Below are positions 1 through 43,489 of a stretch of 43,489 nucleotides of DNA, piece after piece. Both the position numbers and the translations under genes were made by a program. The notes under the pieces were generated by a model. That model searched no databases. It worked only from the letters and a program-made list of their open reading frames with translations, and was not told where the DNA came from. Source of the DNA: a virus (lineage: Duplodnaviria > Heunggongvirae > Uroviricota > Caudoviricetes); IMG/VR virus record IMGVR_UViG_2529292723_000011; one strand, written 5' to 3'. How positions within the stretch are numbered: position 1 is the first letter of the stretch; every line of letters begins with the position of its first letter.

Positions 1-744
<744 letters not shown>

Positions 745-942
745 TTTCTTTCCTCTGTTATGCCATCACCCGCGCTCACCTGGACAGTATGCAGCGGAGA
801 CTGAAGCGCCGCAATGCAGGCTTGCCGTGTTGTGAGGGAAGGAGATTTTGGCTTGGTTGGATCTTTACGTGTTGCCTGTAGGCGGCCTGTTCGTATCCAG
901 TTGGTGGCGGTTGGTCTGGATATCTTAAGAAACTGACAGGCC

Positions 943-1221
943 TCATCGAGTGTGAGGCTGTATGATTCCATGGTTACCTCTGCTTTTTGAACGCATGTCA
1001 CGTAACTTCTTAATGTGTTCTGCCGTTTCGATCTCTTCTGCTATCCGATCTGCATCAGCTTTATTCACAGGTTCAAAGTCATGATTAAAGCGGAACATGC
1101 TGGCGATACATGTTCTGCCTTTTCGGATGTAGTGAACTTTGTTGTGGGTAGAACGCAGGATTTTGCAGGGAGTGCCGTGGTGGTCGACGTACCAGGTGTT
1201 AGGAAAAATGATTCTGAACAT
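943..1221 (-). CDS. Hypothetical early-left protein (92 aa)
   Basis: ORF in compact co-directional operon between the TraR-like gene and xis; no family recognised. Confidence 0.4.
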   Translation of the reverse strand: MFRIIFPNTWYVDHHGTPCKILRSTHNKVHYIRKGRTCIASMFRFNHDFEPVNKADADRIAEEIETAEHIKKLRDMRSKSRGNHGIIQPHTR

Positions 1222-1268
1222 TTTTACACCTCAGTTGGACGATGTTGAAATTTGCTGCTTTGAGGCCA

Positions 1269-1487
1269 TCACAGTCCCCATTGTTTGTTCTTAAGTTCGA
1301 TCTCCTCCTGGCAACTTGCACAAGTCCGACAACCCTGAACAGCCAGGCGTCTTCGCTCATCTATCGGATCGCCACACTCACAACAATGAGTTGCGGATAC
1401 AGTCTGGTAGTTCAGACGACGCATTTTTATTGCTGTATTGCGCTGTAATTCTTCGATTTCTGATGCTGAATCAATGATGTCTGCCAT
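1269..1487 (-). CDS. TraR/DksA-family C4 zinc-finger protein
   Basis: 72 aa with paired Cys motifs CCECGDP...GCRTCASC typical of phage/plasmid TraR-like zinc fingers. Confidence 0.65.
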   Translation of the reverse strand: MADIIDSASEIEELQRNTAIKMRRLNYQTVSATHCCECGDPIDERRRLAVQGCRTCASCQEEIELKNKQWGL

Positions 1488-1585
1488 CTTCCATTAATCC
1501 CTGAATTGTTGGTTAATACGCTTGAGGATGAATGCGAACAATAAAAAAGGAGCCTGTAGCTCCCTGATGATTTTGCTTTTCATGT

Positions 1586-1900
1586 TCACCGTTCCTTAAA
1601 GACGCCGTTTAACATGCCGATCGCCAGGCTTAAATGAGTCGGTGTGAATCCCATCAGCGTTACCGTTTCGCGGTGCTTCTTTAGTACGCTACGGCAAATG
1701 TCATCGACGTTTTTATCCGGAAACTGCTGTCTGGCTTTTTTGATTTCAGAATTAGCCTGACGGGCAATGCTGCGAAGGGCGTTTTCCTGCTGAGGTGTCA
1801 TTGAACAAGTCCCATGTCGGCAAGCATAAGCACACAGAATATGAAGCCCGCTGCCAGAAAAATGCATTCCGTGGTTGTCATGCAGCCTCCCGACGGGCAA
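1586..1900 (-). CDS. Hypothetical protein (104 aa; true start may be internal)
   Basis: ORF co-directional with flanking early genes, overlapping the methyltransferase 3' end by 23 bp; no family recognised. Confidence 0.35.
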   Translation of the reverse strand: MPVGRLHDNHGMHFSGSGLHILCAYACRHGTCSMTPQQENALRSIARQANSEIKKARQQFPDKNVDDICRSVLKKHRETVTLMGFTPTHLSLAIGMLNGVFKER

Positions 1901-2435
1901 GAATCCTTGAGCCGAACGCCATCAACTCTCCACGATCAACAGTCGTAAAGTGGCAGTGTGTACGGGGGTATGGGTGCCAGATAATGAGCATCGAGCCTTT
2001 ATTATTTCCACTGACGGGTTTCTCAGTGAGTGGGTTAATAAATGCCAGTCGTCCTGCCGTGATGAATCTGACCTCACTGGCGGTTTGTATCGCTTCATGA
2101 AACCATCCGACAGATGTGTCAGCAGGCAATAACATTACACATCCCACACTACTGAATTTGTTTTCAGTGGCTGCCTTTTTCACAAAAGGGGAAATATTGC
2201 TGTATGGTGGATTCAACCAGACATAACCAGAGGCATATCCCATTGCTTCAGGCCATGAAGTGGTTAATGTGTTCTGCTCCTGTGAGATAAAAAGCCGACA
2301 TAGTCGGTTTTTTTCGCTGGCGGCAGCATCAAGTTGAAAAACGAACTCTGCATTAAGCGCAGCAAAAATCTCTGGTGGTGTGCGCCAGCTGTCGCGATGT
2401 TCGGCAGGAGTATTGCTTCCGGTGAAATCAGTCAT
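1878..2435 (-). CDS. Phage DNA N6-adenine methyltransferase (Dam-like)
   Basis: 185 aa containing the NPPY (DPPY-class) catalytic motif in ...YVWLNPPYSNISPF...; typical position in lambdoid early-left operons. Confidence 0.8.
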   Translation of the reverse strand: MTDFTGSNTPAEHRDSWRTPPEIFAALNAEFVFQLDAAASEKNRLCRLFISQEQNTLTTSWPEAMGYASGYVWLNPPYSNISPFVKKAATENKFSSVGCVMLLPADTSVGWFHEAIQTASEVRFITAGRLAFINPLTEKPVSGNNKGSMLIIWHPYPRTHCHFTTVDRGELMAFGSRILARREAA

Positions 2436-2589
2436 ACAGCCCCCGTTTATTATTTATCTCCTCAGCCAGCCGCTGTGCTTTCAGGGGATTTCGGATAACA
2501 GAAAGGCCGGGAAATACCCAGCCTCGCTTTGTAACGGAGTAGACGAAAGTGATCGTGCCTACCCGGATATTATCGTGAGGATGCTTCAT
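2428..2589 (-). CDS. Small hypothetical protein (53 aa), below the ORF-track size cutoff
   Basis: Hand translation of the minus strand: ATG at 2589-2587 gives [53 protein letters not shown], stop at 2428-2430. GGGGAG lies about 9 nt upstream; start overlaps the exo stop (ATGA) and the stop overlaps the methyltransferase start. Confidence 0.35.
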
Positions 2590-3266
2590 CGCCATTGCTC
2601 CCCAAATGCAAAACCAATTTCAGCCAGTGCCTCGTCCATTTTTTCGATGAACTCCGGCACCATCTCGTCAAAACTCGCCATGTACTTTTCATCCCGCTCA
2701 ACCACGACATAATGCAGGCCTTCACGCTTCATACGCGGGTCATAGTTGGCAAAGTACCAGGCATCTTTTCGCGTCACCCACATGCTGTACTGCACCTGGG
2801 CCATGTAAGCCGACTTTATGGCCTCGAAACCCCCGAGCCGGAACTTCATGAAATCCCGGGAGGTAAACGGGCATTTCAGCTCAAGGCCATTGCCGTCACT
2901 GCATAAACCATCGGGAGAGCAGGCGGTGCGCATACTTTCGTCGCGATAGATGATCGGGGATTCAATAACATTTACGCCGGAAGTGAACTCAAACAGGGTT
3001 CTGGCGTCGTTCTCGTACTGTTTTCCCCAGGCCAGCGCTTTAGCGTTAACTTCCGGAGCCACACCGGTGCAAACCTCAGCCAGCAGGGTGTGGAAGTAGG
3101 ACATTTTCATGTCAGGCCACTTCTTTCCTGATCGGGGCTTTGCTATCACGTTGTGAACTTCTGAAGCGGTGATGACGCCGAGCCGTAATTTGTGCCATGC
3201 ATCATCCCCCTGTTCGACAGCTCTCACGTCGATCCCGGTACGCTGCAGGATAATGTCCGGTGTCAT
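2586..3266 (-). CDS. exo: Lambda exonuclease (Red alpha), 226 aa
   Basis: [54 protein letters not shown]... is near-identical to lambda Exo as recalled. Confidence 0.95.
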
Positions 3267-4048
3267 GCTGCCACCTTCTGCTCAGTGGCTTTCTGTTTCA
3301 GGAATCCAAGAGCTTTCACTGCTTCGGCCTGTGTCAGTTCTGACGATGCGCGAATGTCGCGGCGAAATATCTGGGAACAGAGCGGCAATAAGTCGTCATC
3401 CCATGTTTTATCCAGGGCAATCAGCAGAGTGTTAATCTCCTGCATGGTTTCATCGTTAACCGGAGTGATGTCGCGTTCCGGCTGACGTTCTGCAGTGTAT
3501 GCGGTATTTTCGACAATGCGCTCGGCTTCATCCTTGTCATAGATACCAGCAAATCCGAAGGCGAGACGGGCACACTGAATCATGGCTTTATGCCGTAACA
3601 TCCGTTTGGGATGCGACTGCCACGGCCCCGTGATTTCTCTGCCTTCGCGGGTTTTGAATGGTTCGCGGCGGCATTCATCCATCCACTCGGTAACGCAGAT
3701 CGGATGATTGCGGTCTTTGCGGTAAATCCGGCATGTGCAGGATTCGTTGTCCTGTTCAAAGTCCATGCCGTCAAACTGCTGGTTTTCGTTGATGATGCGG
3801 GACCAGCCATCAACGCCCACCACCGGAACGATGCCGTTCTGCTTATCGGGGAAGGCGTAAATTTCTTTCGTCCACGGATTAAGGCCGTACTGGTTGGCGA
3901 CGATCAACAATGCGATGAACTGCGCATCGCTGGCATCACCTTTAAATGCCGTCTGGCGAAGAGTGGTGATCAGTTCCTGTGGGTCGACAGAATCCATGCC
4001 GACACGTTCAGCCAGCTTCCCAGCCAGCGTTGCGAGTGCAGTACTCAT
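3263..4048 (-). CDS. bet: Lambda Bet (Red beta) single-strand annealing protein, 261 aa
   Basis: [66 protein letters not shown]... matches lambda Bet; start overlaps exo. Confidence 0.95.
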
Positions 4049-4053
4049 TCGTT

Positions 4054-4350
4054 TTATACCTCTGAATCAATATCAACCTGGTGGTGAGCAATGGTTTCAA
4101 CCATGTACTGGATGTGTTCTGCCATGCGCTCCTGAAACTCAACATCGTCATCAAACGCACGGGTAATGGCTTTTTTGCTGGCCCCGTGGCGTTGCAAATG
4201 ATCGATGCATAGCGATTCAAACAGGTGCTGGGGCAGGCCTTTTTCCATGTCGTCTGCCAGTTCTGCCTCTTTCTCTTCACGGGCGATCTGCTGGTAGTGA
4301 CGCGCCCAGCTCTGAGCCTCAAGACGATCCTGAATGTAATAAGCGTTCAT
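4054..4350 (-). CDS. gam: Gam, RecBCD inhibitor (98-aa short form)
   Basis: [60 protein letters not shown]... matches the lambda Gam core. Confidence 0.9.
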
Positions 4351-4425
4351 GGCTGAACTCCTGAAAATGGCTGTGAAAAAATCGCCCGCGGAATGCCAGG
4401 CTGATTCGGAAAACAGGAAAGGGGA

Positions 4426-4716
4426 TTAGTGATTCAGACCGTTGCCGCGTCCGTCGAGAAAAACTTCCACGAGCAAGTCACGGGTATAAGTGCGCTCAAT
4501 GCCGCGATGCAGATAAAGTCGTCCGCGTAAATTAGCTGATGCAGTCCAGGTACCATCTTTGCGTTTGACCAGCATTCCTGGCATGACCGCACCGCGATTA
4601 ACGGTCTGCGTTCCGTAATGTTGATGAACCATAAAAACTCCTGCCCGTAAGCTGGGCTGCTGAACATATAAAGACTTCTGCGCGTATTCAGGCGGTGGAT
4701 GGCCGCCGGTTGTCAT
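4426..4716 (-). CDS. Hypothetical protein (96 aa), first gene leftward of the putative pL/OL region (lambda N position)
   Basis: ORF with GAGGCGG about 7 nt upstream of the start; no arginine-rich N-like motif; function not recognised. An overlapping 77-aa alternative frame (4434-4667) has a poorer start context. Confidence 0.35.
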   Translation of the reverse strand: MTTGGHPPPEYAQKSLYVQQPSLRAGVFMVHQHYGTQTVNRGAVMPGMLVKRKDGTWTASANLRGRLYLHRGIERTYTRDLLVEVFLDGRGNGLNH

Positions 4717-4899
4717 AACTAAGCCGCCTCGTTGAAGCGACTAAGGTATGAAATGTTGAGTTGATTTCAGCTGGTCACACCGACGTTCACGCGTCCGTTT
4801 CATCCCTCGCACTCCCCGAAGCCTGCTGAAATTCAAGCTGCGGATCTAAGCGGTCATCGCAACGGTGAATCAGGTAGTTGCCGTATCGTTGTGTTGTTG

Positions 4900-4990
4900 C
4901 GATGAACTTATTTAAAACTATAGTTGTTTTATCGTCAACAACAAAAGTTGTTTTATTGGTTGTTTTAGATATAACTGGTTGTATTTAGGA
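4900..4990 (-). promoter_or_regulatory. Putative OL/pL operator-promoter region
   Basis: AT-rich block with palindromes AACAACaaaaGTTGTT and AAAACTATAGTTGTTTT sharing the GTTGTT/AACAAC half-site with the cI-cro intergenic region; lies between the terminator of the 287-aa gene and the leftward early genes. Confidence 0.4.
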
Positions 4991-5075
4991 TGGATTTATT
5001 TTGTGACTTGCATCGCACAGCGATAACTGAAGCGAGGTCGTGGTGGTTTTTTGAACGGTTTGTGTGATGAGGGGA

Positions 5076-5105
5076 GGCAAAAGAAAACCCGGCACGACGG
5101 CCGGG
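5076..5105 (-). terminator. Rho-independent terminator immediately after the 287-aa gene
   Basis: Minus-strand reading CCCGGC-cgtcgt-GCCGGG followed by TTTTCTTTT, starting 5 nt after the stop codon at 5110-5112. Confidence 0.6.
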
Positions 5106-5109
5106 GAAA

Positions 5110-5973
5110 TCATTTCGCATCTACAATAAATAACCTGTTTATCTGGCCTTTTTTAACAGTAGCCTTTGCGGTTATAGTGAATACTGCAGATGGATCACCT
5201 TTGGTTGATATATATGCACTAAGAGCTCTAATATACGGGTTATTCTTCTTTCCTGCAGCTGGATCGCTAATTTCAGCAGTGATTCTCTTTTTTGAGTCAT
5301 CACCATCTAAAATTATTTTAGCTGTCATATTTTGTGCATCAAATTCTGTAAGAAAAGCACGATACTCACGAAGACCGAGAACTTCATCATCATCAAGCCT
5401 ATCAATTTCAGCTTTATCTCTCTCGTTAACTTTTAGAAGGCAGCCGTCAACATTTGTTGCAACACTTATCTGATCGCAAGTATTACCAATAGGTGATACT
5501 GCCTGCCTTACAGAGGGGCGAAGCTCTACAGCCATTCGGTCAATCAAAGAGATCAACTTATCAATGGTTCCAGCATCCTTGTTTCCTAGTGCCTCTATGG
5601 CCTTTTCAAGTGACTGCTGCAAAGCTTTCATTTCATCTTTCTTGTTAGAATTTCTCGCAAAAATATATTGTAGTATTGCGCCAAGTATAGTTGCGGCGAT
5701 CCCCGAGAACAACTGGTTCTGAGTGGCGAAGTTAAGAACTGCTTCAAGAGTAAAGCAGTTAGCTTTTGCTTCGCGTGCGTAAACCTTAACTTCCTGATAA
5801 TTAATGTATTTACTATATTTTTGTGTAACAGAGAAAGAAGCTGCTGTTGAGAGAACTTTAGAAAAACCCTTTAGGGATTCTCCTAGGCAGTTCAAATCTA
5901 TTTCATGATTTAAAGCATCTTTTCCGTCATACCTAAGAGAGATTTTTATATCCTGTAAAGCGTCACAATCCAT
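5110..5973 (-). CDS. Protein of unknown function (287 aa) in the Rex-equivalent position downstream of cI; candidate superinfection-exclusion or abortive-infection factor
   Basis: Start 67 bp after the cI stop on the same strand, with GAGAG upstream; visibly AT-rich relative to flanks; contains a hydrophobic stretch [19 protein letters not shown]; no similarity to RexA/RexB/SieB as recalled. Confidence 0.6.
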
Positions 5974-6039
5974 AAATCGCTCTCGTCTAATTCTAATTAA
6001 ATTTACTATCCCCTAAACGACTCATCAGCACAGTACTGA

Positions 6040-6729
6040 TTATCCATGTTTCCTGTACGTCTGGGGCATGCTCCCAATAACCTTACCGAAGATGAACACC
6101 CGGTTCATCTCGTCTTTCTCGATCGGGTCCCACGGTGAGTAGCTCTTGTTATCAGAGATAACCAGCAGCTTATCCTTCATCATTTGCAGGCGCTTTACAT
6201 GGGCTGTGTCGTCGTACAGAAACGCATAGATACCATCACCGTCGAAAGATTTAACCGTGATATCAACGAACAGCAGATCCCCTGGTTCGATCGTTCCTGA
6301 CATGCTGTCACCACGCACGTTAATGATGCGGATATTTTCCGCCTTCCTACCATCGAACATGTGACGAGCATCGTCAAACGAGTACTCAACCGAGCGTAGA
6401 ACTTCTACAAACTCACGGTTGATGACTCCCGGCCCAGCACTGACTTCTATATCAAGAACGTCAATCTTGAAGTATTTGGAATGGCTGACAGTTGATTGTA
6501 TTGGTTGCACTGTACTGTCTGACATATTTCCAACGCCAGAAGATAACCATTCTGCGCGCACACCCAAAGCGTTCGCGATCTCCACGATTTTAGTTGTTTG
6601 ATTAGCTTTCCCTGTTTCGATTTTCTGAATAGCAGCCTGGCTAACCCCGACCAAATCCCCAAGCGCCTTTTGTGTAAGGCCTCGCGCTAATCTGGCTTCT
6701 TTAAGTCTTTCTGAGAGTGTTGTTTTCAT
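6040..6729 (-). CDS. cI: CI-like prophage repressor (HTH_XRE N-domain plus LexA/S24-type autocleavage C-domain); start taken at MKTTLSERL (track ORF extends to 6795)
   Basis: N-terminal LTQKALGDLVGVSQAAIQKIETGK helix-turn-helix; Ala-Gly cleavage-site candidate in EVSAGPG; GDSM serine and VKRL lysine motifs of the S24 peptidase fold; divergent from the cro-like gene. Confidence 0.85.
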   Translation of the reverse strand: MKTTLSERLKEARLARGLTQKALGDLVGVSQAAIQKIETGKANQTTKIVEIANALGVRAEWLSSGVGNMSDSTVQPIQSTVSHSKYFKIDVLDIEVSAGPGVINREFVEVLRSVEYSFDDARHMFDGRKAENIRIINVRGDSMSGTIEPGDLLFVDITVKSFDGDGIYAFLYDDTAHVKRLQMMKDKLLVISDNKSYSPWDPIEKDEMNRVFIFGKVIGSMPQTYRKHG

Positions 6730-6833
6730 AGTCCAAATGTACAACCAAGGTTTTATTCCATCAAACGAAAATGGTTGTTGACTAAAAACAACCATAGTTT
6801 TAATCTTGATTCAAATTAACCACGGAGGTTGTT
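6730..6833. promoter_or_regulatory. Putative OR/pRM/pR divergent operator-promoter region
   Basis: 104-bp intergenic between divergent cI and cro; contains the 25-bp palindrome ATGGTTGTTgactaaaAACAACCAT (6771-6795) and AACCAAGGTT; GGAGG RBS before cro. Confidence 0.6.
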
Positions 6834-7064
6834 ATGAACCCAGCTATCAAAACAGCGATCAATATCGTTGGTTCACAAAAGAAACTGGGCGCTGCTTGCG
6901 AAGTTTCACAGCAGGCCGTCTATAAGTGGCTTCACAACAAAGCAAAGGTATCCCCTGAACATGTCGGCAGCATTGTTACGGCTACTGGTGGAGTAGTGAA
7001 GGCATACCAGATTCGCCCGGATCTTCCGAAGTTGTTTCCACACACCGAAAAGAACGCAGCTTAA
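6834..7064 (+). CDS. cro: Cro-like HTH regulator (76 aa)
   Basis: Divergent from cI; HTH segment QKKLGAACEVSQQAVYKWL. Confidence 0.75.
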   Translation: MNPAIKTAINIVGSQKKLGAACEVSQQAVYKWLHNKAKVSPEHVGSIVTATGGVVKAYQIRPDLPKLFPHTEKNAA

Positions 7065-7133
7065 ATTTCCATTTCACGCTCTTTAACAATAAGCAATCAA
7101 CTTAACAGTCAATTCAAACTAAAGGAGTCAATT

Positions 7134-7673
7134 ATGCAACCACTTACATACCAACAGACTAGCGGATTTAGCCCGACTGCGGTGATAAATCGTTCTCAAA
7201 CAAAACAGGTGCCAGACCACGAAAAAATCCGTGATGCCGTCCGCGCCTGGTCGGCTGTAGATAATCAGGATGTCGTTGCCGCACTCATTGTGAATGAGTA
7301 TCGGGAGCAGGGCGACGGCACCATCGATTTCCCTGATGATGTCAGCCGTGCACGCCAGAAGCTGTTCCGCTTCCTCGATAACAAATTCGATTCTGAAAAA
7401 TACCGAAATAACGTGCGTGAACTGACCCCGGCAATTCTGGCGGTACTACCGCTGGAATATCGCGGTTACCTGGTTGAGCAGGATAGCTTCATGACTCGGC
7501 TGGCTGAAATGGAAAAGGAACTCAGTGAGGCAAAACAGGCTGTCATTCTCAACGCACCACGCCACCAGAAACTGAAGGAAATTAGTGAAGGTATTGTGTC
7601 GATGTTTCGTGTGGACCCGGATCTGGCTGGTCCATTGATGGCGATGGTTACCACCATGTTGGGGGCAATATGA
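7134..7673 (+). CDS. Putative CII-like lysogeny regulator (179 aa; family assignment uncertain)
   Basis: Position between cro and O where cII sits in lambdoid phages; longer than lambda CII, possibly the CP-933-type CII family; stop overlaps the O start (ATGA). Confidence 0.45.
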   Translation: MQPLTYQQTSGFSPTAVINRSQTKQVPDHEKIRDAVRAWSAVDNQDVVAALIVNEYREQGDGTIDFPDDVSRARQKLFRFLDNKFDSEKYRNNVRELTPAILAVLPLEYRGYLVEQDSFMTRLAEMEKELSEAKQAVILNAPRHQKLKEISEGIVSMFRVDPDLAGPLMAMVTTMLGAI

Positions 7674-8689
7674 CAGGCTCAGAAATGGCGAAAGCCGGTC
7701 TGCGGGAACAGAGCCGACTTTCAGGCGCAAATCGTAACGCACTCATTGCGGGAGGAATTATGGCAAACACTGCTGAGATATTCAATTTTCCAGTGCCGGA
7801 TGTGGCACAAAAGGAGCCGCGCGTGGCAGATCTCGATGATGGTTATACGCGCATTGCAAATGAGTTGCTGGAAGCTGTGATGCTGGCCGGATTAACACAG
7901 CACCAGCTTCTGGTCTTCCTGGCTGTCATGCGCAAAACATATGGCTTTAATAAAAAACTGGATTGGGTGAGCAACGAGCAACTTTCCGAATTGACCGGGA
8001 TATTGCCGCACAAGTGTTCTGCTGCAAAAAGCGTTCTGGTAAAGCGTGGGATTCTTATTCAGAGCGGGCGGAATACCGGCATTAATAATGTGGTCAGTGA
8101 ATGGTCAACATTACCCGAATCAGGTAAGAAAAATAAAGTTTACCTGAAAGAGGTAAATTTACCTGAATCAGGTAAAAAAAGTTTACCCAAATCAGGTAAA
8201 GACGTTTACCCGAATCAGGTAAACACAAAAGACAAACTAACAAAAGACAATATAAAACCTTATTCGTCCGAGAATTCTGGCGAATCCTCTGACCAGCCAG
8301 AAAACGACCTTCCTGTGGTGAAACCGGATGCTGCGATTCAGAGCGGCAGCAAGTGGGGGACAGCAGAAGACCTGACCGCCGCAGAGTGGATGTTTGACAT
8401 GGTGAAGACCATCGCGCCATCAGCCAGAAAACCGAATTTTGCAGGGTGGGCTAACGATATCCGCCTGATGCGTGAACGTGACGGACGTAACCACCGCGAC
8501 ATGTGCGTGCTGTTCCGCTGGGCATGCCAGGACAACTTCTGGTCCGGTAACGTGCTAAGTCCGGCCAAACTCCGCGACAAGTGGACCCAGCTCGAAATCA
8601 ACCGTAACAAGCAACAGGCAGGCGTGACAGCCAGCAAACCAAAACTCGACCTGACAAACACAGACTGGATTTACGGGGTTGATCTATGA
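7670..8689 (+). CDS. O: Replication initiator O (lambda O-like); start may instead be the internal MANTAEIFNF at 7760
   Basis: ...VADLDDGYTRIANELLEAVMLAGLTQHQLLVFLAVMRKTYGFNKKLDWVSNEQLSELTG... matches the lambda O N-terminal domain; iterons and AT-rich spacer lie inside the gene as in ori-lambda. Confidence 0.9.
   Translation: MTGSEMAKAGLREQSRLSGANRNALIAGGIMANTAEIFNFPVPDVAQKEPRVADLDDGYTRIANELLEAVMLAGLTQHQLLVFLAVMRKTYGFNKKLDWVSNEQLSELTGILPHKCSAAKSVLVKRGILIQSGRNTGINNVVSEWSTLPESGKKNKVYLKEVNLPESGKKSLPKSGKDVYPNQVNTKDKLTKDNIKPYSSENSGESSDQPENDLPVVKPDAAIQSGSKWGTAEDLTAAEWMFDMVKTIAPSARKPNFAGWANDIRLMRERDGRNHRDMCVLFRWACQDNFWSGNVLSPAKLRDKWTQLEINRNKQQAGVTASKPKLDLTNTDWIYGVDL
8111..8222 (+). repeat. ori iterons: five direct copies of about 17 bp, TTACC(C/T)(G/A)AA(T/A)(C/G)AGGTAA, followed by an AT-rich stretch (8223-8262)
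   Basis: Copies at 8111, 8140, 8159, 8183 and 8206, each an internal inverted repeat TTACC..GGTAA; within the O linker region as in lambda. Confidence 0.85.
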
Positions 8690-9408
8690 AAAACATCGCC
8701 GCACAGATGATTAACTTTGACCGTGAGCAGATGCGTCGGATCGCCAACAACATGCCGGAACAGTACGACGAAAAGCCGCAGGTACAGCAGGTAGCGCAGA
8801 TTATCAATGGTGTGTTCAGCCAGTTACTGGCAACTTTCCCGGCGAGCCTGGCTAACCGGGACCAGAACGAACTGAACGAAATCCGCCGCCAGTGGGTGCT
8901 GGCTTTCCGGGAAAACGGGATCGCCACAATGGAACAGGTTAACGCAGGAATGCGCGTAGCCCGTCGGCAGAATCGACCATTTCTGCCATCACCCGGGCAG
9001 TTTGTTGCATGGTGCCGGGAAGAAGCATCCGTTACCGCCGGGCTGCCAAACGTCAGCGAGCTGGTTGATATGGTTTACGAGTATTGCCGGAAGCGTGGCC
9101 TGTATCCGGACGCAGAGTCTTATCCATGGAAATCAAACGCGCACTACTGGTTGGTTACCAACCTGTACCAGAATATGCGGGCCAATGCGTTGACTGACTC
9201 GGAATTACGGCGCAAGGCTGCCGATGAACTTGCCCATATGACTGCGAGAATTAACCGTGGTGAGGCGATTCCCGAGCCAGTTAAACAGCTTCCGGTTATT
9301 GGTGGTAAGCCGCTATCCCGTATACAAGGATTGGCAAAGTTGGCTGAGATTCGCGAGAAGCACGGACTGAGAAGACGTAAACAATTAACGGGAGTGAAGC
9401 TAACCTGA
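8686..9408 (+). CDS. P: Replication protein P (DnaB helicase loader), 240 aa
   Basis: MKNIAAQMINFDREQMRRIANNMPEQYDEKPQVQQVAQIINGVFSQLLATFPASLANRDQNE... is near-identical to lambda P over most of its length; the C-terminal tail differs. Confidence 0.9.
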   Translation: MKNIAAQMINFDREQMRRIANNMPEQYDEKPQVQQVAQIINGVFSQLLATFPASLANRDQNELNEIRRQWVLAFRENGIATMEQVNAGMRVARRQNRPFLPSPGQFVAWCREEASVTAGLPNVSELVDMVYEYCRKRGLYPDAESYPWKSNAHYWLVTNLYQNMRANALTDSELRRKAADELAHMTARINRGEAIPEPVKQLPVIGGKPLSRIQGLAKLAEIREKHGLRRRKQLTGVKLT

Positions 9409-9452
9409 ACTACCTTCAAGACACATAAAACCTTTCCCCCAGAAAATATAGT

Positions 9453-9677
9453 TCATCCTGCGGCATCAACCAGACCGTAAACATTCTGACAAAGCAGGGC
9501 GATCTGGTCGATGTCAGCAATATCTAGCGAACGATTCACTACCGATTGGTAACCGAAGAGGAAATCTCTTGGCACAAAAGCACCAATCAGATTTTCGATG
9601 ATGGCCCCCAAGCCCGGTGATGACGCGAATTTTACTAGCCTACGAGAGGAACGGAGCATGAAGACAGCACCGAGCAC
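9453..9677 (-). CDS. Orphan 74-aa ORF at the boundary of the AT-rich island; possible gene remnant
   Basis: ORF-track entry only; no recognisable family or clear start context. Confidence 0.2.
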   Translation of the reverse strand: MLGAVFMLRSSRRLVKFASSPGLGAIIENLIGAFVPRDFLFGYQSVVNRSLDIADIDQIALLCQNVYGLVDAAG

Positions 9678-9753
9678 AGTGTAACTATTCGATTTTTTTC
9701 TGTTTGATTTTTCGACATACTACATTATATAGCTCGATATCCTTTCATTTTAC

Positions 9754-10722
9754 TTATTCAATTAACGGTACTTGTTTGTTGCAGAATACTAATATTGCAT
9801 CTTGAGTAAGTTTTTTATGCATATGCTTTAGCGGCTCAATGTTAGTCTCGTAACCGAAAGTAGCGAAAAGAGTTGGTTCTATAATGAAATTTTCTTCATA
9901 AGCTTTTAGATCAAATGCTCTCTTTGCAATTAATCTAACTGCTTTCTTTCTAATGCGTGAATTATATCTATTCTCTATGCTAAGTTTAGCCATGTTTTCA
10001 TCGATGTTGTTTTTTTGTTTTTTTAGTATAATTTGAATGTGATCATCATCAATTTGGCCATCTCTATATATATAATCAATGTCATAATTAAAATCAAAAA
10101 GCTGAGTGTCATTTACACCTTCAAGAAAAGGATTTGAAAATGGGCTCATGATCGGATCGAGTGATTTTTTATAAGTACTATTGCATTTAGTGCAGCTAGG
10201 AATTAAGTTAAATAAACTAAAGGAGATCAACGGATATTTGTACTTAGGTATGAAATGATCAAATGCTGGCCTGTAGCTAGTACCTGTATGGTCTTCTACT
10301 TGTTCAATTTCTTCACTGTTGCAATATGGGCATATGCTAATGTCTAAAAAACTGTTCAATTGATACGCTGTTTCTCTATCAATAAGTGAGTATTTAAATA
10401 TTTCAGAAATATTTTTAACCCATGATGGAAATAACTTAATGGTATTTTCCTTTAAAGGACCACCATTCTTGATACTTATAAGATTAAGAATCTTATCTCT
10501 TAAACTAGATAATTTTTGTGGTGAGAAATGTGTATTTAATATATCCTCAAGTATTAGGCTTTGTGTAGTTTGAGAGAAAGATGTGATTATTTTGATGGCA
10601 TGTGCTAGTTCATTATAAACTATTTTTTTGTTTTCTTTTGTTTTTAAAGGTAATTGTAGGTTTGTTAATGGTTGTAAATTTAAGTGCCTTAAAAAATAAT
10701 CAGGAGAATAGTACTCACACAC
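9754..10722 (-). CDS. HNH (His-Me finger) motif protein, 322 aa; putative nuclease effector of a two-gene ATPase plus HNH module (Septu PtuB-like)
   Basis: Motif ICPYCNSEE...FDHFIPKYKYP...NLIPSCTKCNSTYK (CxxC, DH, N, CxxC); AT-rich; co-directional downstream of the ATPase. The only available start is GTG at 10720-10722 with a weak RBS. Confidence 0.7.
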   Translation of the reverse strand: MCEYYSPDYFLRHLNLQPLTNLQLPLKTKENKKIVYNELAHAIKIITSFSQTTQSLILEDILNTHFSPQKLSSLRDKILNLISIKNGGPLKENTIKLFPSWVKNISEIFKYSLIDRETAYQLNSFLDISICPYCNSEEIEQVEDHTGTSYRPAFDHFIPKYKYPLISFSLFNLIPSCTKCNSTYKKSLDPIMSPFSNPFLEGVNDTQLFDFNYDIDYIYRDGQIDDDHIQIILKKQKNNIDENMAKLSIENRYNSRIRKKAVRLIAKRAFDLKAYEENFIIEPTLFATFGYETNIEPLKHMHKKLTQDAILVFCNKQVPLIE

Positions 10723-10784
10723 AATTGGGTGTTTGTTGTATATTTTGATGATTATATTTTTTAATCGTTTGGGTTTTGAAAAAA

Positions 10785-10946
10785 CTAATTTTCTGATAGT
10801 TTTTTGTTGATTGTATTTAGAAACTCTACTTCATCGGGAGTAATGTTCAGTAACTTCCTCTGCTTCACGCGTTTATTAACTTTGCTTACTATTTTAGAAA
10901 AGGATATTTTTACATCAACATTGAAGTCTTTGTTTATTTTTATCAT
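10785..10946 (-). CDS. Small basic ORF (53 aa) between the ATPase and HNH genes; possible third component or a displaced N-terminus of the HNH protein
   Basis: Hand translation: ATG 10 nt after the ATPase stop gives MIKINKDFNVDVKISFSKIVSKVNKRVKQRKLLNITPDEVEFLNTINKKLSEN; below the ORF-track cutoff; different frame from the HNH ORF. Confidence 0.3.
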   Translation of the reverse strand: MIKINKDFNVDVKISFSKIVSKVNKRVKQRKLLNITPDEVEFLNTINKKLSEN

Positions 10947-10955
10947 TTTTTTTAC

Positions 10956-12743
10956 TCATTTCTCAAAAGAATCTGTTTTATCATTGTTTTTGTTTAACTT
11001 CAGATCAATAAGATTTATGAGAAGTTTATTTTTAATTTGTGATAGTATGGTTTTTTGATGTTTATTTAAATTACCGTCATCTGAGTTTTTTATTATTGAG
11101 TTTAGATAATTATGTGCGTGCTGTCCTATTGTAGCATCAATAAAAAAACCATTTATATATAATTCTGATATGGTTGCTCCGAAACCAAACTCTACTTTCT
11201 TAGTATAGGTTCCTTGATTATGATCTCTTTCAAGATATATTATATCTGATGGCAAAAAATCACTTGCGAGTATAGGGGAGTGAGTTGTAAATACTAATTG
11301 AATATTTTTACTTTGTTTATATCTTAATGTTAAATCTATAATTTCTGAAAAAATAACTCGTTGCCATTCAGGGTGTAGATATAAATCACACTCATCTAAT
11401 AATATTATAATATTTTTGCTGTTGCTATGTTCTATAGAATCATAAAGTTGATTGAAAAGGTTTAATTTTGCAAACTCTCCTGAACTAAGTGAATCCCAAC
11501 CATACTTAAATCGCGATGATACGCCATTTGGTAACCTATCAACTAATCTTATTAACTCCATAATCTGCTTTGGTTCTTCAACTGTGAAAGATAAACTATC
11601 AACTGGGTCTCTTGCTGTGTTTTCTAATATATCAGCTATATTACCTATAATGTCGGAGATATGTTCAGATAACATTTCTATTTTTGACTGAAATTTAACA
11701 TTAACGTTAAATTCATCTAAAGTCTCTAATATAGTTTTTGCTGGATCTTTTTCTTCAAGATACGCGCGACACAAGCAAAATAAATAAACAGTCTCACATA
11801 TGTCTTTAGGGATTTTTGATGTCTTGAGTAAATGCCATGTTATTGCAGGCAAAAGCATCAAGTAAATTATTTTGTGATATGAAAAGGTTGCGAGGAAATT
11901 TAATGATCTTTCTTTGTTAAAAATAATGCTAATAATAAAATCTTCATCGTAATCTATCCCATGATTGAGTATATCCACAAGTGAAATACCTAAAGAATCT
12001 AAATCACGTTCAATATATCTAGGGAGTTTATTGTTTTTAATTCTATCATTCAACGTATCAAAAAAGTATTCAATAGCTCCAAAAAGTCCTTTGTCACCAA
12101 TATCATTGTTTTTTATAATAGAATTTATTTTATATACTGGTGAGTTTTCTATTTCAAATTGAAATTTAGTATTAAGTCTTGATAAATTGTCTTTAGCCCA
12201 TGAACTGTGGTCTGAAAATGAAATTAATTGCTTGAGTAATTTCTTATTGCGTGTTTTACTGCCTTGCAAAAAATATGACAGTGATAAATCTTTAGAAATC
12301 GAATCGTTTTTTTTCTTTTTTTGTCCAACTAACATACTTTTGAGGTCGATTGTGTTATTTATCTTTATTAGATTGATTTTGTTTCTTCTAAAAAAATGTT
12401 CATTATTATCAATTAGTTCCGTTTGCATTTTGGATAATATTACAGGAGGTTTGCAATTGCTTGTGATAATTATAAGTTTATCATTTTCATTCCAGATGCT
12501 ATAACCGCTACCTTCAAAATCGTAAATAAAGCTACTAATGAAATCTAAAATTGATGACTTTCCAACACCATTTTTCCCTAAAATTAATGTACAGGGAATA
12601 TTGCTATAATAGTCACGACTTAAATCTTTCTTAGCAATTGTAAGGACGTTACCTTTATGGCTAAAGGTAAATTTACTTGAGGTGGGGAGGGACAGCTTAT
12701 TTAAACCTTTATAATTGTGGATATAAGTGTATATTAGTTCCAT
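10956..12743 (-). CDS. ABC/AAA_15-21-type ATPase, 595 aa; putative sensor/ATPase subunit (Septu PtuA-like)
   Basis: Walker A LILGKNGVGKSSILDF near the N-terminus; signature-like LSSGEF; Walker B IIILLDECDLYLHP; H-loop FTTHSP; very AT-rich; 520-bp AT-rich upstream leader (12744-13265). Confidence 0.8.
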   Translation of the reverse strand: MELIYTYIHNYKGLNKLSLPTSSKFTFSHKGNVLTIAKKDLSRDYYSNIPCTLILGKNGVGKSSILDFISSFIYDFEGSGYSIWNENDKLIIITSNCKPPVILSKMQTELIDNNEHFFRRNKINLIKINNTIDLKSMLVGQKKKKNDSISKDLSLSYFLQGSKTRNKKLLKQLISFSDHSSWAKDNLSRLNTKFQFEIENSPVYKINSIIKNNDIGDKGLFGAIEYFFDTLNDRIKNNKLPRYIERDLDSLGISLVDILNHGIDYDEDFIISIIFNKERSLNFLATFSYHKIIYLMLLPAITWHLLKTSKIPKDICETVYLFCLCRAYLEEKDPAKTILETLDEFNVNVKFQSKIEMLSEHISDIIGNIADILENTARDPVDSLSFTVEEPKQIMELIRLVDRLPNGVSSRFKYGWDSLSSGEFAKLNLFNQLYDSIEHSNSKNIIILLDECDLYLHPEWQRVIFSEIIDLTLRYKQSKNIQLVFTTHSPILASDFLPSDIIYLERDHNQGTYTKKVEFGFGATISELYINGFFIDATIGQHAHNYLNSIIKNSDDGNLNKHQKTILSQIKNKLLINLIDLKLNKNNDKTDSFEK

Positions 12744-13265
12744 TATATAACCAATCTCTTAAATATGAAAAAACATAATGGGGTGATAGGCGTATTTGAA
12801 AAATACACGCTACCGCCACCTAGCGTTAAGCTGGGAGTGTTATTTTTATATTTTACCCCAAGTATTTGTTTTATGCAATTGTATCATCACATCTTTTGAA
12901 AGTTTGCTTTCTAAATGTAATTGTAATTTTAAACGGGTTTAATTGTTTTAAAGTGTTTGGGTGATTTGTTTTTCGAGGTTGCCTTCATAAATTAAGAGAT
13001 AAAAACGTTGTAATGTATTTTTATATGAGTGAGCTAATAAATGAAATCTTGATTGAAAATTATAGGTTGGCGGTTACTTAAATTTGATTTTCCAAAATCA
13101 GATCGTCATAATTATCGCATCGGAGCCTGAACACCTCCGGTGACTTCTGCGCTAAACGGGGACGTTTATGCGCACATACAATCTAAACTCTCTTCTCCCT
13201 TCACAGATGCAGAAATGCACCTGCGATTCTTTGCATCCAACGTTTGACCTCTGCGGAGGTGAAGC

Positions 13266-13721
13266 GTGAACCTCCCACAAGACGGCATCAAATTACATCG
13301 CGGTAACTTCACCACTATCGGTCAGCAGATCCAGCCTTATCTGGAGGACGGAAAATGCTTTCGCATGGTGCTTAAACCGTGGCGCGAGAGACGCAGTCTT
13401 TCCCAGAATGCACTCAGCCACATGTGGTACAGCGAAATCAGCGAGTACCTCATCAGCAGGGGGAAAACGTTCGCTACTGCAGTATGGGTAAAAGATGCAC
13501 TCAAACACACATACCTCGGTTATGAAACCAAGGACTTGGTTGATGTCGTAACCGGCGAAATCACTACTATCCAGTCGTTACGCCATACCTCCGATCTTGA
13601 TACCGGAGAGATGTATGTCTTCCTGTGTAAGGTTGAAGCCTGGGCGATGAATATTGGCTGCCACCTGACTATTCCGCAGAGCTGCGAGTTCCAGCTGCTG
13701 CGCGACAAGCAGGAGGAGTAA
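13266..13721 (+). CDS. ybcN: YbcN-like nin-region protein (DLP12 ybcN homologue), 151 aa
   Basis: Position and size match DLP12 ybcN; motif [19 protein letters not shown]; followed by ninE, ybcO, rusA, ylcG, quuD in DLP12 order. Confidence 0.7.
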
Positions 13722-13891
13722 TGGCTACACCGCTTATTCGTGTCATGAACGGGCACATTTACAGAGTACCAAATCGTCGTAAGCGTAAACCTGAGCTGAA
13801 GCCTTCCGAAATACCAACACTGCTCGGATATACCGCCAGCTTGGTTGATAAAAAATGGTTGCGACTGGCAGCAAGGAGGAGTCATGGCTGA
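13721..13891 (+). CDS. ninE: NinE-like protein (56 aa), below the ORF-track cutoff
   Basis: Hand translation [56 protein letters not shown]; start overlaps the ybcN stop (TAATG). Confidence 0.7.
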   Translation: MATPLIRVMNGHIYRVPNRRKRKPELKPSEIPTLLGYTASLVDKKWLRLAARRSHG

Positions 13892-14174
13892 TTTGAGAAA
13901 AGCAGCGCGTGGTCGGGAATGCCAGGTAAGAATCCCTGGCGTATGTAATGGCAACCCTGAAACGTCTGTACTGGCACATATCCGGCTGGCTGGATTGTGC
14001 GGTACCGGTATCAAACCGCCAGACCTGATTGCCACCATTGCATGTTCTGCCTGCCACGACGAAATCGACCGCCGCACACATTTTGTCGATGCTGCATATG
14101 CAAAAGAATGCGCGCTGGAAGGTATGGCGAGAACACAGGTTATCTGGCTGAAAGAGGGGGTTATTAAGGCGTGA
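13884..14174 (+). CDS. ybcO: YbcO-like putative nuclease (DUF1364), 96 aa
   Basis: [34 protein letters not shown]...[11 protein letters not shown]; Cys/His-rich; DLP12 gene order. Confidence 0.7.
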
Positions 14175-14533
14175 ATACCTACAGCATCACATTACCCTGG
14201 CCTCCGAGCAATAACCGCTACTACCGGCATAATCGCGGGCGCACGCACATCAGCGCAGAAGGGCAGGCATACCGCGATAACGTCGCCCGAATCATTAAAA
14301 ACGCAATGCTGGATATCGGCCTGGCTATGCCTGTGAAAATCCGCATTGAGTGCCACATGCCGGATCGCCGTCGCCGTGACCTGGATAATCTGCAAAAAGC
14401 CGCTTTTGACGCACTCACTAAAGCAGGTTTCTGGCTGGATGATGCTCAGGTCGTTGATTACCGCGTTGTGAAGATGCCTGTTACCAAAGGTGGGAGGCTG
14501 GAACTGACCATCACCGAACTGGGAGATGAATGA
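14171..14533 (+). CDS. rusA: RusA Holliday-junction resolvase, 120 aa
   Basis: [108 protein letters not shown]... is near-identical to E. coli RusA. Confidence 0.95.
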
Positions 14534-14670
14534 TGTTTGAGTCTTATATGGCAGAGCGTCTTCGCCGCCGCTGGGTGCGCCTGCGCTTATATCGTTTCCC
14601 CGGTTCTGTTTTGACCGATTACCGAATACTGAAGAATTACGCCAAAACACTGACAGGAGCAGGAGTATGA
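14533..14670 (+). CDS. ylcG: YlcG-like small protein (45 aa), below the ORF-track cutoff
   Basis: Hand translation [45 protein letters not shown]; start overlaps the rusA stop (TGATG). Confidence 0.6.
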   Translation: MFESYMAERLRRRWVRLRLYRFPGSVLTDYRILKNYAKTLTGAGV

Positions 14671-14755
14671 AGTCAGAGATAACAATCAACTAATACTGTT
14701 TTGTTGATTTTTGCTTGTAATTGGCGTTCTGGTCTGATTTTTGTGGAGTAAGTTG

Positions 14756-15139
14756 ATGCGTGATATTCAGATGGTTCTTGAGCGTTGGGGAGCGTGGGCG
14801 GCTAATAATCATGAAGATGTGACCTGGTCGTCCATTGCCGCCGGTTTTAAGGGATTAATTACTTCAAAAGTAAAATCTCGCCCGCAATGTTGTGACGATG
14901 ACGCGATGATTATTTGCGGGTGCATGGCCCGTCTGAAAAAGAACAACAGCGATTTGCACGATTTATTAGTAGATTATTATGTAGTCGGTATGACATTCAT
15001 GTCACTGGCAGGTAAGCATTGCTGCTCTGATGGTTATATCGGGAAAAGGTTACAGAAGGCTGAGGGCATAATTGAAGGGATGTTAATGGCATTAGATATC
15101 CGGTTAGAGATGGATATCGTTGTTAATAACTCTAATTAA
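14756..15139 (+). CDS. quuD: Late-gene antiterminator Q (QuuD-like), 127 aa
   Basis: [78 protein letters not shown]... matches DLP12 QuuD. Confidence 0.85.
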
Positions 15140-15155
15140 TATGCCAATTGTTTAC

Positions 15156-15191
15156 TAAAAATTATTAAAAATGGGGCGTTGAGACGCCCCC
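15156..15191 (-). terminator. Putative rho-independent terminator downstream of nmpC
   Basis: Hairpin GGGGCG-n6-CGCCCC (15174-15191); on the minus strand it is followed by ATTTTTAATAATTTTT. Confidence 0.35.
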
Positions 15192-15286
15192 AAAAATAAA
15201 GGGTAATATATAACAGAAGGTTTATATAGTTAGAAGCAAGGTTGTGCTCCTAAAGGAAGTGGCTTGAGGGGGCCACTTATATGTTG

Positions 15287-15318
15287 GGGAGGCAAAGCCT
15301 CCCGCAACATATCTTTTT
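15287..15318 (+). terminator. Putative tR'-like terminator ending a short pR' leader (6S-like RNA) after Q
   Basis: Stem GGGAGGC-aaa-GCCTCCC followed within 10 nt by CTTTTTCG; position about 150 bp downstream of Q is consistent with the lambda pR'/qut/tR' arrangement. Confidence 0.3.
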
Positions 15319-15328
15319 CGTAATCAGA

Positions 15329-16426
15329 TTAGAACTGGTAAACCAGACCTACAGCAACGATGTCATCAGTGCTTACACCGAGTGCTTTAGTGAAGTCATT
15401 TTTGTCAAGCAGGTTGATTTTGTAATCAACGAAAGTTGACATATTTTTGTTGAAGTAATAGGTGGCACCTACATCAACATATTTGACTAAGTCCTGATCG
15501 CCCCATACTCCAAGATCCTTACCTTTAGATTGCAGGTAAGCAACGGACGGACGCAGACCGAAATCGAACTGATATTGTGCAACAGCTTCGAAGTTTTGAG
15601 CTTTATTAGCAACGAAGTGATCAGCAAATACAGTCATATTCTGGGTTTCAGAATAGGTAGTGGCCAGGTAAATGTTGTTAGCGTCATATTTCAGACCTGC
15701 GGCCCAAACTTCTGCATTTTTACCGGAAGCAAATACTTCAGGAAGAACTTTCCCTGCATTAACTTGAGTGTCGGTACGATCAGATTTCGCATAAGTTGCA
15801 CCGATACCGAATCCTTCGTATTCATAGGTAGCAGAGAAACCGAAGCCATCACCGTTACCTTCGGTGTAGTTATCGAAATCGCTACGATCGTTTTTGCCTT
15901 GGTACTGAGCAGCAAAGTTCAGACCATCAACCAGGCCAAAGAAGTCGTTGTTACGATAGGTTGCAACACCAGTGGTGCGACCAGTCATGAACACATCTGT
16001 TTGGGTCCAGGTATCGCCACCGAATTCTGGCAGAACGTCAGTCCACGCACCGATGTCGTATGCTACACCGTAGTTACGGCCGTAATCGATGGAGCCGTAG
16101 TCACCGAATTTCAGGCCAGCGAAGGCAAGACGGGTTTTATCTTTGGAGGAACCTTGAGATTCAGCGCGGTTGCCTTTGAATTCATATTCCCACTGACCGA
16201 AACCAGTCAGTTGATCGTTGATTTGGGTTTCACCTTTGAAGCCAAGACGGGCATAAGTAGTATCACCATCATCTGCATCATTAGAGGAGAAGTAGTGCTT
16301 AGCATTAACTTTCCCGTACAGATCCAGCTTGTTACTGTCTTTATTATAAATTTCAGCTGCCTGAGCAGACATCGCCATCAGTACTGATGCAGCTACAGCA
16401 GAAATTGCCACTGTTAATTTTTTCAT
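15329..16426 (-). CDS. nmpC: Prophage-encoded outer-membrane porin (NmpC/Lc/OmpD-like), intact; start taken at MKKLTVAIS
   Basis: Signal peptide [23 protein letters not shown], porin-typical C-terminal F (…VGLVYQF), general-porin motifs; same position as nmpC in DLP12. Confidence 0.9.
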
Positions 16427-16998
16427 CGTGAGCCCTTTTTTTGAACTATTATTAAAAAATGATGTCACTGCGCGATAAATATTCATCTAATCAATATGAT
16501 TATTTCAAGATGTAAGTTTTGGTTTCTCGTTTGATTTGTGAAGTAGATCTCTATTTTTATCTGAACTTTTTTCTATCGAATCCTATTCATGGCTCTTGGC
16601 TGAATAAAAATAAATCTATTAGCCAATTTATATTAACGGTTGTTATTTATAAGTGCTCTATGATTTGAAGGTTCAATTTAAATCGGCTAAAAATAACACT
16701 GGAAATTATTTGTTGGTTATTTGTTGAGATTTGCTTATGTATTTGTAGTGGTGTTTTCAATACTCGGTAGCATTCTCGCAAATATCATTTAGTGGTTTAC
16801 GTACGTAAAAAATTGGTTATGCTGTTAAGAGTGGTTACTTCGTCACACAGCTTAAACCCGCCGTCGAGCGGGTTTTTCCATTTTTTGAGTCTCGATATTA
16901 GCTGATAACCCAATACCTGAGTTATTCACTGACTCCGAGTCTGTTACGTTTCGTAGTATTCCCTCAATTTACACCCGCTTTGTCTGCGAGGTGGGGTT

Positions 16999-17214
16999 AT
17001 GAAATCCATGGATAAGTTAACAACGGGTGTCGCCTATGGCACCTCAGCAGGTAGTGCCGGTTACTGGTTTTTACAGCTGCTCGATAAAGTCACGCCCTCA
17101 CAGTGGGCAGCAATAGGTGTGCTGGGTAGCCTGGTATTTGGCCTGCTGACGTACCTGACAAACCTTTATTTCAAGATTAAAGAAGATAAGCGCAAGGCTG
17201 CGAGAGGTGAATAA
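16999..17214 (+). CDS. S: Class II pinholin (phage-21 S21-like) with dual start (MKSM...)
   Basis: [71 protein letters not shown] matches S21 as recalled. Confidence 0.85.
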
Positions 17215-17711
17215 TGCCTCCATCATTACGAAAAGCCGTTGCTGCTGCTATTGGTGGCGGAGCAATTGCTATAGCATCAGTGTTAATCACTGGCCCAAGT
17301 GGTAACGATGGTCTGGAAGGTGTCAGCTACATACCATACAAAGATATTGTTGGTGTATGGACTGTATGTCACGGGCATACAGGAAAAGACATCATGCTCG
17401 GTAAAACGTATACCAAAGCAGAATGCAAAGCACTCTTGAATAAAGACCTTGCCACTGTCGCCAGACAAATTAACCCGTACATCGAAGTCGATATACCGGA
17501 AACAACGCGCGGCGCTCTTTACTCATTCGTTTACAACGTGGGTGCTGGCAATTTCAGAACATCGACGCTTCTTCGCAAAATAAACCAGGGCGATATCAAA
17601 GGCGCATGTGATCAGCTACGTCGCTGGACATATGCTGGCGGTAAGCAATGGAAAGGTCTCATGACTCGTCGTGAGATTGAGCGTGAAATCTGTTTGTGGG
17701 GTCAGCAATGA
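17214..17711 (+). CDS. R: SAR endolysin (R21-like lysozyme with N-terminal signal-arrest-release domain)
   Basis: [27 protein letters not shown]... SAR helix followed by the lysozyme catalytic region [16 protein letters not shown]; start overlaps the holin stop (TAATG). Confidence 0.9.
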
Positions 17712-18169
17712 ACAGAGTAACCGCGATTATCTCCGCTCTGGTTATCTGCATCATCGTCGGCCTGTCATGGGCTGTTAATCATTACCGTGATAACGCCATT
17801 ACCTACAAAGCCCAGCGCGACAAAAATGCCAGAGAACTGAAGCTGGCGAACGCGGCAATTACTGACATGCAGATGCGTCAGCGTGATGTTGCTGCGCTCG
17901 ATGCAAAATACACGAAGGAGTTAGCTGATGCGAAAGCTGAAAATGATGCTCTGCGTGATGATGTTGCCGCTGGTCGTCGTCGGTTGCACATCAAAGCAGT
18001 CTGTCAGTCAGTGCGTGAAGCCACCACCGCCTCCGGCGTGGATAATGCAGCCTCCCCCCGACTGGCAGACACCGCTGAACGGGATTATTTCACCCTCAGA
18101 GAGAGGCTGATCACTATGCAAAAACAACTGGAAGGAACCCAGAAGTATATTAATGAGCAGTGCAGATAG
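17708..18169 (+). CDS. Rz: Rz i-spanin
   Basis: N-terminal TM segment [20 protein letters not shown] then coiled-coil periplasmic domain; follows the endolysin. Confidence 0.8.
17928..18110 (+). CDS. Rz1: Rz1 o-spanin lipoprotein, embedded in the +1 frame of Rz
   Basis: Lipobox LVVVGC, proline-rich mature part [18 protein letters not shown]; entirely inside Rz. Confidence 0.75.
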
Positions 18170-18200
18170 AGCTGCCCATATCGATGGGCAACTCATGCAA

Positions 18201-18494
18201 TTATTGTGAGCAATACACACGCGCTTCCAGCGGAGTATAAATGCCTAAAGTAATAAAACCGAGCAATCCATTTACGAATGTTTGCTGGGTTTCTGTTTTA
18301 ACAACATTTTCTGCGCCGCCACAAATTTTGGCTGCATCAACAGTTTTCTCCTGTCCAATTCCCGAAACGAAGAAGTGATGGGTGATGGTTTCCTTTGGTG
18401 TTACTGCTGTCGGTTTGTTTCCAACAGTAAACGTCTGTTGAGCACATCCTGTAATAAGCATTGCCAGAGCGGCAGAAAACAACATTTTTTTCAT
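18201..18494 (-). CDS. bor: Bor lipoprotein (serum-resistance moron); start taken at MKKMLF
   Basis: MKKMLFSAALAMLITGCAQQTFTVGNKPTAVTPKETITHHFFVSGIGQEKTVDAAKICGGAENVVKTETQQTFVNGLLGFITLGIYTPLEARVYCSQ matches lambda/DLP12 Bor. Confidence 0.85.
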   Translation of the reverse strand: MKKMLFSAALAMLITGCAQQTFTVGNKPTAVTPKETITHHFFVSGIGQEKTVDAAKICGGAENVVKTETQQTFVNGLLGFITLGIYTPLEARVYCSQ

Positions 18495-18856
18495 CTTATT
18501 ATCCTGCATTGTTAAAAACGGCAGAATCCTATGTGACAACAATTAAACGATAGTTAAATGGATTGATGAAAATTAAAACTATATAGGTGTACGCTCAGAC
18601 TATTGGAGGAAGTTGGGGACACTCAGAATCCTGTGGAATGAAATAAACCGGTCTATCCGTCTATTACCCTTTTAGCTGCGCTGTATCGTCGCCGTATTCC
18701 CGCATTAACCATGACCGTAGCCCGACGGGGAATTCCTTCTGCGTGAGTGTGCGGGAATAATCAAAAACGATGCACACCGGGTTTTACTGTGCTGACAGAC
18801 GCAGGGTTACCCTCATAGTCGCTTTTCCGGTGCGATGGTGGAAGAAACCGGGATGT

Positions 18857-19051
18857 TCATCCATCATCACTCTGGATTGATGTATATGCTCTCTTTTCTG
18901 ACGTTAGTCTCCGACGGCAGGCTTCAATGACCCAGGCTGAGAAATTCCCAGACCCTTTTTGCTCAAGAGCGATGTTAATTTGTTCAATCATTTGGTTAGG
19001 AAAGCGGATGTTGCGGGTTGTTGTTCTGCGGGTTTTGTTCTTCGTTGACAT
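18857..19051 (-). CDS. ylcI: YlcI-like small protein (DUF3950; ribbon-helix-helix-like), 64 aa
   Basis: Size and position match DLP12 ylcI; RNIRFPNQMIEQINIALEQKG resembles Arc/CopG-type RHH motifs. Confidence 0.55.
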   Translation of the reverse strand: MSTKNKTRRTTTRNIRFPNQMIEQINIALEQKGSGNFSAWVIEACRRRLTSEKRAYTSIQSDDG

Positions 19052-19199
19052 GAGGTTGCCCCGTATTCAGTGTCGCTGATTTGTATTGTCTGAAGTTGTT
19101 TTTACGTTAAGTTGATGCAGATCAATTAATACGATACCTGCGTCATAATTGATTATTTGACGTGGTTTGATGGCGTAGATGCACGTTGTGACATGTAGA

Positions 19200-19430
19200 T
19201 GATAATTATTATCATTTTGCGGGTCCTTTCCGGCGATCCGACAGGTTACGGGGCGGCGACCTCGCGGGTTTTCGCTATTTATGAAAATTTTCCGGTTTAA
19301 GGTGTTTCCGTTCTTCTTCGTCGTAACTTAATGTTTTTATTTAAAATACCCCCTGAAAAGAAAGGAAACGACAGGTGCTGAAAACGGGCTTTTTGGCCTC
19401 TGTCGTTTCCTTTCTCTGTTTTTGTCCGTG
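19200..19430 (+). other. cos: cos site: cosQ / cosN (GGGCGGCGACCT at 19251-19262) / cosB
   Basis: ...GGGTCCTTTCCGGCGATCCGACAGGTTACG|GGGCGGCGACCTCGCGGGTTTTCGCTATTTATGAAAATTTTCCGG... matches the joined right and left ends of the lambda genome as recalled. Confidence 0.85.
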
Positions 19431-19439
19431 GAATGAACA

Positions 19440-19959
19440 ATGGAAGTCAACAAAAAGCAGCTGGCTGACATTTTCGGTGCGAGTATCCGTACCATTCAGA
19501 ACTGGCAGGAACAGGGAATGCCCGTTCTGCGAGGCGGTGGCAAGGGTAATGAGGTGCTTTATGACTCTGCCGCCGTCATAAAATGGTATGCCGAAAGGGA
19601 TGCTGAAATTGAGAACGAAAAGCTGCGCCGGGAGGTTGAAGAACTGCGGCAGGCCAGCGAGGCAGATCTCCAGCCAGGAACTATTGAGTACGAACGCCAT
19701 CGACTTACGCGTGCGCAGGCCGACGCACAGGAACTGAAGAATGCCAGAGACTCCGCTGAAGTGGTGGAAACCGCATTCTGTACTTTCGTGTTGTCGCGGA
19801 TCGCAGGTGAAATTGCCAGTATTCTCGACGGGCTCCCCCTGTCGGTGCAGCGGCGTTTTCCGGAACTGGAAAACCGACATGTTGATTTCCTGAAACGGGA
19901 TATCATCAAAGCCATGAACAAAGCAGCCGCGCTGGATGAACTGATATCGGGGTTGCTGA

Positions 19960-19985
<26 letters not shown>
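19440..19985 (+). CDS. nu1: Terminase small subunit Nu1
   Basis: MEVNKKQLADIFGASIRTIQNWQEQGMPVLRGGGKGNEVLYDSAAVIKWYAERDAEIENEKLRREVEELRQASE... is near-identical to lambda Nu1. Confidence 0.95.
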
Positions 19986-23666
<3,681 letters not shown>

Positions 23667-23686
<20 letters not shown>

Positions 23687-24548
23687 TCTCCCGCATATTG
23701 CCAGCATGGCTTTTAATGAGCCGCTGATGCTTGAACCCGCCTATGCGCGGGTTTTCTTTTGTGCGCTTGCAGGCCAGCTTGGGATCAGCCGCCTGACGGA
23801 TGCGGTGTCCGGTGACAGCCTGACTGCCCAGGAGACACTCGCGCCGCTGGCGTTATCCGGTGATGATGACGGACCACGACAGGCCCGCAGTTATCAGGTC
23901 ATGAACGGCATCGCCGTGCTGTCGGTGTCCGGCACGCTGGTCAGCCGGACGCGGGCGCTGCAGCCGTATTCGGGAATGACCGGTTACAACGGCATTATCG
24001 CCCGTCTGCAACAGGCTGCCAGCGATCCGATGGTGGACGGCATTCTGCTCGATATGGACACACCGGGCGGGATGGTGGCGGGAGCATTTGACTGTGCTGA
24101 CATCATCGCCCGTGTGCGAGACATAAAACCGGTATGGGCGCTGGCCAACGACATGAACTGCAGTGCAGGTCAGCTGCTTGCCAGCGCCGCCTCCCGGCGT
24201 CTGGTCACGCAGACCGCCCGGACAGGCTCCATCGGCGTCATGATGGCTCACAGTAATTACGGTGCTGCCCTGGAGAAACAGGGCGTGGAAATCACGCTGA
24301 TTTACAGCGGCAGCCATAAGGTGGATGGCAATCCTTACAGCCATCTTCCGGATGACGTCCGGGAGACACTGCAGTCCCGGATGGACGCAACCCGCCGGAT
24401 GTTTGCGCAGAAGGTGTCGGCATATACCGGCCTGTCTGTGCAGGCTGTGCTGGATACCGAGGCTGCAGTGTACAGCGGTCAGGAGGCCATTGATGCCGGA
24501 CTGGCTGATGAACTTGTAACAGCACCGATGCGATCACCGTATGCGTGA
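23667..24548 (+). CDS. C: Prohead protease/scaffold C, N-terminal 293 codons only (GTG start); frame breaks before the Nu3-equivalent part
   Basis: VTAELRNLPHIASMAFNEPLMLEPAYARVFFCALAGQ... matches lambda C; reading frame ends at 24546-24548, whereas lambda C continues in frame through Nu3. Confidence 0.8.
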
Positions 24549-24587
24549 TGCACTGGATGCACTAAATCCCGTCTCTCAGGAGGGCGA

Positions 24588-24985
24588 ATGACCAAAGAGA
24601 CTCAATCAACAACTGTTTCAGCCACTGCTTCGCAGGCTGACGTTACTGAGTGGTGCCAGCGACGGAGGGCGAAAACGCCAGCGCGGCGCAGCCGGACGTG
24701 AACGCGCAGATCACCGCAGCGGTTGCGGCAGAAAACAGCCGCATTATGGGGATCCTCAACTGTGAGGAGGCTCACGGACGCGAAGAACAGGCATGCGTGC
24801 TGGCCGAAACCCCCGGTATGACCGTGGAAACGGCCCGCCGCATTCTGGCTGCAGCACCACAGAGTGCACAGGCGCGCAGTGACACTGCGCTGGATCGTCT
24901 GATGCAGGGGGCACCGGCACCGCTGGCTGCAGGTAACCCGGCATCTGATGCCGTTAACGATTTGCTGAACACACCAGTGTAAGGG
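24588..24985 (+). pseudogene. nu3: C-terminal (Nu3-equivalent) part of C in shifted frames: MTKETQSTTVSATASQADVT... in frame 0, then ...VPATEGENASAAQPDVNAQ... in frame 2 (ORF 24650-24982)
   Basis: The two ORF-track pieces are in different frames (start positions differ mod 3), and the downstream genes sit 4 bp short of the lambda offset, indicating several single-base deletions between about 24515 and 24650. Confidence 0.6.
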
Positions 24986-24991
24986 ATGTTT

Positions 24992-25324
24992 ATGACGAGC
25001 AAAGAAACCTTTACCCATTACCAGCCGCTGGGCAACAGTGACCCGGCTCATACCGCAACCGCGCCCGGCGGGTTGAGTGCGAAAGCGCCTGCAATGACCC
25101 CGCTGATGCTGGACACCTCCACCCGTAAGCTGGTTGCGTGGGATGGCACCACCGACGGTGCTGCCGTTGGCATTCTGGCGGTTGCTGCTGACCAGACCAG
25201 CACCACACTGACGTTCTACAAGTCCGGCTCGTTCCGTTATGAGGATGTGCTCTGGCCGGAGGCTGCCAGCGACGAGACTAAAAAACGGACCGCGTTTGCC
25301 GGAACGGCAATCAGCATCGTTTAA
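24992..25324 (+). CDS. D: Head decoration protein D
   Basis: [43 protein letters not shown]... matches lambda gpD. Confidence 0.9.
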
Positions 25325-25379
25325 TCTTCCCCTTCATCAACAAAGGCCGCCTGTGCGGCTTTTTTTATGGAAATAATTT

Positions 25380-26405
25380 ATGTCGATGTACACAACCGCC
25401 CAGCTGCTGGCGGCAAATGAGCAGAAATTTAAGTTTGATCCGCTGTTTCTGCGTCTCTTTTTCCGTGAGAGCTATCCCTTCACCACGGAGAAAGTCTATC
25501 TCTCACAAATTCCTGGACTGGTAAACATGGCGCTGTACGTTTCGCCAATTGTTTCCGGTGAGGTTATCCGTTCCCGTGGCGGCTCCACCTCTGAATTTAC
25601 GCCGGGTTATGTCAAGCCGAAGCATGAGGTGAATCCGCAGATGACCCTGCGTCGCCTGCCGGATGAAGATCCGCAGAATCTGGCGGACCCGGCTTACCGC
25701 CGCCGTCGCATCATCCTGCAGAACATGCGTGACGAAGAGCTGGCCATTGCTCAGGTCGAAGAGATGCAGGCAGTTTCTGCCGTGCTCAAGGGCAAATACA
25801 CCATGACCGGTGAAGCCTTCGATCCGGTTGAGGTGGATATGGGCCGCAGTGCGGCGAACAACATCACGCAGTCCGGCGGCACGGAGTGGAGCAAGCGTGA
25901 CAAGTCCACGTATGACCCGACCGACGATATCGAAGCCTACGCGCTGAACGCCAGCGGCGTGGTGAATATCATCGTGTTTGACCCGAAAGGCTGGGCGCTG
26001 TTCCGTTCCTTCAAAGCCGTCAAGGAGAAGCTGGATACCCGTCGCGGCTCTCATTCCGAGCTGGAGACAGCGGTAAAAGACCTGGGCGAAGCGGTGTCCT
26101 ATAAGGGGATGTATGGCGATACGGCGATCGTCGTGTATTCCGGACAGTACGTGGAAAACGACGTCAAAAAGAACTTCCTGCCGGACAACACGATGGTGCT
26201 GGGGAACACTCAGGCACGCGGTCTGCGCACCTATGGCTGCATTCAGGATGCGGACGCACAGCGCGAAGGCATTAACGCCTCTGCCCGCTACCCGAAAAAC
26301 TGGGTGACCACCGGCGATCCGGCGCGTGAGTTCACCATGATTCAGTCAGCACCGCTGATGCTGCTGGCTGATCCTGATGCGTTCGTGTCCGTACAACTGG
26401 CGTAA
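25380..26405 (+). CDS. E: Major capsid protein E (341 aa)
   Basis: MSMYTTAQLLAANEQKFKFDPLFLRLFFRESYPFTTEKVYLSQIPGLVNMALYVSPIVSGEVIRSRGG... matches lambda gpE. Confidence 0.95.
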   Translation: MSMYTTAQLLAANEQKFKFDPLFLRLFFRESYPFTTEKVYLSQIPGLVNMALYVSPIVSGEVIRSRGGSTSEFTPGYVKPKHEVNPQMTLRRLPDEDPQNLADPAYRRRRIILQNMRDEELAIAQVEEMQAVSAVLKGKYTMTGEAFDPVEVDMGRSAANNITQSGGTEWSKRDKSTYDPTDDIEAYALNASGVVNIIVFDPKGWALFRSFKAVKEKLDTRRGSHSELETAVKDLGEAVSYKGMYGDTAIVVYSGQYVENDVKKNFLPDNTMVLGNTQARGLRTYGCIQDADAQREGINASARYPKNWVTTGDPAREFTMIQSAPLMLLADPDAFVSVQLA

Positions 26406-26446
26406 TCATGGCCCTTCGGGGCCATTTTCTCTCTGTGGAGGAGTCC

Positions 26447-26842
26447 ATGACGAAAGATGAACTGATTGCCCGTCTTCAGGTGCTGGGTGAGCAACTGAAC
26501 CGTGATGTCAGCCTGACGGGGACGAAAGAAGAACTGGTGCTCCGTGTGGCAGAGCTGGAAGAGGAGCTTGATGACACGGATGACGCTGCCGGTCAGGACA
26601 CATCTGTCAGCCCGGAAAATGCGCTGACCGGACATGAAAATGAGGTGGTATCAGCGCAGCCGGATACCGTGATTGATACGGCTGCTCTGGTCACGGTCGT
26701 GGCACTGGTGACGCTGCATACTGATGCACTTCACGCCACGCGGGATGAGCCTGTGGCATTTGTGCTGCCGGGAACGGCGTTTCGTGTCTCTGCCGGTGTG
26801 GCAGCCGAAATGACAGAACATGGCCTGGCCAGAATGCAATAA
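26447..26842 (+). CDS. FI: DNA-packaging protein FI
   Basis: MTKDELIARLQVLGEQLNRDVSLTGTKEELVLRVAELEEELDDTDD... matches lambda FI. Confidence 0.85.
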   Translation: MTKDELIARLQVLGEQLNRDVSLTGTKEELVLRVAELEEELDDTDDAAGQDTSVSPENALTGHENEVVSAQPDTVIDTAALVTVVALVTLHTDALHATRDEPVAFVLPGTAFRVSAGVAAEMTEHGLARMQ

Positions 26843-26853
26843 CGGGAGGCGCT

Positions 26854-27204
26854 GTGGCTGATTCGATAACCTGTTCGATGCTGCCATTGCCCGCGCGATG
26901 AAACGATACGCGGGTACATGGGAACGTCAGCCACCATGACATCCGGTGAGCGTCCGGTGCTGTGATACGTGGTGTTTTTGATGACCCTGAAAATATCAGC
27001 TATGCCGGACAGGGCGTGCGCGTTGAAGGCTCCAGCCCGTCCCTGTTTGTCCGGACTGATGAGGTGCGGCAGCTGCGGCGTGGAGACACGCTGACCATCG
27101 GTGAGGAAAACTTCTGGATAGACCGGGTTTCGCCGGATGATGGCGGAAGCTGTCATCTCTGGCTTGGGCGTGGCGTGCCGCCTGCCGTTAACCGTCGCCG
27201 CTGA
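26854..27204 (+). pseudogene. FII: Head-tail connector FII, frame-disrupted at the N-terminus; only the C-terminal 80 codons (26962-27204) are in one frame
   Basis: From the GTG at 26854 the frame reads MADSITCSMLPLPAR then stops; the ORF-track piece MIRGVFDDPENISYAGQGVRVEGSSPSLFVRTDEVRQLRRGD... matches the lambda FII C-terminus. Confidence 0.7.
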
Positions 27205-27215
27205 AAGGGGGATGT

Positions 27216-27794
27216 ATGGCCATAAAAGGTCTTGAGCAGGCCGTTGAAAACCTCAGCCGTATCAGCAAAACGGCGGTGCCTGGTGCCGCCGCAATGGCCA
27301 TTAACCGCGTTGCGTCATCCGCGATATCGCAGTCTGCGTCACAGGTTGCCCGTGAGACAAAGGTACGCCGGAAACTGGTAAAGGAAAGGGCCAGGCTGAA
27401 AAGGGCCACGGTCAAAAATCCGCAGGCCAGAATCAGGGTTAACCGGGGGGATTTGCCCGTAATCAGGCTGGGTAACGCGCGGGTTGTCCTTTCCCGCCGC
27501 AGGCGTCGTAAAAAGGGGCAGCGTTCATCCCTGAAAGGTGGCGGCAGCGTGCTTGTGGTGGGAAACCGTCGTATTCCCGGCGCGTTTATTCAGCAACTGA
27601 AAAATGGCCGGTGGCATGTCATGCAGCGTGTGGCCGGGAAAAACCGTTACCCCATTGATGTGGTGAAAATCCCGATGGCGGTGCCGCTGACCACGGCGTT
27701 TAAACAGAATATTGAGCGGATACGGCGTGAGCGTCTTCCGAAAGAGCTGGGCTATGCGCTGCAGCATCAACTGAGAATGGTAATAAAGCGATGA
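27216..27794 (+). CDS. Z: Tail completion protein Z
   Basis: MAIKGLEQAVENLSRISKTAVPGAAAMAINRVASSAISQ... matches lambda gpZ. Confidence 0.9.
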   Translation: MAIKGLEQAVENLSRISKTAVPGAAAMAINRVASSAISQSASQVARETKVRRKLVKERARLKRATVKNPQARIRVNRGDLPVIRLGNARVVLSRRRRRKKGQRSSLKGGGSVLVVGNRRIPGAFIQQLKNGRWHVMQRVAGKNRYPIDVVKIPMAVPLTTAFKQNIERIRRERLPKELGYALQHQLRMVIKR

Positions 27795-28186
27795 AACATA
27801 CTGAACTCCGTGCAGCCGTACTGGATGCACTGGAGAAGCATGACACCGGGGCGACGCTTTTTGATGGTCGCCCCGCTGTTTTTGATGAGGAAGATTTTCC
27901 GGCAATTGCCGTTTATCTCACCGGCGCTGAATACACGGGCGAAGAGCTGGACAGTGATACCTGGCAGGCGGAGCTGCATATTGAAGTTTTCCTGCCTGCT
28001 CAGGTGCCGGATTCAGAGCTGGATTCGTGGATGGAGTCCCGGATTTATCCGGTGATGAGCGATGTCCCGGCACTGTCAGATTTGATCACCAGTATGGTGG
28101 CCAGTGGCTATGACTACCGGCGCGACGATGATGCGGGCCTGTGGAGTTCAGCCGATCTGACTTATGTCATTACCTATGAAATGTGA
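27791..28186 (+). CDS. U: Tail terminator U
   Basis: [54 protein letters not shown]... matches lambda gpU. Confidence 0.9.
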
Positions 28187-28193
28187 GGACGAT

Positions 28194-28934
28194 ATGCCTG
28201 TACCAAATCCAGTAATGCCGGTGAAAGGGGCCGGGACCACACTGTGGGTTTATAAGGGGAACGGTGACCCTTATGCGAACCCGCTTTCAGACGTTGACTG
28301 GTCGCGTCTGGCTAAAGTTAAAGACCTGACGCCCGGCGAACTGACCGCTGAGTCCTATGACGACAGCTATCTCGATGATGAAGATGCGGACTGGACTGCG
28401 ACCGGGCAGGGGCAGAAATCTGCCGGAGATACCAGCTTCACGCTGGCGTGGATGCCCGGAGAGCAGGGGCAGCAGGCGCTGCTGGCGTGGTTTAATGAAG
28501 GGGATACCCGTGCCTATAAAATCCGCTTCCCGAACGGCACGGTCGATGTGTTCCGCGGCTGGGTCAGCAGTATCGGTAAGGCGGTGACGGCGAAGGAAGT
28601 GATCACCCGCACGGTGAAAGTCACCAACGTGGGCCGTCCGTCGATGGCAGAAGATCGCAGCACGGTGACGGCGACAACCGGCATGACTGTGACGCCTGCC
28701 AGCACCTCGGTGGTGAAAGGGCAGAGCACCACGCTGACCGTGGCATTCCAGCCGGAAGGCGCAACCGACAAGAGCTTCCGTGCGGTGTCTGCGGATAAAA
28801 CAAAAGCCACCGTGTCGGTCAGTGGTATGACCATCACCGTGAAAGGTGTTGCTGCAGGCAAGGTCAACATTCCGGTCGTATCCGGTAATGGTGAACTTGC
28901 TGCGGTTGCAGAAATCAACGTCACCGCCAGTTAA
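28194..28934 (+). CDS. V: Major tail tube protein V with C-terminal Ig-like domain
   Basis: [67 protein letters not shown]... matches lambda gpV. Confidence 0.95.
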
Positions 28935-28949
28935 TCCGGAGAGTCAGAG

Positions 28950-29372
28950 ATGTTCCTGAAAACCGAATCATTTGAACATAACGGTGTGACCGTCACGCTT
29001 TCTGAACTGTCAGCCCTGCAGCGTATTGAGCATCTCGCCCTGATGAAACGGCAGGCAGAACAGGCGGAGTCAGACAGCAACCGGAAGTTTACTGTGGAAG
29101 ACGCCATCAGAACCGGCGCGTTTCTGGTGGCGATGTCCCTGTGGCATAACCATCCGAAGAAGACAAAGCTGCCTTCCATGAATGAAGCCGTTAAACAGAT
29201 TGAGCAGGAAGTGCTTACCACCTGGCCCACGGAGGCAATTTCTCATGCTGAAAACGTGGTGTACCGGCTGTCCGGTATGTATGAGTTTGTGGTGAATGAT
29301 GCTCCTGAACAGACAGAGGACGCCGGGCCTGCAGAGCCTGTTTCTGCGGGAAAGTGTTCGATGGTGAGCTGA
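28950..29372 (+). CDS. G: Tail assembly chaperone G
   Basis: MFLKTESFEHNGVTVTLSELSALQRIEHLALMKRQAEQAESDSNRKFTVEDAIRTGAFLVAMSLWHNHPKK... matches lambda gpG. Confidence 0.9.
   Translation: MFLKTESFEHNGVTVTLSELSALQRIEHLALMKRQAEQAESDSNRKFTVEDAIRTGAFLVAMSLWHNHPKKTKLPSMNEAVKQIEQEVLTTWPTEAISHAENVVYRLSGMYEFVVNDAPEQTEDAGPAEPVSAGKCSMVS
29347..29353 (+). other. Programmed -1 ribosomal frameshift slippery heptamer GGGAAAG (G to G-T fusion)
   Basis: GGGAAAG lies at the end of G, where the T frame (29354-29788) opens in -1; conserved lambda G-T recoding signal. Confidence 0.7.
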
Positions 29373-29788
29373 GTTTTGCCCTGAAACTGGCGCGAGAGAT
29401 GGGGCGACCCGACTGGCGTGCCATGCTTGCCGGGATGTCATCCACGGAGTATGCCGACTGGCACCGCTTTTACAGTACCCATTATTTTCATGATGTTCTG
29501 CTGGATATGCACTTTTCCGGGCTGACGTACACCGTGCTCAGCCTGTTTTTCAGCGATCCGGATATGCATCCGCTGGATTTCAGTCTGCTGAACCGGCGCG
29601 AGGCTGACGAAGAGCCTGAAGATGATGTGCTGATGCAGAAAGCGGCAGGGCTTGCCGGAGGTGTCCGCTTTGGCCCGGACGGGAATGAAGTTATCCCCGC
29701 TTCCCCGGATGTGGCGGACATGACGGAGGATGACGTAATGCTGATGACAGTATCAGAAGGGATCGCAGGAGGAGTCCGGTATGGCTGA
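29354..29788 (+). CDS. T: T portion of the G-T frameshift product (tail assembly chaperone)
   Basis: ...LSFALKLAREMGRPDWRAMLAGMSSTEYADWHRFYSTHYFHDVLLDMHFSGLTYTVL... matches lambda gpT; no independent start is expected. Confidence 0.85.
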   Translation: MFDGELSFALKLAREMGRPDWRAMLAGMSSTEYADWHRFYSTHYFHDVLLDMHFSGLTYTVLSLFFSDPDMHPLDFSLLNRREADEEPEDDVLMQKAAGLAGGVRFGPDGNEVIPASPDVADMTEDDVMLMTVSEGIAGGVRYG

Positions 29789-32342
29789 ACCGGTAGGCGA
29801 TCTGGTCGTTGATTTGAGTCTGGATGCGGCCAGATTTGACGAGCAGATGGCCAGAGTCAGGCGTCATTTTTCCGGTACGGAAAGTGATGCGAAAAAAACA
29901 GCGGCAGTCGTTGAACAGTCGCTGAGCCGACAGGCGCTGGCTGCACAGAAAGCGGGGATTTCCGTCGGGCAGTACAAAGCCGCCATGCGTATGCTGCCTG
30001 CACAGTTCACCGACGTGGCCACGCAGCTTGCAGGCGGGCAAAGTCCGTGGCTGATCCTGCTGCAACAGGGGGGGCAGGTTAAGGACTCCTTCGGCGGGAT
30101 GATCCCCATGTTCAGGGGGCTTGCCGGTGCGTTCACCCTGCCGATGGTGGGGGCCACCTCGCTGGCGGTAGCGACCGGTGCGCTGGCGTATGCCTGGTAT
30201 CAGGGCAACTCAACCCTGTCCGATTTCAACAAAACGCTGGTCCTTTCCGGTCATCAGTCGGGTCTGACGGCAGATCGTATGCTGGTCCTGTCCAGAGCCG
30301 GGCAGGCGGCAGGGCTGACGTTTAACCAGACCAGCGAGTCACTCAGCGCACTGGTTAAGGCGGGGGTAAGCGGTGAGGCTCAGATTGCGTCCATCAGCCA
30401 GAGTGTGGCGCGTTTCTCCTCTGCATCCGGCGTGGAGGTGGACAAGGTCGCTGAAGCCTTCGGGAAGCTGACCACAGACCCGACGTCAGGGCTGACAGCG
30501 ATGGCGCGCCAGTTCCATAACGTGACGGCGGAGCAGATTGCGTATGTTGCTCAGTTGCAGCGTTCCGGCGATGAAGCCGGGGCATTGCAGGCGGCGAACG
30601 AAGCCGCAACGAAAGGGTTTGATGACCAGACCCGCCGCCTGAAAGAGAACATGGGCACGCTGGAGACCTGGGCAGACAGGACAGCGCGGGCATTCAAATC
30701 CATGTGGGATGCGGTGCTGGATATTGGTCGTCCTGATACCGCGCAGGAGATGCTGATTAAGGCAGAGGCTGCGTTTAAGAAAGCAGACGACATCTGGAAT
30801 CTGCGCAAGGATGATTATTTTGTTAACGATGAAGCGCGGGCGCGTTACTGGGATGATCGTGAAAAGGCCCGTCTTGCGCTTGAAGCCGCCCGAAAGAAGG
30901 CTGAGCAGCAGACTCAACAGGACAAAAATGCGCAGCAGCAGAGCGATACCGAAGCGTCACGGCTGAAATATACCGAAGAGGCGCAGAAGGCTTACGAACG
31001 GCTGCAGACGCCGCTGGAGAAATATACCGCCCGTCAGGAAGAACTGAACAAGGCACTGAAAGACGGGAAAATCCTGCAGGCGGATTACAACACGCTGATG
31101 GCGGCGGCGAAAAAGGATTATGAAGCGACGCTGAAAAAGCCGAAACAGTCCGGCGTGAAGGTGTCTGCGGGCGATCGTCAGGAAGACAGTGCTCATGCTG
31201 CCCTGCTGACGCTTCAGGCAGAACTCCGGACGCTGGAGAAGCATGCCGGAGCGAATGAGAAAATCAGCCAGCAGCGCCGGGATTTGTGGAAGGCGGAGAG
31301 TCAGTTCGCGGTACTGGAGGAGGCGGCGCAACGTCGCCAGCTGTCTGCACAGGAGAAATCCCTGCTGGCGCATAAAGATGAGACGCTGGAGTACAAACGC
31401 CAGCTGGCTGCACTTGGCGACAAGGTTACGTATCAGGAGCGCCTGAACGCGCTGGCGCAGCAGGCGGATAAATTCGCACAGCAGCAACGGGCAAAACGGG
31501 CCGCCATTGATGCGAAAAGCCGGGGGCTGACTGACCGGCAGGCAGAACGGGAAGCCACGGAACAGCGCCTGAAGGAACAGTATGGCGATAATCCGCTGGC
31601 GCTGAATAACGTCATGTCAGAGCAGAAAAAGACCTGGGCGGCTGAAGACCAGCTTCGCGGGAGCTGGATGGCAGGCCTGAAGTCCGGCTGGAGTGAGTGG
31701 GAAGAGAGCGCCACGGACAGTATGTCGCAGGTTAAAAGTGCAGCCACGCAGACCTTTGATGGTATTGCACAGAATATGGCGGCGATGCTGACCGGCAGTG
31801 AGCAGAACTGGCGCAGCTTCACCCGTTCCGTGCTGTCCATGATGACAGAAATTCTGCTTAAGCAGGCAATGGTGGGGATTGTCGGGAGTATCGGCAGCGC
31901 CATTGGCGGTGCTGCCAGTGGTGGAGCATCCGCGTCAGGCGGTACAGCCATTCAGGCCGCTGCGGCGAAATTCCATTTTGCGACCGGGGGATTTACGGGA
32001 ACCGGCGGCAAATATGAGCCAGCGGGGATTGTTCACCGTGGTGAATTTGTCTTCACGAAGGAGGCAACCAGCCGGATTGGTGTCGGCAACCTGTACCGCC
32101 TGATGCGGGGCTATGCGGAAGGTGGTTATGTGGGCGGTGCCGGAAGTCCGGCGCAGATGCGGCGGGCTGAAGGCATTAATTTTAATCAGAACAATCACGT
32201 GGTGATTCAGAACGACGGTACGAATGGTCTGCCAGGTCCACAGATGATGAAGGCAGTGTATGACATGGCCCGCAAGGGTGCCCGTGATGAAATTCAGACA
32301 CAGATGCGTGATGGTGGCCTGTTCTCCGGAGGTGGACGATGA
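29781..32342 (+). CDS. H: Tape measure protein H (853 aa)
   Basis: MAEPVGDLVVDLSLDAARFDEQMARVRRHFSGTESDAKKTAAVVEQSLSRQALAAQKAGISVGQYKAAMRMLPAQFTDVATQ... matches lambda gpH. Confidence 0.95.
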   Translation: MAEPVGDLVVDLSLDAARFDEQMARVRRHFSGTESDAKKTAAVVEQSLSRQALAAQKAGISVGQYKAAMRMLPAQFTDVATQLAGGQSPWLILLQQGGQVKDSFGGMIPMFRGLAGAFTLPMVGATSLAVATGALAYAWYQGNSTLSDFNKTLVLSGHQSGLTADRMLVLSRAGQAAGLTFNQTSESLSALVKAGVSGEAQIASISQSVARFSSASGVEVDKVAEAFGKLTTDPTSGLTAMARQFHNVTAEQIAYVAQLQRSGDEAGALQAANEAATKGFDDQTRRLKENMGTLETWADRTARAFKSMWDAVLDIGRPDTAQEMLIKAEAAFKKADDIWNLRKDDYFVNDEARARYWDDREKARLALEAARKKAEQQTQQDKNAQQQSDTEASRLKYTEEAQKAYERLQTPLEKYTARQEELNKALKDGKILQADYNTLMAAAKKDYEATLKKPKQSGVKVSAGDRQEDSAHAALLTLQAELRTLEKHAGANEKISQQRRDLWKAESQFAVLEEAAQRRQLSAQEKSLLAHKDETLEYKRQLAALGDKVTYQERLNALAQQADKFAQQQRAKRAAIDAKSRGLTDRQAEREATEQRLKEQYGDNPLALNNVMSEQKKTWAAEDQLRGSWMAGLKSGWSEWEESATDSMSQVKSAATQTFDGIAQNMAAMLTGSEQNWRSFTRSVLSMMTEILLKQAMVGIVGSIGSAIGGAASGGASASGGTAIQAAAAKFHFATGGFTGTGGKYEPAGIVHRGEFVFTKEATSRIGVGNLYRLMRGYAEGGYVGGAGSPAQMRRAEGINFNQNNHVVIQNDGTNGLPGPQMMKAVYDMARKGARDEIQTQMRDGGLFSGGGR

Positions 32343-32668
32343 AAACCTTCCGCTGGAAAGTGAAACCCGGTATGGATGTGGCTTCGGCCCCTTCTGTAAG
32401 AAAGGTGCGCTTTGGTGATGGCTATTCCCAGCGAGCGCCTGCCGGGCTGAATGCCAACCTGAAAACGTACAGCGTGACGCTTTCTGTCCCCCGTGAGGAG
32501 GCCACGGTACTGGAGTCGTTTCTGGAAGAGCACGGGGGCTGGAAAGCCTTTCTGTGGACGCCGCCTTATGAGTGGCGGCAGATAAAGGTGACCTGCGCAA
32601 AATGGTCGTCGCGGGTCAGTATGCTGCGTGTTGAGTTCAGCGCAGAGTTTGAACAGGTGGTGAACTGA
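32339..32668 (+). CDS. M: Minor tail protein M
   Basis: MKTFRWKVKPGMDVASAPSVRKVRFGDGYSQRAPAGLNANLKTYSVTLSVPREEATVLESFLEEHGGWK... matches lambda gpM. Confidence 0.9.
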   Translation: MKTFRWKVKPGMDVASAPSVRKVRFGDGYSQRAPAGLNANLKTYSVTLSVPREEATVLESFLEEHGGWKAFLWTPPYEWRQIKVTCAKWSSRVSMLRVEFSAEFEQVVN

Positions 32669-33366
32669 TGCAGGATATCCGGCAGGAAACACTGAATGAA
32701 TGCACCCGTGCGGAGCAGTCGGCCAGCGTGGTGCTCTGGGAAATCGACCTGACAGAGGTCGGTGGAGAACGTTATTTTTTCTGTAATGAGCTGAACGAAA
32801 AAGGTGAGCCGGTCACCTGGCAGGGGCGACAGTATCAGCCGTATCCCATTCAGGGGAGTGGTTTTGAACTGAATGGCAAAGGCACCAGTACGCGCCCCAC
32901 GCTGACGGTTTCTAACCTGTACGGTATGGTCACCGGGATGGCGGAAGATCTGCAGAGTCTGGTCGGCGGAACGGTGGTCCGGCGTAAGGTTTACGCCCGT
33001 TTTCTGGATGCGGTGAACTTCGTCAACGGAAACAGTTACGCCGATCCGGAGCAGGAGGTGATCAGCCGCTGGCGCATTGAGCAGTGCAGCGAACTGAGCG
33101 CGGTGAGTGCCTCCTTTGTACTGTCCACGCCGACGGAAACAGATGGCGCTGTTTTTCCGGGACGTATCATGCTGGCCAACACCTGCACCTGGACCTATCG
33201 CGGTGACGAGTGCGGTTATAGCGGTCCGGCTGTCGCGGATGAATATGACCAGCCAACGTCCGATATCACGAAGGATAAATGCAGCAAATGCCTGAGCGGT
33301 TGTAAGTTCCGCAATAACGTCGGCAACTTTGGCGGCTTCCTTTCCATTAACAAACTTTCGCAGTAA
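32668..33366 (+). CDS. L: Minor tail protein L
   Basis: MQDIRQETLNECTRAEQSASVVLWEIDLTEVGGERYFFCNELNEKGEPVTWQGRQYQPYPIQGSGFELNGKG... matches lambda gpL. Confidence 0.9.
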   Translation: MQDIRQETLNECTRAEQSASVVLWEIDLTEVGGERYFFCNELNEKGEPVTWQGRQYQPYPIQGSGFELNGKGTSTRPTLTVSNLYGMVTGMAEDLQSLVGGTVVRRKVYARFLDAVNFVNGNSYADPEQEVISRWRIEQCSELSAVSASFVLSTPTETDGAVFPGRIMLANTCTWTYRGDECGYSGPAVADEYDQPTSDITKDKCSKCLSGCKFRNNVGNFGGFLSINKLSQ

Positions 33367-33371
33367 ATCCC

Positions 33372-34114
33372 ATGACACAGACAGAATCAGCGATTCTGGC
33401 GCACGCCCGGCGATGTGCGCCAGCGGAGTCGTGCGGCTTCGTGGTAAGCACGCCGGAGGGGGAAAGATATTTTCCCTGCGTGAATATCTCCGGTGAGCCG
33501 GAGGAGTATTTCCGGATGTCGCCGGAGGACTGGCTGCGGGCAGAGATGCAGGGTGAGATTGTGGCGCTGGTCCACAGCCACCCCGGTGGTCTGCCCTGGC
33601 TGAGTGAGACCGACCGGCGGCTGCAGGTGCAGAGTGATTTGCCGTGGTGGCTGGTTTGCCGGGGGGCGATTCACAAGTTCCGCTGTGTGCCACATCTTTC
33701 CGGGCGGCGCTTTGAGCACGGGGTGACGGACTGTTACACGCTGTTCCGGGATGCTTACCATCTGGCGGGGATTGAGATGCCGGATTTTCATCGCGAGGAT
33801 GACTGGTGGCGTAACGGTCAGAATCTCTATCTGGATAATCTGGAGGCCACAGGGCTGTATCAGGTGCCGTTGTCAGCGGCGCAGCCGGGCGATGTGCTGC
33901 TGTGCTGTTTTGGTCATCGGTGCCGAATCATGCCGCCATTTACTGTGGTGATGGCGAGCTGCTGCACCATATTCCTGAACAACTGAGCAAACGAGAGAGG
34001 TATACCGACAAATGGCAGCGACGCACACACTCCCTCTGGCGTCACCGGGCATGGCGCGCATCTGCCTTTACGGGGATTTGCAACGATTTGGCCGCCGCAT
34101 CGACCTTCGTGTGA
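33372..34114 (+). pseudogene. K: Tail tip assembly protein K (NlpC/P60-like), frame-disrupted near 33905: N-part 33372-33986 and C-part 33902-34114 in different frames
   Basis: N-part ...PGDVLLCCFG then off-frame HRCRIMPPF...; the second ORF carries the lambda K continuation SSVPNHAAIYCGDGELLHHIPEQLSKRERYTDKWQRRTHSLWRHRAWRASAFTGI.... Confidence 0.75.
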
Positions 34115-34683
34115 AAACGGGGGCTGAAGCCATCCGCGCACTGGCCACACAGCTCCCGGCGTTTCGTCAGAAACTGAGCGACGGCTGGTATCAGGTACGG
34201 ATTGCCGGGCGGGACGTCAGCACGTCCGGGTTAACGGCGCAGTTACATGAGACTCTGCCTGATGGCGCTGTGATTCATATTGTTCCCAGAGTCGCCGGGG
34301 CCAAGTCAGGTGGCGTATTCCAGATTGTCCTGGGGGCTGCCGCCATTGCCGGATCATTCTTTACCGCCGGAGCCACCCTTGCAGCATGGGGGGCAGCCAT
34401 TGGGGCCGGTGGTATGACCGGCATCCTGTTTTCTCTCGGTGCCAGTATGGTGCTCGGTGGTGTGGCGCAGATGCTGGCACCGAAAGCCAGAACTCCCCGT
34501 ACACAGACAACGGATAACGGCAAACAGAACACCTATTTCTCCTCCCTGGATAACATGGTTGCCCAGGGTAATGTTCTGCCGGTTCTGTACGGTGAAATGC
34601 GCGTGGGGTCACGCGTGGTTTCTCAGGAGATCAGCACGGCAGACGAAGGGGATGGTGGTCAGGTTGTGGTGATTGGTCGCTGA
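34012..34683 (+). CDS. I: Tail assembly protein I
   Basis: MAATHTLPLASPGMARICLYGDLQRFGRRIDLRVKTGAEAIRALATQLPAFRQKLSDGWYQVRIAGRDVSTSGL... matches lambda gpI. Confidence 0.9.
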   Translation: MAATHTLPLASPGMARICLYGDLQRFGRRIDLRVKTGAEAIRALATQLPAFRQKLSDGWYQVRIAGRDVSTSGLTAQLHETLPDGAVIHIVPRVAGAKSGGVFQIVLGAAAIAGSFFTAGATLAAWGAAIGAGGMTGILFSLGASMVLGGVAQMLAPKARTPRTQTTDNGKQNTYFSSLDNMVAQGNVLPVLYGEMRVGSRVVSQEISTADEGDGGQVVVIGR

Positions 34684-34743
34684 TGCAAAATGTTTTATGT
34701 GAAACCGCCTCCGGGCGGTTTTGTCGTTTATGGAGCGTGAGGA

Positions 34744-38130
<3,387 letters not shown>

Positions 38131-38196
38131 ATTTTATAACCCAGAACGGGCGTCAGAAATGACGCCTTTTTTATTGCAGAAAAGCGAGAGGTAATT

Positions 38197-38796
38197 ATGC
38201 GTAAACTTTATGCCGCCATTTTGTCCGCAGCCATTTGTCTGGCCGTATCCGGTGCGCCTGCATGGGCGTCTGAACATCAGTCCACGCTGAGCGCGGGGTA
38301 TCTTCATGCCCGGACGAACGTTCCCGGCAGTGATGATCTGAACGGGATTAACGTGAAATACCGTTATGAGTTTACGGACACACTGGGGATGGTGACGTCG
38401 TTCAGCTATGCAGGAGACAAGAATCGCCAGCTGACCCGTTACAGCGATACCCGCTGGTATGAAGATTCCGTGCGTAACCGCTGGTTCAGCGTGATGGCGG
38501 GGCCGTCTGTACGCGTGAATGAATGGTTCAGCGCGTATGCGATGGCGGGTGTGGCTTACAGCCGTGTGTCGACTTTCTCCGGGGATTATCTCCGCGTAAC
38601 TGACAACAAGGGGAAAAAGCACGATGTGCTGACCGGAAGTGATGACGGTCGCCACAGCAACACGTCTCTGGCGTGGGGGGCTGGCGTGCAGTTTAACCCG
38701 ACCGAATCCGTGGCCATTGATGTCGCTTATGAAGGCTCCGGCAGTGGTGACTGGCGCACTGACGGGTTCATCGTGGGTGTTGGTTATAAATTCTGA
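38197..38796 (+). CDS. lom: Lom outer-membrane protein (Ail/Lom family)
   Basis: MRKLYAAILSAAICLAVSGAPAWASEHQSTLSAGYLHARTNVPGSDDLNGINVKYRYEF... matches lambda Lom; signal peptide and C-terminal F. Confidence 0.9.
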   Translation: MRKLYAAILSAAICLAVSGAPAWASEHQSTLSAGYLHARTNVPGSDDLNGINVKYRYEFTDTLGMVTSFSYAGDKNRQLTRYSDTRWYEDSVRNRWFSVMAGPSVRVNEWFSAYAMAGVAYSRVSTFSGDYLRVTDNKGKKHDVLTGSDDGRHSNTSLAWGAGVQFNPTESVAIDVAYEGSGSGDWRTDGFIVGVGYKF

Positions 38797-38860
38797 TTAG
38801 CCAGGTAACACAGTGTTATGACAGCCCGCCGGTTCAGGCGGGCTTTTTTGTGGGGTGAAT

Positions 38861-41818
38861 ATGGCAGTAAAGATTTCAGGTGTACTGAAAGACGGCACAG
38901 GAAAACCGGTACAGAACTGCACAATCCAGCTGAAAGCAAAACGTAACAGTACCACGGTGGTGGTGAACACGCTGGCCTCAGAAAATCCGGATGAAGCCGG
39001 GCGTTACAGCATGGACGTTGAGTACGGTCAGTACAGCGTTATTCTGTTGGTGGAAGGATTCCCGCCGTCACATGCCGGGACCATCACCGTGTATGAAGAT
39101 TCCCGACCCGGTACGCTGAATGATTTTCTCGGTGCCATGACGGAGGATGATGCCCGTCCGAGGCACTGCGCCGTTTTGACTGATGGTGGAAGAGGTGGCG
39201 CGTAACCGTCCGCGTGGCACAGAACACGGCAGCCGCGAAGAAGTCAGCCAGGATGCCGCACATCAGCCCGTGAGGCGGCAACCCTGCGACTGATGCTGCA
39301 GGCTCAGCACGGCGCCAGCACGTCAGCCGGACAGGCCGCGTCGTCGGCTCAGTCAGCGTCTTCCAGCGCAGGAACGGCATCACAAAGGCCAGTGAAGCAG
39401 CGAAAAGTGCTGCCGCTGCAGAGTCCTCAAAAAGGCGGCGGCCACCAGTGCCGGTGCGGCGAAAACGTCAGAAACGAATGCGCAGCGTCACAACAATCAG
39501 CAGCCACTTCTGCATCCACCGCGACCACGAAAGCGTCAGAAGCTGCCACCTCAGCCCGGGATGCGGCGGCCTCAAAAGAGGCAGCGAAATCATCAGAAAC
39601 GAACGCATCCTCGAGCGCCAGTAGCGCAGCTTCCTCGGCAACGGCGGCAGGAAATTCCGCGAAGGCGGCAAAAACGTCCGAGACGAACGCCAGGTCTTCT
39701 GAGACGGCAGCGGGACAGAGCGCCTCAGCTGCGGCAGGCTCAAAAACAGCGGCTGCGTCGTCTGCCAGTGCCGCGTCAACAAGTGCCGGGCAGGCCTCAG
39801 CCAGTGCCACCGCCGCCGGAAAATCGGCAGAAAGTGCCGCATCGTCTGCTTCAACAGCCACAACGAAGGCTGGCGAAGCCACTGAACAGGCCAGCGCAGC
39901 AGCGAGGTCTGCTTCTGCAGCAAAAACCTCTGAAACAAATGCAAAGACTTCAGCAGACAATGCTGCTTCCTCTAAGGCGGCAGCCGCATCGTCCGCTGGT
40001 TCAGCGGCGTCATCGGCATCATCTGCGTCTGCTTCAAAAGATGAGGCGACCAGACAAGCGTCAGCAGCGAAAGGTAGTGCCACGACAGCAACAACGAAAG
40101 CATCAGAGGCGGCAGGCAGTGCGACGGCTGCATCTCAGAGCAAAGTTGCTGCTGAATCCGCGGCAACGCGTGCCGAAACAGCGGCAAAACGGGCAGAGGA
40201 TATTGCTGATGCCGTATCTCTGGAAGATGCGAGCACGACGAAAAAAGGTGTGGTTCAGCTCAGCAGTGCGACCAACAGCACTTCCGAGTCACTGGCGGCA
40301 ACACCAAAGGCAGTAAAGGCAGCATATGACCTTGCTAACGCAAAATATACCGCTCAGGACGCAACGACGGCACGAAAAGGGATAGTTCAGCTCAGTAGCG
40401 CCACTAACAGCACATCTGAAACGCTGGCTGCGACGCCAAAAGCTGTTAAGGCGGTAATGGATGAAACGAACAAGAAAGCGCCCTTAAATAGTCCTGCACT
40501 GACCGGAACGCCAACAACGCCAACTGCGCCAAAAGGGACTAATAATACTCAGATCGCAAGCACGGCTTATGTGATGGCCGCGATTGCCGCACTTGTAGAC
40601 TCGTCGCCTGACGCACTGAATACGTTGAACGAGTTAGCGGCGGCGCTGGGAAACGACCCGAATTTTGCGACCACCATGACTAAAGCGCTTGCGGGTAAGC
40701 AACCGAAAGATGCCACCCTGACGGCGCTGGCCGGGCTTGCTACTGCGGCAGACAAGTTTCCGTATTTTACGGGGAATGATGTCGCCAGCCTGGCAACTCT
40801 GACAAAAGTCGGGCGGGATATTCTTGCGAAATCGACCGTTGCCGCTGTTATCGAATACCTCGGTTTACAGGAAACGGTAAATCAGGCTTCTGGCGCATTA
40901 CAGAAAAAACAGAACGGCGCAGATATTCCAGGAAAAGATACCTTCACCAAAAATATTGGTGCCTGCCGCGCATATAGCGCATGGCTGAATATTGGTGGCG
41001 ATAGTCAGACCTGGACAACCGCACAATTCATTTCGTGGCTGGAGAGTCAGGGGGCATTTAACCATCCTTACTGGATGTGCAAAGGCTCATGGGCTTATGC
41101 AAACAATAAGGTCATTACAGATACAGGTTGCGGAAATATTTGTCTTGCAGGTGCTGTGGTGGAAGTTATTGGCACTCGCGGCGCAATGACCATACGCGTT
41201 ACTACGCCGAGTACATCCAGCGGTGGCGGAATTACTAACGCTCAATTCACCTATATTAATCATGGTGATGCTTATGCTCCTGGCTGGCGACGAGACTACA
41301 ACACGAAAAACCAGCAGCCTGCATTTGCTTTAGGGCAAACAGGAAGCAGGGTTGCAAATGATAAAGCTGTTGGCTGGAACTGGAATAGCGGCGTTTATGA
41401 TGCAGATATCAGTGGCGCATCGACATTAATCCTCCACTTTAATATGAATGCGGGGAGTTGCCCTGCTGTACAGTTCCGCGTGAATTATAAAAACGGCGGT
41501 ATCTTTTATCGTTCAGCGCGTGATGGTTATGGCTTTGAAGCTAACTGGTCAGAGTTTTACACCACAACCCGCAAACCCTCTGCGGGGGATGTTGGTGCAT
41601 ATACGCAGGCAGAATGTAACTCAAGGTTTATTACAGGTATTCGCCTGGGCGGTCTGTCATCTGTTCAGACATGGAATGGTCCCGGCTGGTCTGACAGGTC
41701 AGGTTATGTCGTTACGGGTTCAGTTAACGGAAACCGTGATGAATTAATTGATACAACTCAGGCAAGGCCAATTCAGTATTGCATTAATGGAAGGTGGTAT
41801 AACGCGGGGAGTATTTAA
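38861..41818 (+). pseudogene. stf: Side tail fibre Stf, frame-disrupted between about 39180 and 39300 (N-part 38861-39205, remainder 39293-41818); its C-terminal variable part lies inside an invertible segment
   Basis: N-part MAVKISGVLKDGTGKPVQNCTIQLKAKRNSTTVVVNTLASENPDEAGRYSMDVEYGQYSVIL... matches lambda Stf; the second ORF carries the Ala/Ser-rich shaft and ...DPNFATTMTKALAGKQPKDATLTALAGL... conserved fibre region. Confidence 0.8.
40848..40873 (+). repeat. Gin/Cin/Pin-type inversion crossover site (gix-like) inside stf at the constant/variable boundary
   Basis: Reverse complement TTCCTGTAAACCGAGGTATTCGATAA closely resembles Mu gixL (TTCCTGTAAACCGAGGTTTTGGATAA, recalled from memory); it encodes ...IEYLGLQE... 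where such sites sit in Mu S and e14/Rac fibres. Confidence 0.7.
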
Positions 41819-41820
41819 TT

Positions 41821-42354
41821 ATGATGCACTTAAAAAACATTACTGCTGGCAACCCTAAAACAAAAGAGCAATACCAGCTAACGAAACAATTTAACATCAA
41901 ATGGCTTTATTCAGATGATGGAAAAAACTGGTATGAGGAACAAAAGAACTTTCAGCCTGATACGTTGAAAATGGTCTATGACCGTAACGGCGTTATTATT
42001 TGTATTGAAAAGGATGTTTCAGTAATTAATCCAGAAGGCGCAAGCGTCGTTGAATTACCTGATATTACAGCAAATCGCCGGGCTGATATTTCGGGTAAAT
42101 GGATGTTCAAAGATGGCGTAGTGATAAAGCGAACTTATACCGGGGAAGAGCAGAGGCAGCAGGCAGAGAATGAAAAGCAAAGCCTGTTGCAACTTGTCAG
42201 GGATAAAACCCAGTTATGGGACTCACAGCTACGGCTGGGCATCATTTCCGACGAGAGTAAACAAAAATTAACAGAGTGGATACTCTTTGCGCAGAAAGTC
42301 GAATCTACAGACACTTCCAGCCTGCCAGTAACATTTCCCGAACAACCTGAATGA
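41821..42354 (+). CDS. tfa: Tail fibre assembly chaperone Tfa (orientation A)
   Basis: [40 protein letters not shown]... Tfa family; directly follows stf. Confidence 0.85.
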   Translation: MMHLKNITAGNPKTKEQYQLTKQFNIKWLYSDDGKNWYEEQKNFQPDTLKMVYDRNGVIICIEKDVSVINPEGASVVELPDITANRRADISGKWMFKDGVVIKRTYTGEEQRQQAENEKQSLLQLVRDKTQLWDSQLRLGIISDESKQKLTEWILFAQKVESTDTSSLPVTFPEQPE

Positions 42355-42382
42355 GACAAGGCCCGATAGCGGGCCTTAATTT

Positions 42383-42910
42383 TTATTCAGGCTTTTGTGG
42401 CCATTCAGGATTTGCCGTATCCACACGGCTGACCAGAACACTGTAGCGTTCCCATGCTTCCAGTCGTGTGCGCTCCTCGTCTGTTGCCATATTCAGCCTG
42501 GCAGCGCGTTCCAGTGGCTGGATGACTGATTCAGTTTCGGAAAGCAATGCGGCCTTTTGTGATTCGGCCTGTTGTTGCTGTTCGTCTGCTGTATAAATCC
42601 GCTTAACCACAGTTCCGTCCTTAAACATCCACTTCCCTGAATCATCGGCACGACGATTGACTGTTATATCTGGAATCTCAACGACACTAAAGCCTTCGGG
42701 ATTAAGCGTTGAGGCATCTTTGGTTATGGCAACAATAATATTATTTTCGTCGTAAACAATCTTTATGGTGTCTTCCTGAAAGCTATTTACTTCCTCATAC
42801 CAGTTTTTACCGTCTTCTGTATATAACCAGATAACATCAAAATTCTTTGTTAGCTGATATTGCTCTTTTGTTTTTGGATTTCCTGACTTAATATTTTTTA
42901 AATGCTGCAT
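42383..42910 (-). CDS. tfa: Alternative tail fibre assembly chaperone Tfa' (inverted orientation)
   Basis: [40 protein letters not shown]... is a paralogue of the plus-strand tfa, arranged tail-to-tail with it. Confidence 0.85.
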
Positions 42911-42913
42911 AAT

Positions 42914-43489
42914 TTACACCTGTGCTACGTTATACCATGTGCCATTGATGTATTTTTGTATTGGTCTGAAGATGGCTTCATCATCGCCATCTACTTCACC
43001 AATGATTCTTAATCCGGTAATTGCGTGTCCGGCTTTTTCATAACGACCACCACGCGCCATCAATTGAACAACTCGCGTACCCAGGCGAACATCTTTTACA
43101 TAGCGTGAATCAAAATTCCCCCAGTTGCTGGGCTGTATCTGACCGTTAACAGAAAATATTACCGAGTTATCTGTATTTCGCTGGCTATAGAAATGCCATC
43201 CTGCCTCATCGCCTAACTCTGCAACTACTGGACGGGTTGAAGCACCCCATAAATTAAACGTTACATTCTTTGTGGAGGTGTTGGAGCTGGATAGCGAGAT
43301 TTTTTTACTATCACCTGCCTGAATGTTTTTAAAAGCAATAGCAACTCCATTCTGAAAGCGGAATACTCGCTGACTATTAGCGTAAACATCAAGAATACCG
43401 TCTCCATTCTGTTTAAATCCGGTATCATTATCACCAAGAACAATAGAGCTACCACCTAACGCATTCGTCGTACCAACTCCAAGGCTGCC
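42914..43489 (-). CDS. Alternative tail-fibre C-terminal variable segment (5' partial, runs off window end); missed by the ORF track because it has no start in the window
   Basis: Hand translation of the minus strand from 43489: GSLGVGTTNALGGSSIVLGDNDTGFKQNGDGILDVYANSQRVFRFQNG...RPIQKYINGTWYNVAQV, stop at 42914-42916. Its C-terminus parallels the plus-strand stf end ...IQYCINGRWYNAGSI. Confidence 0.8.
   Translation of the reverse strand, partial: GSLGVGTTNALGGSSIVLGDNDTGFKQNGDGILDVYANSQRVFRFQNGVAIAFKNIQAGDSKKISLSSSNTSTKNVTFNLWGASTRPVVAELGDEAGWHFYSQRNTDNSVIFSVNGQIQPSNWGNFDSRYVKDVRLGTRVVQLMARGGRYEKAGHAITGLRIIGEVDGDDEAIFRPIQKYINGTWYNVAQV

Follow-up and report, generated by a model that had tools for sequence, protein, structure and literature searches.

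What does a single gene do when it lies between the repressor and the leftward operators of a lambdoid prophage? The slot behind a prophage repressor is the home of Rex, the first known phage exclusion system, and more recently of BstA. In the 43,489-nucleotide stretch of viral DNA analysed here (the window), this slot holds a 287-codon open reading frame (ORF), which a sequence-only reading had singled out as an unknown gene in the Rex position.

The ORF begins with ATG, ends with TGA and encodes a product of 31.6 kDa with a pI of 6.6. Pfam scores above the cut-off for DUF7946 and DUF7947, together with homologues ranging from 90% to approximately 20% identity, mark it as a genuine gene, in agreement with the sequence-only reading. 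The description of the gene as AT-rich relative to cI and the Red genes was also borne out: its GC content was 38.4% (GC3, 29.5%), compared with 47.1% (GC3, 51.7%) for cI and 53% for bet/exo. The features of the locus are collected in Table 1.

Table 1. Features of the repressor operon and of the 287-codon gene, with positions in the window
Feature	Position	Strand	Basis
OL/pL-like region with operator-like repeats (TTGACG, 17 nt on TTAAAT)	4912..4990	minus	sequence, inverted repeats, pattern search
Intrinsic terminator of the immunity operon	5079..5105	minus	sequence, folding
Exchanged cargo segment, ~965 bp	5106..6070	minus	pairwise alignment with PhiR34_1; partial matches in phages and E. 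coli genomes
287-aa gene, DUF7946 + DUF7947, phi80 gene 40A homologue	5110..5973	minus	ORF list, profile and homologue searches
C-terminal OB-fold beta-barrel (DUF7947), codons 168-287	5113..5472	minus	
N-terminal alpha/beta domain (DUF7946), codons 1-160	5494..5973	minus	
Marginally hydrophobic helix, codons 87-108	5650..5715	minus	hydropathy, insertion energy, model
Spacer from cI stop to ORF start, 66 nt	5974..6039	minus	sequence, consensus scan
cI-type prophage repressor (HTH + peptidase S24), upstream gene of the operon	6040..6729	minus	ORF list; RefSeq 'S24 family peptidase' WP_000858975.1
OR / pRM-pR-like region between cI and the cro-like gene, same operator-like repeats	6740..6805	no strand	inverted repeats, pattern search
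cro-like gene, divergent from cI	6834-7064	plus	

Analysis of the operon revealed the order cI, 66-nt spacer, 287-codon gene, terminator and OL/pL, which is that of rexA-rexB in lambda, as the sequence-only reading had recognised. The cI start was taken at the annotated position 6729; a longer ORF of 251 aa reaching 6795 would overlap the operators. The gene lies on the same strand as cI, as had been reported, although the gap behind the cI stop is one nucleotide shorter than the 67 bp first given. Within the spacer, a Shine-Dalgarno-like GAGAG precedes the ATG of the gene by 6 nt, and a consensus scan of the minus strand found no terminator-like or promoter-like site. Inspection of the spacer by eye picked out nothing better than a weak TAGAAT, whose -35 is poor.

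The hairpin with T-run that had been placed within 5 nt of the gene does exist, beginning 4 nt past the TGA: six G-C pairs enclose a 6-nt loop (CCCGGC-CGUCGU-GCCGGG), followed by UUUUCUUUU, with a folding energy of -12.1 kcal/mol. Its interpretation as the gene's own terminator did not hold, since phage PhiR34_1, which has no such gene, carries an identical terminator, apart from a slightly different loop, directly after cI. The terminator is therefore a pre-existing part of the immunity operon and not something imported by the 287-codon gene. The OL-like region predicted beyond it was found approximately 100 bp away, and its operator-like repeats return as inverted copies at 6760-6805 beside the cI start. 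Relative to the operators the gene is on the same side as the repressor and upstream of pL, hence outside the early-left transcript. An Rfam scan of the whole window gave no match, and therefore no known put or nut-type RNA family near pL.

Comparison with other phages showed that the exchanged segment shares its flanks with PhiR34_1, many E. coli prophages and others that have an empty slot, with only about 150 bp in its place; the right junction of the segment falls within the final ~10 codons of cI. Strain W4 has the slot filled by two other, unrelated small genes. The 287-codon gene itself occupies the slot in 77 of 5426 complete E. coli genomes (1.4%), with ETEC and STEC isolates among the carriers. 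Since cI, terminator and OL are all found in related phages without the gene, the sequence comparison identifies it as cargo (a 'moron') that a lambdoid E. coli prophage acquired horizontally and carries in its repressor operon. The gene is also dispensable, since phages with identical flanks do without it.

Profile searches revealed that the protein, previously described as unknown, is indeed uncharacterised but is not without relatives. DUF7946 (PF25678) matched residues 11-191 over the entire profile (positions 1-183 of 183) with 187.2 bits, and DUF7947 (PF25679) matched residues 201-287, C-terminal to DUF7946, with 67.1 bits, against a cut-off of 27 in each case. PHROG 5147 was matched at positions 1-287 of 287 (E 1.5e-178), and phi80 gp40A showed 62% identity over residues 1-285 (99% of the length; tblastn, E 2e-114). 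The family motifs Y-D-G...H, L-G-x-S-L-x-G, P-I-G-x-x-C, D-P...N-x-Y and A-K were all present (Y15, D16, G17, H23, S33, G36, P161, G163, C166, D237, P238, N245, Y247 and K270). On these matches we assign the protein to DUF7946+DUF7947 / PHROG 5147 as a full-length member and a true relative of phi80 gene 40A. The phi80 40A record carries an 'acetate kinase superfamily domain' note, which the Pfam and NCBIfam matches of the window protein do not support.

The composition of the family is fixed. Both domains occurred in 111 of 113 members, with no domain beyond DUF7946 and DUF7947 in the Pfam scan, and the two-domain architecture was constant in 495 clusters formed at 50% identity; almost all were 270-300 aa long, and none had an enzymatic domain. 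N-domain-only architectures were sought, and each full-length match again carried both DUFs, so that fusions offered no clue. A sequence search of all PDB chains gave no match at E≤10. We found no paper naming DUF7946, DUF7947 or PDC-S42 and none reporting a function test of any DUF7946+DUF7947 member, and the phi80 papers were silent on 40A.

The family as such is absent from PADLOC, where a scan at E≤10 returned PDC-S42 only. This match was weak (E 1.5e-4, 19 bits; residues 9-127 against profile positions 4-113 of 302), and 31 of the 113 family members matched the same profile weakly (best E 3e-8). PDC-S42, a candidate for phage defence, is likewise a single gene of similar length with a profile of ~300 positions, but only about 115 N-terminal positions align, in an N-domain region common to PDC-S42 and other phage protein families of ~290 aa. 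By profile similarity, PDC-S42 would be a remote relative of DUF7946+DUF7947, a sister family at most. The sequence-only reading had seen no resemblance to RexA, RexB or SieB, and Pfam and PADLOC, which we take to contain Rex models, gave no such match at E≤10; beyond the DUFs, Pfam returned only a chance-level hit to a formate dehydrogenase transmembrane region (E 0.22).

Structure prediction indicated a soluble, cytoplasmic protein of two domains. The N-domain model was compact and globular (pTM 0.81), with a three-stranded sheet (residues 9-14, 62-66 and 75-82) and four helices, and the best-conserved motif of the family lies in residues 13-36 (I-R-Y-D-G-x-D-A-x-x-H ... L-G-x-S-L-x-G). The C-domain model showed OB-fold topology, and its near-invariant residues (R230, D237-P238, N245, Y247 and K270) are specific to the family. 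Across 112 family members the C-domain had a pI below 7 in 95% (median 5.0), and the 120-residue domain of the window protein has a pI of 6.5. Such an acidic pI does not fit a basic binding surface and disfavours the idea that the OB domain simply binds DNA or RNA.

Structural searches with the models, as proposed in the sequence-only reading, identified the OB fold of the C-domain, whereas the solved-structure library contained nothing that matched the N-domain. When viral predicted structures were searched with Foldseek, every protein returned was uncharacterised, and neither domain had an informative structural neighbour. No catalytic or pore-forming motif was recognised in the protein. R14...H23 was considered as a HEPN-like R-x(4-6)-H but discarded, as the two have a spacing of 8 residues and lie in a strand-loop region and not in an all-helical domain.

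Examination of genomic contexts revealed that in 18 of 26 informative cases, down to ~25% identity, the homologue lies directly downstream, on the same strand, of an HTH-S24 or CI-type repressor. These repressor-linked contexts come from phi80, Klebsiella, K. aerogenes, Morganella, Erwinia, Enterobacter, Mannheimia, Neisseria, Vitreoscilla and metagenomic contigs. In P0150 (~25% identity), the repressor stop overlaps the homologue start by 4 bp. Some of the preceding repressors are CI proteins of 131-132 aa without an S24 domain, and in K. aerogenes one identical protein stands behind three different repressors, so that the link is to the slot and not to a single repressor. From the operon anatomy and a gene order conserved across distant bacteria, the natural inference is that cI and the 287-codon gene would be co-transcribed, and the gene thus expressed, in the lysogen.

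In the remaining 8 contexts no repressor is adjacent. Away from repressors, most of the neighbouring genes belong to defence or to mobile elements (Abi_2, TIR/ThsB, SocA and integrases), not to metabolism or virulence: Abi_2 and AlpA adjoin the homologue in Serratia, a metagenomic island has it in the midst of TIR_2, ThsB_TIR and AAA_16 genes, and SocA_Panacea lies near it in another contig. The gene next after the Vitreoscilla homologue is SIR2_2. A conserved partner gene was looked for and rejected; downstream neighbours vary by locus, and none of these had a Pfam match.

The repressor slot, the defence-gene neighbours and the weak PDC-S42 profile link together point to a single-gene defence against other phages, expressed in the lysogen and acting by exclusion or abortive infection. 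We consider this the likeliest reading of the cargo gene, though about evenly poised between right and wrong; it counts against it that cargo genes unrelated to defence also occur in the position behind a repressor.

Such use of the slot is an argument for regarding the gene as lysogenic-conversion or host-fitness cargo with no part in defence, which would be expressed with the repressor and serve stress tolerance, colonisation or competition. Phages do carry host-benefit cargo, such as lambda bor and lom and prophage toxin-immunity pairs. The content of the slot is varied, with the two small genes of W4 and, in Erwinia, a toxin-like gene with a Tlde1 domain plus a small hydrophobic ORF between the repressor and the DUF7946 gene, and the 287-aa protein contains no defence-specific domain. 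However, the protein has neither a signal peptide nor a lipobox and is modelled as cytoplasmic, the neighbours away from repressors are of the defence and mobile-element kind described above, and the profile link to the defence candidate PDC-S42, weak as it is, recurs in the family. We regard a fitness role as rather unlikely.

The gene might instead be an accessory to lysogeny control, for example one that tunes RecA-stimulated repressor self-cleavage or senses induction through its OB domain. Its tight linkage to HTH-S24 repressors agrees with such a role, as does the 4-bp overlap in P0150, which suggests coupled translation. In Rahnella the homologue comes after two DinI-like genes, and DinI proteins modulate RecA; OB folds, moreover, often bind single-stranded DNA, the SOS signal. 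Against this, the same or a near-identical protein occurs behind unrelated repressors, including the short CI proteins without S24, which are unable to self-cleave. Some of the contexts with no adjacent repressor are defence islands, phages with the same cI and operators manage without the gene, and the acidity of the OB domain across the family argues against plain DNA binding. A function in lysogeny control therefore appears quite improbable.

Constitutive superinfection exclusion at the inner membrane, with the protein anchored by its hydrophobic segment and blocking DNA injection, would have precedents in the membrane exclusion proteins HK97 gp15, T4 Imm and P22 SieA. The single hydrophobic segment noted in the sequence-only reading was confirmed at residues 88-106 (Kyte-Doolittle 19-residue mean, 1.85); its position is constant in the family (median start, residue 88), with a mean of at least 1.6 in 63% of members, and a basic patch, RNSNKK, comes after the segment. 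One JGI record names a family member 'membrane-anchored protein YhcB', a label that would suit this proposal. On the Hessa scale, however, the sequence-based estimate of the apparent insertion free energy was +1.63 kcal/mol for the best 19-residue window, the family median was +3.6, and no member tested reached a value ≤0. The segment is also one of the four bundle helices of the confidently modelled N-domain, and insertion would presumably oblige an 86-residue folded N-terminus without a signal peptide to cross the membrane, or else break the positive-inside rule. On the insertion energy and the globular model we reject a transmembrane anchor, to which the earlier remark on the segment pointed: the helix is too weakly hydrophobic to span the membrane constitutively, and this form of exclusion is very improbable.

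A lytic-cycle or structural protein, with only an incidental location in the early-left region, is scarcely credible: the N-terminal 111 residues alone match NCBIfam NF053583 (LAPAL-motif putative phage structural protein; E 5e-6) and a homologue in a prophage assigned to Helicobacter pametensis sits in a one-strand gene run away from the repressor, but the score of 26.2 bits is far under the cut-off of 60, and the gene is dispensable, lies outside the early-left transcript and has homologues in non-phage islands as well. A literature search for 'LAPAL' returned unrelated papers only.

If the gene is a defence gene, the two domains may divide the work between sensor and effector. The conserved pocket of the OB domain, formed by its near-invariant residues, would bind a ligand present once infection is under way; given the acidity of the domain, this would more likely be a phage protein than a nucleic acid. 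After capture of the ligand, the N-domain would act as the effector, either by keeping a target inactive or by unmasking its hydrophobic helix, which would then damage the membrane. Pore-forming toxins similarly keep a hydrophobic helix buried until triggered. The membrane-damage step is speculative, since the helix is not predicted to insert alone. In its most far-reaching form, the proposal would make DUF7946-DUF7947 a widespread and hitherto unrecognised single-protein immune cassette of temperate phages, placed behind any repressor. Its N-domain would keep the helix latent and, once a phage protein had been captured by the acidic OB domain, would kill the infected cell or arrest it; this we think distinctly unlikely.

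The analysis shows that an uncharacterised family of fixed two-domain composition recurs in the repressor slot behind unrelated repressors, at identities down to ~25%, across Enterobacterales, Pasteurellaceae, Neisseriaceae and metagenomic contigs. Should the family prove to be defensive, it would add to the prophage immune repertoire a new member whose N-domain matches no solved structure, and the gene would help to account for the phage-resistance profile of its carriers, 1.4% of complete E. coli genomes. Should it not, the tight coupling to repressors would point to an accessory function in lysogeny.

Among known systems, lambda rexAB is the classical precedent for exclusion genes in a repressor operon. 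Rex excludes T4 rII mutants and other phages by depolarising the membrane. RexA and RexB likewise follow cI and precede the terminator of the immunity operon, on the upstream side of OL/pL, have a GC content below that of their neighbours and share the inferred co-transcription with the repressor in the lysogen; the analogy is one of position only. Rex consists of two genes and includes the polytopic membrane protein RexB, whereas here there is one gene with one marginal helix. If the latent-helix module were real, one polypeptide would do what RexA and RexB do as two. Exclusion proteins of the SieB, HK97 gp15 and T4 Imm type possess a bona fide transmembrane segment, which the 287-aa protein is predicted to lack by its insertion energy.

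The structural matches of the C-domain were to CusF/SilF metal chaperones, RPA/SSB/PriB and AB5 toxin B subunits, all at 7-13% identity. The metal-binding Met/His/Trp motif of CusF/SilF is not evident among the conserved residues of the C-domain, and the topology shared with the DNA-binding OB folds (SSB/RPA/PriB) is combined here with a domain that is acidic in nearly the whole family.

BstA of the Salmonella prophage BTP1 is a single gene downstream of cI that is highly expressed in lysogens and causes abortive infection; it is followed by a Rho-independent terminator and occurs behind repressors in diverse Gram-negative prophages (PMC8585504). The 287-codon gene resembles it in being one gene directly behind a prophage repressor and followed by a terminator, but no sequence relationship of the two proteins was detected, with DUF7946/7947 the only Pfam and PDC-S42 the only PADLOC matches of the 287-aa protein.

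The closest counterpart is phi80 gene 40A (PHI80_46), which has the same two-domain architecture in the same slot (cI, 40A, OL operators, pL), whereas the repressor, operators and phage backbone differ from those of the window prophage. The gene was sequenced in 1988 and split there into 40A and 40B; it is distinct from orf63, which is TaiEcA, the defence of the phi80 lysogen that has been studied to date. If the immune-module proposal is right, 40A would gain a function almost forty years after its sequencing, and phi80, a classical phage with established genetics and a 62% identical copy of the gene, makes the family cheap to test.

The window contains a lambdoid E. coli prophage's early region. 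Its minus-strand genes are exo, bet, gam and a kil-like gene, followed after a non-coding stretch by the 287-aa ORF and a cI-type repressor; divergent from cI, the plus strand has a cro-like gene, then one of YdaT/cII type and the replication genes. The anatomy given in the sequence-only reading was borne out, with cI, the ORF, a terminator and operator-like repeats in the order it described; the departures were the strand, which is minus, and the spacer behind cI, which measured 66 nt against the 67 bp reported. A consensus scan of this spacer found no minus-strand terminator-like or promoter-like site. The terminator (CCCGGC-CGUCGU-GCCGGG, then UUUUCUUUU; fold -12.1 kcal/mol) begins 4 nt past the stop codon, and the operator-like repeats of the OL/pL side lie about 100 bp beyond it, with inverted copies between cI and the cro-like gene. 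Near these repeats, TTGACG and TTAAAT separated by 17 nt form a plausible pL candidate. The stretch from the pL-like promoter to the kil-like gene has no annotated or evident N-like antiterminator ORF, and Rfam returned no known RNA element for it; related K. aerogenes prophages carry an N_peptide gene at the corresponding place. The ORF was, as had been observed, AT-rich, with a GC content of 38.4% (GC3 29.5%) compared with 47.1% (GC3 51.7%) for cI and 53% for the Red genes.

Coordinates of features in the window and in the compared loci
Sequence	Feature	Coordinates	Strand	Remark
Window	IS21-family element	1-347		
Window	IS100 IstB C-terminus	96-281		
Window	Truncated phage integrase gene	325-744		
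Window	Stretch between pL-like promoter and kil-like gene	4717-4910		
Window	Operator-like repeats (OL/pL side)	4912-4990		
Window	Exchanged segment	~5106-6070		
Window	287-aa ORF	5973 down to 5110	minus	ATG to TGA
Window	cI-type repressor	6040-6729	minus	annotation
Window	Inverted copies of the operator-like repeats	6760-6805		
Window	PDC-M62B-like gene	9754-10947	minus	
Window	AT-rich island	9754-12743	minus	
Window	A7 run	~10806		
L028 (E. coli W4)	Two slot genes	1789-2507		89 aa and 146 aa
L012 (Vitreoscilla sp. C1)	SIR2_2 protein	7661-9274		
L023 (metagenomic island)	TIR_2 and ThsB_TIR genes	5917-7489		
L005 (Rahnella victoriana)	Two DinI-like genes	5398-5886		
L004 (Erwinia sp. CGal63)	Tlde1-domain protein and 71-aa ORF	5188-5933		

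Pfam searches matched DUF7946 at residues 11-191 (187 bits) and DUF7947 at residues 201-287 (67 bits; cut-off 27 for both), and PHROG 5147 was matched end to end. The protein, previously taken as unknown, is thereby placed in a family that is itself known only as two DUFs, and on these matches we regard the ORF as a real gene of a catalogued family without assigned function. Homologues with 80-91% identity were found in Klebsiella, Enterobacter, and Erwinia, and homologues with 40-67% identity in Serratia, Raoultella, Citrobacter, Morganella, Proteus, Neisseria, and Vitreoscilla. An exhaustive profile search (E<=0.001) yielded 495 clusters at 50% identity, with nearly all full-length members having 270-300 residues. 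Among 113 diverse members, all carried DUF7946 and 111 also DUF7947, with no further Pfam domain, and a search with the N-domain alone revealed no alternative architecture containing it. The best relative in the phage collection was phi80 gene 40A (62% identity, 99% of length), which in phi80 occupies exactly the interval from cI to the annotated OL operators plus pL; no literature was found on DUF7946, DUF7947, or the function of 40A. Its GenBank entry (PHI80_46, JX871397.1) bears the product note 'acetate kinase superfamily domain', a label unsupported by Pfam and NCBIfam searches for the 62% identical homologue in the window, and the 1988 record X13065 divides the phi80 gene into 40A and 40B, presumably through a frameshift error. 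The recently studied phi80 lysogen defence, TaiEcA, is not 40A but another gene, orf63.

A megablast search of positions 4900-6100 against phages revealed some records matching both ends and not the middle. In the alignment with phage PhiR34_1, the OL/pL sequence is identical and the terminator stem is the same, with small changes in its loop; beyond the terminator come some 120-150 bp that are unrelated, and similarity returns about 30 nt inside the cI 3' end, limits that therefore define the exchanged segment in the window. Part of the query was matched in 1761 of 5426 complete E. coli genomes and the gene itself in only 77. E. coli W4 has two unrelated small genes, neither with a Pfam match at threshold, in the same slot. 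The site is therefore a slot of the repressor operon that takes variable cargo. The 287-aa gene is inserted cargo, and the terminator is the resident terminator of the repressor operon, the counterpart of the lambda immunity-region terminator. The strong terminator hairpin reported after the ORF is thus present, but it is not a feature of the ORF itself, because the stem also occurs in PhiR34_1.

Gene order was compared over 26 informative contexts, drawn from a genome scan, contig look-ups of ten members (25-90% identity), and phage records. In 18 of these, the gene lies directly downstream of a prophage repressor on the same strand, and a cro-like gene diverges on the opposite side: phi80, a Rac-like Klebsiella prophage whose 131-aa CI has no S24 domain, K. 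aerogenes, where one identical protein stands behind three S24 repressors that differ from one another, as do the accompanying replication modules, three different Morganella prophages, Vitreoscilla, Neisseria, Mannheimia (three loci), Enterobacter, Erwinia, and two metagenomic lineages. The other eight comprised a Serratia islet that also carries AlpA and an Abi_2 gene, an island where TIR_2, ThsB_TIR, and AAA_16 genes occur, a contig with SocA_Panacea nearby, loci adjoining transposases or integrases, a Rahnella locus in which two DinI-like genes precede the homologue, a Burkholderiaceae locus, and a prophage with the gene away from the repressor. The family thus behaves as a portable one-gene cassette that favours the repressor operon and otherwise occupies what look like defence or mobile islands; no conserved partner gene was found across the loci compared. 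A 537-aa SIR2_2 protein is encoded directly downstream of the family member in the Vitreoscilla sp. C1 prophage immunity region, and TIR_2 and ThsB_TIR genes come directly after it in a metagenomic island. The repressor-downstream slot contains other cargo elsewhere, as in W4 and Erwinia sp. CGal63; in the latter, the DUF7946 gene is preceded by what looks like a toxin-immunity pair, a Tlde1-domain protein (E 1.4e-29) and a hydrophobic ORF of 71 aa.

No known defence model matched the window protein. The sole PADLOC match was the single-gene candidate PDC-S42 (E 1.5e-4, residues 9-127 only), which recurred in 31 of the 113 family members (best E 3e-8) and is at most a remote sister family. Below threshold, the N-terminal ~115 residues matched the NCBIfam 'LAPAL-motif putative phage structural protein' and two PHROGs without known function; the N-terminal module therefore has a wider distribution than the complete architecture.

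The best-supported reading, which we consider plausible, is a lysogen-expressed cargo gene that would defend the lysogen against other phages, because of its Rex/BstA-type position, its conserved coupling to repressors of whatever kind, its cassette-like presence and absence, its AT-richness, its defence and mobile-element neighbours at other loci, and the weak PDC-S42 link. One rival explanation is host-fitness cargo with no relation to phages. Another is an accessory of the repressor or of induction control. It is favoured by the 4-bp overlap of repressor stop and gene start in P0150, the most distant case (~25% identity), and by the DinI-like genes of Rahnella victoriana, which lie in tandem immediately upstream on the same strand in a repressor-free context and may hint at SOS-linked expression; it is disfavoured by the gene's indifference to repressor type and by the existence of repressor-free contexts.

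Modelled separately, the N-domain (pLDDT 83, pTM 0.81) agreed with the model of the whole protein (pLDDT 78.6). Residues 1-160 were modelled as a compact alpha/beta domain with a three-stranded sheet and four helices, and residues 168-287, the OB domain, as an all-beta barrel with one capping helix (pLDDT around 90 in most blocks). Among 113 sequences, conservation highlighted an N-terminal motif (I-R-Y-D-G-x-D-A-x-x-H ... L-G-x-S-L-x-G), a linker (P161-I-G-x-x-C166), and an OB-domain cluster (E210, D212, K219, R230, D237-P238, N245, Y247, K270), while the mid N-domain varied in sequence and kept its character. The single hydrophobic segment noticed earlier was recovered at residues 88-106, within a helix (87-108) modelled as one of the four in the N-domain. 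Its role as a constitutive membrane anchor was excluded, since the apparent insertion free energy of the best 19-residue window was +1.6 kcal/mol, with a family median of +3.6 and no value <=0; these energies and the globular model likewise disfavour a third rival, an exclusion protein constitutively in the membrane. A fourth, a function in the lytic cycle or in phage structure, is disfavoured by the gene being dispensable and outside the pL transcript.

In 95% of members the C-domain was acidic (median pI 5.0), which favours a ligand that is a protein or cationic over nucleic-acid binding of the usual kind. For a defence gene, the conserved OB pocket could sense a phage-made ligand and the N-domain could act as effector, either by sequestration or by exposing the hydrophobic helix to the membrane, like toxins that bury such a helix until triggered; this scheme is a conjecture from the domain layout.

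The same prophage has a strongly AT-rich island (26-31% GC vs 50% for the window) between replication gene P and the nin region. Its 595-aa AAA ATPase and the downstream protein matched the PADLOC two-gene candidate PDC-M62 (A, E 4e-44; B, E 3.5e-33) and, less strongly, Septu PtuA/PtuB; the island is a probable second defence cargo. In the PDC-M62B-like gene, an A7 run is one A shorter than in the intact 397-aa gene of E. coli TW10828, dividing it into ORFs of 53 aa and 322 aa; the difference may reflect a true frameshift, inactivating or phase-variable, or else a sequencing error in the homopolymer. The window starts inside an IS21-family element that adjoins the truncated integrase gene. The annotation of TW10828 shows the integrase interrupted by IS100; relative to that strain, the window's IS end has the opposite orientation. 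The prophage may be unable to excise.

The new side of these results is a family catalogued only as two DUFs, whose N-domain gave no solved-structure match; phi80 gene 40A has been in databases since 1988. The claim is unusually easy to test, and a further prophage defence gene would be no great surprise to a specialist. The kind of element, an immunity-region cargo gene that probably excludes other phages, is already well known, and the window gene shares its type of position with Rex and BstA.

Follow-up and report, generated by a model that had tools for sequence, protein, structure and literature searches.

A Septu-like ATPase and HNH nuclease cassette carried as cargo by a lambdoid prophage of enterotoxigenic E. 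coli, with a frameshift that has probably switched it off

The window analyzed here is a stretch of 43,489 nucleotides (IMG/VR record IMGVR_UViG_2529292723_000011) that holds, between the replication gene P and the nin region, an AT-rich island with genes for an ATPase and an HNH nuclease. What is this island, and does it still work in the strain that carries it? The cassette is cargo of a lambdoid prophage of enterotoxigenic E. coli (ETEC). The best explanation, to which we give a probability of about 0.7, is that it is a two-gene system of the Septu family, belonging to the PADLOC candidate group PDC-M62, that it was acquired horizontally as cargo by a DLP12-like lambdoid prophage, and that its nuclease gene has recently been inactivated.

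The island is easily seen in a GC profile, which falls to 26-31% between about 9700 and 13000 and stands at 50-55% in the flanks; the operon alone has 28.9% GC. Both open reading frames are on the minus strand, antiparallel to the O/P and nin genes. An earlier sequence-only reading of the window had described the genes as strikingly AT-rich and as transcribed opposite to the surrounding phage genes, and both descriptions are borne out. RefSeq annotation of an identical record places on the left the replication protein P gene (8686-9408, plus strand, also called as an ORF), and on the right ybcN (13266-13721, plus strand), with which the nin-region module (ybcN-ninE-ybcO-rusA-ylcG-quuD) begins. 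In a Megablast comparison with 5,426 E. coli genomes, homology with other lambdoid prophages ends at about 9307-9315, inside the 3′ end of P, and restarts at about 13081. The variable cargo segment (9316-13080), which consists of an alternative P 3′ end, a spacer of about 47% GC, and the AT-rich island, extends a little farther left, and stops a little sooner on the right, than the limits of 9680-13265 first proposed for it, and is found whole in only 6 of the 5,426 genomes. In sibling prophages the slot between P and ybcN is filled with unrelated cargo, and the Citrobacter copy of the cassette occupies the corresponding slot in a different lambdoid prophage. The early suggestion of a typical moron or cargo site between P and nin thus fits what the siblings carry there, and the locus adds one more case of this lambdoid slot as an exchangeable site for cargo or defence.

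Upstream of the operon is an AT-rich leader (12744-13080, minus strand). Scanning positions 9300-13400 for promoters gives 23 promoter-like matches, when shuffled sequences give 19.8 ± 4.9, that is, no excess. The best -10 candidate in that scan overlaps the ATG. A terminator-like hairpin at 12807-12826 (minus strand) falls within the leader, and the counts of the terminator scan are likewise no higher than in shuffles.

The first gene, A (10956-12743, minus strand), is intact and encodes a ptuA-like ABC/SMC-type ATPase of 595 amino acids that corresponds to PADLOC PDC-M62A. The Walker A, Walker B, and H-loop motifs reported for it in the sequence-only reading are conserved. Walker A (GKNGVGKS, residues 56-63, at 12555-12578, minus strand) and Walker B (ILLDEC, residues 446-451, at 11391-11408, minus strand; ILLDECD with the next residue) are followed by a conserved DLYLHPEW motif and then by the H-loop TTHSP, and the signature motif is intact as well, all as in Septu. 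In an alignment of 94 sequences, positions G56, N58, G61, K62, S420, G422, D450, E451, H457, and H488 come out as invariant; among those from Walker B onward, P458 included, conservation is invariant or nearly so. The match to PDC-M62A (PDLC04734, E-value 4e-44) runs from residue 1 to 570, against positions 1-548 of a profile of 597, whereas the PtuA, AriA, and GajA models cover the C-terminal lobe only. The Pfam families AAA_21 (51.6, cut-off 27) and AAA_15 (44.4, cut-off 32.1) are both above their cut-offs.

The structure tells a similar story. An AF2 model of A (pLDDT 80.9) folds like PtuA, with both the helical insertion and the helical domain at the C-terminus. In a Foldseek search of the PDB, its top 29 matches are PtuA chains of retron I-A and Septu systems, with E-values from 5e-9 to 1e-5 and TM-scores of just 0.3-0.4; the Septu structures 8EEA and 8EE4 are within the top 50, and AriA, condensin, and OLD come behind the PtuA chains. 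Using phmmer against the PDB, PtuA chains are the sole matches, with the similarity confined to the C-terminal ATPase lobe. We also observe weak matches of A to TIGR04435, a "restriction system-associated AAA ATPase", and to AbiLi.

The second gene, B (9754-10946, minus strand), starts 9 nucleotides after the stop of A and encodes a ptuB-like HNH nuclease (PDC-M62B) that would have 397 amino acids if unbroken. A -1 frameshift makes it a pseudogene in this strain. The lesion is a deletion of one base in a homopolymer at 10800-10805, which reads T6 on the plus strand (A6 on the coding strand) and has seven bases in intact alleles, and which spans the codons for K-K-T in the conserved motif KKTIRKLVFSKPKRL. 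E. coli strains TW10828, EC38, and AR_0077, in all of which B is intact, have T7 at this site, and Morganella has an equivalent run. When the missing base is put back, the protein is identical to the B protein of TW10828. Homologues have a single B protein of 395-397 amino acids directly behind A.

What the frameshift leaves are two pieces. One is an ORF of 53 amino acids (10785-10946, minus strand), with 49 native residues followed by the out-of-frame LSEN and a stop; it matches phrog_9626, a family whose alignment to intact B covers residues 1-108. The other is a remnant ORF of 322 amino acids with a GTG start (9754-10722, minus strand), corresponding to B residues 76-397 by the alignment of phrog_8644 (322 aa). 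The sequence-only reading had noticed a possible small ORF between the two genes. It is not a separate gene, because it lines up with the N-terminus of intact B, of which it is the severed part (residues 1-49); as a third gene or antitoxin, for which it shows no family matches, it was rejected. The 322-aa protein had in turn been credited with a complete HNH motif, and here the motif is real and the ORF is not a complete gene. The catalytic core (beta-beta-alpha-Me; CPYCN...FDH...N...CTKCN, 10180-10332, minus strand) lies in a region covered by the PADLOC PtuB matches, and its columns C206, C209, N210, D230, H231, N247, C255, and N256 do not vary among 96 homologues. B has the HNH nuclease fold expected of a Septu nuclease, with catalytic His/Asn and Cys4 zinc ligands. 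Its score for Pfam HNH is 19.6 bits, slightly below the 21.4 cut-off. The best profiles are PDC-M62B (PDLC04743, E-value 1.5e-33; PDLC04741, E-value 8.8e-26 from residue 1), with PDC-M01B and PtuB next; a phmmer search of B against PDB sequences gives a chance-level match alone (E-value 0.07).

Is this then a Septu system? PADLOC profile searches and structure predictions, both suggested earlier as checks, agree: the two co-located genes have PDC-M62A and PDC-M62B as their best profile matches, with PtuA and PtuB coming after, and the nearest folds are PtuA for A and PtuB for B. The claim of an ATPase plus HNH pair of the Septu kind was right, and the best matches point away from a non-defence family. 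In the B. cereus group, PDC-M62 calls coincide with proteins called Septu (PMC11811056). The linkage of the two genes is also strong. All 16 of the viral and other loci have B behind A, mostly with ORFs that overlap or touch, and so do 58 of 69 loci of species-representative genomes (Proteobacteria, Bacteroidota, Bacillota, and other phyla); the exceptions there come from contig ends or a weak match of A. In the window, too, the order is that of two-gene Septu, the ATPase and then the HNH gene directly. The members of the window's own clade come from E. coli, Morganella, Proteus, Citrobacter, Enterobacter, and Serratia, and B residues 76-201 are found in just 3 of 1.84 billion representative proteins (50%-identity clusters).

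The sequence-only reading allowed for a divergent or undescribed variant, and divergent it is. The curated models of NCBIfam, which are equivalogs for retron Ec78, score far below their cut-offs (NF041760 PtuA, 48.5 vs. 500; NF041761 PtuB, 14.3 vs. 150), and the PADLOC PtuA and PtuB models cover each protein only in part, with scores under those of PDC-M62. But it is not undescribed, as the cassette is already catalogued as the PADLOC candidate PDC-M62, and in PHROGs as families of unknown function. Within PDC-M62, which A matches over its full length and whose A-then-B order is kept here, the distant homologues from the B. cereus group are core members (E-value 2e-198), while the window clade is a distant branch, with E-values of just 1e-33 to 4e-44, and the window copy has a frameshifted B.

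With Septu type I (ATCC 25922, 8EE4/8EE7/8EEA; EcB88) the cassette shares the operon of an ABC-type ATPase and an HNH nuclease, the fold of both proteins, and the Walker A, Walker B, signature, H-loop, and HNH residues; the C-terminal helical region of the A model is like the PtuB-binding domain. The two differ in size: A has 595 amino acids vs. 465 for the PtuA chain of 8EE4, and B has 397 vs. 210-234 for the solved PtuB chains, because it carries an additional helical domain of about 200 amino acids at its N-terminus. Retron type I-A (Septu type II; Ec78/Eco7, Ec83/Eco4) provides the top structural matches for A and B and the top phmmer PDB matches for A. However, the neighbors here are P and ybcN, without the reverse transcriptase or msr/msd ncRNA that accompany ptuAB in that type; an Rfam scan of 9000-13600 gave nothing meaningful and no retron match, and the retron equivalog scores are those given above. 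PARIS (AriA/AriB), Gabija (GajA), and OLD-family proteins have the ABC/SMC-type ATPase fold, helical insertion included, in common with A, but they score below PtuA, and their partner or fused nuclease is TOPRIM, not HNH.

By homology with characterized Septu and retron type I-A PtuAB, an intact system would have an oligomer of A that scaffolds B via the A C-terminal helices, and the nuclease would be kept inactive while ATP is bound. Infection by another phage would release the nuclease to cut nucleic acid, the substrates of known relatives being tRNA-Tyr, ssDNA, or dsDNA; phage replication would then halt, and growth of the infected cell would be arrested. [quoted passage not shown] PtuB binds the C-terminal helices of PtuA and is unstable alone (PMC13376987). 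One can speculate, although we would not bet on it, that the long PtuB with its clade-specific N-terminal helical domain makes a mechanistically distinct Septu subtype. If that were true, this domain could be a phage-sensing or auto-inhibitory element, taking over the role that the RT-msDNA has in retron I-A.

Does the copy in this strain work? The split allele is real and clonal. It is found in 3 of 6 complete genomes, independently assembled, and in three IMG/VR contigs; about 200 contigs of many origins (NCBI, ENA, Logan) encode exactly the 322-aa product, vs. about 400 contigs for intact forms, and loci with the split allele are 3-6 SNPs apart over 14 kb. With B disrupted, the system is probably off in this strain, and the copy is most likely a recently inactivated one. 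We infer a loss of function from three observations. The GTG of the remnant has no Shine-Dalgarno, with an anti-SD duplex of +2.4 kcal/mol, vs. -3.6 for the start of A and -2.7 for the start of B. The lost N-terminal segment is conserved out to B. cereus-group proteins (E-value 2e-7). And that segment supplies helices one to four of a domain of B that is modeled with confidence. The locus would then also be one more case of lambdoid cargo decaying fast.

Could the system still be active? The remnant, which keeps the full HNH core and the C-terminal region, might be made by starting at the GTG, by reinitiation, or through a low level of -1 slippage on A6 in translation or transcription, or the fragments might cooperate, with the product binding the ATPase via its PtuB-like half; in relatives, it is through the PtuB C-terminal region that PtuB binds PtuA. 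We consider this unlikely. Efficient slippage would call for a tract longer than A6, and the GTG is the poor start just described. Residues 1-75 are missing from the remnant, and residues 50-75 are lost in any product; the missing segment is kept across phyla as part of a compact modeled domain. Natural short B forms of 300-340 amino acids do occur, but they have a different N-terminus of their own and are not plain truncations. Finally, a successful ETEC lineage has kept the split allele, as those roughly 200 contigs show, and this is also expected of a neutral loss in a clonal lineage.

That the cassette is not anti-phage at all, but a selfish addiction or restriction-like module, or the prophage's own nuclease (for DNA processing, or a homing HNH), seems to us improbable. 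Pairs of an ABC-ATPase and a nuclease are also found in OLD/AbiL-like and restriction-associated contexts, A has the weak TIGR04435 and AbiLi matches, and in the literature searched we found no experiment on this clade, PDC-M62 appearing in a single paper, as an unpublished candidate. But the best matches for both proteins and both folds are Septu PtuA/PtuB, and the cassette is transcribed against the phage early operon, in a strain that tolerates its loss. A function in the phage life cycle is argued against because the pair is also found outside prophages, in chromosomal neighborhoods of the defence type. The Morganella copy adjoins an OLD/TOPRIM ATPase and UvrD-helicase pair and a transposase gene, and the Bacillus copies, from two loci of strains other than the founder Septu strains (Doron 2018), sit among RM, PLD, and UvrD genes. 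Searching for A with tblastn gave no match in isolated phage genomes (INPHARED) and one distant Pantoea match in plasmids.

It has also been considered that the homopolymer is a contingency switch, turning a potentially toxic defence system on and off by phase variation. E. coli, Morganella, Citrobacter, and an IMG/VR relative all have A7 in this position. Strain 90-9280 has another homopolymer frameshift (T8 to T9 at 12307-12314), which cuts its ATPase short, and both genes are broken in one metagenome-derived viral contig. Yet the tract encodes a conserved KKT in a gene of 29% GC, where AAA codons are expected, and seven bases make a shorter tract than phase-variable loci usually have. Runs of at least 6 bases number 22 in the operon, and frameshifts at such runs are expected by chance; the clonality of the split alleles fits one event. 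We judge a contingency locus very unlikely. Homopolymer indels are common in long-read assemblies and are just what separates the six complete genomes, which could suggest an error of sequencing or assembly; we reject this, given the roughly 200 contigs with the exact product, along with the independent assemblies and IMG/VR contigs.

The probable inactivation of this Septu-family copy has a practical consequence. Cloning the window's own copy would most likely give no protection, trivially, since the HNH gene is broken, and the family would be wrongly scored as non-protective; a repaired allele or that of TW10828 is needed. Nature provides an isogenic pair, ETEC-2264 (A6, presumably off) and TW10828 (A7, presumably on), with a single-base difference over 4.2 kb. 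If the intact allele defends, these would be the first functional data for the PDC-M62 group of PADLOC, and would reveal what a larger PtuB does to sensing or regulation in Septu. As a minor point, PHROG 8644 and PHROG 9626, catalogued as separate families of "unknown function", are the two pieces of the split allele.

Over the queried island, the window is 100% identical to a DLP12-like lambdoid prophage of E. coli ETEC-2264 (CP023349), in which the gene order runs from a cI-like repressor through cro-like, YdaT-domain, O-like and P genes to the island, and then to ybcN-ninE-ybcO-rusA-ylcG-quuD, a porin and the lysis genes. The AT-richness to which the sequence-only reading drew attention is borne out: GC content is 26-31% across ~9700-13000 (28.9% in the operon itself) versus 50-55% in the flanks. 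The two ORFs it listed are also present at the sizes it gave, 595 aa for the ATPase gene A (10956-12743, minus strand) and 322 aa for the HNH gene B (9754-10722, minus strand), with a small ORF of 53 aa between them (10785-10946, minus strand). The ATPase and HNH motifs are there as described, and their columns show no variation across the alignments of 94 and 96 homologues. As for the prophage, the RefSeq record identical to the window has an integrase split by an IS100 insertion (IS21-family istA/istB; L001 1-3065, window ~1-745), and the prophage can probably no longer excise.

What did not hold is the reading of B as a gene for a 322-aa protein preceded by a separate small ORF. Across the relatives examined, the product of the gene following the ATPase is always 371-397 aa long as called (395-398 aa if started at the upstream ATG), and this gene abuts or overlaps the ATPase gene, where the window has a 233-nt gap instead. 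A DNA alignment with the Morganella orthologue places the lesion in a run of seven As that is one base short in the window. We compared this homopolymer in an alignment of the six complete E. coli genomes carrying the island. TW10828, EC38 and AR_0077 have T7 (plus strand), and their annotated protein is 397 aa long; in the window's strain, 90-9280 and E2980 the run is T6 (at 10800-10805) and the annotation gives 322 aa. That one base is the sole difference between TW10828 and the window over 4,187 bp, and inserting one T yields a 397-aa protein that matches the TW10828 protein exactly. Thus the 53-aa ORF is B residues 1-49 followed by four codons out of frame, the 322-aa ORF covers residues 76-397, and both are pieces of one 397-aa B interrupted by a 1-bp deletion.

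The loci with the split allele are near-identical to each other (3-6 SNPs over 14 kb), and intact copies whose ATPase is 100% identical lie in a different prophage background (about 770 SNPs), which points to the split alleles having arisen in a single clonal event. Strain 90-9280, which carries the B frameshift, also has an extra base in a T8/A8 run of the ATPase gene (12307-12314 in window coordinates) and an annotated A gene shortened to 1374 nt; the cassette seems to be decaying step by step at its homopolymers. PHROGs (v4) has three families of unknown function for this cassette, which correspond to the ATPase (phrog_8939), to the truncated 322-aa piece, exactly B residues 76-397 (phrog_8644), and to a 108-aa N-terminal piece of B (phrog_9626). 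The separate entries for the two pieces of B indicate that frameshifted alleles seeded reference families.

Judging from its sequence, the copy in the window is probably not functional. The remnant ORF starts at a GTG without anti-SD complementarity (+2.4 kcal/mol, compared with -3.6 for the native start of A and -2.7 for that of B), and B residues 50-75 are absent from any product of the window. The N-terminal segment lost from the remnant is the most widely conserved stretch of the B N-terminal domain, and corresponds to its first four helices in the model of the intact protein. Some residual activity by rare slippage or reinitiation is possible, given that the remnant keeps the catalytic and PtuA-binding half of B. 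That the homopolymer acts as a phase-variation switch is unlikely: the A7 run codes for KKT, residues that are conserved, and the gene is very AT-rich; the operon has 22 runs of at least 6 bases; and the split alleles are clonal. An assembly error is ruled out as the cause of the lesion, since the exact 322-aa sequence occurs on about 200 contigs drawn from several sources (intact variants occur on about 400).

How should the pair be classified? Among the PADLOC profiles, A best matches PDC-M62A (4e-44, residues 1-570), followed by PtuA, AriA, AbiLi and GajA, which are mostly confined to the C-terminal ATPase lobe; Pfam reports AAA_15 and AAA_21. A phmmer search against PDB sequences gives 13 matches, almost all to PtuA chains, the weakest being to an OLD-family endonuclease. 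Using the AlphaFold model of A (pLDDT 80.9), the first 29 Foldseek matches are PtuA chains of retron I-A, and the top 50 also include Septu 8EEA/8EE4, AriA, condensin and OLD, with TM-scores of only 0.3-0.4. Unlike in a retron, the pair stands alone: no RT or ncRNA was found near it in the window, so it is a standalone Septu-like pair.

For B, PADLOC reports PDC-M62B (1.5e-33), then PDC-M01B and PtuB across the HNH core, and the Pfam HNH match falls just below cut-off. In the model of the intact protein (pLDDT 92.6, pTM 0.87), the N-terminal ~200 residues are all helical, the HNH core lies at ~205-260 and the C-terminal part is helical; Foldseek returned no significant match for this model. 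We therefore read B as a complete PtuB fold with an extra domain in front. Homologues come in a long form (about 390-415 aa) and a short form (about 300-340 aa). All 80 distant homologues tested have a recognisable C-terminal PtuB-like half; the first 75-80 residues can be recognised in the long forms of the B. cereus group (E 2e-7 to 1e-4), and residues 81-200 in none of the distant homologues tested. When residues 76-201 were run by HMMER against the full set of 1.84 billion representatives, only three clusters came up. A 2124-bp ENA contig has a 487-aa predicted protein (P0135) that combines Pfam PF25888/PF07261 with a stretch that matches 57% of B at 89% identity; this could reflect a chimeric prediction on so short a contig, or an island joined to the replication module in another way.

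The Septu-like call of the sequence-only reading therefore stands, on the PDC-M62A/B and PtuA/PtuB profile matches and the fold of A; its suggestion of an undescribed variant does not, because PADLOC has already catalogued it. The Bacillus long-form B proteins are core PDC-M62 members (E 2e-198), and in a survey of the B. cereus group, which describes PDC systems as unpublished candidates, PDC-M62 calls mostly fall on proteins also called Septu (PMC11811056). The cassette is a catalogued Septu-family variant whose putative function is taken from its relatives. The value of the locus is in an enlarged PtuB, in a natural on/off pair of alleles, and in the caution that the window copy is broken.

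Linkage of the two genes was evaluated with profiles from the alignments. Of the loci retrieved through protein look-up and from IMG/VR that contain a full-length A relative, 16 could be tested, and B directly follows A in every one; in a seventeenth the sequence ends at the A gene. The same holds for 58 of the 69 loci in a one-genome-per-species collection (covering Enterobacterales, Vibrio, Pseudomonas, Pseudoalteromonas, Flavobacteriia, Bacteroidales, Streptococcus, Clostridia and others), and the loci without an adjacent B are contig ends or weak ATPase matches. The neighbourhoods are diverse. A Citrobacter copy sits in a different lambdoid prophage, at the equivalent place between replication and nin genes, Shewanella and Pseudomonas copies are at ordinary chromosomal sites, and Bacillus copies have RM, PLD and UvrD genes nearby. 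In Morganella morganii (L002 3207-7066) the cassette is directly downstream of an OLD/TOPRIM ATPase and UvrD-helicase pair, with a transposase gene ~1.4 kb beyond it, and cassette and pair together look like a small defence island.

In E. coli Septu, PtuA and PtuB form a 6:2 complex whose nuclease is ATP-inhibited, and PtuAB substrates vary by homologue, from tRNA-Tyr to ssDNA or plasmid nicking (PMC12640716). Septu EcB88 requires both the Walker A/B and the HNH residues (PMC13096335). The PtuB C-terminal region docks on C-terminal helices of the PtuA dimer, and PtuB alone is unstable (PMC13376987). From this mechanism, and from a C-terminal helical region in the model of A (helices 525-584) comparable to that of PtuA, we would expect the intact pair to be an HNH nuclease scaffolded by the ATPase, gated by ATP and set off by infection. 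The additional N-terminal domain of B could have a regulatory or sensing role.

The island is found in only 6 of 5,426 complete E. coli genomes. Thousands of other E. coli prophages share homology with the window up to ~9307-9315, within the 3′ end of P, and again from ~13081, upstream of ybcN. After P, the sibling prophage of EC958 carries a 4.3-kb inverse autotransporter gene and that of SCU-308 a phosphoribosyltransferase-like and NADAR pair. These homology breaks and the different sibling cargo support the description of the slot as a moron site. The SCU-308 proteins (NADAR-family in the second case; L160 6692-8325, P-to-ybcN slot, encoded on the phage-gene strand) may represent a further cargo with a role in defence or counter-defence.

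Between P and the AT-rich island, a spacer of ~47% GC has a small ORF (9453-9677, minus strand; 74 aa from GTG, 40 aa in RefSeq) that lies within the variable segment, differs in composition from the island and has no Pfam or PADLOC match. In the AT-rich leader, ~65 nt upstream of the A start, a GC-rich hairpin followed by a T-run (12807-12835) is terminator-like on both strands; counts of such hairpins are not above those in shuffles. The conserved right flank (13083-13265) matches the phage 82 record X92588, which just ahead of the nin genes is annotated with orf33, -35/-10 signals and a possible binding site for a regulator; the island stops immediately before this element.

Finally, a 287-aa gene (5110-5973, minus strand) adjoins the cI-like S24 repressor in a rexAB-like position. 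It matches Pfam DUF7946 and DUF7947 (3.8e-55, 1.4e-18), phrog_5147 (unknown function) and, weakly, the PADLOC candidate PDC-S42 (1.5e-4). This position is a possible second slot for cargo or defence genes; the SCU-308 sibling prophage has a HipA-family kinase and DUF3037 pair there instead.

What the first reader, a model, noticed from the sequence alone, without database searches (positions are those of the whole stretch)
10723..10955. Unannotated 53-aa ORF between the ATPase and the HNH gene, and an HNH gene with no ATG start
The 233-bp gap contains a hand-found ORF (MIKINKDFNVDVKISFSKIVSKVNKRVKQRKLLNITPDEVEFLNTINKKLSEN) starting 10 nt after the ATPase stop. The HNH ORF has no ATG before the nuclease motif and can only start at a GTG with a weak RBS. 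Either the system has a small basic third component, or the small ORF is the true N-terminus of the HNH protein separated by a frameshift, which would fit the indel pattern seen elsewhere in this window.
Basis: seen in the sequence. Interest (0 to 1): 0.5.

Follow-up and report, generated by a model that had tools for sequence, protein, structure and literature searches.

The report
Frameshifted HNH nuclease gene, not third gene
The small ORF is the cut-off front end of the neighbouring HNH nuclease gene, split by loss of one A in a run of seven, so this prophage-borne Septu-like defence pair most likely carries a broken nuclease; this is ordinary gene decay, not a new component.

Summary
On the minus strand a 595-aa ATPase (10956-12743) is followed 9 nt later by a 53-aa ORF (10785-10946). 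Then comes a 322-aa HNH ORF (9754-10722) whose only canonical start is a GTG with no Shine-Dalgarno sequence.

Three near-identical E. coli prophages encode one 397-aa protein that starts MIKINKDFNV. The only relevant difference is A7 there against A6 in the window (10800-10805).

Homologues in eight other enterobacterial genera, down to 43% identity, are all 396-400 aa. More distant relatives (Enterovibrio, Pseudomonas) also align from residue 1. Each follows its ATPase directly, and no small third gene occurs anywhere. Residues 54-75, which lie in the window's "gap", are the best-conserved part outside the HNH core.

The A6 allele is real. It occurs in three complete genomes, in draft assemblies and in an assembly of a public read set, all with identical cassettes, so it is one clonal mutation.

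The pair matches the untested PADLOC candidate system PDC-M62, a Septu-like ATPase plus a long PtuB-like HNH. The nuclease gene here is most likely a recent pseudogene that RefSeq annotates as an intact 322-aa protein. Low-level slippage that restores the protein is not excluded but has no support.

The parts
10956..12743 (-). Intact 595-aa ABC/SMC-type ATPase (PDC-M62A; distantly PtuA-like), first gene of the two-gene cassette
   Evidence: ORF. PADLOC PDC-M62A E=4e-44 over residues 1-570. Pfam AAA_21 and AAA_15. Weak C-terminal matches to solved PtuA chains. Same length as the ATPase in the intact loci.
10947..10955 (-). 9-nt ATPase-HNH spacer (gtaaaaaaa). With the A of the ATG it forms an A8 run, 10946-10953
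   Evidence: Homologous loci have a 6-48 nt gap or a 14-17 nt overlap here. A 401-aa variant (P0123, MSKKMIKIN...) implies A7 here, which would put an ATGA-overlapping start in frame (inferred from the protein, DNA not read).
10785..10946 (-). 53-aa ORF: true start codon and codons 1-49 of the ancestral ~397-aa HNH gene, then 4 out-of-frame codons (LSEN) and TAG
   Evidence: Identical to residues 1-49 of the 397-aa protein of AR_0077, TW10828 and EC38. The N-terminus MI.IN...FSKIV...ELEFL..INKK is conserved across genera.
10800..10805 (-). A6 tract (T6 on the + strand): site of the 1-nt deletion. A7 in all intact copies, encoding Lys-Lys-Thr (AAA AAA ACx)
   Evidence: Alignments. A7 is also present in Serratia, Morganella and Pantoea genes.
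10723..10799 (-). Former codons ~51-75 of the HNH gene (IRKLVFSKPKRLKNIIIKIYNKHPI). Still open in the HNH frame (open from 10830) but with no canonical start, so presumably untranslated
   Evidence: Translations. Residues 54-75 are 64-91% identical in the 12 enterobacterial homologues of 57-84% overall identity, the best-conserved stretch after the HNH core.
9754..10722 (-). Remaining 322 codons of the HNH gene (ancestral residues 76-397), annotated in RefSeq as WP_001702985.1. HNH/zinc motif CPYCN...DHFIPK...NLIPSCTKCN at about 10180-10332

Best explanation
The 233-bp 'gap' is not intergenic. It is the first 75 codons of a single ~397-aa HNH nuclease gene, the second gene of a two-gene ATPase-plus-HNH cassette. 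The cassette matches the PADLOC candidate PDC-M62, a Septu-like system with an unusually long PtuB-like nuclease. It sits between replication gene P and the nin-region genes of a DLP12-site lambdoid prophage.

In this window one A has been lost from an A7 tract (now A6, 10800-10805). Translation from the real ATG at 10946, which starts 9 nt after the ATPase stop, therefore terminates after 53 residues. The remaining 322 codons have no ATG, no Shine-Dalgarno sequence and only a GTG.

Shown: the deletion, the intact one-piece gene in sister strains and other genera, and the clonal spread of the deletion. Inferred: the nuclease is not made in functional form, because at least residues 50-75 are lost. 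At best a protein lacking four helices of a confidently predicted N-terminal helical domain could be made. The cassette would then be a recently inactivated defence system whose ATPase is still intact.

By analogy with Septu and retron type I-A PtuAB, the intact system would work as an ATPase oligomer that holds and licenses the HNH nuclease, which cuts nucleic acid (phage DNA or tRNA) on infection. That step is analogy only and was not tested.
For: 1. One-base difference. Window, ETEC-2264 and 90-9280 have A6. AR_0077, TW10828, EC38 and two draft assemblies have A7 and a continuous 397-aa ORF beginning MIKINKDFNV.
2. Homologues in Serratia, Morganella, Enterobacter, Citrobacter, Pantoea, Atlantibacter and Ewingella (84 to 43% identity) are 396-400 aa at 99-100% query coverage. 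Pseudomonas genes at 26% identity align from query residue 1.
3. The N-terminus is conserved as protein. M1 and L62 are invariant. Residues 54-75 are 64-91% identical in the 12 enterobacterial homologues of 57-84% overall identity.
4. With the full-length protein, PADLOC profile PDLC04741 (PDC-M62B) aligns residues 1-347 to profile positions 1-323 of 401.
5. In other genera the ATPase is followed directly by the ~400-aa gene, with no small ORF.
6. The AF2 model gives residues 1-200 as a helical domain with block pLDDT 73-97 (83 or more from residue 11). Helices 10-31, 37-45, 48-56 and 59-72 lie upstream of the GTG.
7. The A6 allele is real. The 53-aa product is indexed in 43 blocks of the collection, including drafts AQDG01 and SONB01 and the Logan assembly of SRR446715. 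All five A6 loci compared match the window without a mismatch; 90-9280 adds only its own 1-nt ATPase insertion.
8. Against TW10828 the indel is the only gap in 19.7 kb at 99.97% identity, and no other change has accumulated in the cassette, so the event is recent.
Against: No expression data exist. A GTG-initiated 322-aa protein, or rare -1 slippage at C-AAA-AAA followed by the rare CUA codon, could still give some nuclease; slippage would recreate exactly the wild-type sequence INKK|TIRKL. The role of the N-terminal helical domain is unknown, so loss of function is inferred, not shown. The window's own source assembly is not among the complete genomes searched and shows suspicious single-base gaps elsewhere, so for this one sequence a read error cannot be excluded formally. 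The identical allele in other assemblies makes that unnecessary. Anti-phage activity of PDC-M62 has not been demonstrated in any paper I could find.
Confidence: 0.9

Rival explanations
1. Regulated recoding or phase variation. The A6/A7 tract would act as a switch, either by slipped-strand mutation between ON (A7) and OFF (A6), or by low-level -1 ribosomal or transcriptional slippage on A6 that produces small amounts of full-length, potentially toxic nuclease.
For: Both tract lengths occur in closely related ETEC prophages: TW10828 has A7 and E2980 has A6, with about 5 SNPs in 20 kb. A -1 shift on the tract would give exactly the ancestral protein, and the next 0-frame codon is CUA, which is rare in E. 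coli by general knowledge. Other homopolymer indels occur in the same cassette: A8 to A9 in the ATPase of 90-9280, and T7 to T6 in draft GCA_036456945.
Against: All A6 copies share an identical cassette, so this is a single event and not recurrent switching. No other genus has a split gene. The heptamer C-AAA-AAA does not fully satisfy X-XXY-YYZ. There is no downstream RNA structure (MFE -8 kcal/mol, z = -1.1) and no SD-like stimulator. By general knowledge, tracts of 6-7 are short for contingency loci and for efficient transcriptional slippage. The cassette has 22 homopolymers of 6 or more bases simply because it is AT-rich.
Confidence: 0.05
2. Three-component system. The 53-aa basic peptide is a genuine small third protein, for example an adaptor or antitoxin, and the HNH protein starts at the GTG.
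For: The ORF has an ATG placed 9 nt after the ATPase stop and is lysine-rich. Some GenBank submitters annotate it as a CDS.
Against: It matches no family. Its sequence is residues 1-49 of the full-length HNH protein. No homologous locus has a separate small gene. Its last 4 residues and its stop exist only because of the deletion. The GTG has no RBS, and conserved residues 50-75 would be left untranslated.
Confidence: 0.02
3. Sequencing or assembly artefact. The gene is intact (A7) in the real genome and A6 is a homopolymer miscall.
For: The window has seven unexplained single-base gaps in its head-gene region relative to its best matches. Long-read assemblies tend to undercall homopolymers (general knowledge).
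Against: The same A6 allele, with an otherwise identical cassette, is present in three complete genomes from different laboratories, in two draft assemblies and in a Logan assembly of SRR446715. The left 20 kb of the window has no indel at all against E2980.
Confidence: 0.03

Closest known systems
PADLOC phage-defence candidate PDC-M62 (PDC-M62A ATPase + PDC-M62B HNH)
   Same: Both proteins are best hits to these HMMs (A: 4e-44 over the full length; B: 1.6e-33, and profile PDLC04741 aligned from position 1 with the repaired protein). Two adjacent co-oriented genes, ATPase first.
   Different: In this window the B gene is frameshifted. PDC-M62 is itself an unpublished, unvalidated candidate. 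In Bacillus cereus genomes most PDC-M62 calls coincide with DefenseFinder 'Septu' calls (PMC11811056).
Septu (PtuA ATPase + PtuB HNH) and the PtuAB effector module of type I-A retrons (Ec78/Eco7, Ec83)
   Different: The HNH protein is ~397 aa against ~210-230 aa for PtuB. It has an extra ~200-residue N-terminal helical domain with no specific structural match. NCBIfam PtuA scores 48.5 bits against a cut-off of 500. No retron RT or ncRNA is adjacent. The substrate (DNA or tRNA-Tyr, as reported for Septu and Retron-Eco7 in PMC13096335 and PMC12673091) is unknown here.
Homopolymer-frameshift pseudogenes in decaying prophages
   Same: A single-base loss in a short A tract inside an AT-rich accessory gene of a defective prophage (integrase interrupted by IS100). 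It is clonal and recent, and other isolates carry independent homopolymer indels in the same cassette.
   Different: Nothing unusual. The only twist is that RefSeq annotates the remnant as an intact 322-aa protein and applies that short model even to contigs where the gene is intact.

Membership tests
PDC-M62 (PADLOC candidate system) | Protein A matches a PDC-M62A HMM | tested here: met
   E = 4e-44, residues 1-570 to profile positions 1-548 of 597
PDC-M62 (PADLOC candidate system) | Protein B matches a PDC-M62B HMM | tested here: met
   Remnant: 3.5e-33. Repaired 397-aa protein: 1.6e-33, and PDLC04741 aligned 1-347 to 1-323 of 401
PDC-M62 (PADLOC candidate system) | The two genes are adjacent and co-oriented | tested here: met
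   ATPase stop at 10956, HNH ATG at 10946, same strand
PDC-M62 (PADLOC candidate system) | Both genes intact | tested here: not met
   B gene interrupted by the A7 to A6 deletion at 10800-10805
PDC-M62 (PADLOC candidate system) | Confers phage resistance | not testable with these tools
   No experimental paper found
Septu (PtuA/PtuB) | ATPase is a PtuA equivalog | tested here: not met
   NCBIfam NF041760 PtuA scores 48.5 bits against a cut-off of 500. PADLOC PtuA1 HMMs match only residues ~440-575
Septu (PtuA/PtuB) | Nuclease is a PtuB / TIGR02646-type HNH protein of ~215-250 aa | tested here: inconclusive
Septu (PtuA/PtuB) | ATPase-nuclease complex; nuclease activated on infection | not testable with these tools
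   Needs biochemistry
Programmed -1 frameshift gene | Slippery heptamer X-XXY-YYZ in the 0 frame | tested here: inconclusive
   C-AAA-AAA. The A-site codon can re-pair, but the P-site codon would shift to CAA, which mismatches at its first base
Programmed -1 frameshift gene | Downstream stimulatory RNA structure or upstream SD-like element | tested here: not met
   MFE -8 kcal/mol, z = -1.14 for the 86 nt from the tract's last A downstream (10715-10800)
Programmed -1 frameshift gene | Two-frame organisation conserved among homologues | tested here: not met
   All homologues are single ORFs of 396-401 aa
Phase-variable contingency locus | Repeated independent switching of tract length within lineages | tested here: not met
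   All A6 copies have an identical cassette, consistent with one event. Population-level read data were not available

The most novel reading that the evidence does not exclude
The A6/A7 tract in the conserved Lys-Lys-Thr codons could be a functional switch. It would work either by heritable phase variation or by low-level -1 slippage (P-site slip on A-AAA while the rare CUA codon waits). Expression of a toxic, long-form PtuB-like nuclease from a prophage defence cassette would thus be throttled, with the 53-aa product as a by-product.
Probability: 0.04. Interest if true: 0.5.

Novelty: already known. Interest (0 to 1): 0.12.

Why it matters
Scientifically it matters little. It is a recent single-base inactivation of an accessory prophage gene, and the intact protein is already in the databases (for example WP_004030156.1 and WP_104888908.1).

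There are three practical points.

1. WP_001702985.1 (322 aa) is a truncated gene model. It should be flagged as a frameshifted pseudogene, and it is currently applied even to contigs where the 397-aa ORF is intact.
2. Defence-system finders would count this locus as a complete PDC-M62/Septu-like system, although the nuclease is probably dead in this group of closely related ETEC strains.
3. The matched pair TW10828 (A7) and E2980 or ETEC-2264 (A6) is a natural near-isogenic control. Anyone wanting to test whether PDC-M62 defends against phage, and what the ~200-aa N-terminal helical domain of the long PtuB-like nuclease does, could use it.

Tried and rejected
- **Third-component idea.** Pfam and PADLOC scans of the 53-aa peptide gave nothing. 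Its 90% cluster holds only itself and an unrelated GC-rich 903-aa protein, which is a clustering artefact.
- **Counting A6 alleles from the 322-aa product.** This count (200 contigs) is unreliable, because A7 contigs L006 and L008 are also annotated with the 322-aa model. I used the 53-aa product instead.
- **Phage collection.** There is no close relative of the HNH protein in 50,697 phage records, only a 29% partial hit.
- **Species-representative genomes.** These gave only distant relatives at 45% identity or less (Pseudomonas, Pseudoalteromonas, Bacteroidota, Firmicutes). Close homologues had to be fetched by exact-protein look-up.
- **Promoter and terminator scan.** It found no more sites than in shuffled sequence and was uninformative.
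- **Link to the window's other indels.** This was rejected. Those indels are confined to a divergent head-gene segment and are a separate phenomenon.

Full report
**1. Observation**

The features below are on the minus strand of the window.

| Feature | Coordinates | Notes |
|---|---|---|
| ATPase ORF | 10956-12743 | 595 aa, stop TGA at 10956-10958 |
| Small ORF | 10785-10946 | 53 aa, sequence exactly as quoted, ATG 9 nt after the ATPase stop |
| HNH ORF | 9754-10722 | 322 aa, first canonical start is GTG at 10720-10722 |

The sequence just upstream of the GTG (acaaacacccaatt) has no Shine-Dalgarno-like purines. No in-frame ATG precedes the CPYCN...DH...N...CxxCN motif. The description of the 233-bp gap 10723-10955 is therefore accurate.

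**2. Context**

The three ORFs form an AT-rich cassette. It is inserted, in opposite orientation, between the lambdoid replication genes O and P (7670-9408) and ybcN/ninE/ybcO/rusA (13266 onward). In sister genomes the prophage sits at tRNA-Arg next to fimZ, the DLP12 site, and its integrase is interrupted by IS100.

- The ATPase is best matched by PADLOC PDC-M62A (E = 4e-44, full length) and by Pfam AAA_21 and AAA_15.
- The HNH ORF is best matched by PDC-M62B (E = 3.5e-33).
- PtuA and PtuB models of Septu give much weaker, partial matches.
- The 53-aa peptide matches nothing.

**3. The decisive comparison**

Only 6 of 5,426 complete E. coli genomes carry the cassette, all at 99.4% identity or more.

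| Strain | Tract | HNH gene as annotated |
|---|---|---|
| AR_0077 | A7 | one 1,194-nt CDS, 397 aa |
| TW10828 | A7 | one 1,194-nt CDS, 397 aa |
| EC38 | A7 | one 1,194-nt CDS, 397 aa |
| ETEC-2264 | A6 | split, 322-aa model |
| 90-9280 | A6 | split, 322-aa model |
| E2980 (LR882978) | A6 by inference | split, 322-aa model |

In the three A7 strains the gene starts 9 nt after the ATPase stop and begins MIKINKDFNVDVKISFSKIV..., which is the "small ORF". Base-by-base alignment places the difference in a homopolymer. Intact copies read ACAATCAAC-A7-CTATCAG, and the window reads A6 (10800-10805). For E2980 the tract itself was not read. A6 is inferred from its 322-aa annotation, its submitter's 53-aa CDS, and zero indels against the window across this region.

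With A7 the reading is ...INKK TIRKLVFSKPKRLKNIIIKIYNKHP(I/V)VCEYY.... With A6 the ORF runs into LSEN-stop. The downstream frame stays open from 10830 but has no canonical start until the GTG.

**4. Which state is ancestral?**

A search of 5.8 billion proteins with the 397-aa sequence found homologues in eight other enterobacterial genera, including Serratia, Morganella, Enterobacter, Citrobacter, Pantoea, Atlantibacter and Ewingella. They run from 84% down to 43% identity. All are 396-400 aa and cover 99-100% of the query. Enterovibrio, Pseudoalteromonas and Pseudomonas relatives at 22-30% identity also start at or near residue 1.

- In the alignment M1 and L62 are invariant.
- Residues 54-75, which lie in the window's "non-coding" gap, are 64-91% identical in the 12 enterobacterial homologues of 57-84% overall identity. 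That is second only to the HNH core.
- With the repaired protein, PADLOC profile PDLC04741 aligns from profile position 1.
- In the Serratia, Morganella, Pantoea, Ewingella and Enterovibrio loci the ATPase (561-602 aa where complete) is followed directly by the ~400-aa gene. The junction is a 6-48 nt gap or a 14-17 nt overlap, and there is no small ORF.
- The Pantoea copy even sits at the same prophage position, next to gene P.

The one-piece gene is therefore ancestral, and the window carries a 1-nt deletion. The A7 tract itself (AAA AAA ACx, Lys-Lys-Thr) is conserved in E. coli, Serratia, Morganella and Pantoea.

**5. Real mutation or sequencing error?**

The 53-aa product can exist only with A6. 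It is indexed in 43 blocks of the assembly collection. These include draft assemblies AQDG01 (GCA_000354755.2) and SONB01 (GCA_004523605.1) and a Logan assembly of run SRR446715. All five A6 loci compared match the window without a mismatch, and 90-9280 adds only its own 1-nt insertion in the ATPase. The allele is therefore real and has a single clonal origin.

- Against TW10828 (A7) the window shows 5 mismatches and exactly one gap, this one, in 19.7 kb.
- Against E2980 (A6) it shows 5 SNPs and no gap in 20 kb.
- The cassette has accumulated no further change since the deletion, so the event is recent.

One caution applies to counting. The count of the 322-aa product (200 contigs) overstates A6, because that short gene model is also annotated on A7 contigs L006 and L008.

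**6. Consequence**

An AlphaFold2 model built on the 16-sequence alignment has mean pLDDT 77. It predicts residues 1-200 as a helical domain with block pLDDT of 73-97 (83 or more from residue 11), followed by the HNH domain and a less confident C-terminal region. Four helices (10-31, 37-45, 48-56, 59-72) lie upstream of the GTG.

Even if both fragments were made, residues 50-75 would be missing. I infer, but have not shown, that the nuclease is non-functional in this allele. The ATPase remains intact.

**7. Mechanism of the intact system (by analogy, not tested)**

PDC-M62 is an unpublished PADLOC candidate. In Bacillus cereus genomes 203 PDC-M62 calls were duplicates of DefenseFinder Septu calls (PMC11811056). 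The closest solved relatives are PtuA and PtuB. In Septu and in Retron-Eco7 a PtuA ATPase and a PtuB HNH nuclease act together. Reported outcomes are cleavage of tRNA-Tyr and inhibition of phage replication (abstracts of PMC13096335 and PMC12673091).

The present pair probably works in the same general way. It is not a canonical Septu, however:

- NCBIfam PtuA scores 48.5 bits against a cut-off of 500.
- The nuclease is nearly twice the size of PtuB.

**8. Rivals**

- **Recoding or phase variation.** A -1 slip on the tract would restore the exact wild-type protein, and the next codon, CUA, is rare. However, the heptamer is C-AAA-AAA. There is no downstream structure (z = -1.1). No homologue is split. 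The allele arose once. I give this about 5%.
- **A true third gene.** About 2%.
- **A miscall in this particular assembly.** About 3%.

**9. Verdict**

The finding is an ordinary, recent homopolymer frameshift in the nuclease gene of a known candidate defence cassette. Its value is mainly as an annotation correction and as a natural near-isogenic pair for testing PDC-M62.

Noticed in passing
window ~24517, 24539, 24562, 24649 and ~26861, 26896, 26951: Seven isolated single-base gaps relative to the closest relatives, mostly not in homopolymers. The first four break the S49 head protease gene: window ORFs 23532-24548 and 24650-24982 replace one 443-aa CDS. The other three lie at or just upstream of the head-tail joining gene.
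   Followed up: partly
window ~20134-30100: The head-gene segment is only 97.5% identical to the DLP12-site prophage of sister strains. It best matches (98.9%) a second lambdoid prophage elsewhere in the same strains (ETEC-2264 1282764-1286571). This suggests recombination between resident prophages or a chimeric assembly. The window is therefore not simply a copy of ETEC-2264, although its cassette is 100% identical to that strain's.
   Followed up: partly
window ~12306-12315 (A8 run in the ATPase) and ~12396 (T7 run): Sister isolates carry independent homopolymer indels in the ATPase gene. Strain 90-9280 has A9, which splits the ATPase into 150 + 457 aa. Draft GCA_036456945 has T6, and no ATPase gene is called there. 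The cassette contains 22 homopolymers of 6 or more bases and seems to be hit repeatedly.
   Followed up: partly
L006 and L008 (GCA_036456945.1, GCA_021195895.1), gene at 3001-3969: These contigs have the intact A7 tract and an open 397-aa ORF, yet they are annotated with the 322-aa GTG-start protein. The truncated model WP_001702985.1 appears to be propagated onto intact genes.
   Followed up: yes
window 10946-10953 (A8 between the ATPase stop and the HNH ATG): A 401-aa variant (P0123, MSKKMIKIN..., 92 contigs) implies A7 here. That would put an ATG overlapping the ATPase stop (ATGA) in frame, so it would be another length-polymorphic A tract. This is inferred from the protein sequence only.
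   Followed up: no
window 1-347; L004 8669-9015; L044 from 10402: The window begins inside an IS100 (IS21-family) element that interrupts the prophage integrase. TW10828 has this IS in the opposite orientation relative to the window and E2980.
   Followed up: no
P0015 (487 aa, ENA metagenome contig of 2,124 nt): The first ~210 residues of the HNH protein are fused to an unrelated replication-type protein (Pfam PF25888, PF07261). This is probably a chimeric metagenome contig.
   Followed up: no

Follow-up and report, generated by a model that had tools for sequence, protein, structure and literature searches.

Near the right end of a lambda-like prophage of E. coli, the side-fibre gene stf runs through a 26-bp sequence closely resembling a crossover site of phage Mu, and beyond it two chaperone genes face each other. 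Does this DNA form an invertible host-range switch, and, if so, by what enzyme could it be flipped? The window, by which we mean the whole stretch of DNA that was analysed, is the complete 43,489-bp draft contig AQDH01000065.1 (assembly GCA_000354955.1) of this prophage. The original prediction was of an invertible segment whose second site and invertase lie beyond the contig. We consider it very likely that 40848–43489 makes up the left ~2.64 kb of an invertible segment of ~2.93 kb, of the Mu G / P1–P7 C / e14 P kind and carried on a lambdoid stf, in which a fibre tip and its chaperone are swapped together to give two specificities. Its invertase is most likely a remnant, and flipping would then depend on an enzyme supplied in trans.

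The 26-mer TTATCGAATACCTCGGTTTACAGGAA occurs once in the window, on the plus strand at 40848–40873, and no second copy was found in the 43,489 nt at three or fewer mismatches. It is built as a Din-type site is, from two imperfect inverted half-sites and a 2-bp core. In Mu (NC_000929), TTATCCAAAACCTCGGTTTACAGGAA contains both annotated G-segment boundaries, and on this basis the window site is identical at 24 of 26 positions to both Mu gix sites, the two differences both falling in the outer half-site; the annotated Mu G boundary is the central TC of the site. A chance likeness to gix is ruled out by shuffling of the window, which gave an expectation of 0 at three or fewer mismatches (0/100 shuffles), and by the 2.1 kb of Mu homology that continues beyond the site. 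The DNA homology to Mu, D108, and P88 begins exactly at 40848, and the stf frame passes without interruption across the site (...AAVIEYLGLQETVNQ...), which places it, as had been proposed, at the junction between the constant and variable parts of stf. An inverted-repeat scan of the window picked up a single pair (I1, 75%), in which the C-terminal ends of the two tips show weak similarity to each other. The site alone is nevertheless no proof of activity, because gene H of P2 carries a lone 25/26 copy, a fossil, at the same junction.

The genes around the site (Table 1) have the expected tail-to-tail layout, with stf and tfa on the plus strand facing tfa' and an alternative tip frame on the minus strand. 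In stf, the 114-aa product contains Pfam phage_tail_N, and Phage_fiber_2 matches the 841-aa ORF. The tip that is fused in the contig as assembled is of the Mu G(-) type, its amino acid sequence being 95.9% identical to that of Mu S'v and 97.5% identical to that of the P7 S C terminus. For the facing chaperone, amino acid identity is 93% to Mu U and 90% to P2 G. The alternative fibre segment that had been suspected on the minus strand is indeed an open frame, of which the first ~99 codons fall past the contig end; the fragment within the window matches the corresponding stretch of the 290-aa segment of the relative locus L001 at 100% identity, and the full homologous segment of the lambdoid relative L004 is 94% identical to residues 380–669 of P2 H. 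Pfam Gp34_trimer is found on a full-length relative of this tip, and the two tips share ~25% identity with each other. The hairpin between the chaperone genes is the single terminator-like match in 40700–43489. Promoter-like sites are not in excess within the segment (3 found versus 5.6 expected), which fits expression solely through fusion with the constant part.

Table 1. Features of the stf region and of the part of the segment contained in the window
Feature	Coordinates	Strand	Remarks
stf constant N-terminal part	38855..40860	+	as sequenced split: 38855-39205 + 39293-41818
gix-like crossover site ("left" site)	40848..40873	+	outer half TTATCGAATACC, centre TC, inner half GGTTTACAGGAA
variable fibre tip fused in frame, 318 aa	40862..41818	+	Mu S'v (G(-)) / P7 Sv type
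chaperone of expressed tip (tfa, Mu U' type)	41821..42354	+	Pfam Caudo_TAP E 1.1e-33; 94% aa identity to Mu U'
terminator-like GC-rich hairpin then T run	42358..42377	+	between the two convergent chaperone genes
tfa', second chaperone (Mu U / P2 G type), silent here	42383..42910	-	Pfam Caudo_TAP E 1.2e-34
alternative tip, C-terminal 191 codons (P2 H type)	42914..43489	-	stop-free frame to window edge

Because the window is a whole draft contig, position 43489 is an assembly end, and that the contig ends inside a gene is explained by the module being both repeated and invertible. The sequence is of draft quality. Alignment to the stf of TW10828 reveals twelve 1-bp deletions at 39160–39481 that interrupt the gene as sequenced, and J and K are likewise interrupted; 1-bp deletions are also seen at 35622–35821. 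If these lesions are real, no full fibre would be made in either orientation. No database record was found for the 841-aa stf ORF, and a 41-mer specific to the window, searched for as an exact pattern in viral contigs, gave no match. The lambdoid late operon around the module is otherwise complete, and the module is found at several attachment sites.

The arrangement is closely akin to known switches, as the original comparison with Mu G, P1 C, and e14 P had it. At the DNA level the window segment is 93.5% identical to the Mu G segment, 95.7% identical to P7 C over 2.2 kb, and 89.6% identical to P1 C. In Mu, whose G segment is inverted by Gin, and also in D108, SfMu, and P88, the site occupies the same position within the fibre gene, and Mu has the same convergent gene order, Sv–U–U'–S'v. 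The window differs from Mu in that its constant part is a lambda-type Stf rather than Sc, its alternative tip is of the P2 H type (94%, versus 47% to Mu Sv), and the invertase of the lambdoid lineage is reduced to 64 codons. The C segments of P1 and P7, with Cin, follow the same logic, a constant Sc being fused to alternative Sv or Sv', but the P7 homology begins about 45 bp inside the site, cix differs at 5 of 26 positions, and the P7 annotation gives its segment a greater length, 3,998 bp. By published description, the e14 P segment with Pin, and PinR and PinQ of Rac and Qin in K-12, are also alike, in that an stf–tfa module in lambdoid or defective prophages is inverted by a Gin-family invertase (PMC4272514, PMC12529663); the e14 segment differs in its length of 1.8 kb and in having kept an intact pin. 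P2 shares the alternative arm of the window (90.5% DNA identity) but has a single site and a single tip, lacks an invertase, and is fixed and non-invertible. Finally, P2-like prophages of ETEC and EPEC, for which phase variation has been reported (PMC4272514), carry the same segment in gene H at 99.4–99.9% DNA identity, with an intact invertase and in both orientations, although on a different backbone, where the fibre belongs to a contractile-tail baseplate rather than being a lambda side fibre.

What lies past the contig end can be read in relatives. We examined seven relative loci, five lambdoid and two P2-like; the three nearest lambdoid relatives are 97–98% identical across the common tail-end DNA. 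An inverted partner site had been predicted downstream, and TTATCTAAAACCTCGGTTTACAGGAA is present in inverted orientation in all seven loci. Its start is 286 bp beyond the equivalent of the window end in the three lambdoid relatives whose alignment is in register with the window. The left and partner sites have identical inner halves and the central TC in common. These two sites stand alone in every relative, which rules out a shufflon or a multi-site system of the Min type.

The prediction also called for a search for both orientations, and these occur in near-identical relatives, in both prophage types of strains ETEC-2264 and 90-9280. Between the P2-like prophages of the two strains, the flanks are 99.98% identical and a 2953-bp segment is inverted at 99.87% identity. 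In their lambdoid prophages at potB, the segment is inverted and the 4.7 kb of the right flank contain 0 mismatches. The breakpoints between the two strains fall within 40848–40886, at the site, and upon inversion the outer half-sites keep their place while the inner flanks are exchanged. The constant part can thus be joined to either tip, each with its own chaperone, and the fusions are annotated as intact in both orientations, with 989 aa for the unflipped stf homologue in 90-9280 and 961 aa for the flipped one in ETEC-2264. More broadly, the junction of the lambdoid constant part is flipped in 28 complete E. coli genomes (at least 80% coverage) and unflipped in 39.

The invertase that had been expected downstream was found in part of the relatives. 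A P2-like relative has an intact 195-aa protein with Pfam Resolvase and HTH_7 domains, 86% identical to Mu Gin, whose best PDB matches are DNA-invertase chains. In the lambdoid relatives, by contrast, the gene is a 64-codon remnant, in 5/5 loci examined and at three chromosomal attachment loci. The truncated copy retains nt 1–195, of which 187 are identical to gin. In Din-type systems a Fis-dependent recombinational enhancer acts in cis from the 5' part of the invertase gene; nt 19–86, the stretch annotated as the enhancer in P7 cin, are identical to Mu gin at 67 of 68 positions in the sequence of these relatives. The truncated module occurs in 531 of 5426 complete E. coli genomes (about 10%) and in 0 of 50,697 deposited phage records. 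As all five of the closest lambdoid relatives have the remnant, the switch is probably not autonomous.

Is such a switch still turned? It could be a frozen relic that flips no more, with a truncated invertase in a decaying prophage. The remnant in every lambdoid relative, the interruptions of J, K, and stf in the window, the lack of the truncated module from the phage records, and the P2 H fossil, which shows that such sites can linger, all fit this idea. Yet the lambdoid prophages of ETEC-2264 and 90-9280 have an identical 64-aa remnant (WP_001387651.1) within their mismatch-free right flank and differ, all the same, by a clean site-to-site inversion. Both orientations are also common among complete genomes, and the inner halves and central dinucleotides of the two sites, as well as the enhancer match, are preserved, so we regard a relic as unlikely. 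The opposite idea, that the partner site of this particular genome has an intact invertase gene behind it, just past the contig end, draws on the P2-like prophages, where the same segment is followed by the intact 195-aa enzyme, and on the SNPs in 42333–43031, at which the window matches the P2-like copy and not the lambdoid copies. But the truncated form is found in all five lambdoid relatives at three chromosomal loci, and in hundreds of complete genomes, and an autonomous switch thus seems distinctly improbable.

The same SNPs bear on a further possibility, that the genome also harbours a P2-like prophage with its own copy of the module, and that the last ~3.2 kb of the contig were taken from this second copy or represent a consensus of the two. 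The join would then have been made through the common 600-bp constant region, and the segment could be missing from the lambdoid stf of this strain. Positions 40243–43489 are 99.35% identical to the P2-like copy, the SNP pattern changes from lambdoid-like before 40321 to resembling the P2-like copy at 42333–43031, and the lambdoid and P2-like copies part 72–78 bp beyond the contig end, a likely cause of the break in what is a draft assembly. However, the join of lambdoid stf to the segment is also present in five complete genomes, which indicates that it is natural, and positions 40489, 40798, 40894, and 42023, deep in the common region, agree with at least two of three lambdoid copies in the comparison and in no case with L001. 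A chimeric assembly is, in our judgment, highly unlikely. Less probable still is that the flip has been domesticated to serve the bacterium, for example through a fibre-derived protein that blocks the adsorption of other phages. There is a precedent in StfE2 of e14 after inversion driven by PinQ (PMC12529663), a similar speculation has been made (PMC4272514), and the truncated module is widespread in genomes and absent from isolated phages. Nothing in the sequence points this way, however; both tips are 94–97% identical to working phage fibres, and the otherwise complete late operon and the several attachment sites are what one would expect of a mobile phage.

Thus, the segment is best read as a Gin/Cin/Pin-type host-range switch that is probably non-autonomous and flipped in trans. 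Its working would be as follows. A Gin-type serine invertase would bind 40848–40873 and the inverted partner site, whose predicted start is about 286 bp beyond position 43489; TTCCTGTAAACCGAGGTTTTAGATAA would lie between the alternative tip and the invertase gene or stump. By analogy with the biochemistry of Gin and Hin (PMC3575834, PMC3798978), the enzyme would cut both sites at the central TC, rotate the strands by 180 degrees, and religate them. The flip would replace the 318-aa tip of the Mu S'/P7 S type and its U'-type chaperone with the 290-aa tip of the P2 H type and its U/G-type chaperone. Transcription of either tip would start at the stf promoter and pass through the constant part, limiting expression to whichever tip is in the fused orientation. 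The fibres of Mu G(-) and P7 and the fibre of P2 have different receptor specificities, and from these three phages the outcome of the flip is predicted to be two receptor specificities.

The source of the enzyme is the less certain part of this scheme. The invertase adjacent to the segment in the lineage of the window is most likely the 64-codon remnant, which would still hold the match to the P7 cin enhancer, and flipping would then depend on an invertase supplied in trans. A candidate is the invertase, 86% identical to Gin, of a P2-like prophage that resides in the same cell and has the same segment. Inversion in trans by the invertase of another prophage has been documented for switches of the e14 kind (PMC4272514, PMC12529663), an example being the e14 P segment itself, which is inverted by PinQ from Qin (PMC12529663). 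For the present segment we infer trans action from one closely matched strain pair and from the orientation counts, that is, from comparison of sequences. We put at about even the chances that the lambdoid lineage maintains an orphan switch, with both sites, the enhancer match, and the stump, that is still flipped by the Gin/Pin-type invertase of another prophage.

In general terms, the segment is an ordinary member of a textbook family, save for the dead invertase remnant in its closest relatives. It closely copies the G module of Mu and the C module of P7, on a lambda-type side fibre, and matters little for basic biology, although it confirms that fibre cassettes move freely among Mu-like, P1-like, P2-like, and lambdoid phages. 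For annotators, it means that the minus-strand "hypothetical protein" belongs to a fibre gene, as its silent half. The conserved invertase stump is the one point deserving follow-up. If the proposal made here is true, the host range of one prophage would be set by the enzyme of another, and if flipping in trans holds, a common group of ETEC prophages would have a host range that depends on which prophages reside with them.

The segment that begins at 40848 is an invertible tail-fibre segment of the Mu G / P1 C / e14 P type, and the original prediction of such an arrangement was correct in kind. Its DNA is 93.5% identical to the Mu G segment, with the match beginning exactly at 40848, and it matches the C segments of P7 at 95.7% and of P1 at 89.6%; the stretch 42383–43482 matches P2 genes G and H at 90.5% DNA identity. 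The layout is the one first described, in which the variable end of the side tail fibre gene (stf) and a chaperone gene (tfa) on the plus strand face a second tfa and a second fibre tip on the minus strand. The two tips are only ~25% identical to each other. Promoter-like sites show no excess within the segment.

Features of the fibre segment and of the module beyond it in a relative (identities at the amino acid level)
Feature	Position	Strand	Basis	Closest relatives or content
26-mer crossover site TTATCGAATACCTCGGTTTACAGGAA	40848-40873	+		single occurrence in window
stf, variable end	ends 41818	+	ORF layout	fused tip, 318 aa: Mu S'v [G(-)] 95.9%; P7 Sv 97.5%
tfa	41821-42354	+	Pfam Caudo_TAP	Mu U' 94%
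Hairpin and T run	42358-42377			between the two convergent genes
Second tfa	42383-42910	-	Pfam Caudo_TAP	Mu U 93%; P2 G 90%
Alternative tip, stop-free frame of 191 codons	window edge to 42914	-	ORF scan	290 aa full-length in relatives: P2 H residues 380-669, 94% (measured in lambdoid relative L004)
Stump module	lambdoid relative L003, 13383-13800 (~286-700 bp past window end equivalent)			partner gix site, 64 codons of Gin-like invertase and stop, tfa C-terminal fragment

The crossover site also stands where it had been proposed, at the junction between the constant and variable parts of stf. As a reference we read the Mu site, TTATCCAAAACCTCGGTTTACAGGAA, off the annotated G-segment boundaries in NC_000929, both of which fall at position 13 of this sequence. 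The window site agrees with it at 24 of 26 positions, both mismatches lying in the outer half-site, and the stf frame stays open through it (...AAVIEYLGLQETVNQ...). The shuffled window gave no match to the 26-mer at three or fewer mismatches. Nevertheless, the site alone would be no proof of a switch, because P2 gene H keeps a lone 25/26 copy (2893–2918 of the P2 locus L012), at the junction where the alternative-tip homology starts, and P2 has neither a partner for it nor an invertase. This P2 copy is thus a relic left by the same exchange of cassettes. The argument for a switch comes instead from the convergent second cassette and from the relatives.

Two groups of relatives bear on the segment. 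The whole tail end is 97–98% identical to the lambdoid prophages of TW10828, 90-9280 and H10407, and the last 3 kb of the window are 99.4–99.9% identical to the P2-like prophage of ETEC 90-9280. Over the window's 191 codons, the alternative tip is 100% identical to the copy in the P2-like relative L001. Moreover, ~600 bp of "constant" fibre region (40243–40848 in the window, 5754–6359 in L001) are ~99% common to lambdoid stf and P2-like H, from which it follows that the cassette exchanged is larger than the invertible segment.

The partner site and invertase predicted to lie beyond the window fared differently. The inverted partner, TTATCTAAAACCTCGGTTTACAGGAA, is present in the P2-like prophage of 90-9280 and in all three lambdoid prophages. 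Where lambdoid relatives align in register with the window, its start lies 286 bp beyond the equivalent of 43489, just past the window, and in the relatives the segment measures 2,953 bp between outer edges. In the P2-like prophage the partner site is followed by an intact 195-aa protein with Resolvase and HTH_7 domains, 86% identical to Mu Gin and with DNA-invertase chains as its top PDB matches, but the invertase gene of the lambdoid prophages is cut down to 64 codons, with a stop at codon 65, downstream of which the sequence diverges from intact invertases and then continues into a tfa C-terminal fragment. This stump retains nucleotides 1–195, of which 187 are identical to gin; nucleotides 19–86 are identical to gin at 67 of 68 positions, and the recombinational enhancer of P7 cin is annotated over the same stretch. 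Five lambdoid relatives have the same stump, and between them they occupy three chromosomal attachment loci (potB, bioA/ybhB and ompW/yciE). A search at a threshold of at least 80% coverage located the module of partner site, stump and tfa tail in 531 of the 5426 complete E. coli genomes; 50,697 phage records yielded no match.

Both orientations are seen among the relatives. The P2-like prophages of ETEC-2264 and 90-9280 have flanks that are 99.98% identical and a 2,953-bp segment inverted at 99.87% identity; each flank has kept its outer half-site, and the stretches immediately inward of the sites have traded places, the outcome expected if strands are exchanged at the centre of the site. These strains also share a lambdoid prophage at potB, in which the right flank shows no mismatch over 4.7 kb and encodes the identical stump protein; here too the segment is inverted between the two strains. 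Intact annotated fusions are 989 aa when unflipped (the Mu S'/P7 S-type tip fused, as in the window) and 961 aa when flipped (the P2 H-type tip fused). Among complete genomes, 28 matched a flipped query, a synthetic junction of the lambdoid constant part with the alternative tip, at no less than 80% coverage, versus 39 for the unflipped junction. The stump is found next to segments in either orientation, and this is most simply read as inversion having continued after the invertase was lost, with an invertase therefore acting in trans. A candidate is the invertase of the P2-like prophage, resident in both ETEC-2264 and 90-9280. PinQ acting on the e14 segment is a demonstrated case of one prophage's invertase working on another's segment (PMC12529663). 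By analogy, such an enzyme would cut the sites and rotate the strands as established for Gin and Hin (PMC3575834, PMC3798978).

How far the sequence itself can be trusted has to be weighed here. The window, a lambdoid prophage (YqaJ-type exonuclease, RecT, cI-like repressor, replication protein O, large terminase, tape measure, L, K, I, J and lom), is the complete 43,489-bp draft contig AQDH01000065.1 (NCBI GCA_000354955.1), and at position 43489 it is thus the assembly that stops; the sequence was not cut there arbitrarily. Lambdoid and P2-like copies part 72–78 bp beyond it, which is probably why the assembly broke there. This divergence, together with SNPs that are lambdoid-like upstream of 40321 and like the P2-like copy in 42333–43031, leaves a small chance that the contig end is collapsed or chimeric. 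Relative to the relatives, stf is split by twelve single-base deletions (39160–39481), J by another twelve (35622–35821), and K is interrupted by one (33914). Most of the stf deletions recur in a sister draft contig, AQDO01000076.1, which covers 36570–40415, and none of the deletions in the three genes has a homopolymer context. They reflect either genuine decay or errors peculiar to that sequencing project; in the first case neither orientation would yield a complete fibre.

Elsewhere in the prophage, a minus-strand gene pair flanked by the replication genes and the late region (9754–10722 and 10956–12743) matches PDC-M62, a candidate defence system in PADLOC (E-values 3.5e-33 for B and 4e-44 for A), the A protein being a Septu/PARIS-like AAA_15/AAA_21 ATPase. 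A general porin (15329–16486, minus strand; Pfam Porin_1, E 1.2e-156) is likely the product of a lysogenic-conversion gene. Adjoining the cI-like repressor (6040–6795), a frequent site of exclusion genes in lambdoid phages, is a gene for a DUF7946+DUF7947 protein (5110–5973, minus strand) with a weak PADLOC match (PDC-S42, E 1.5e-4).

In kind, the segment is textbook. Lambdoid examples are already known in e14 and phage LLS (PMC12315714), as are examples in P2-like prophages (PMC4272514). The refinement over the first reading is that the switch is probably non-autonomous, with what is probably a dead stump in place of the adjacent invertase.
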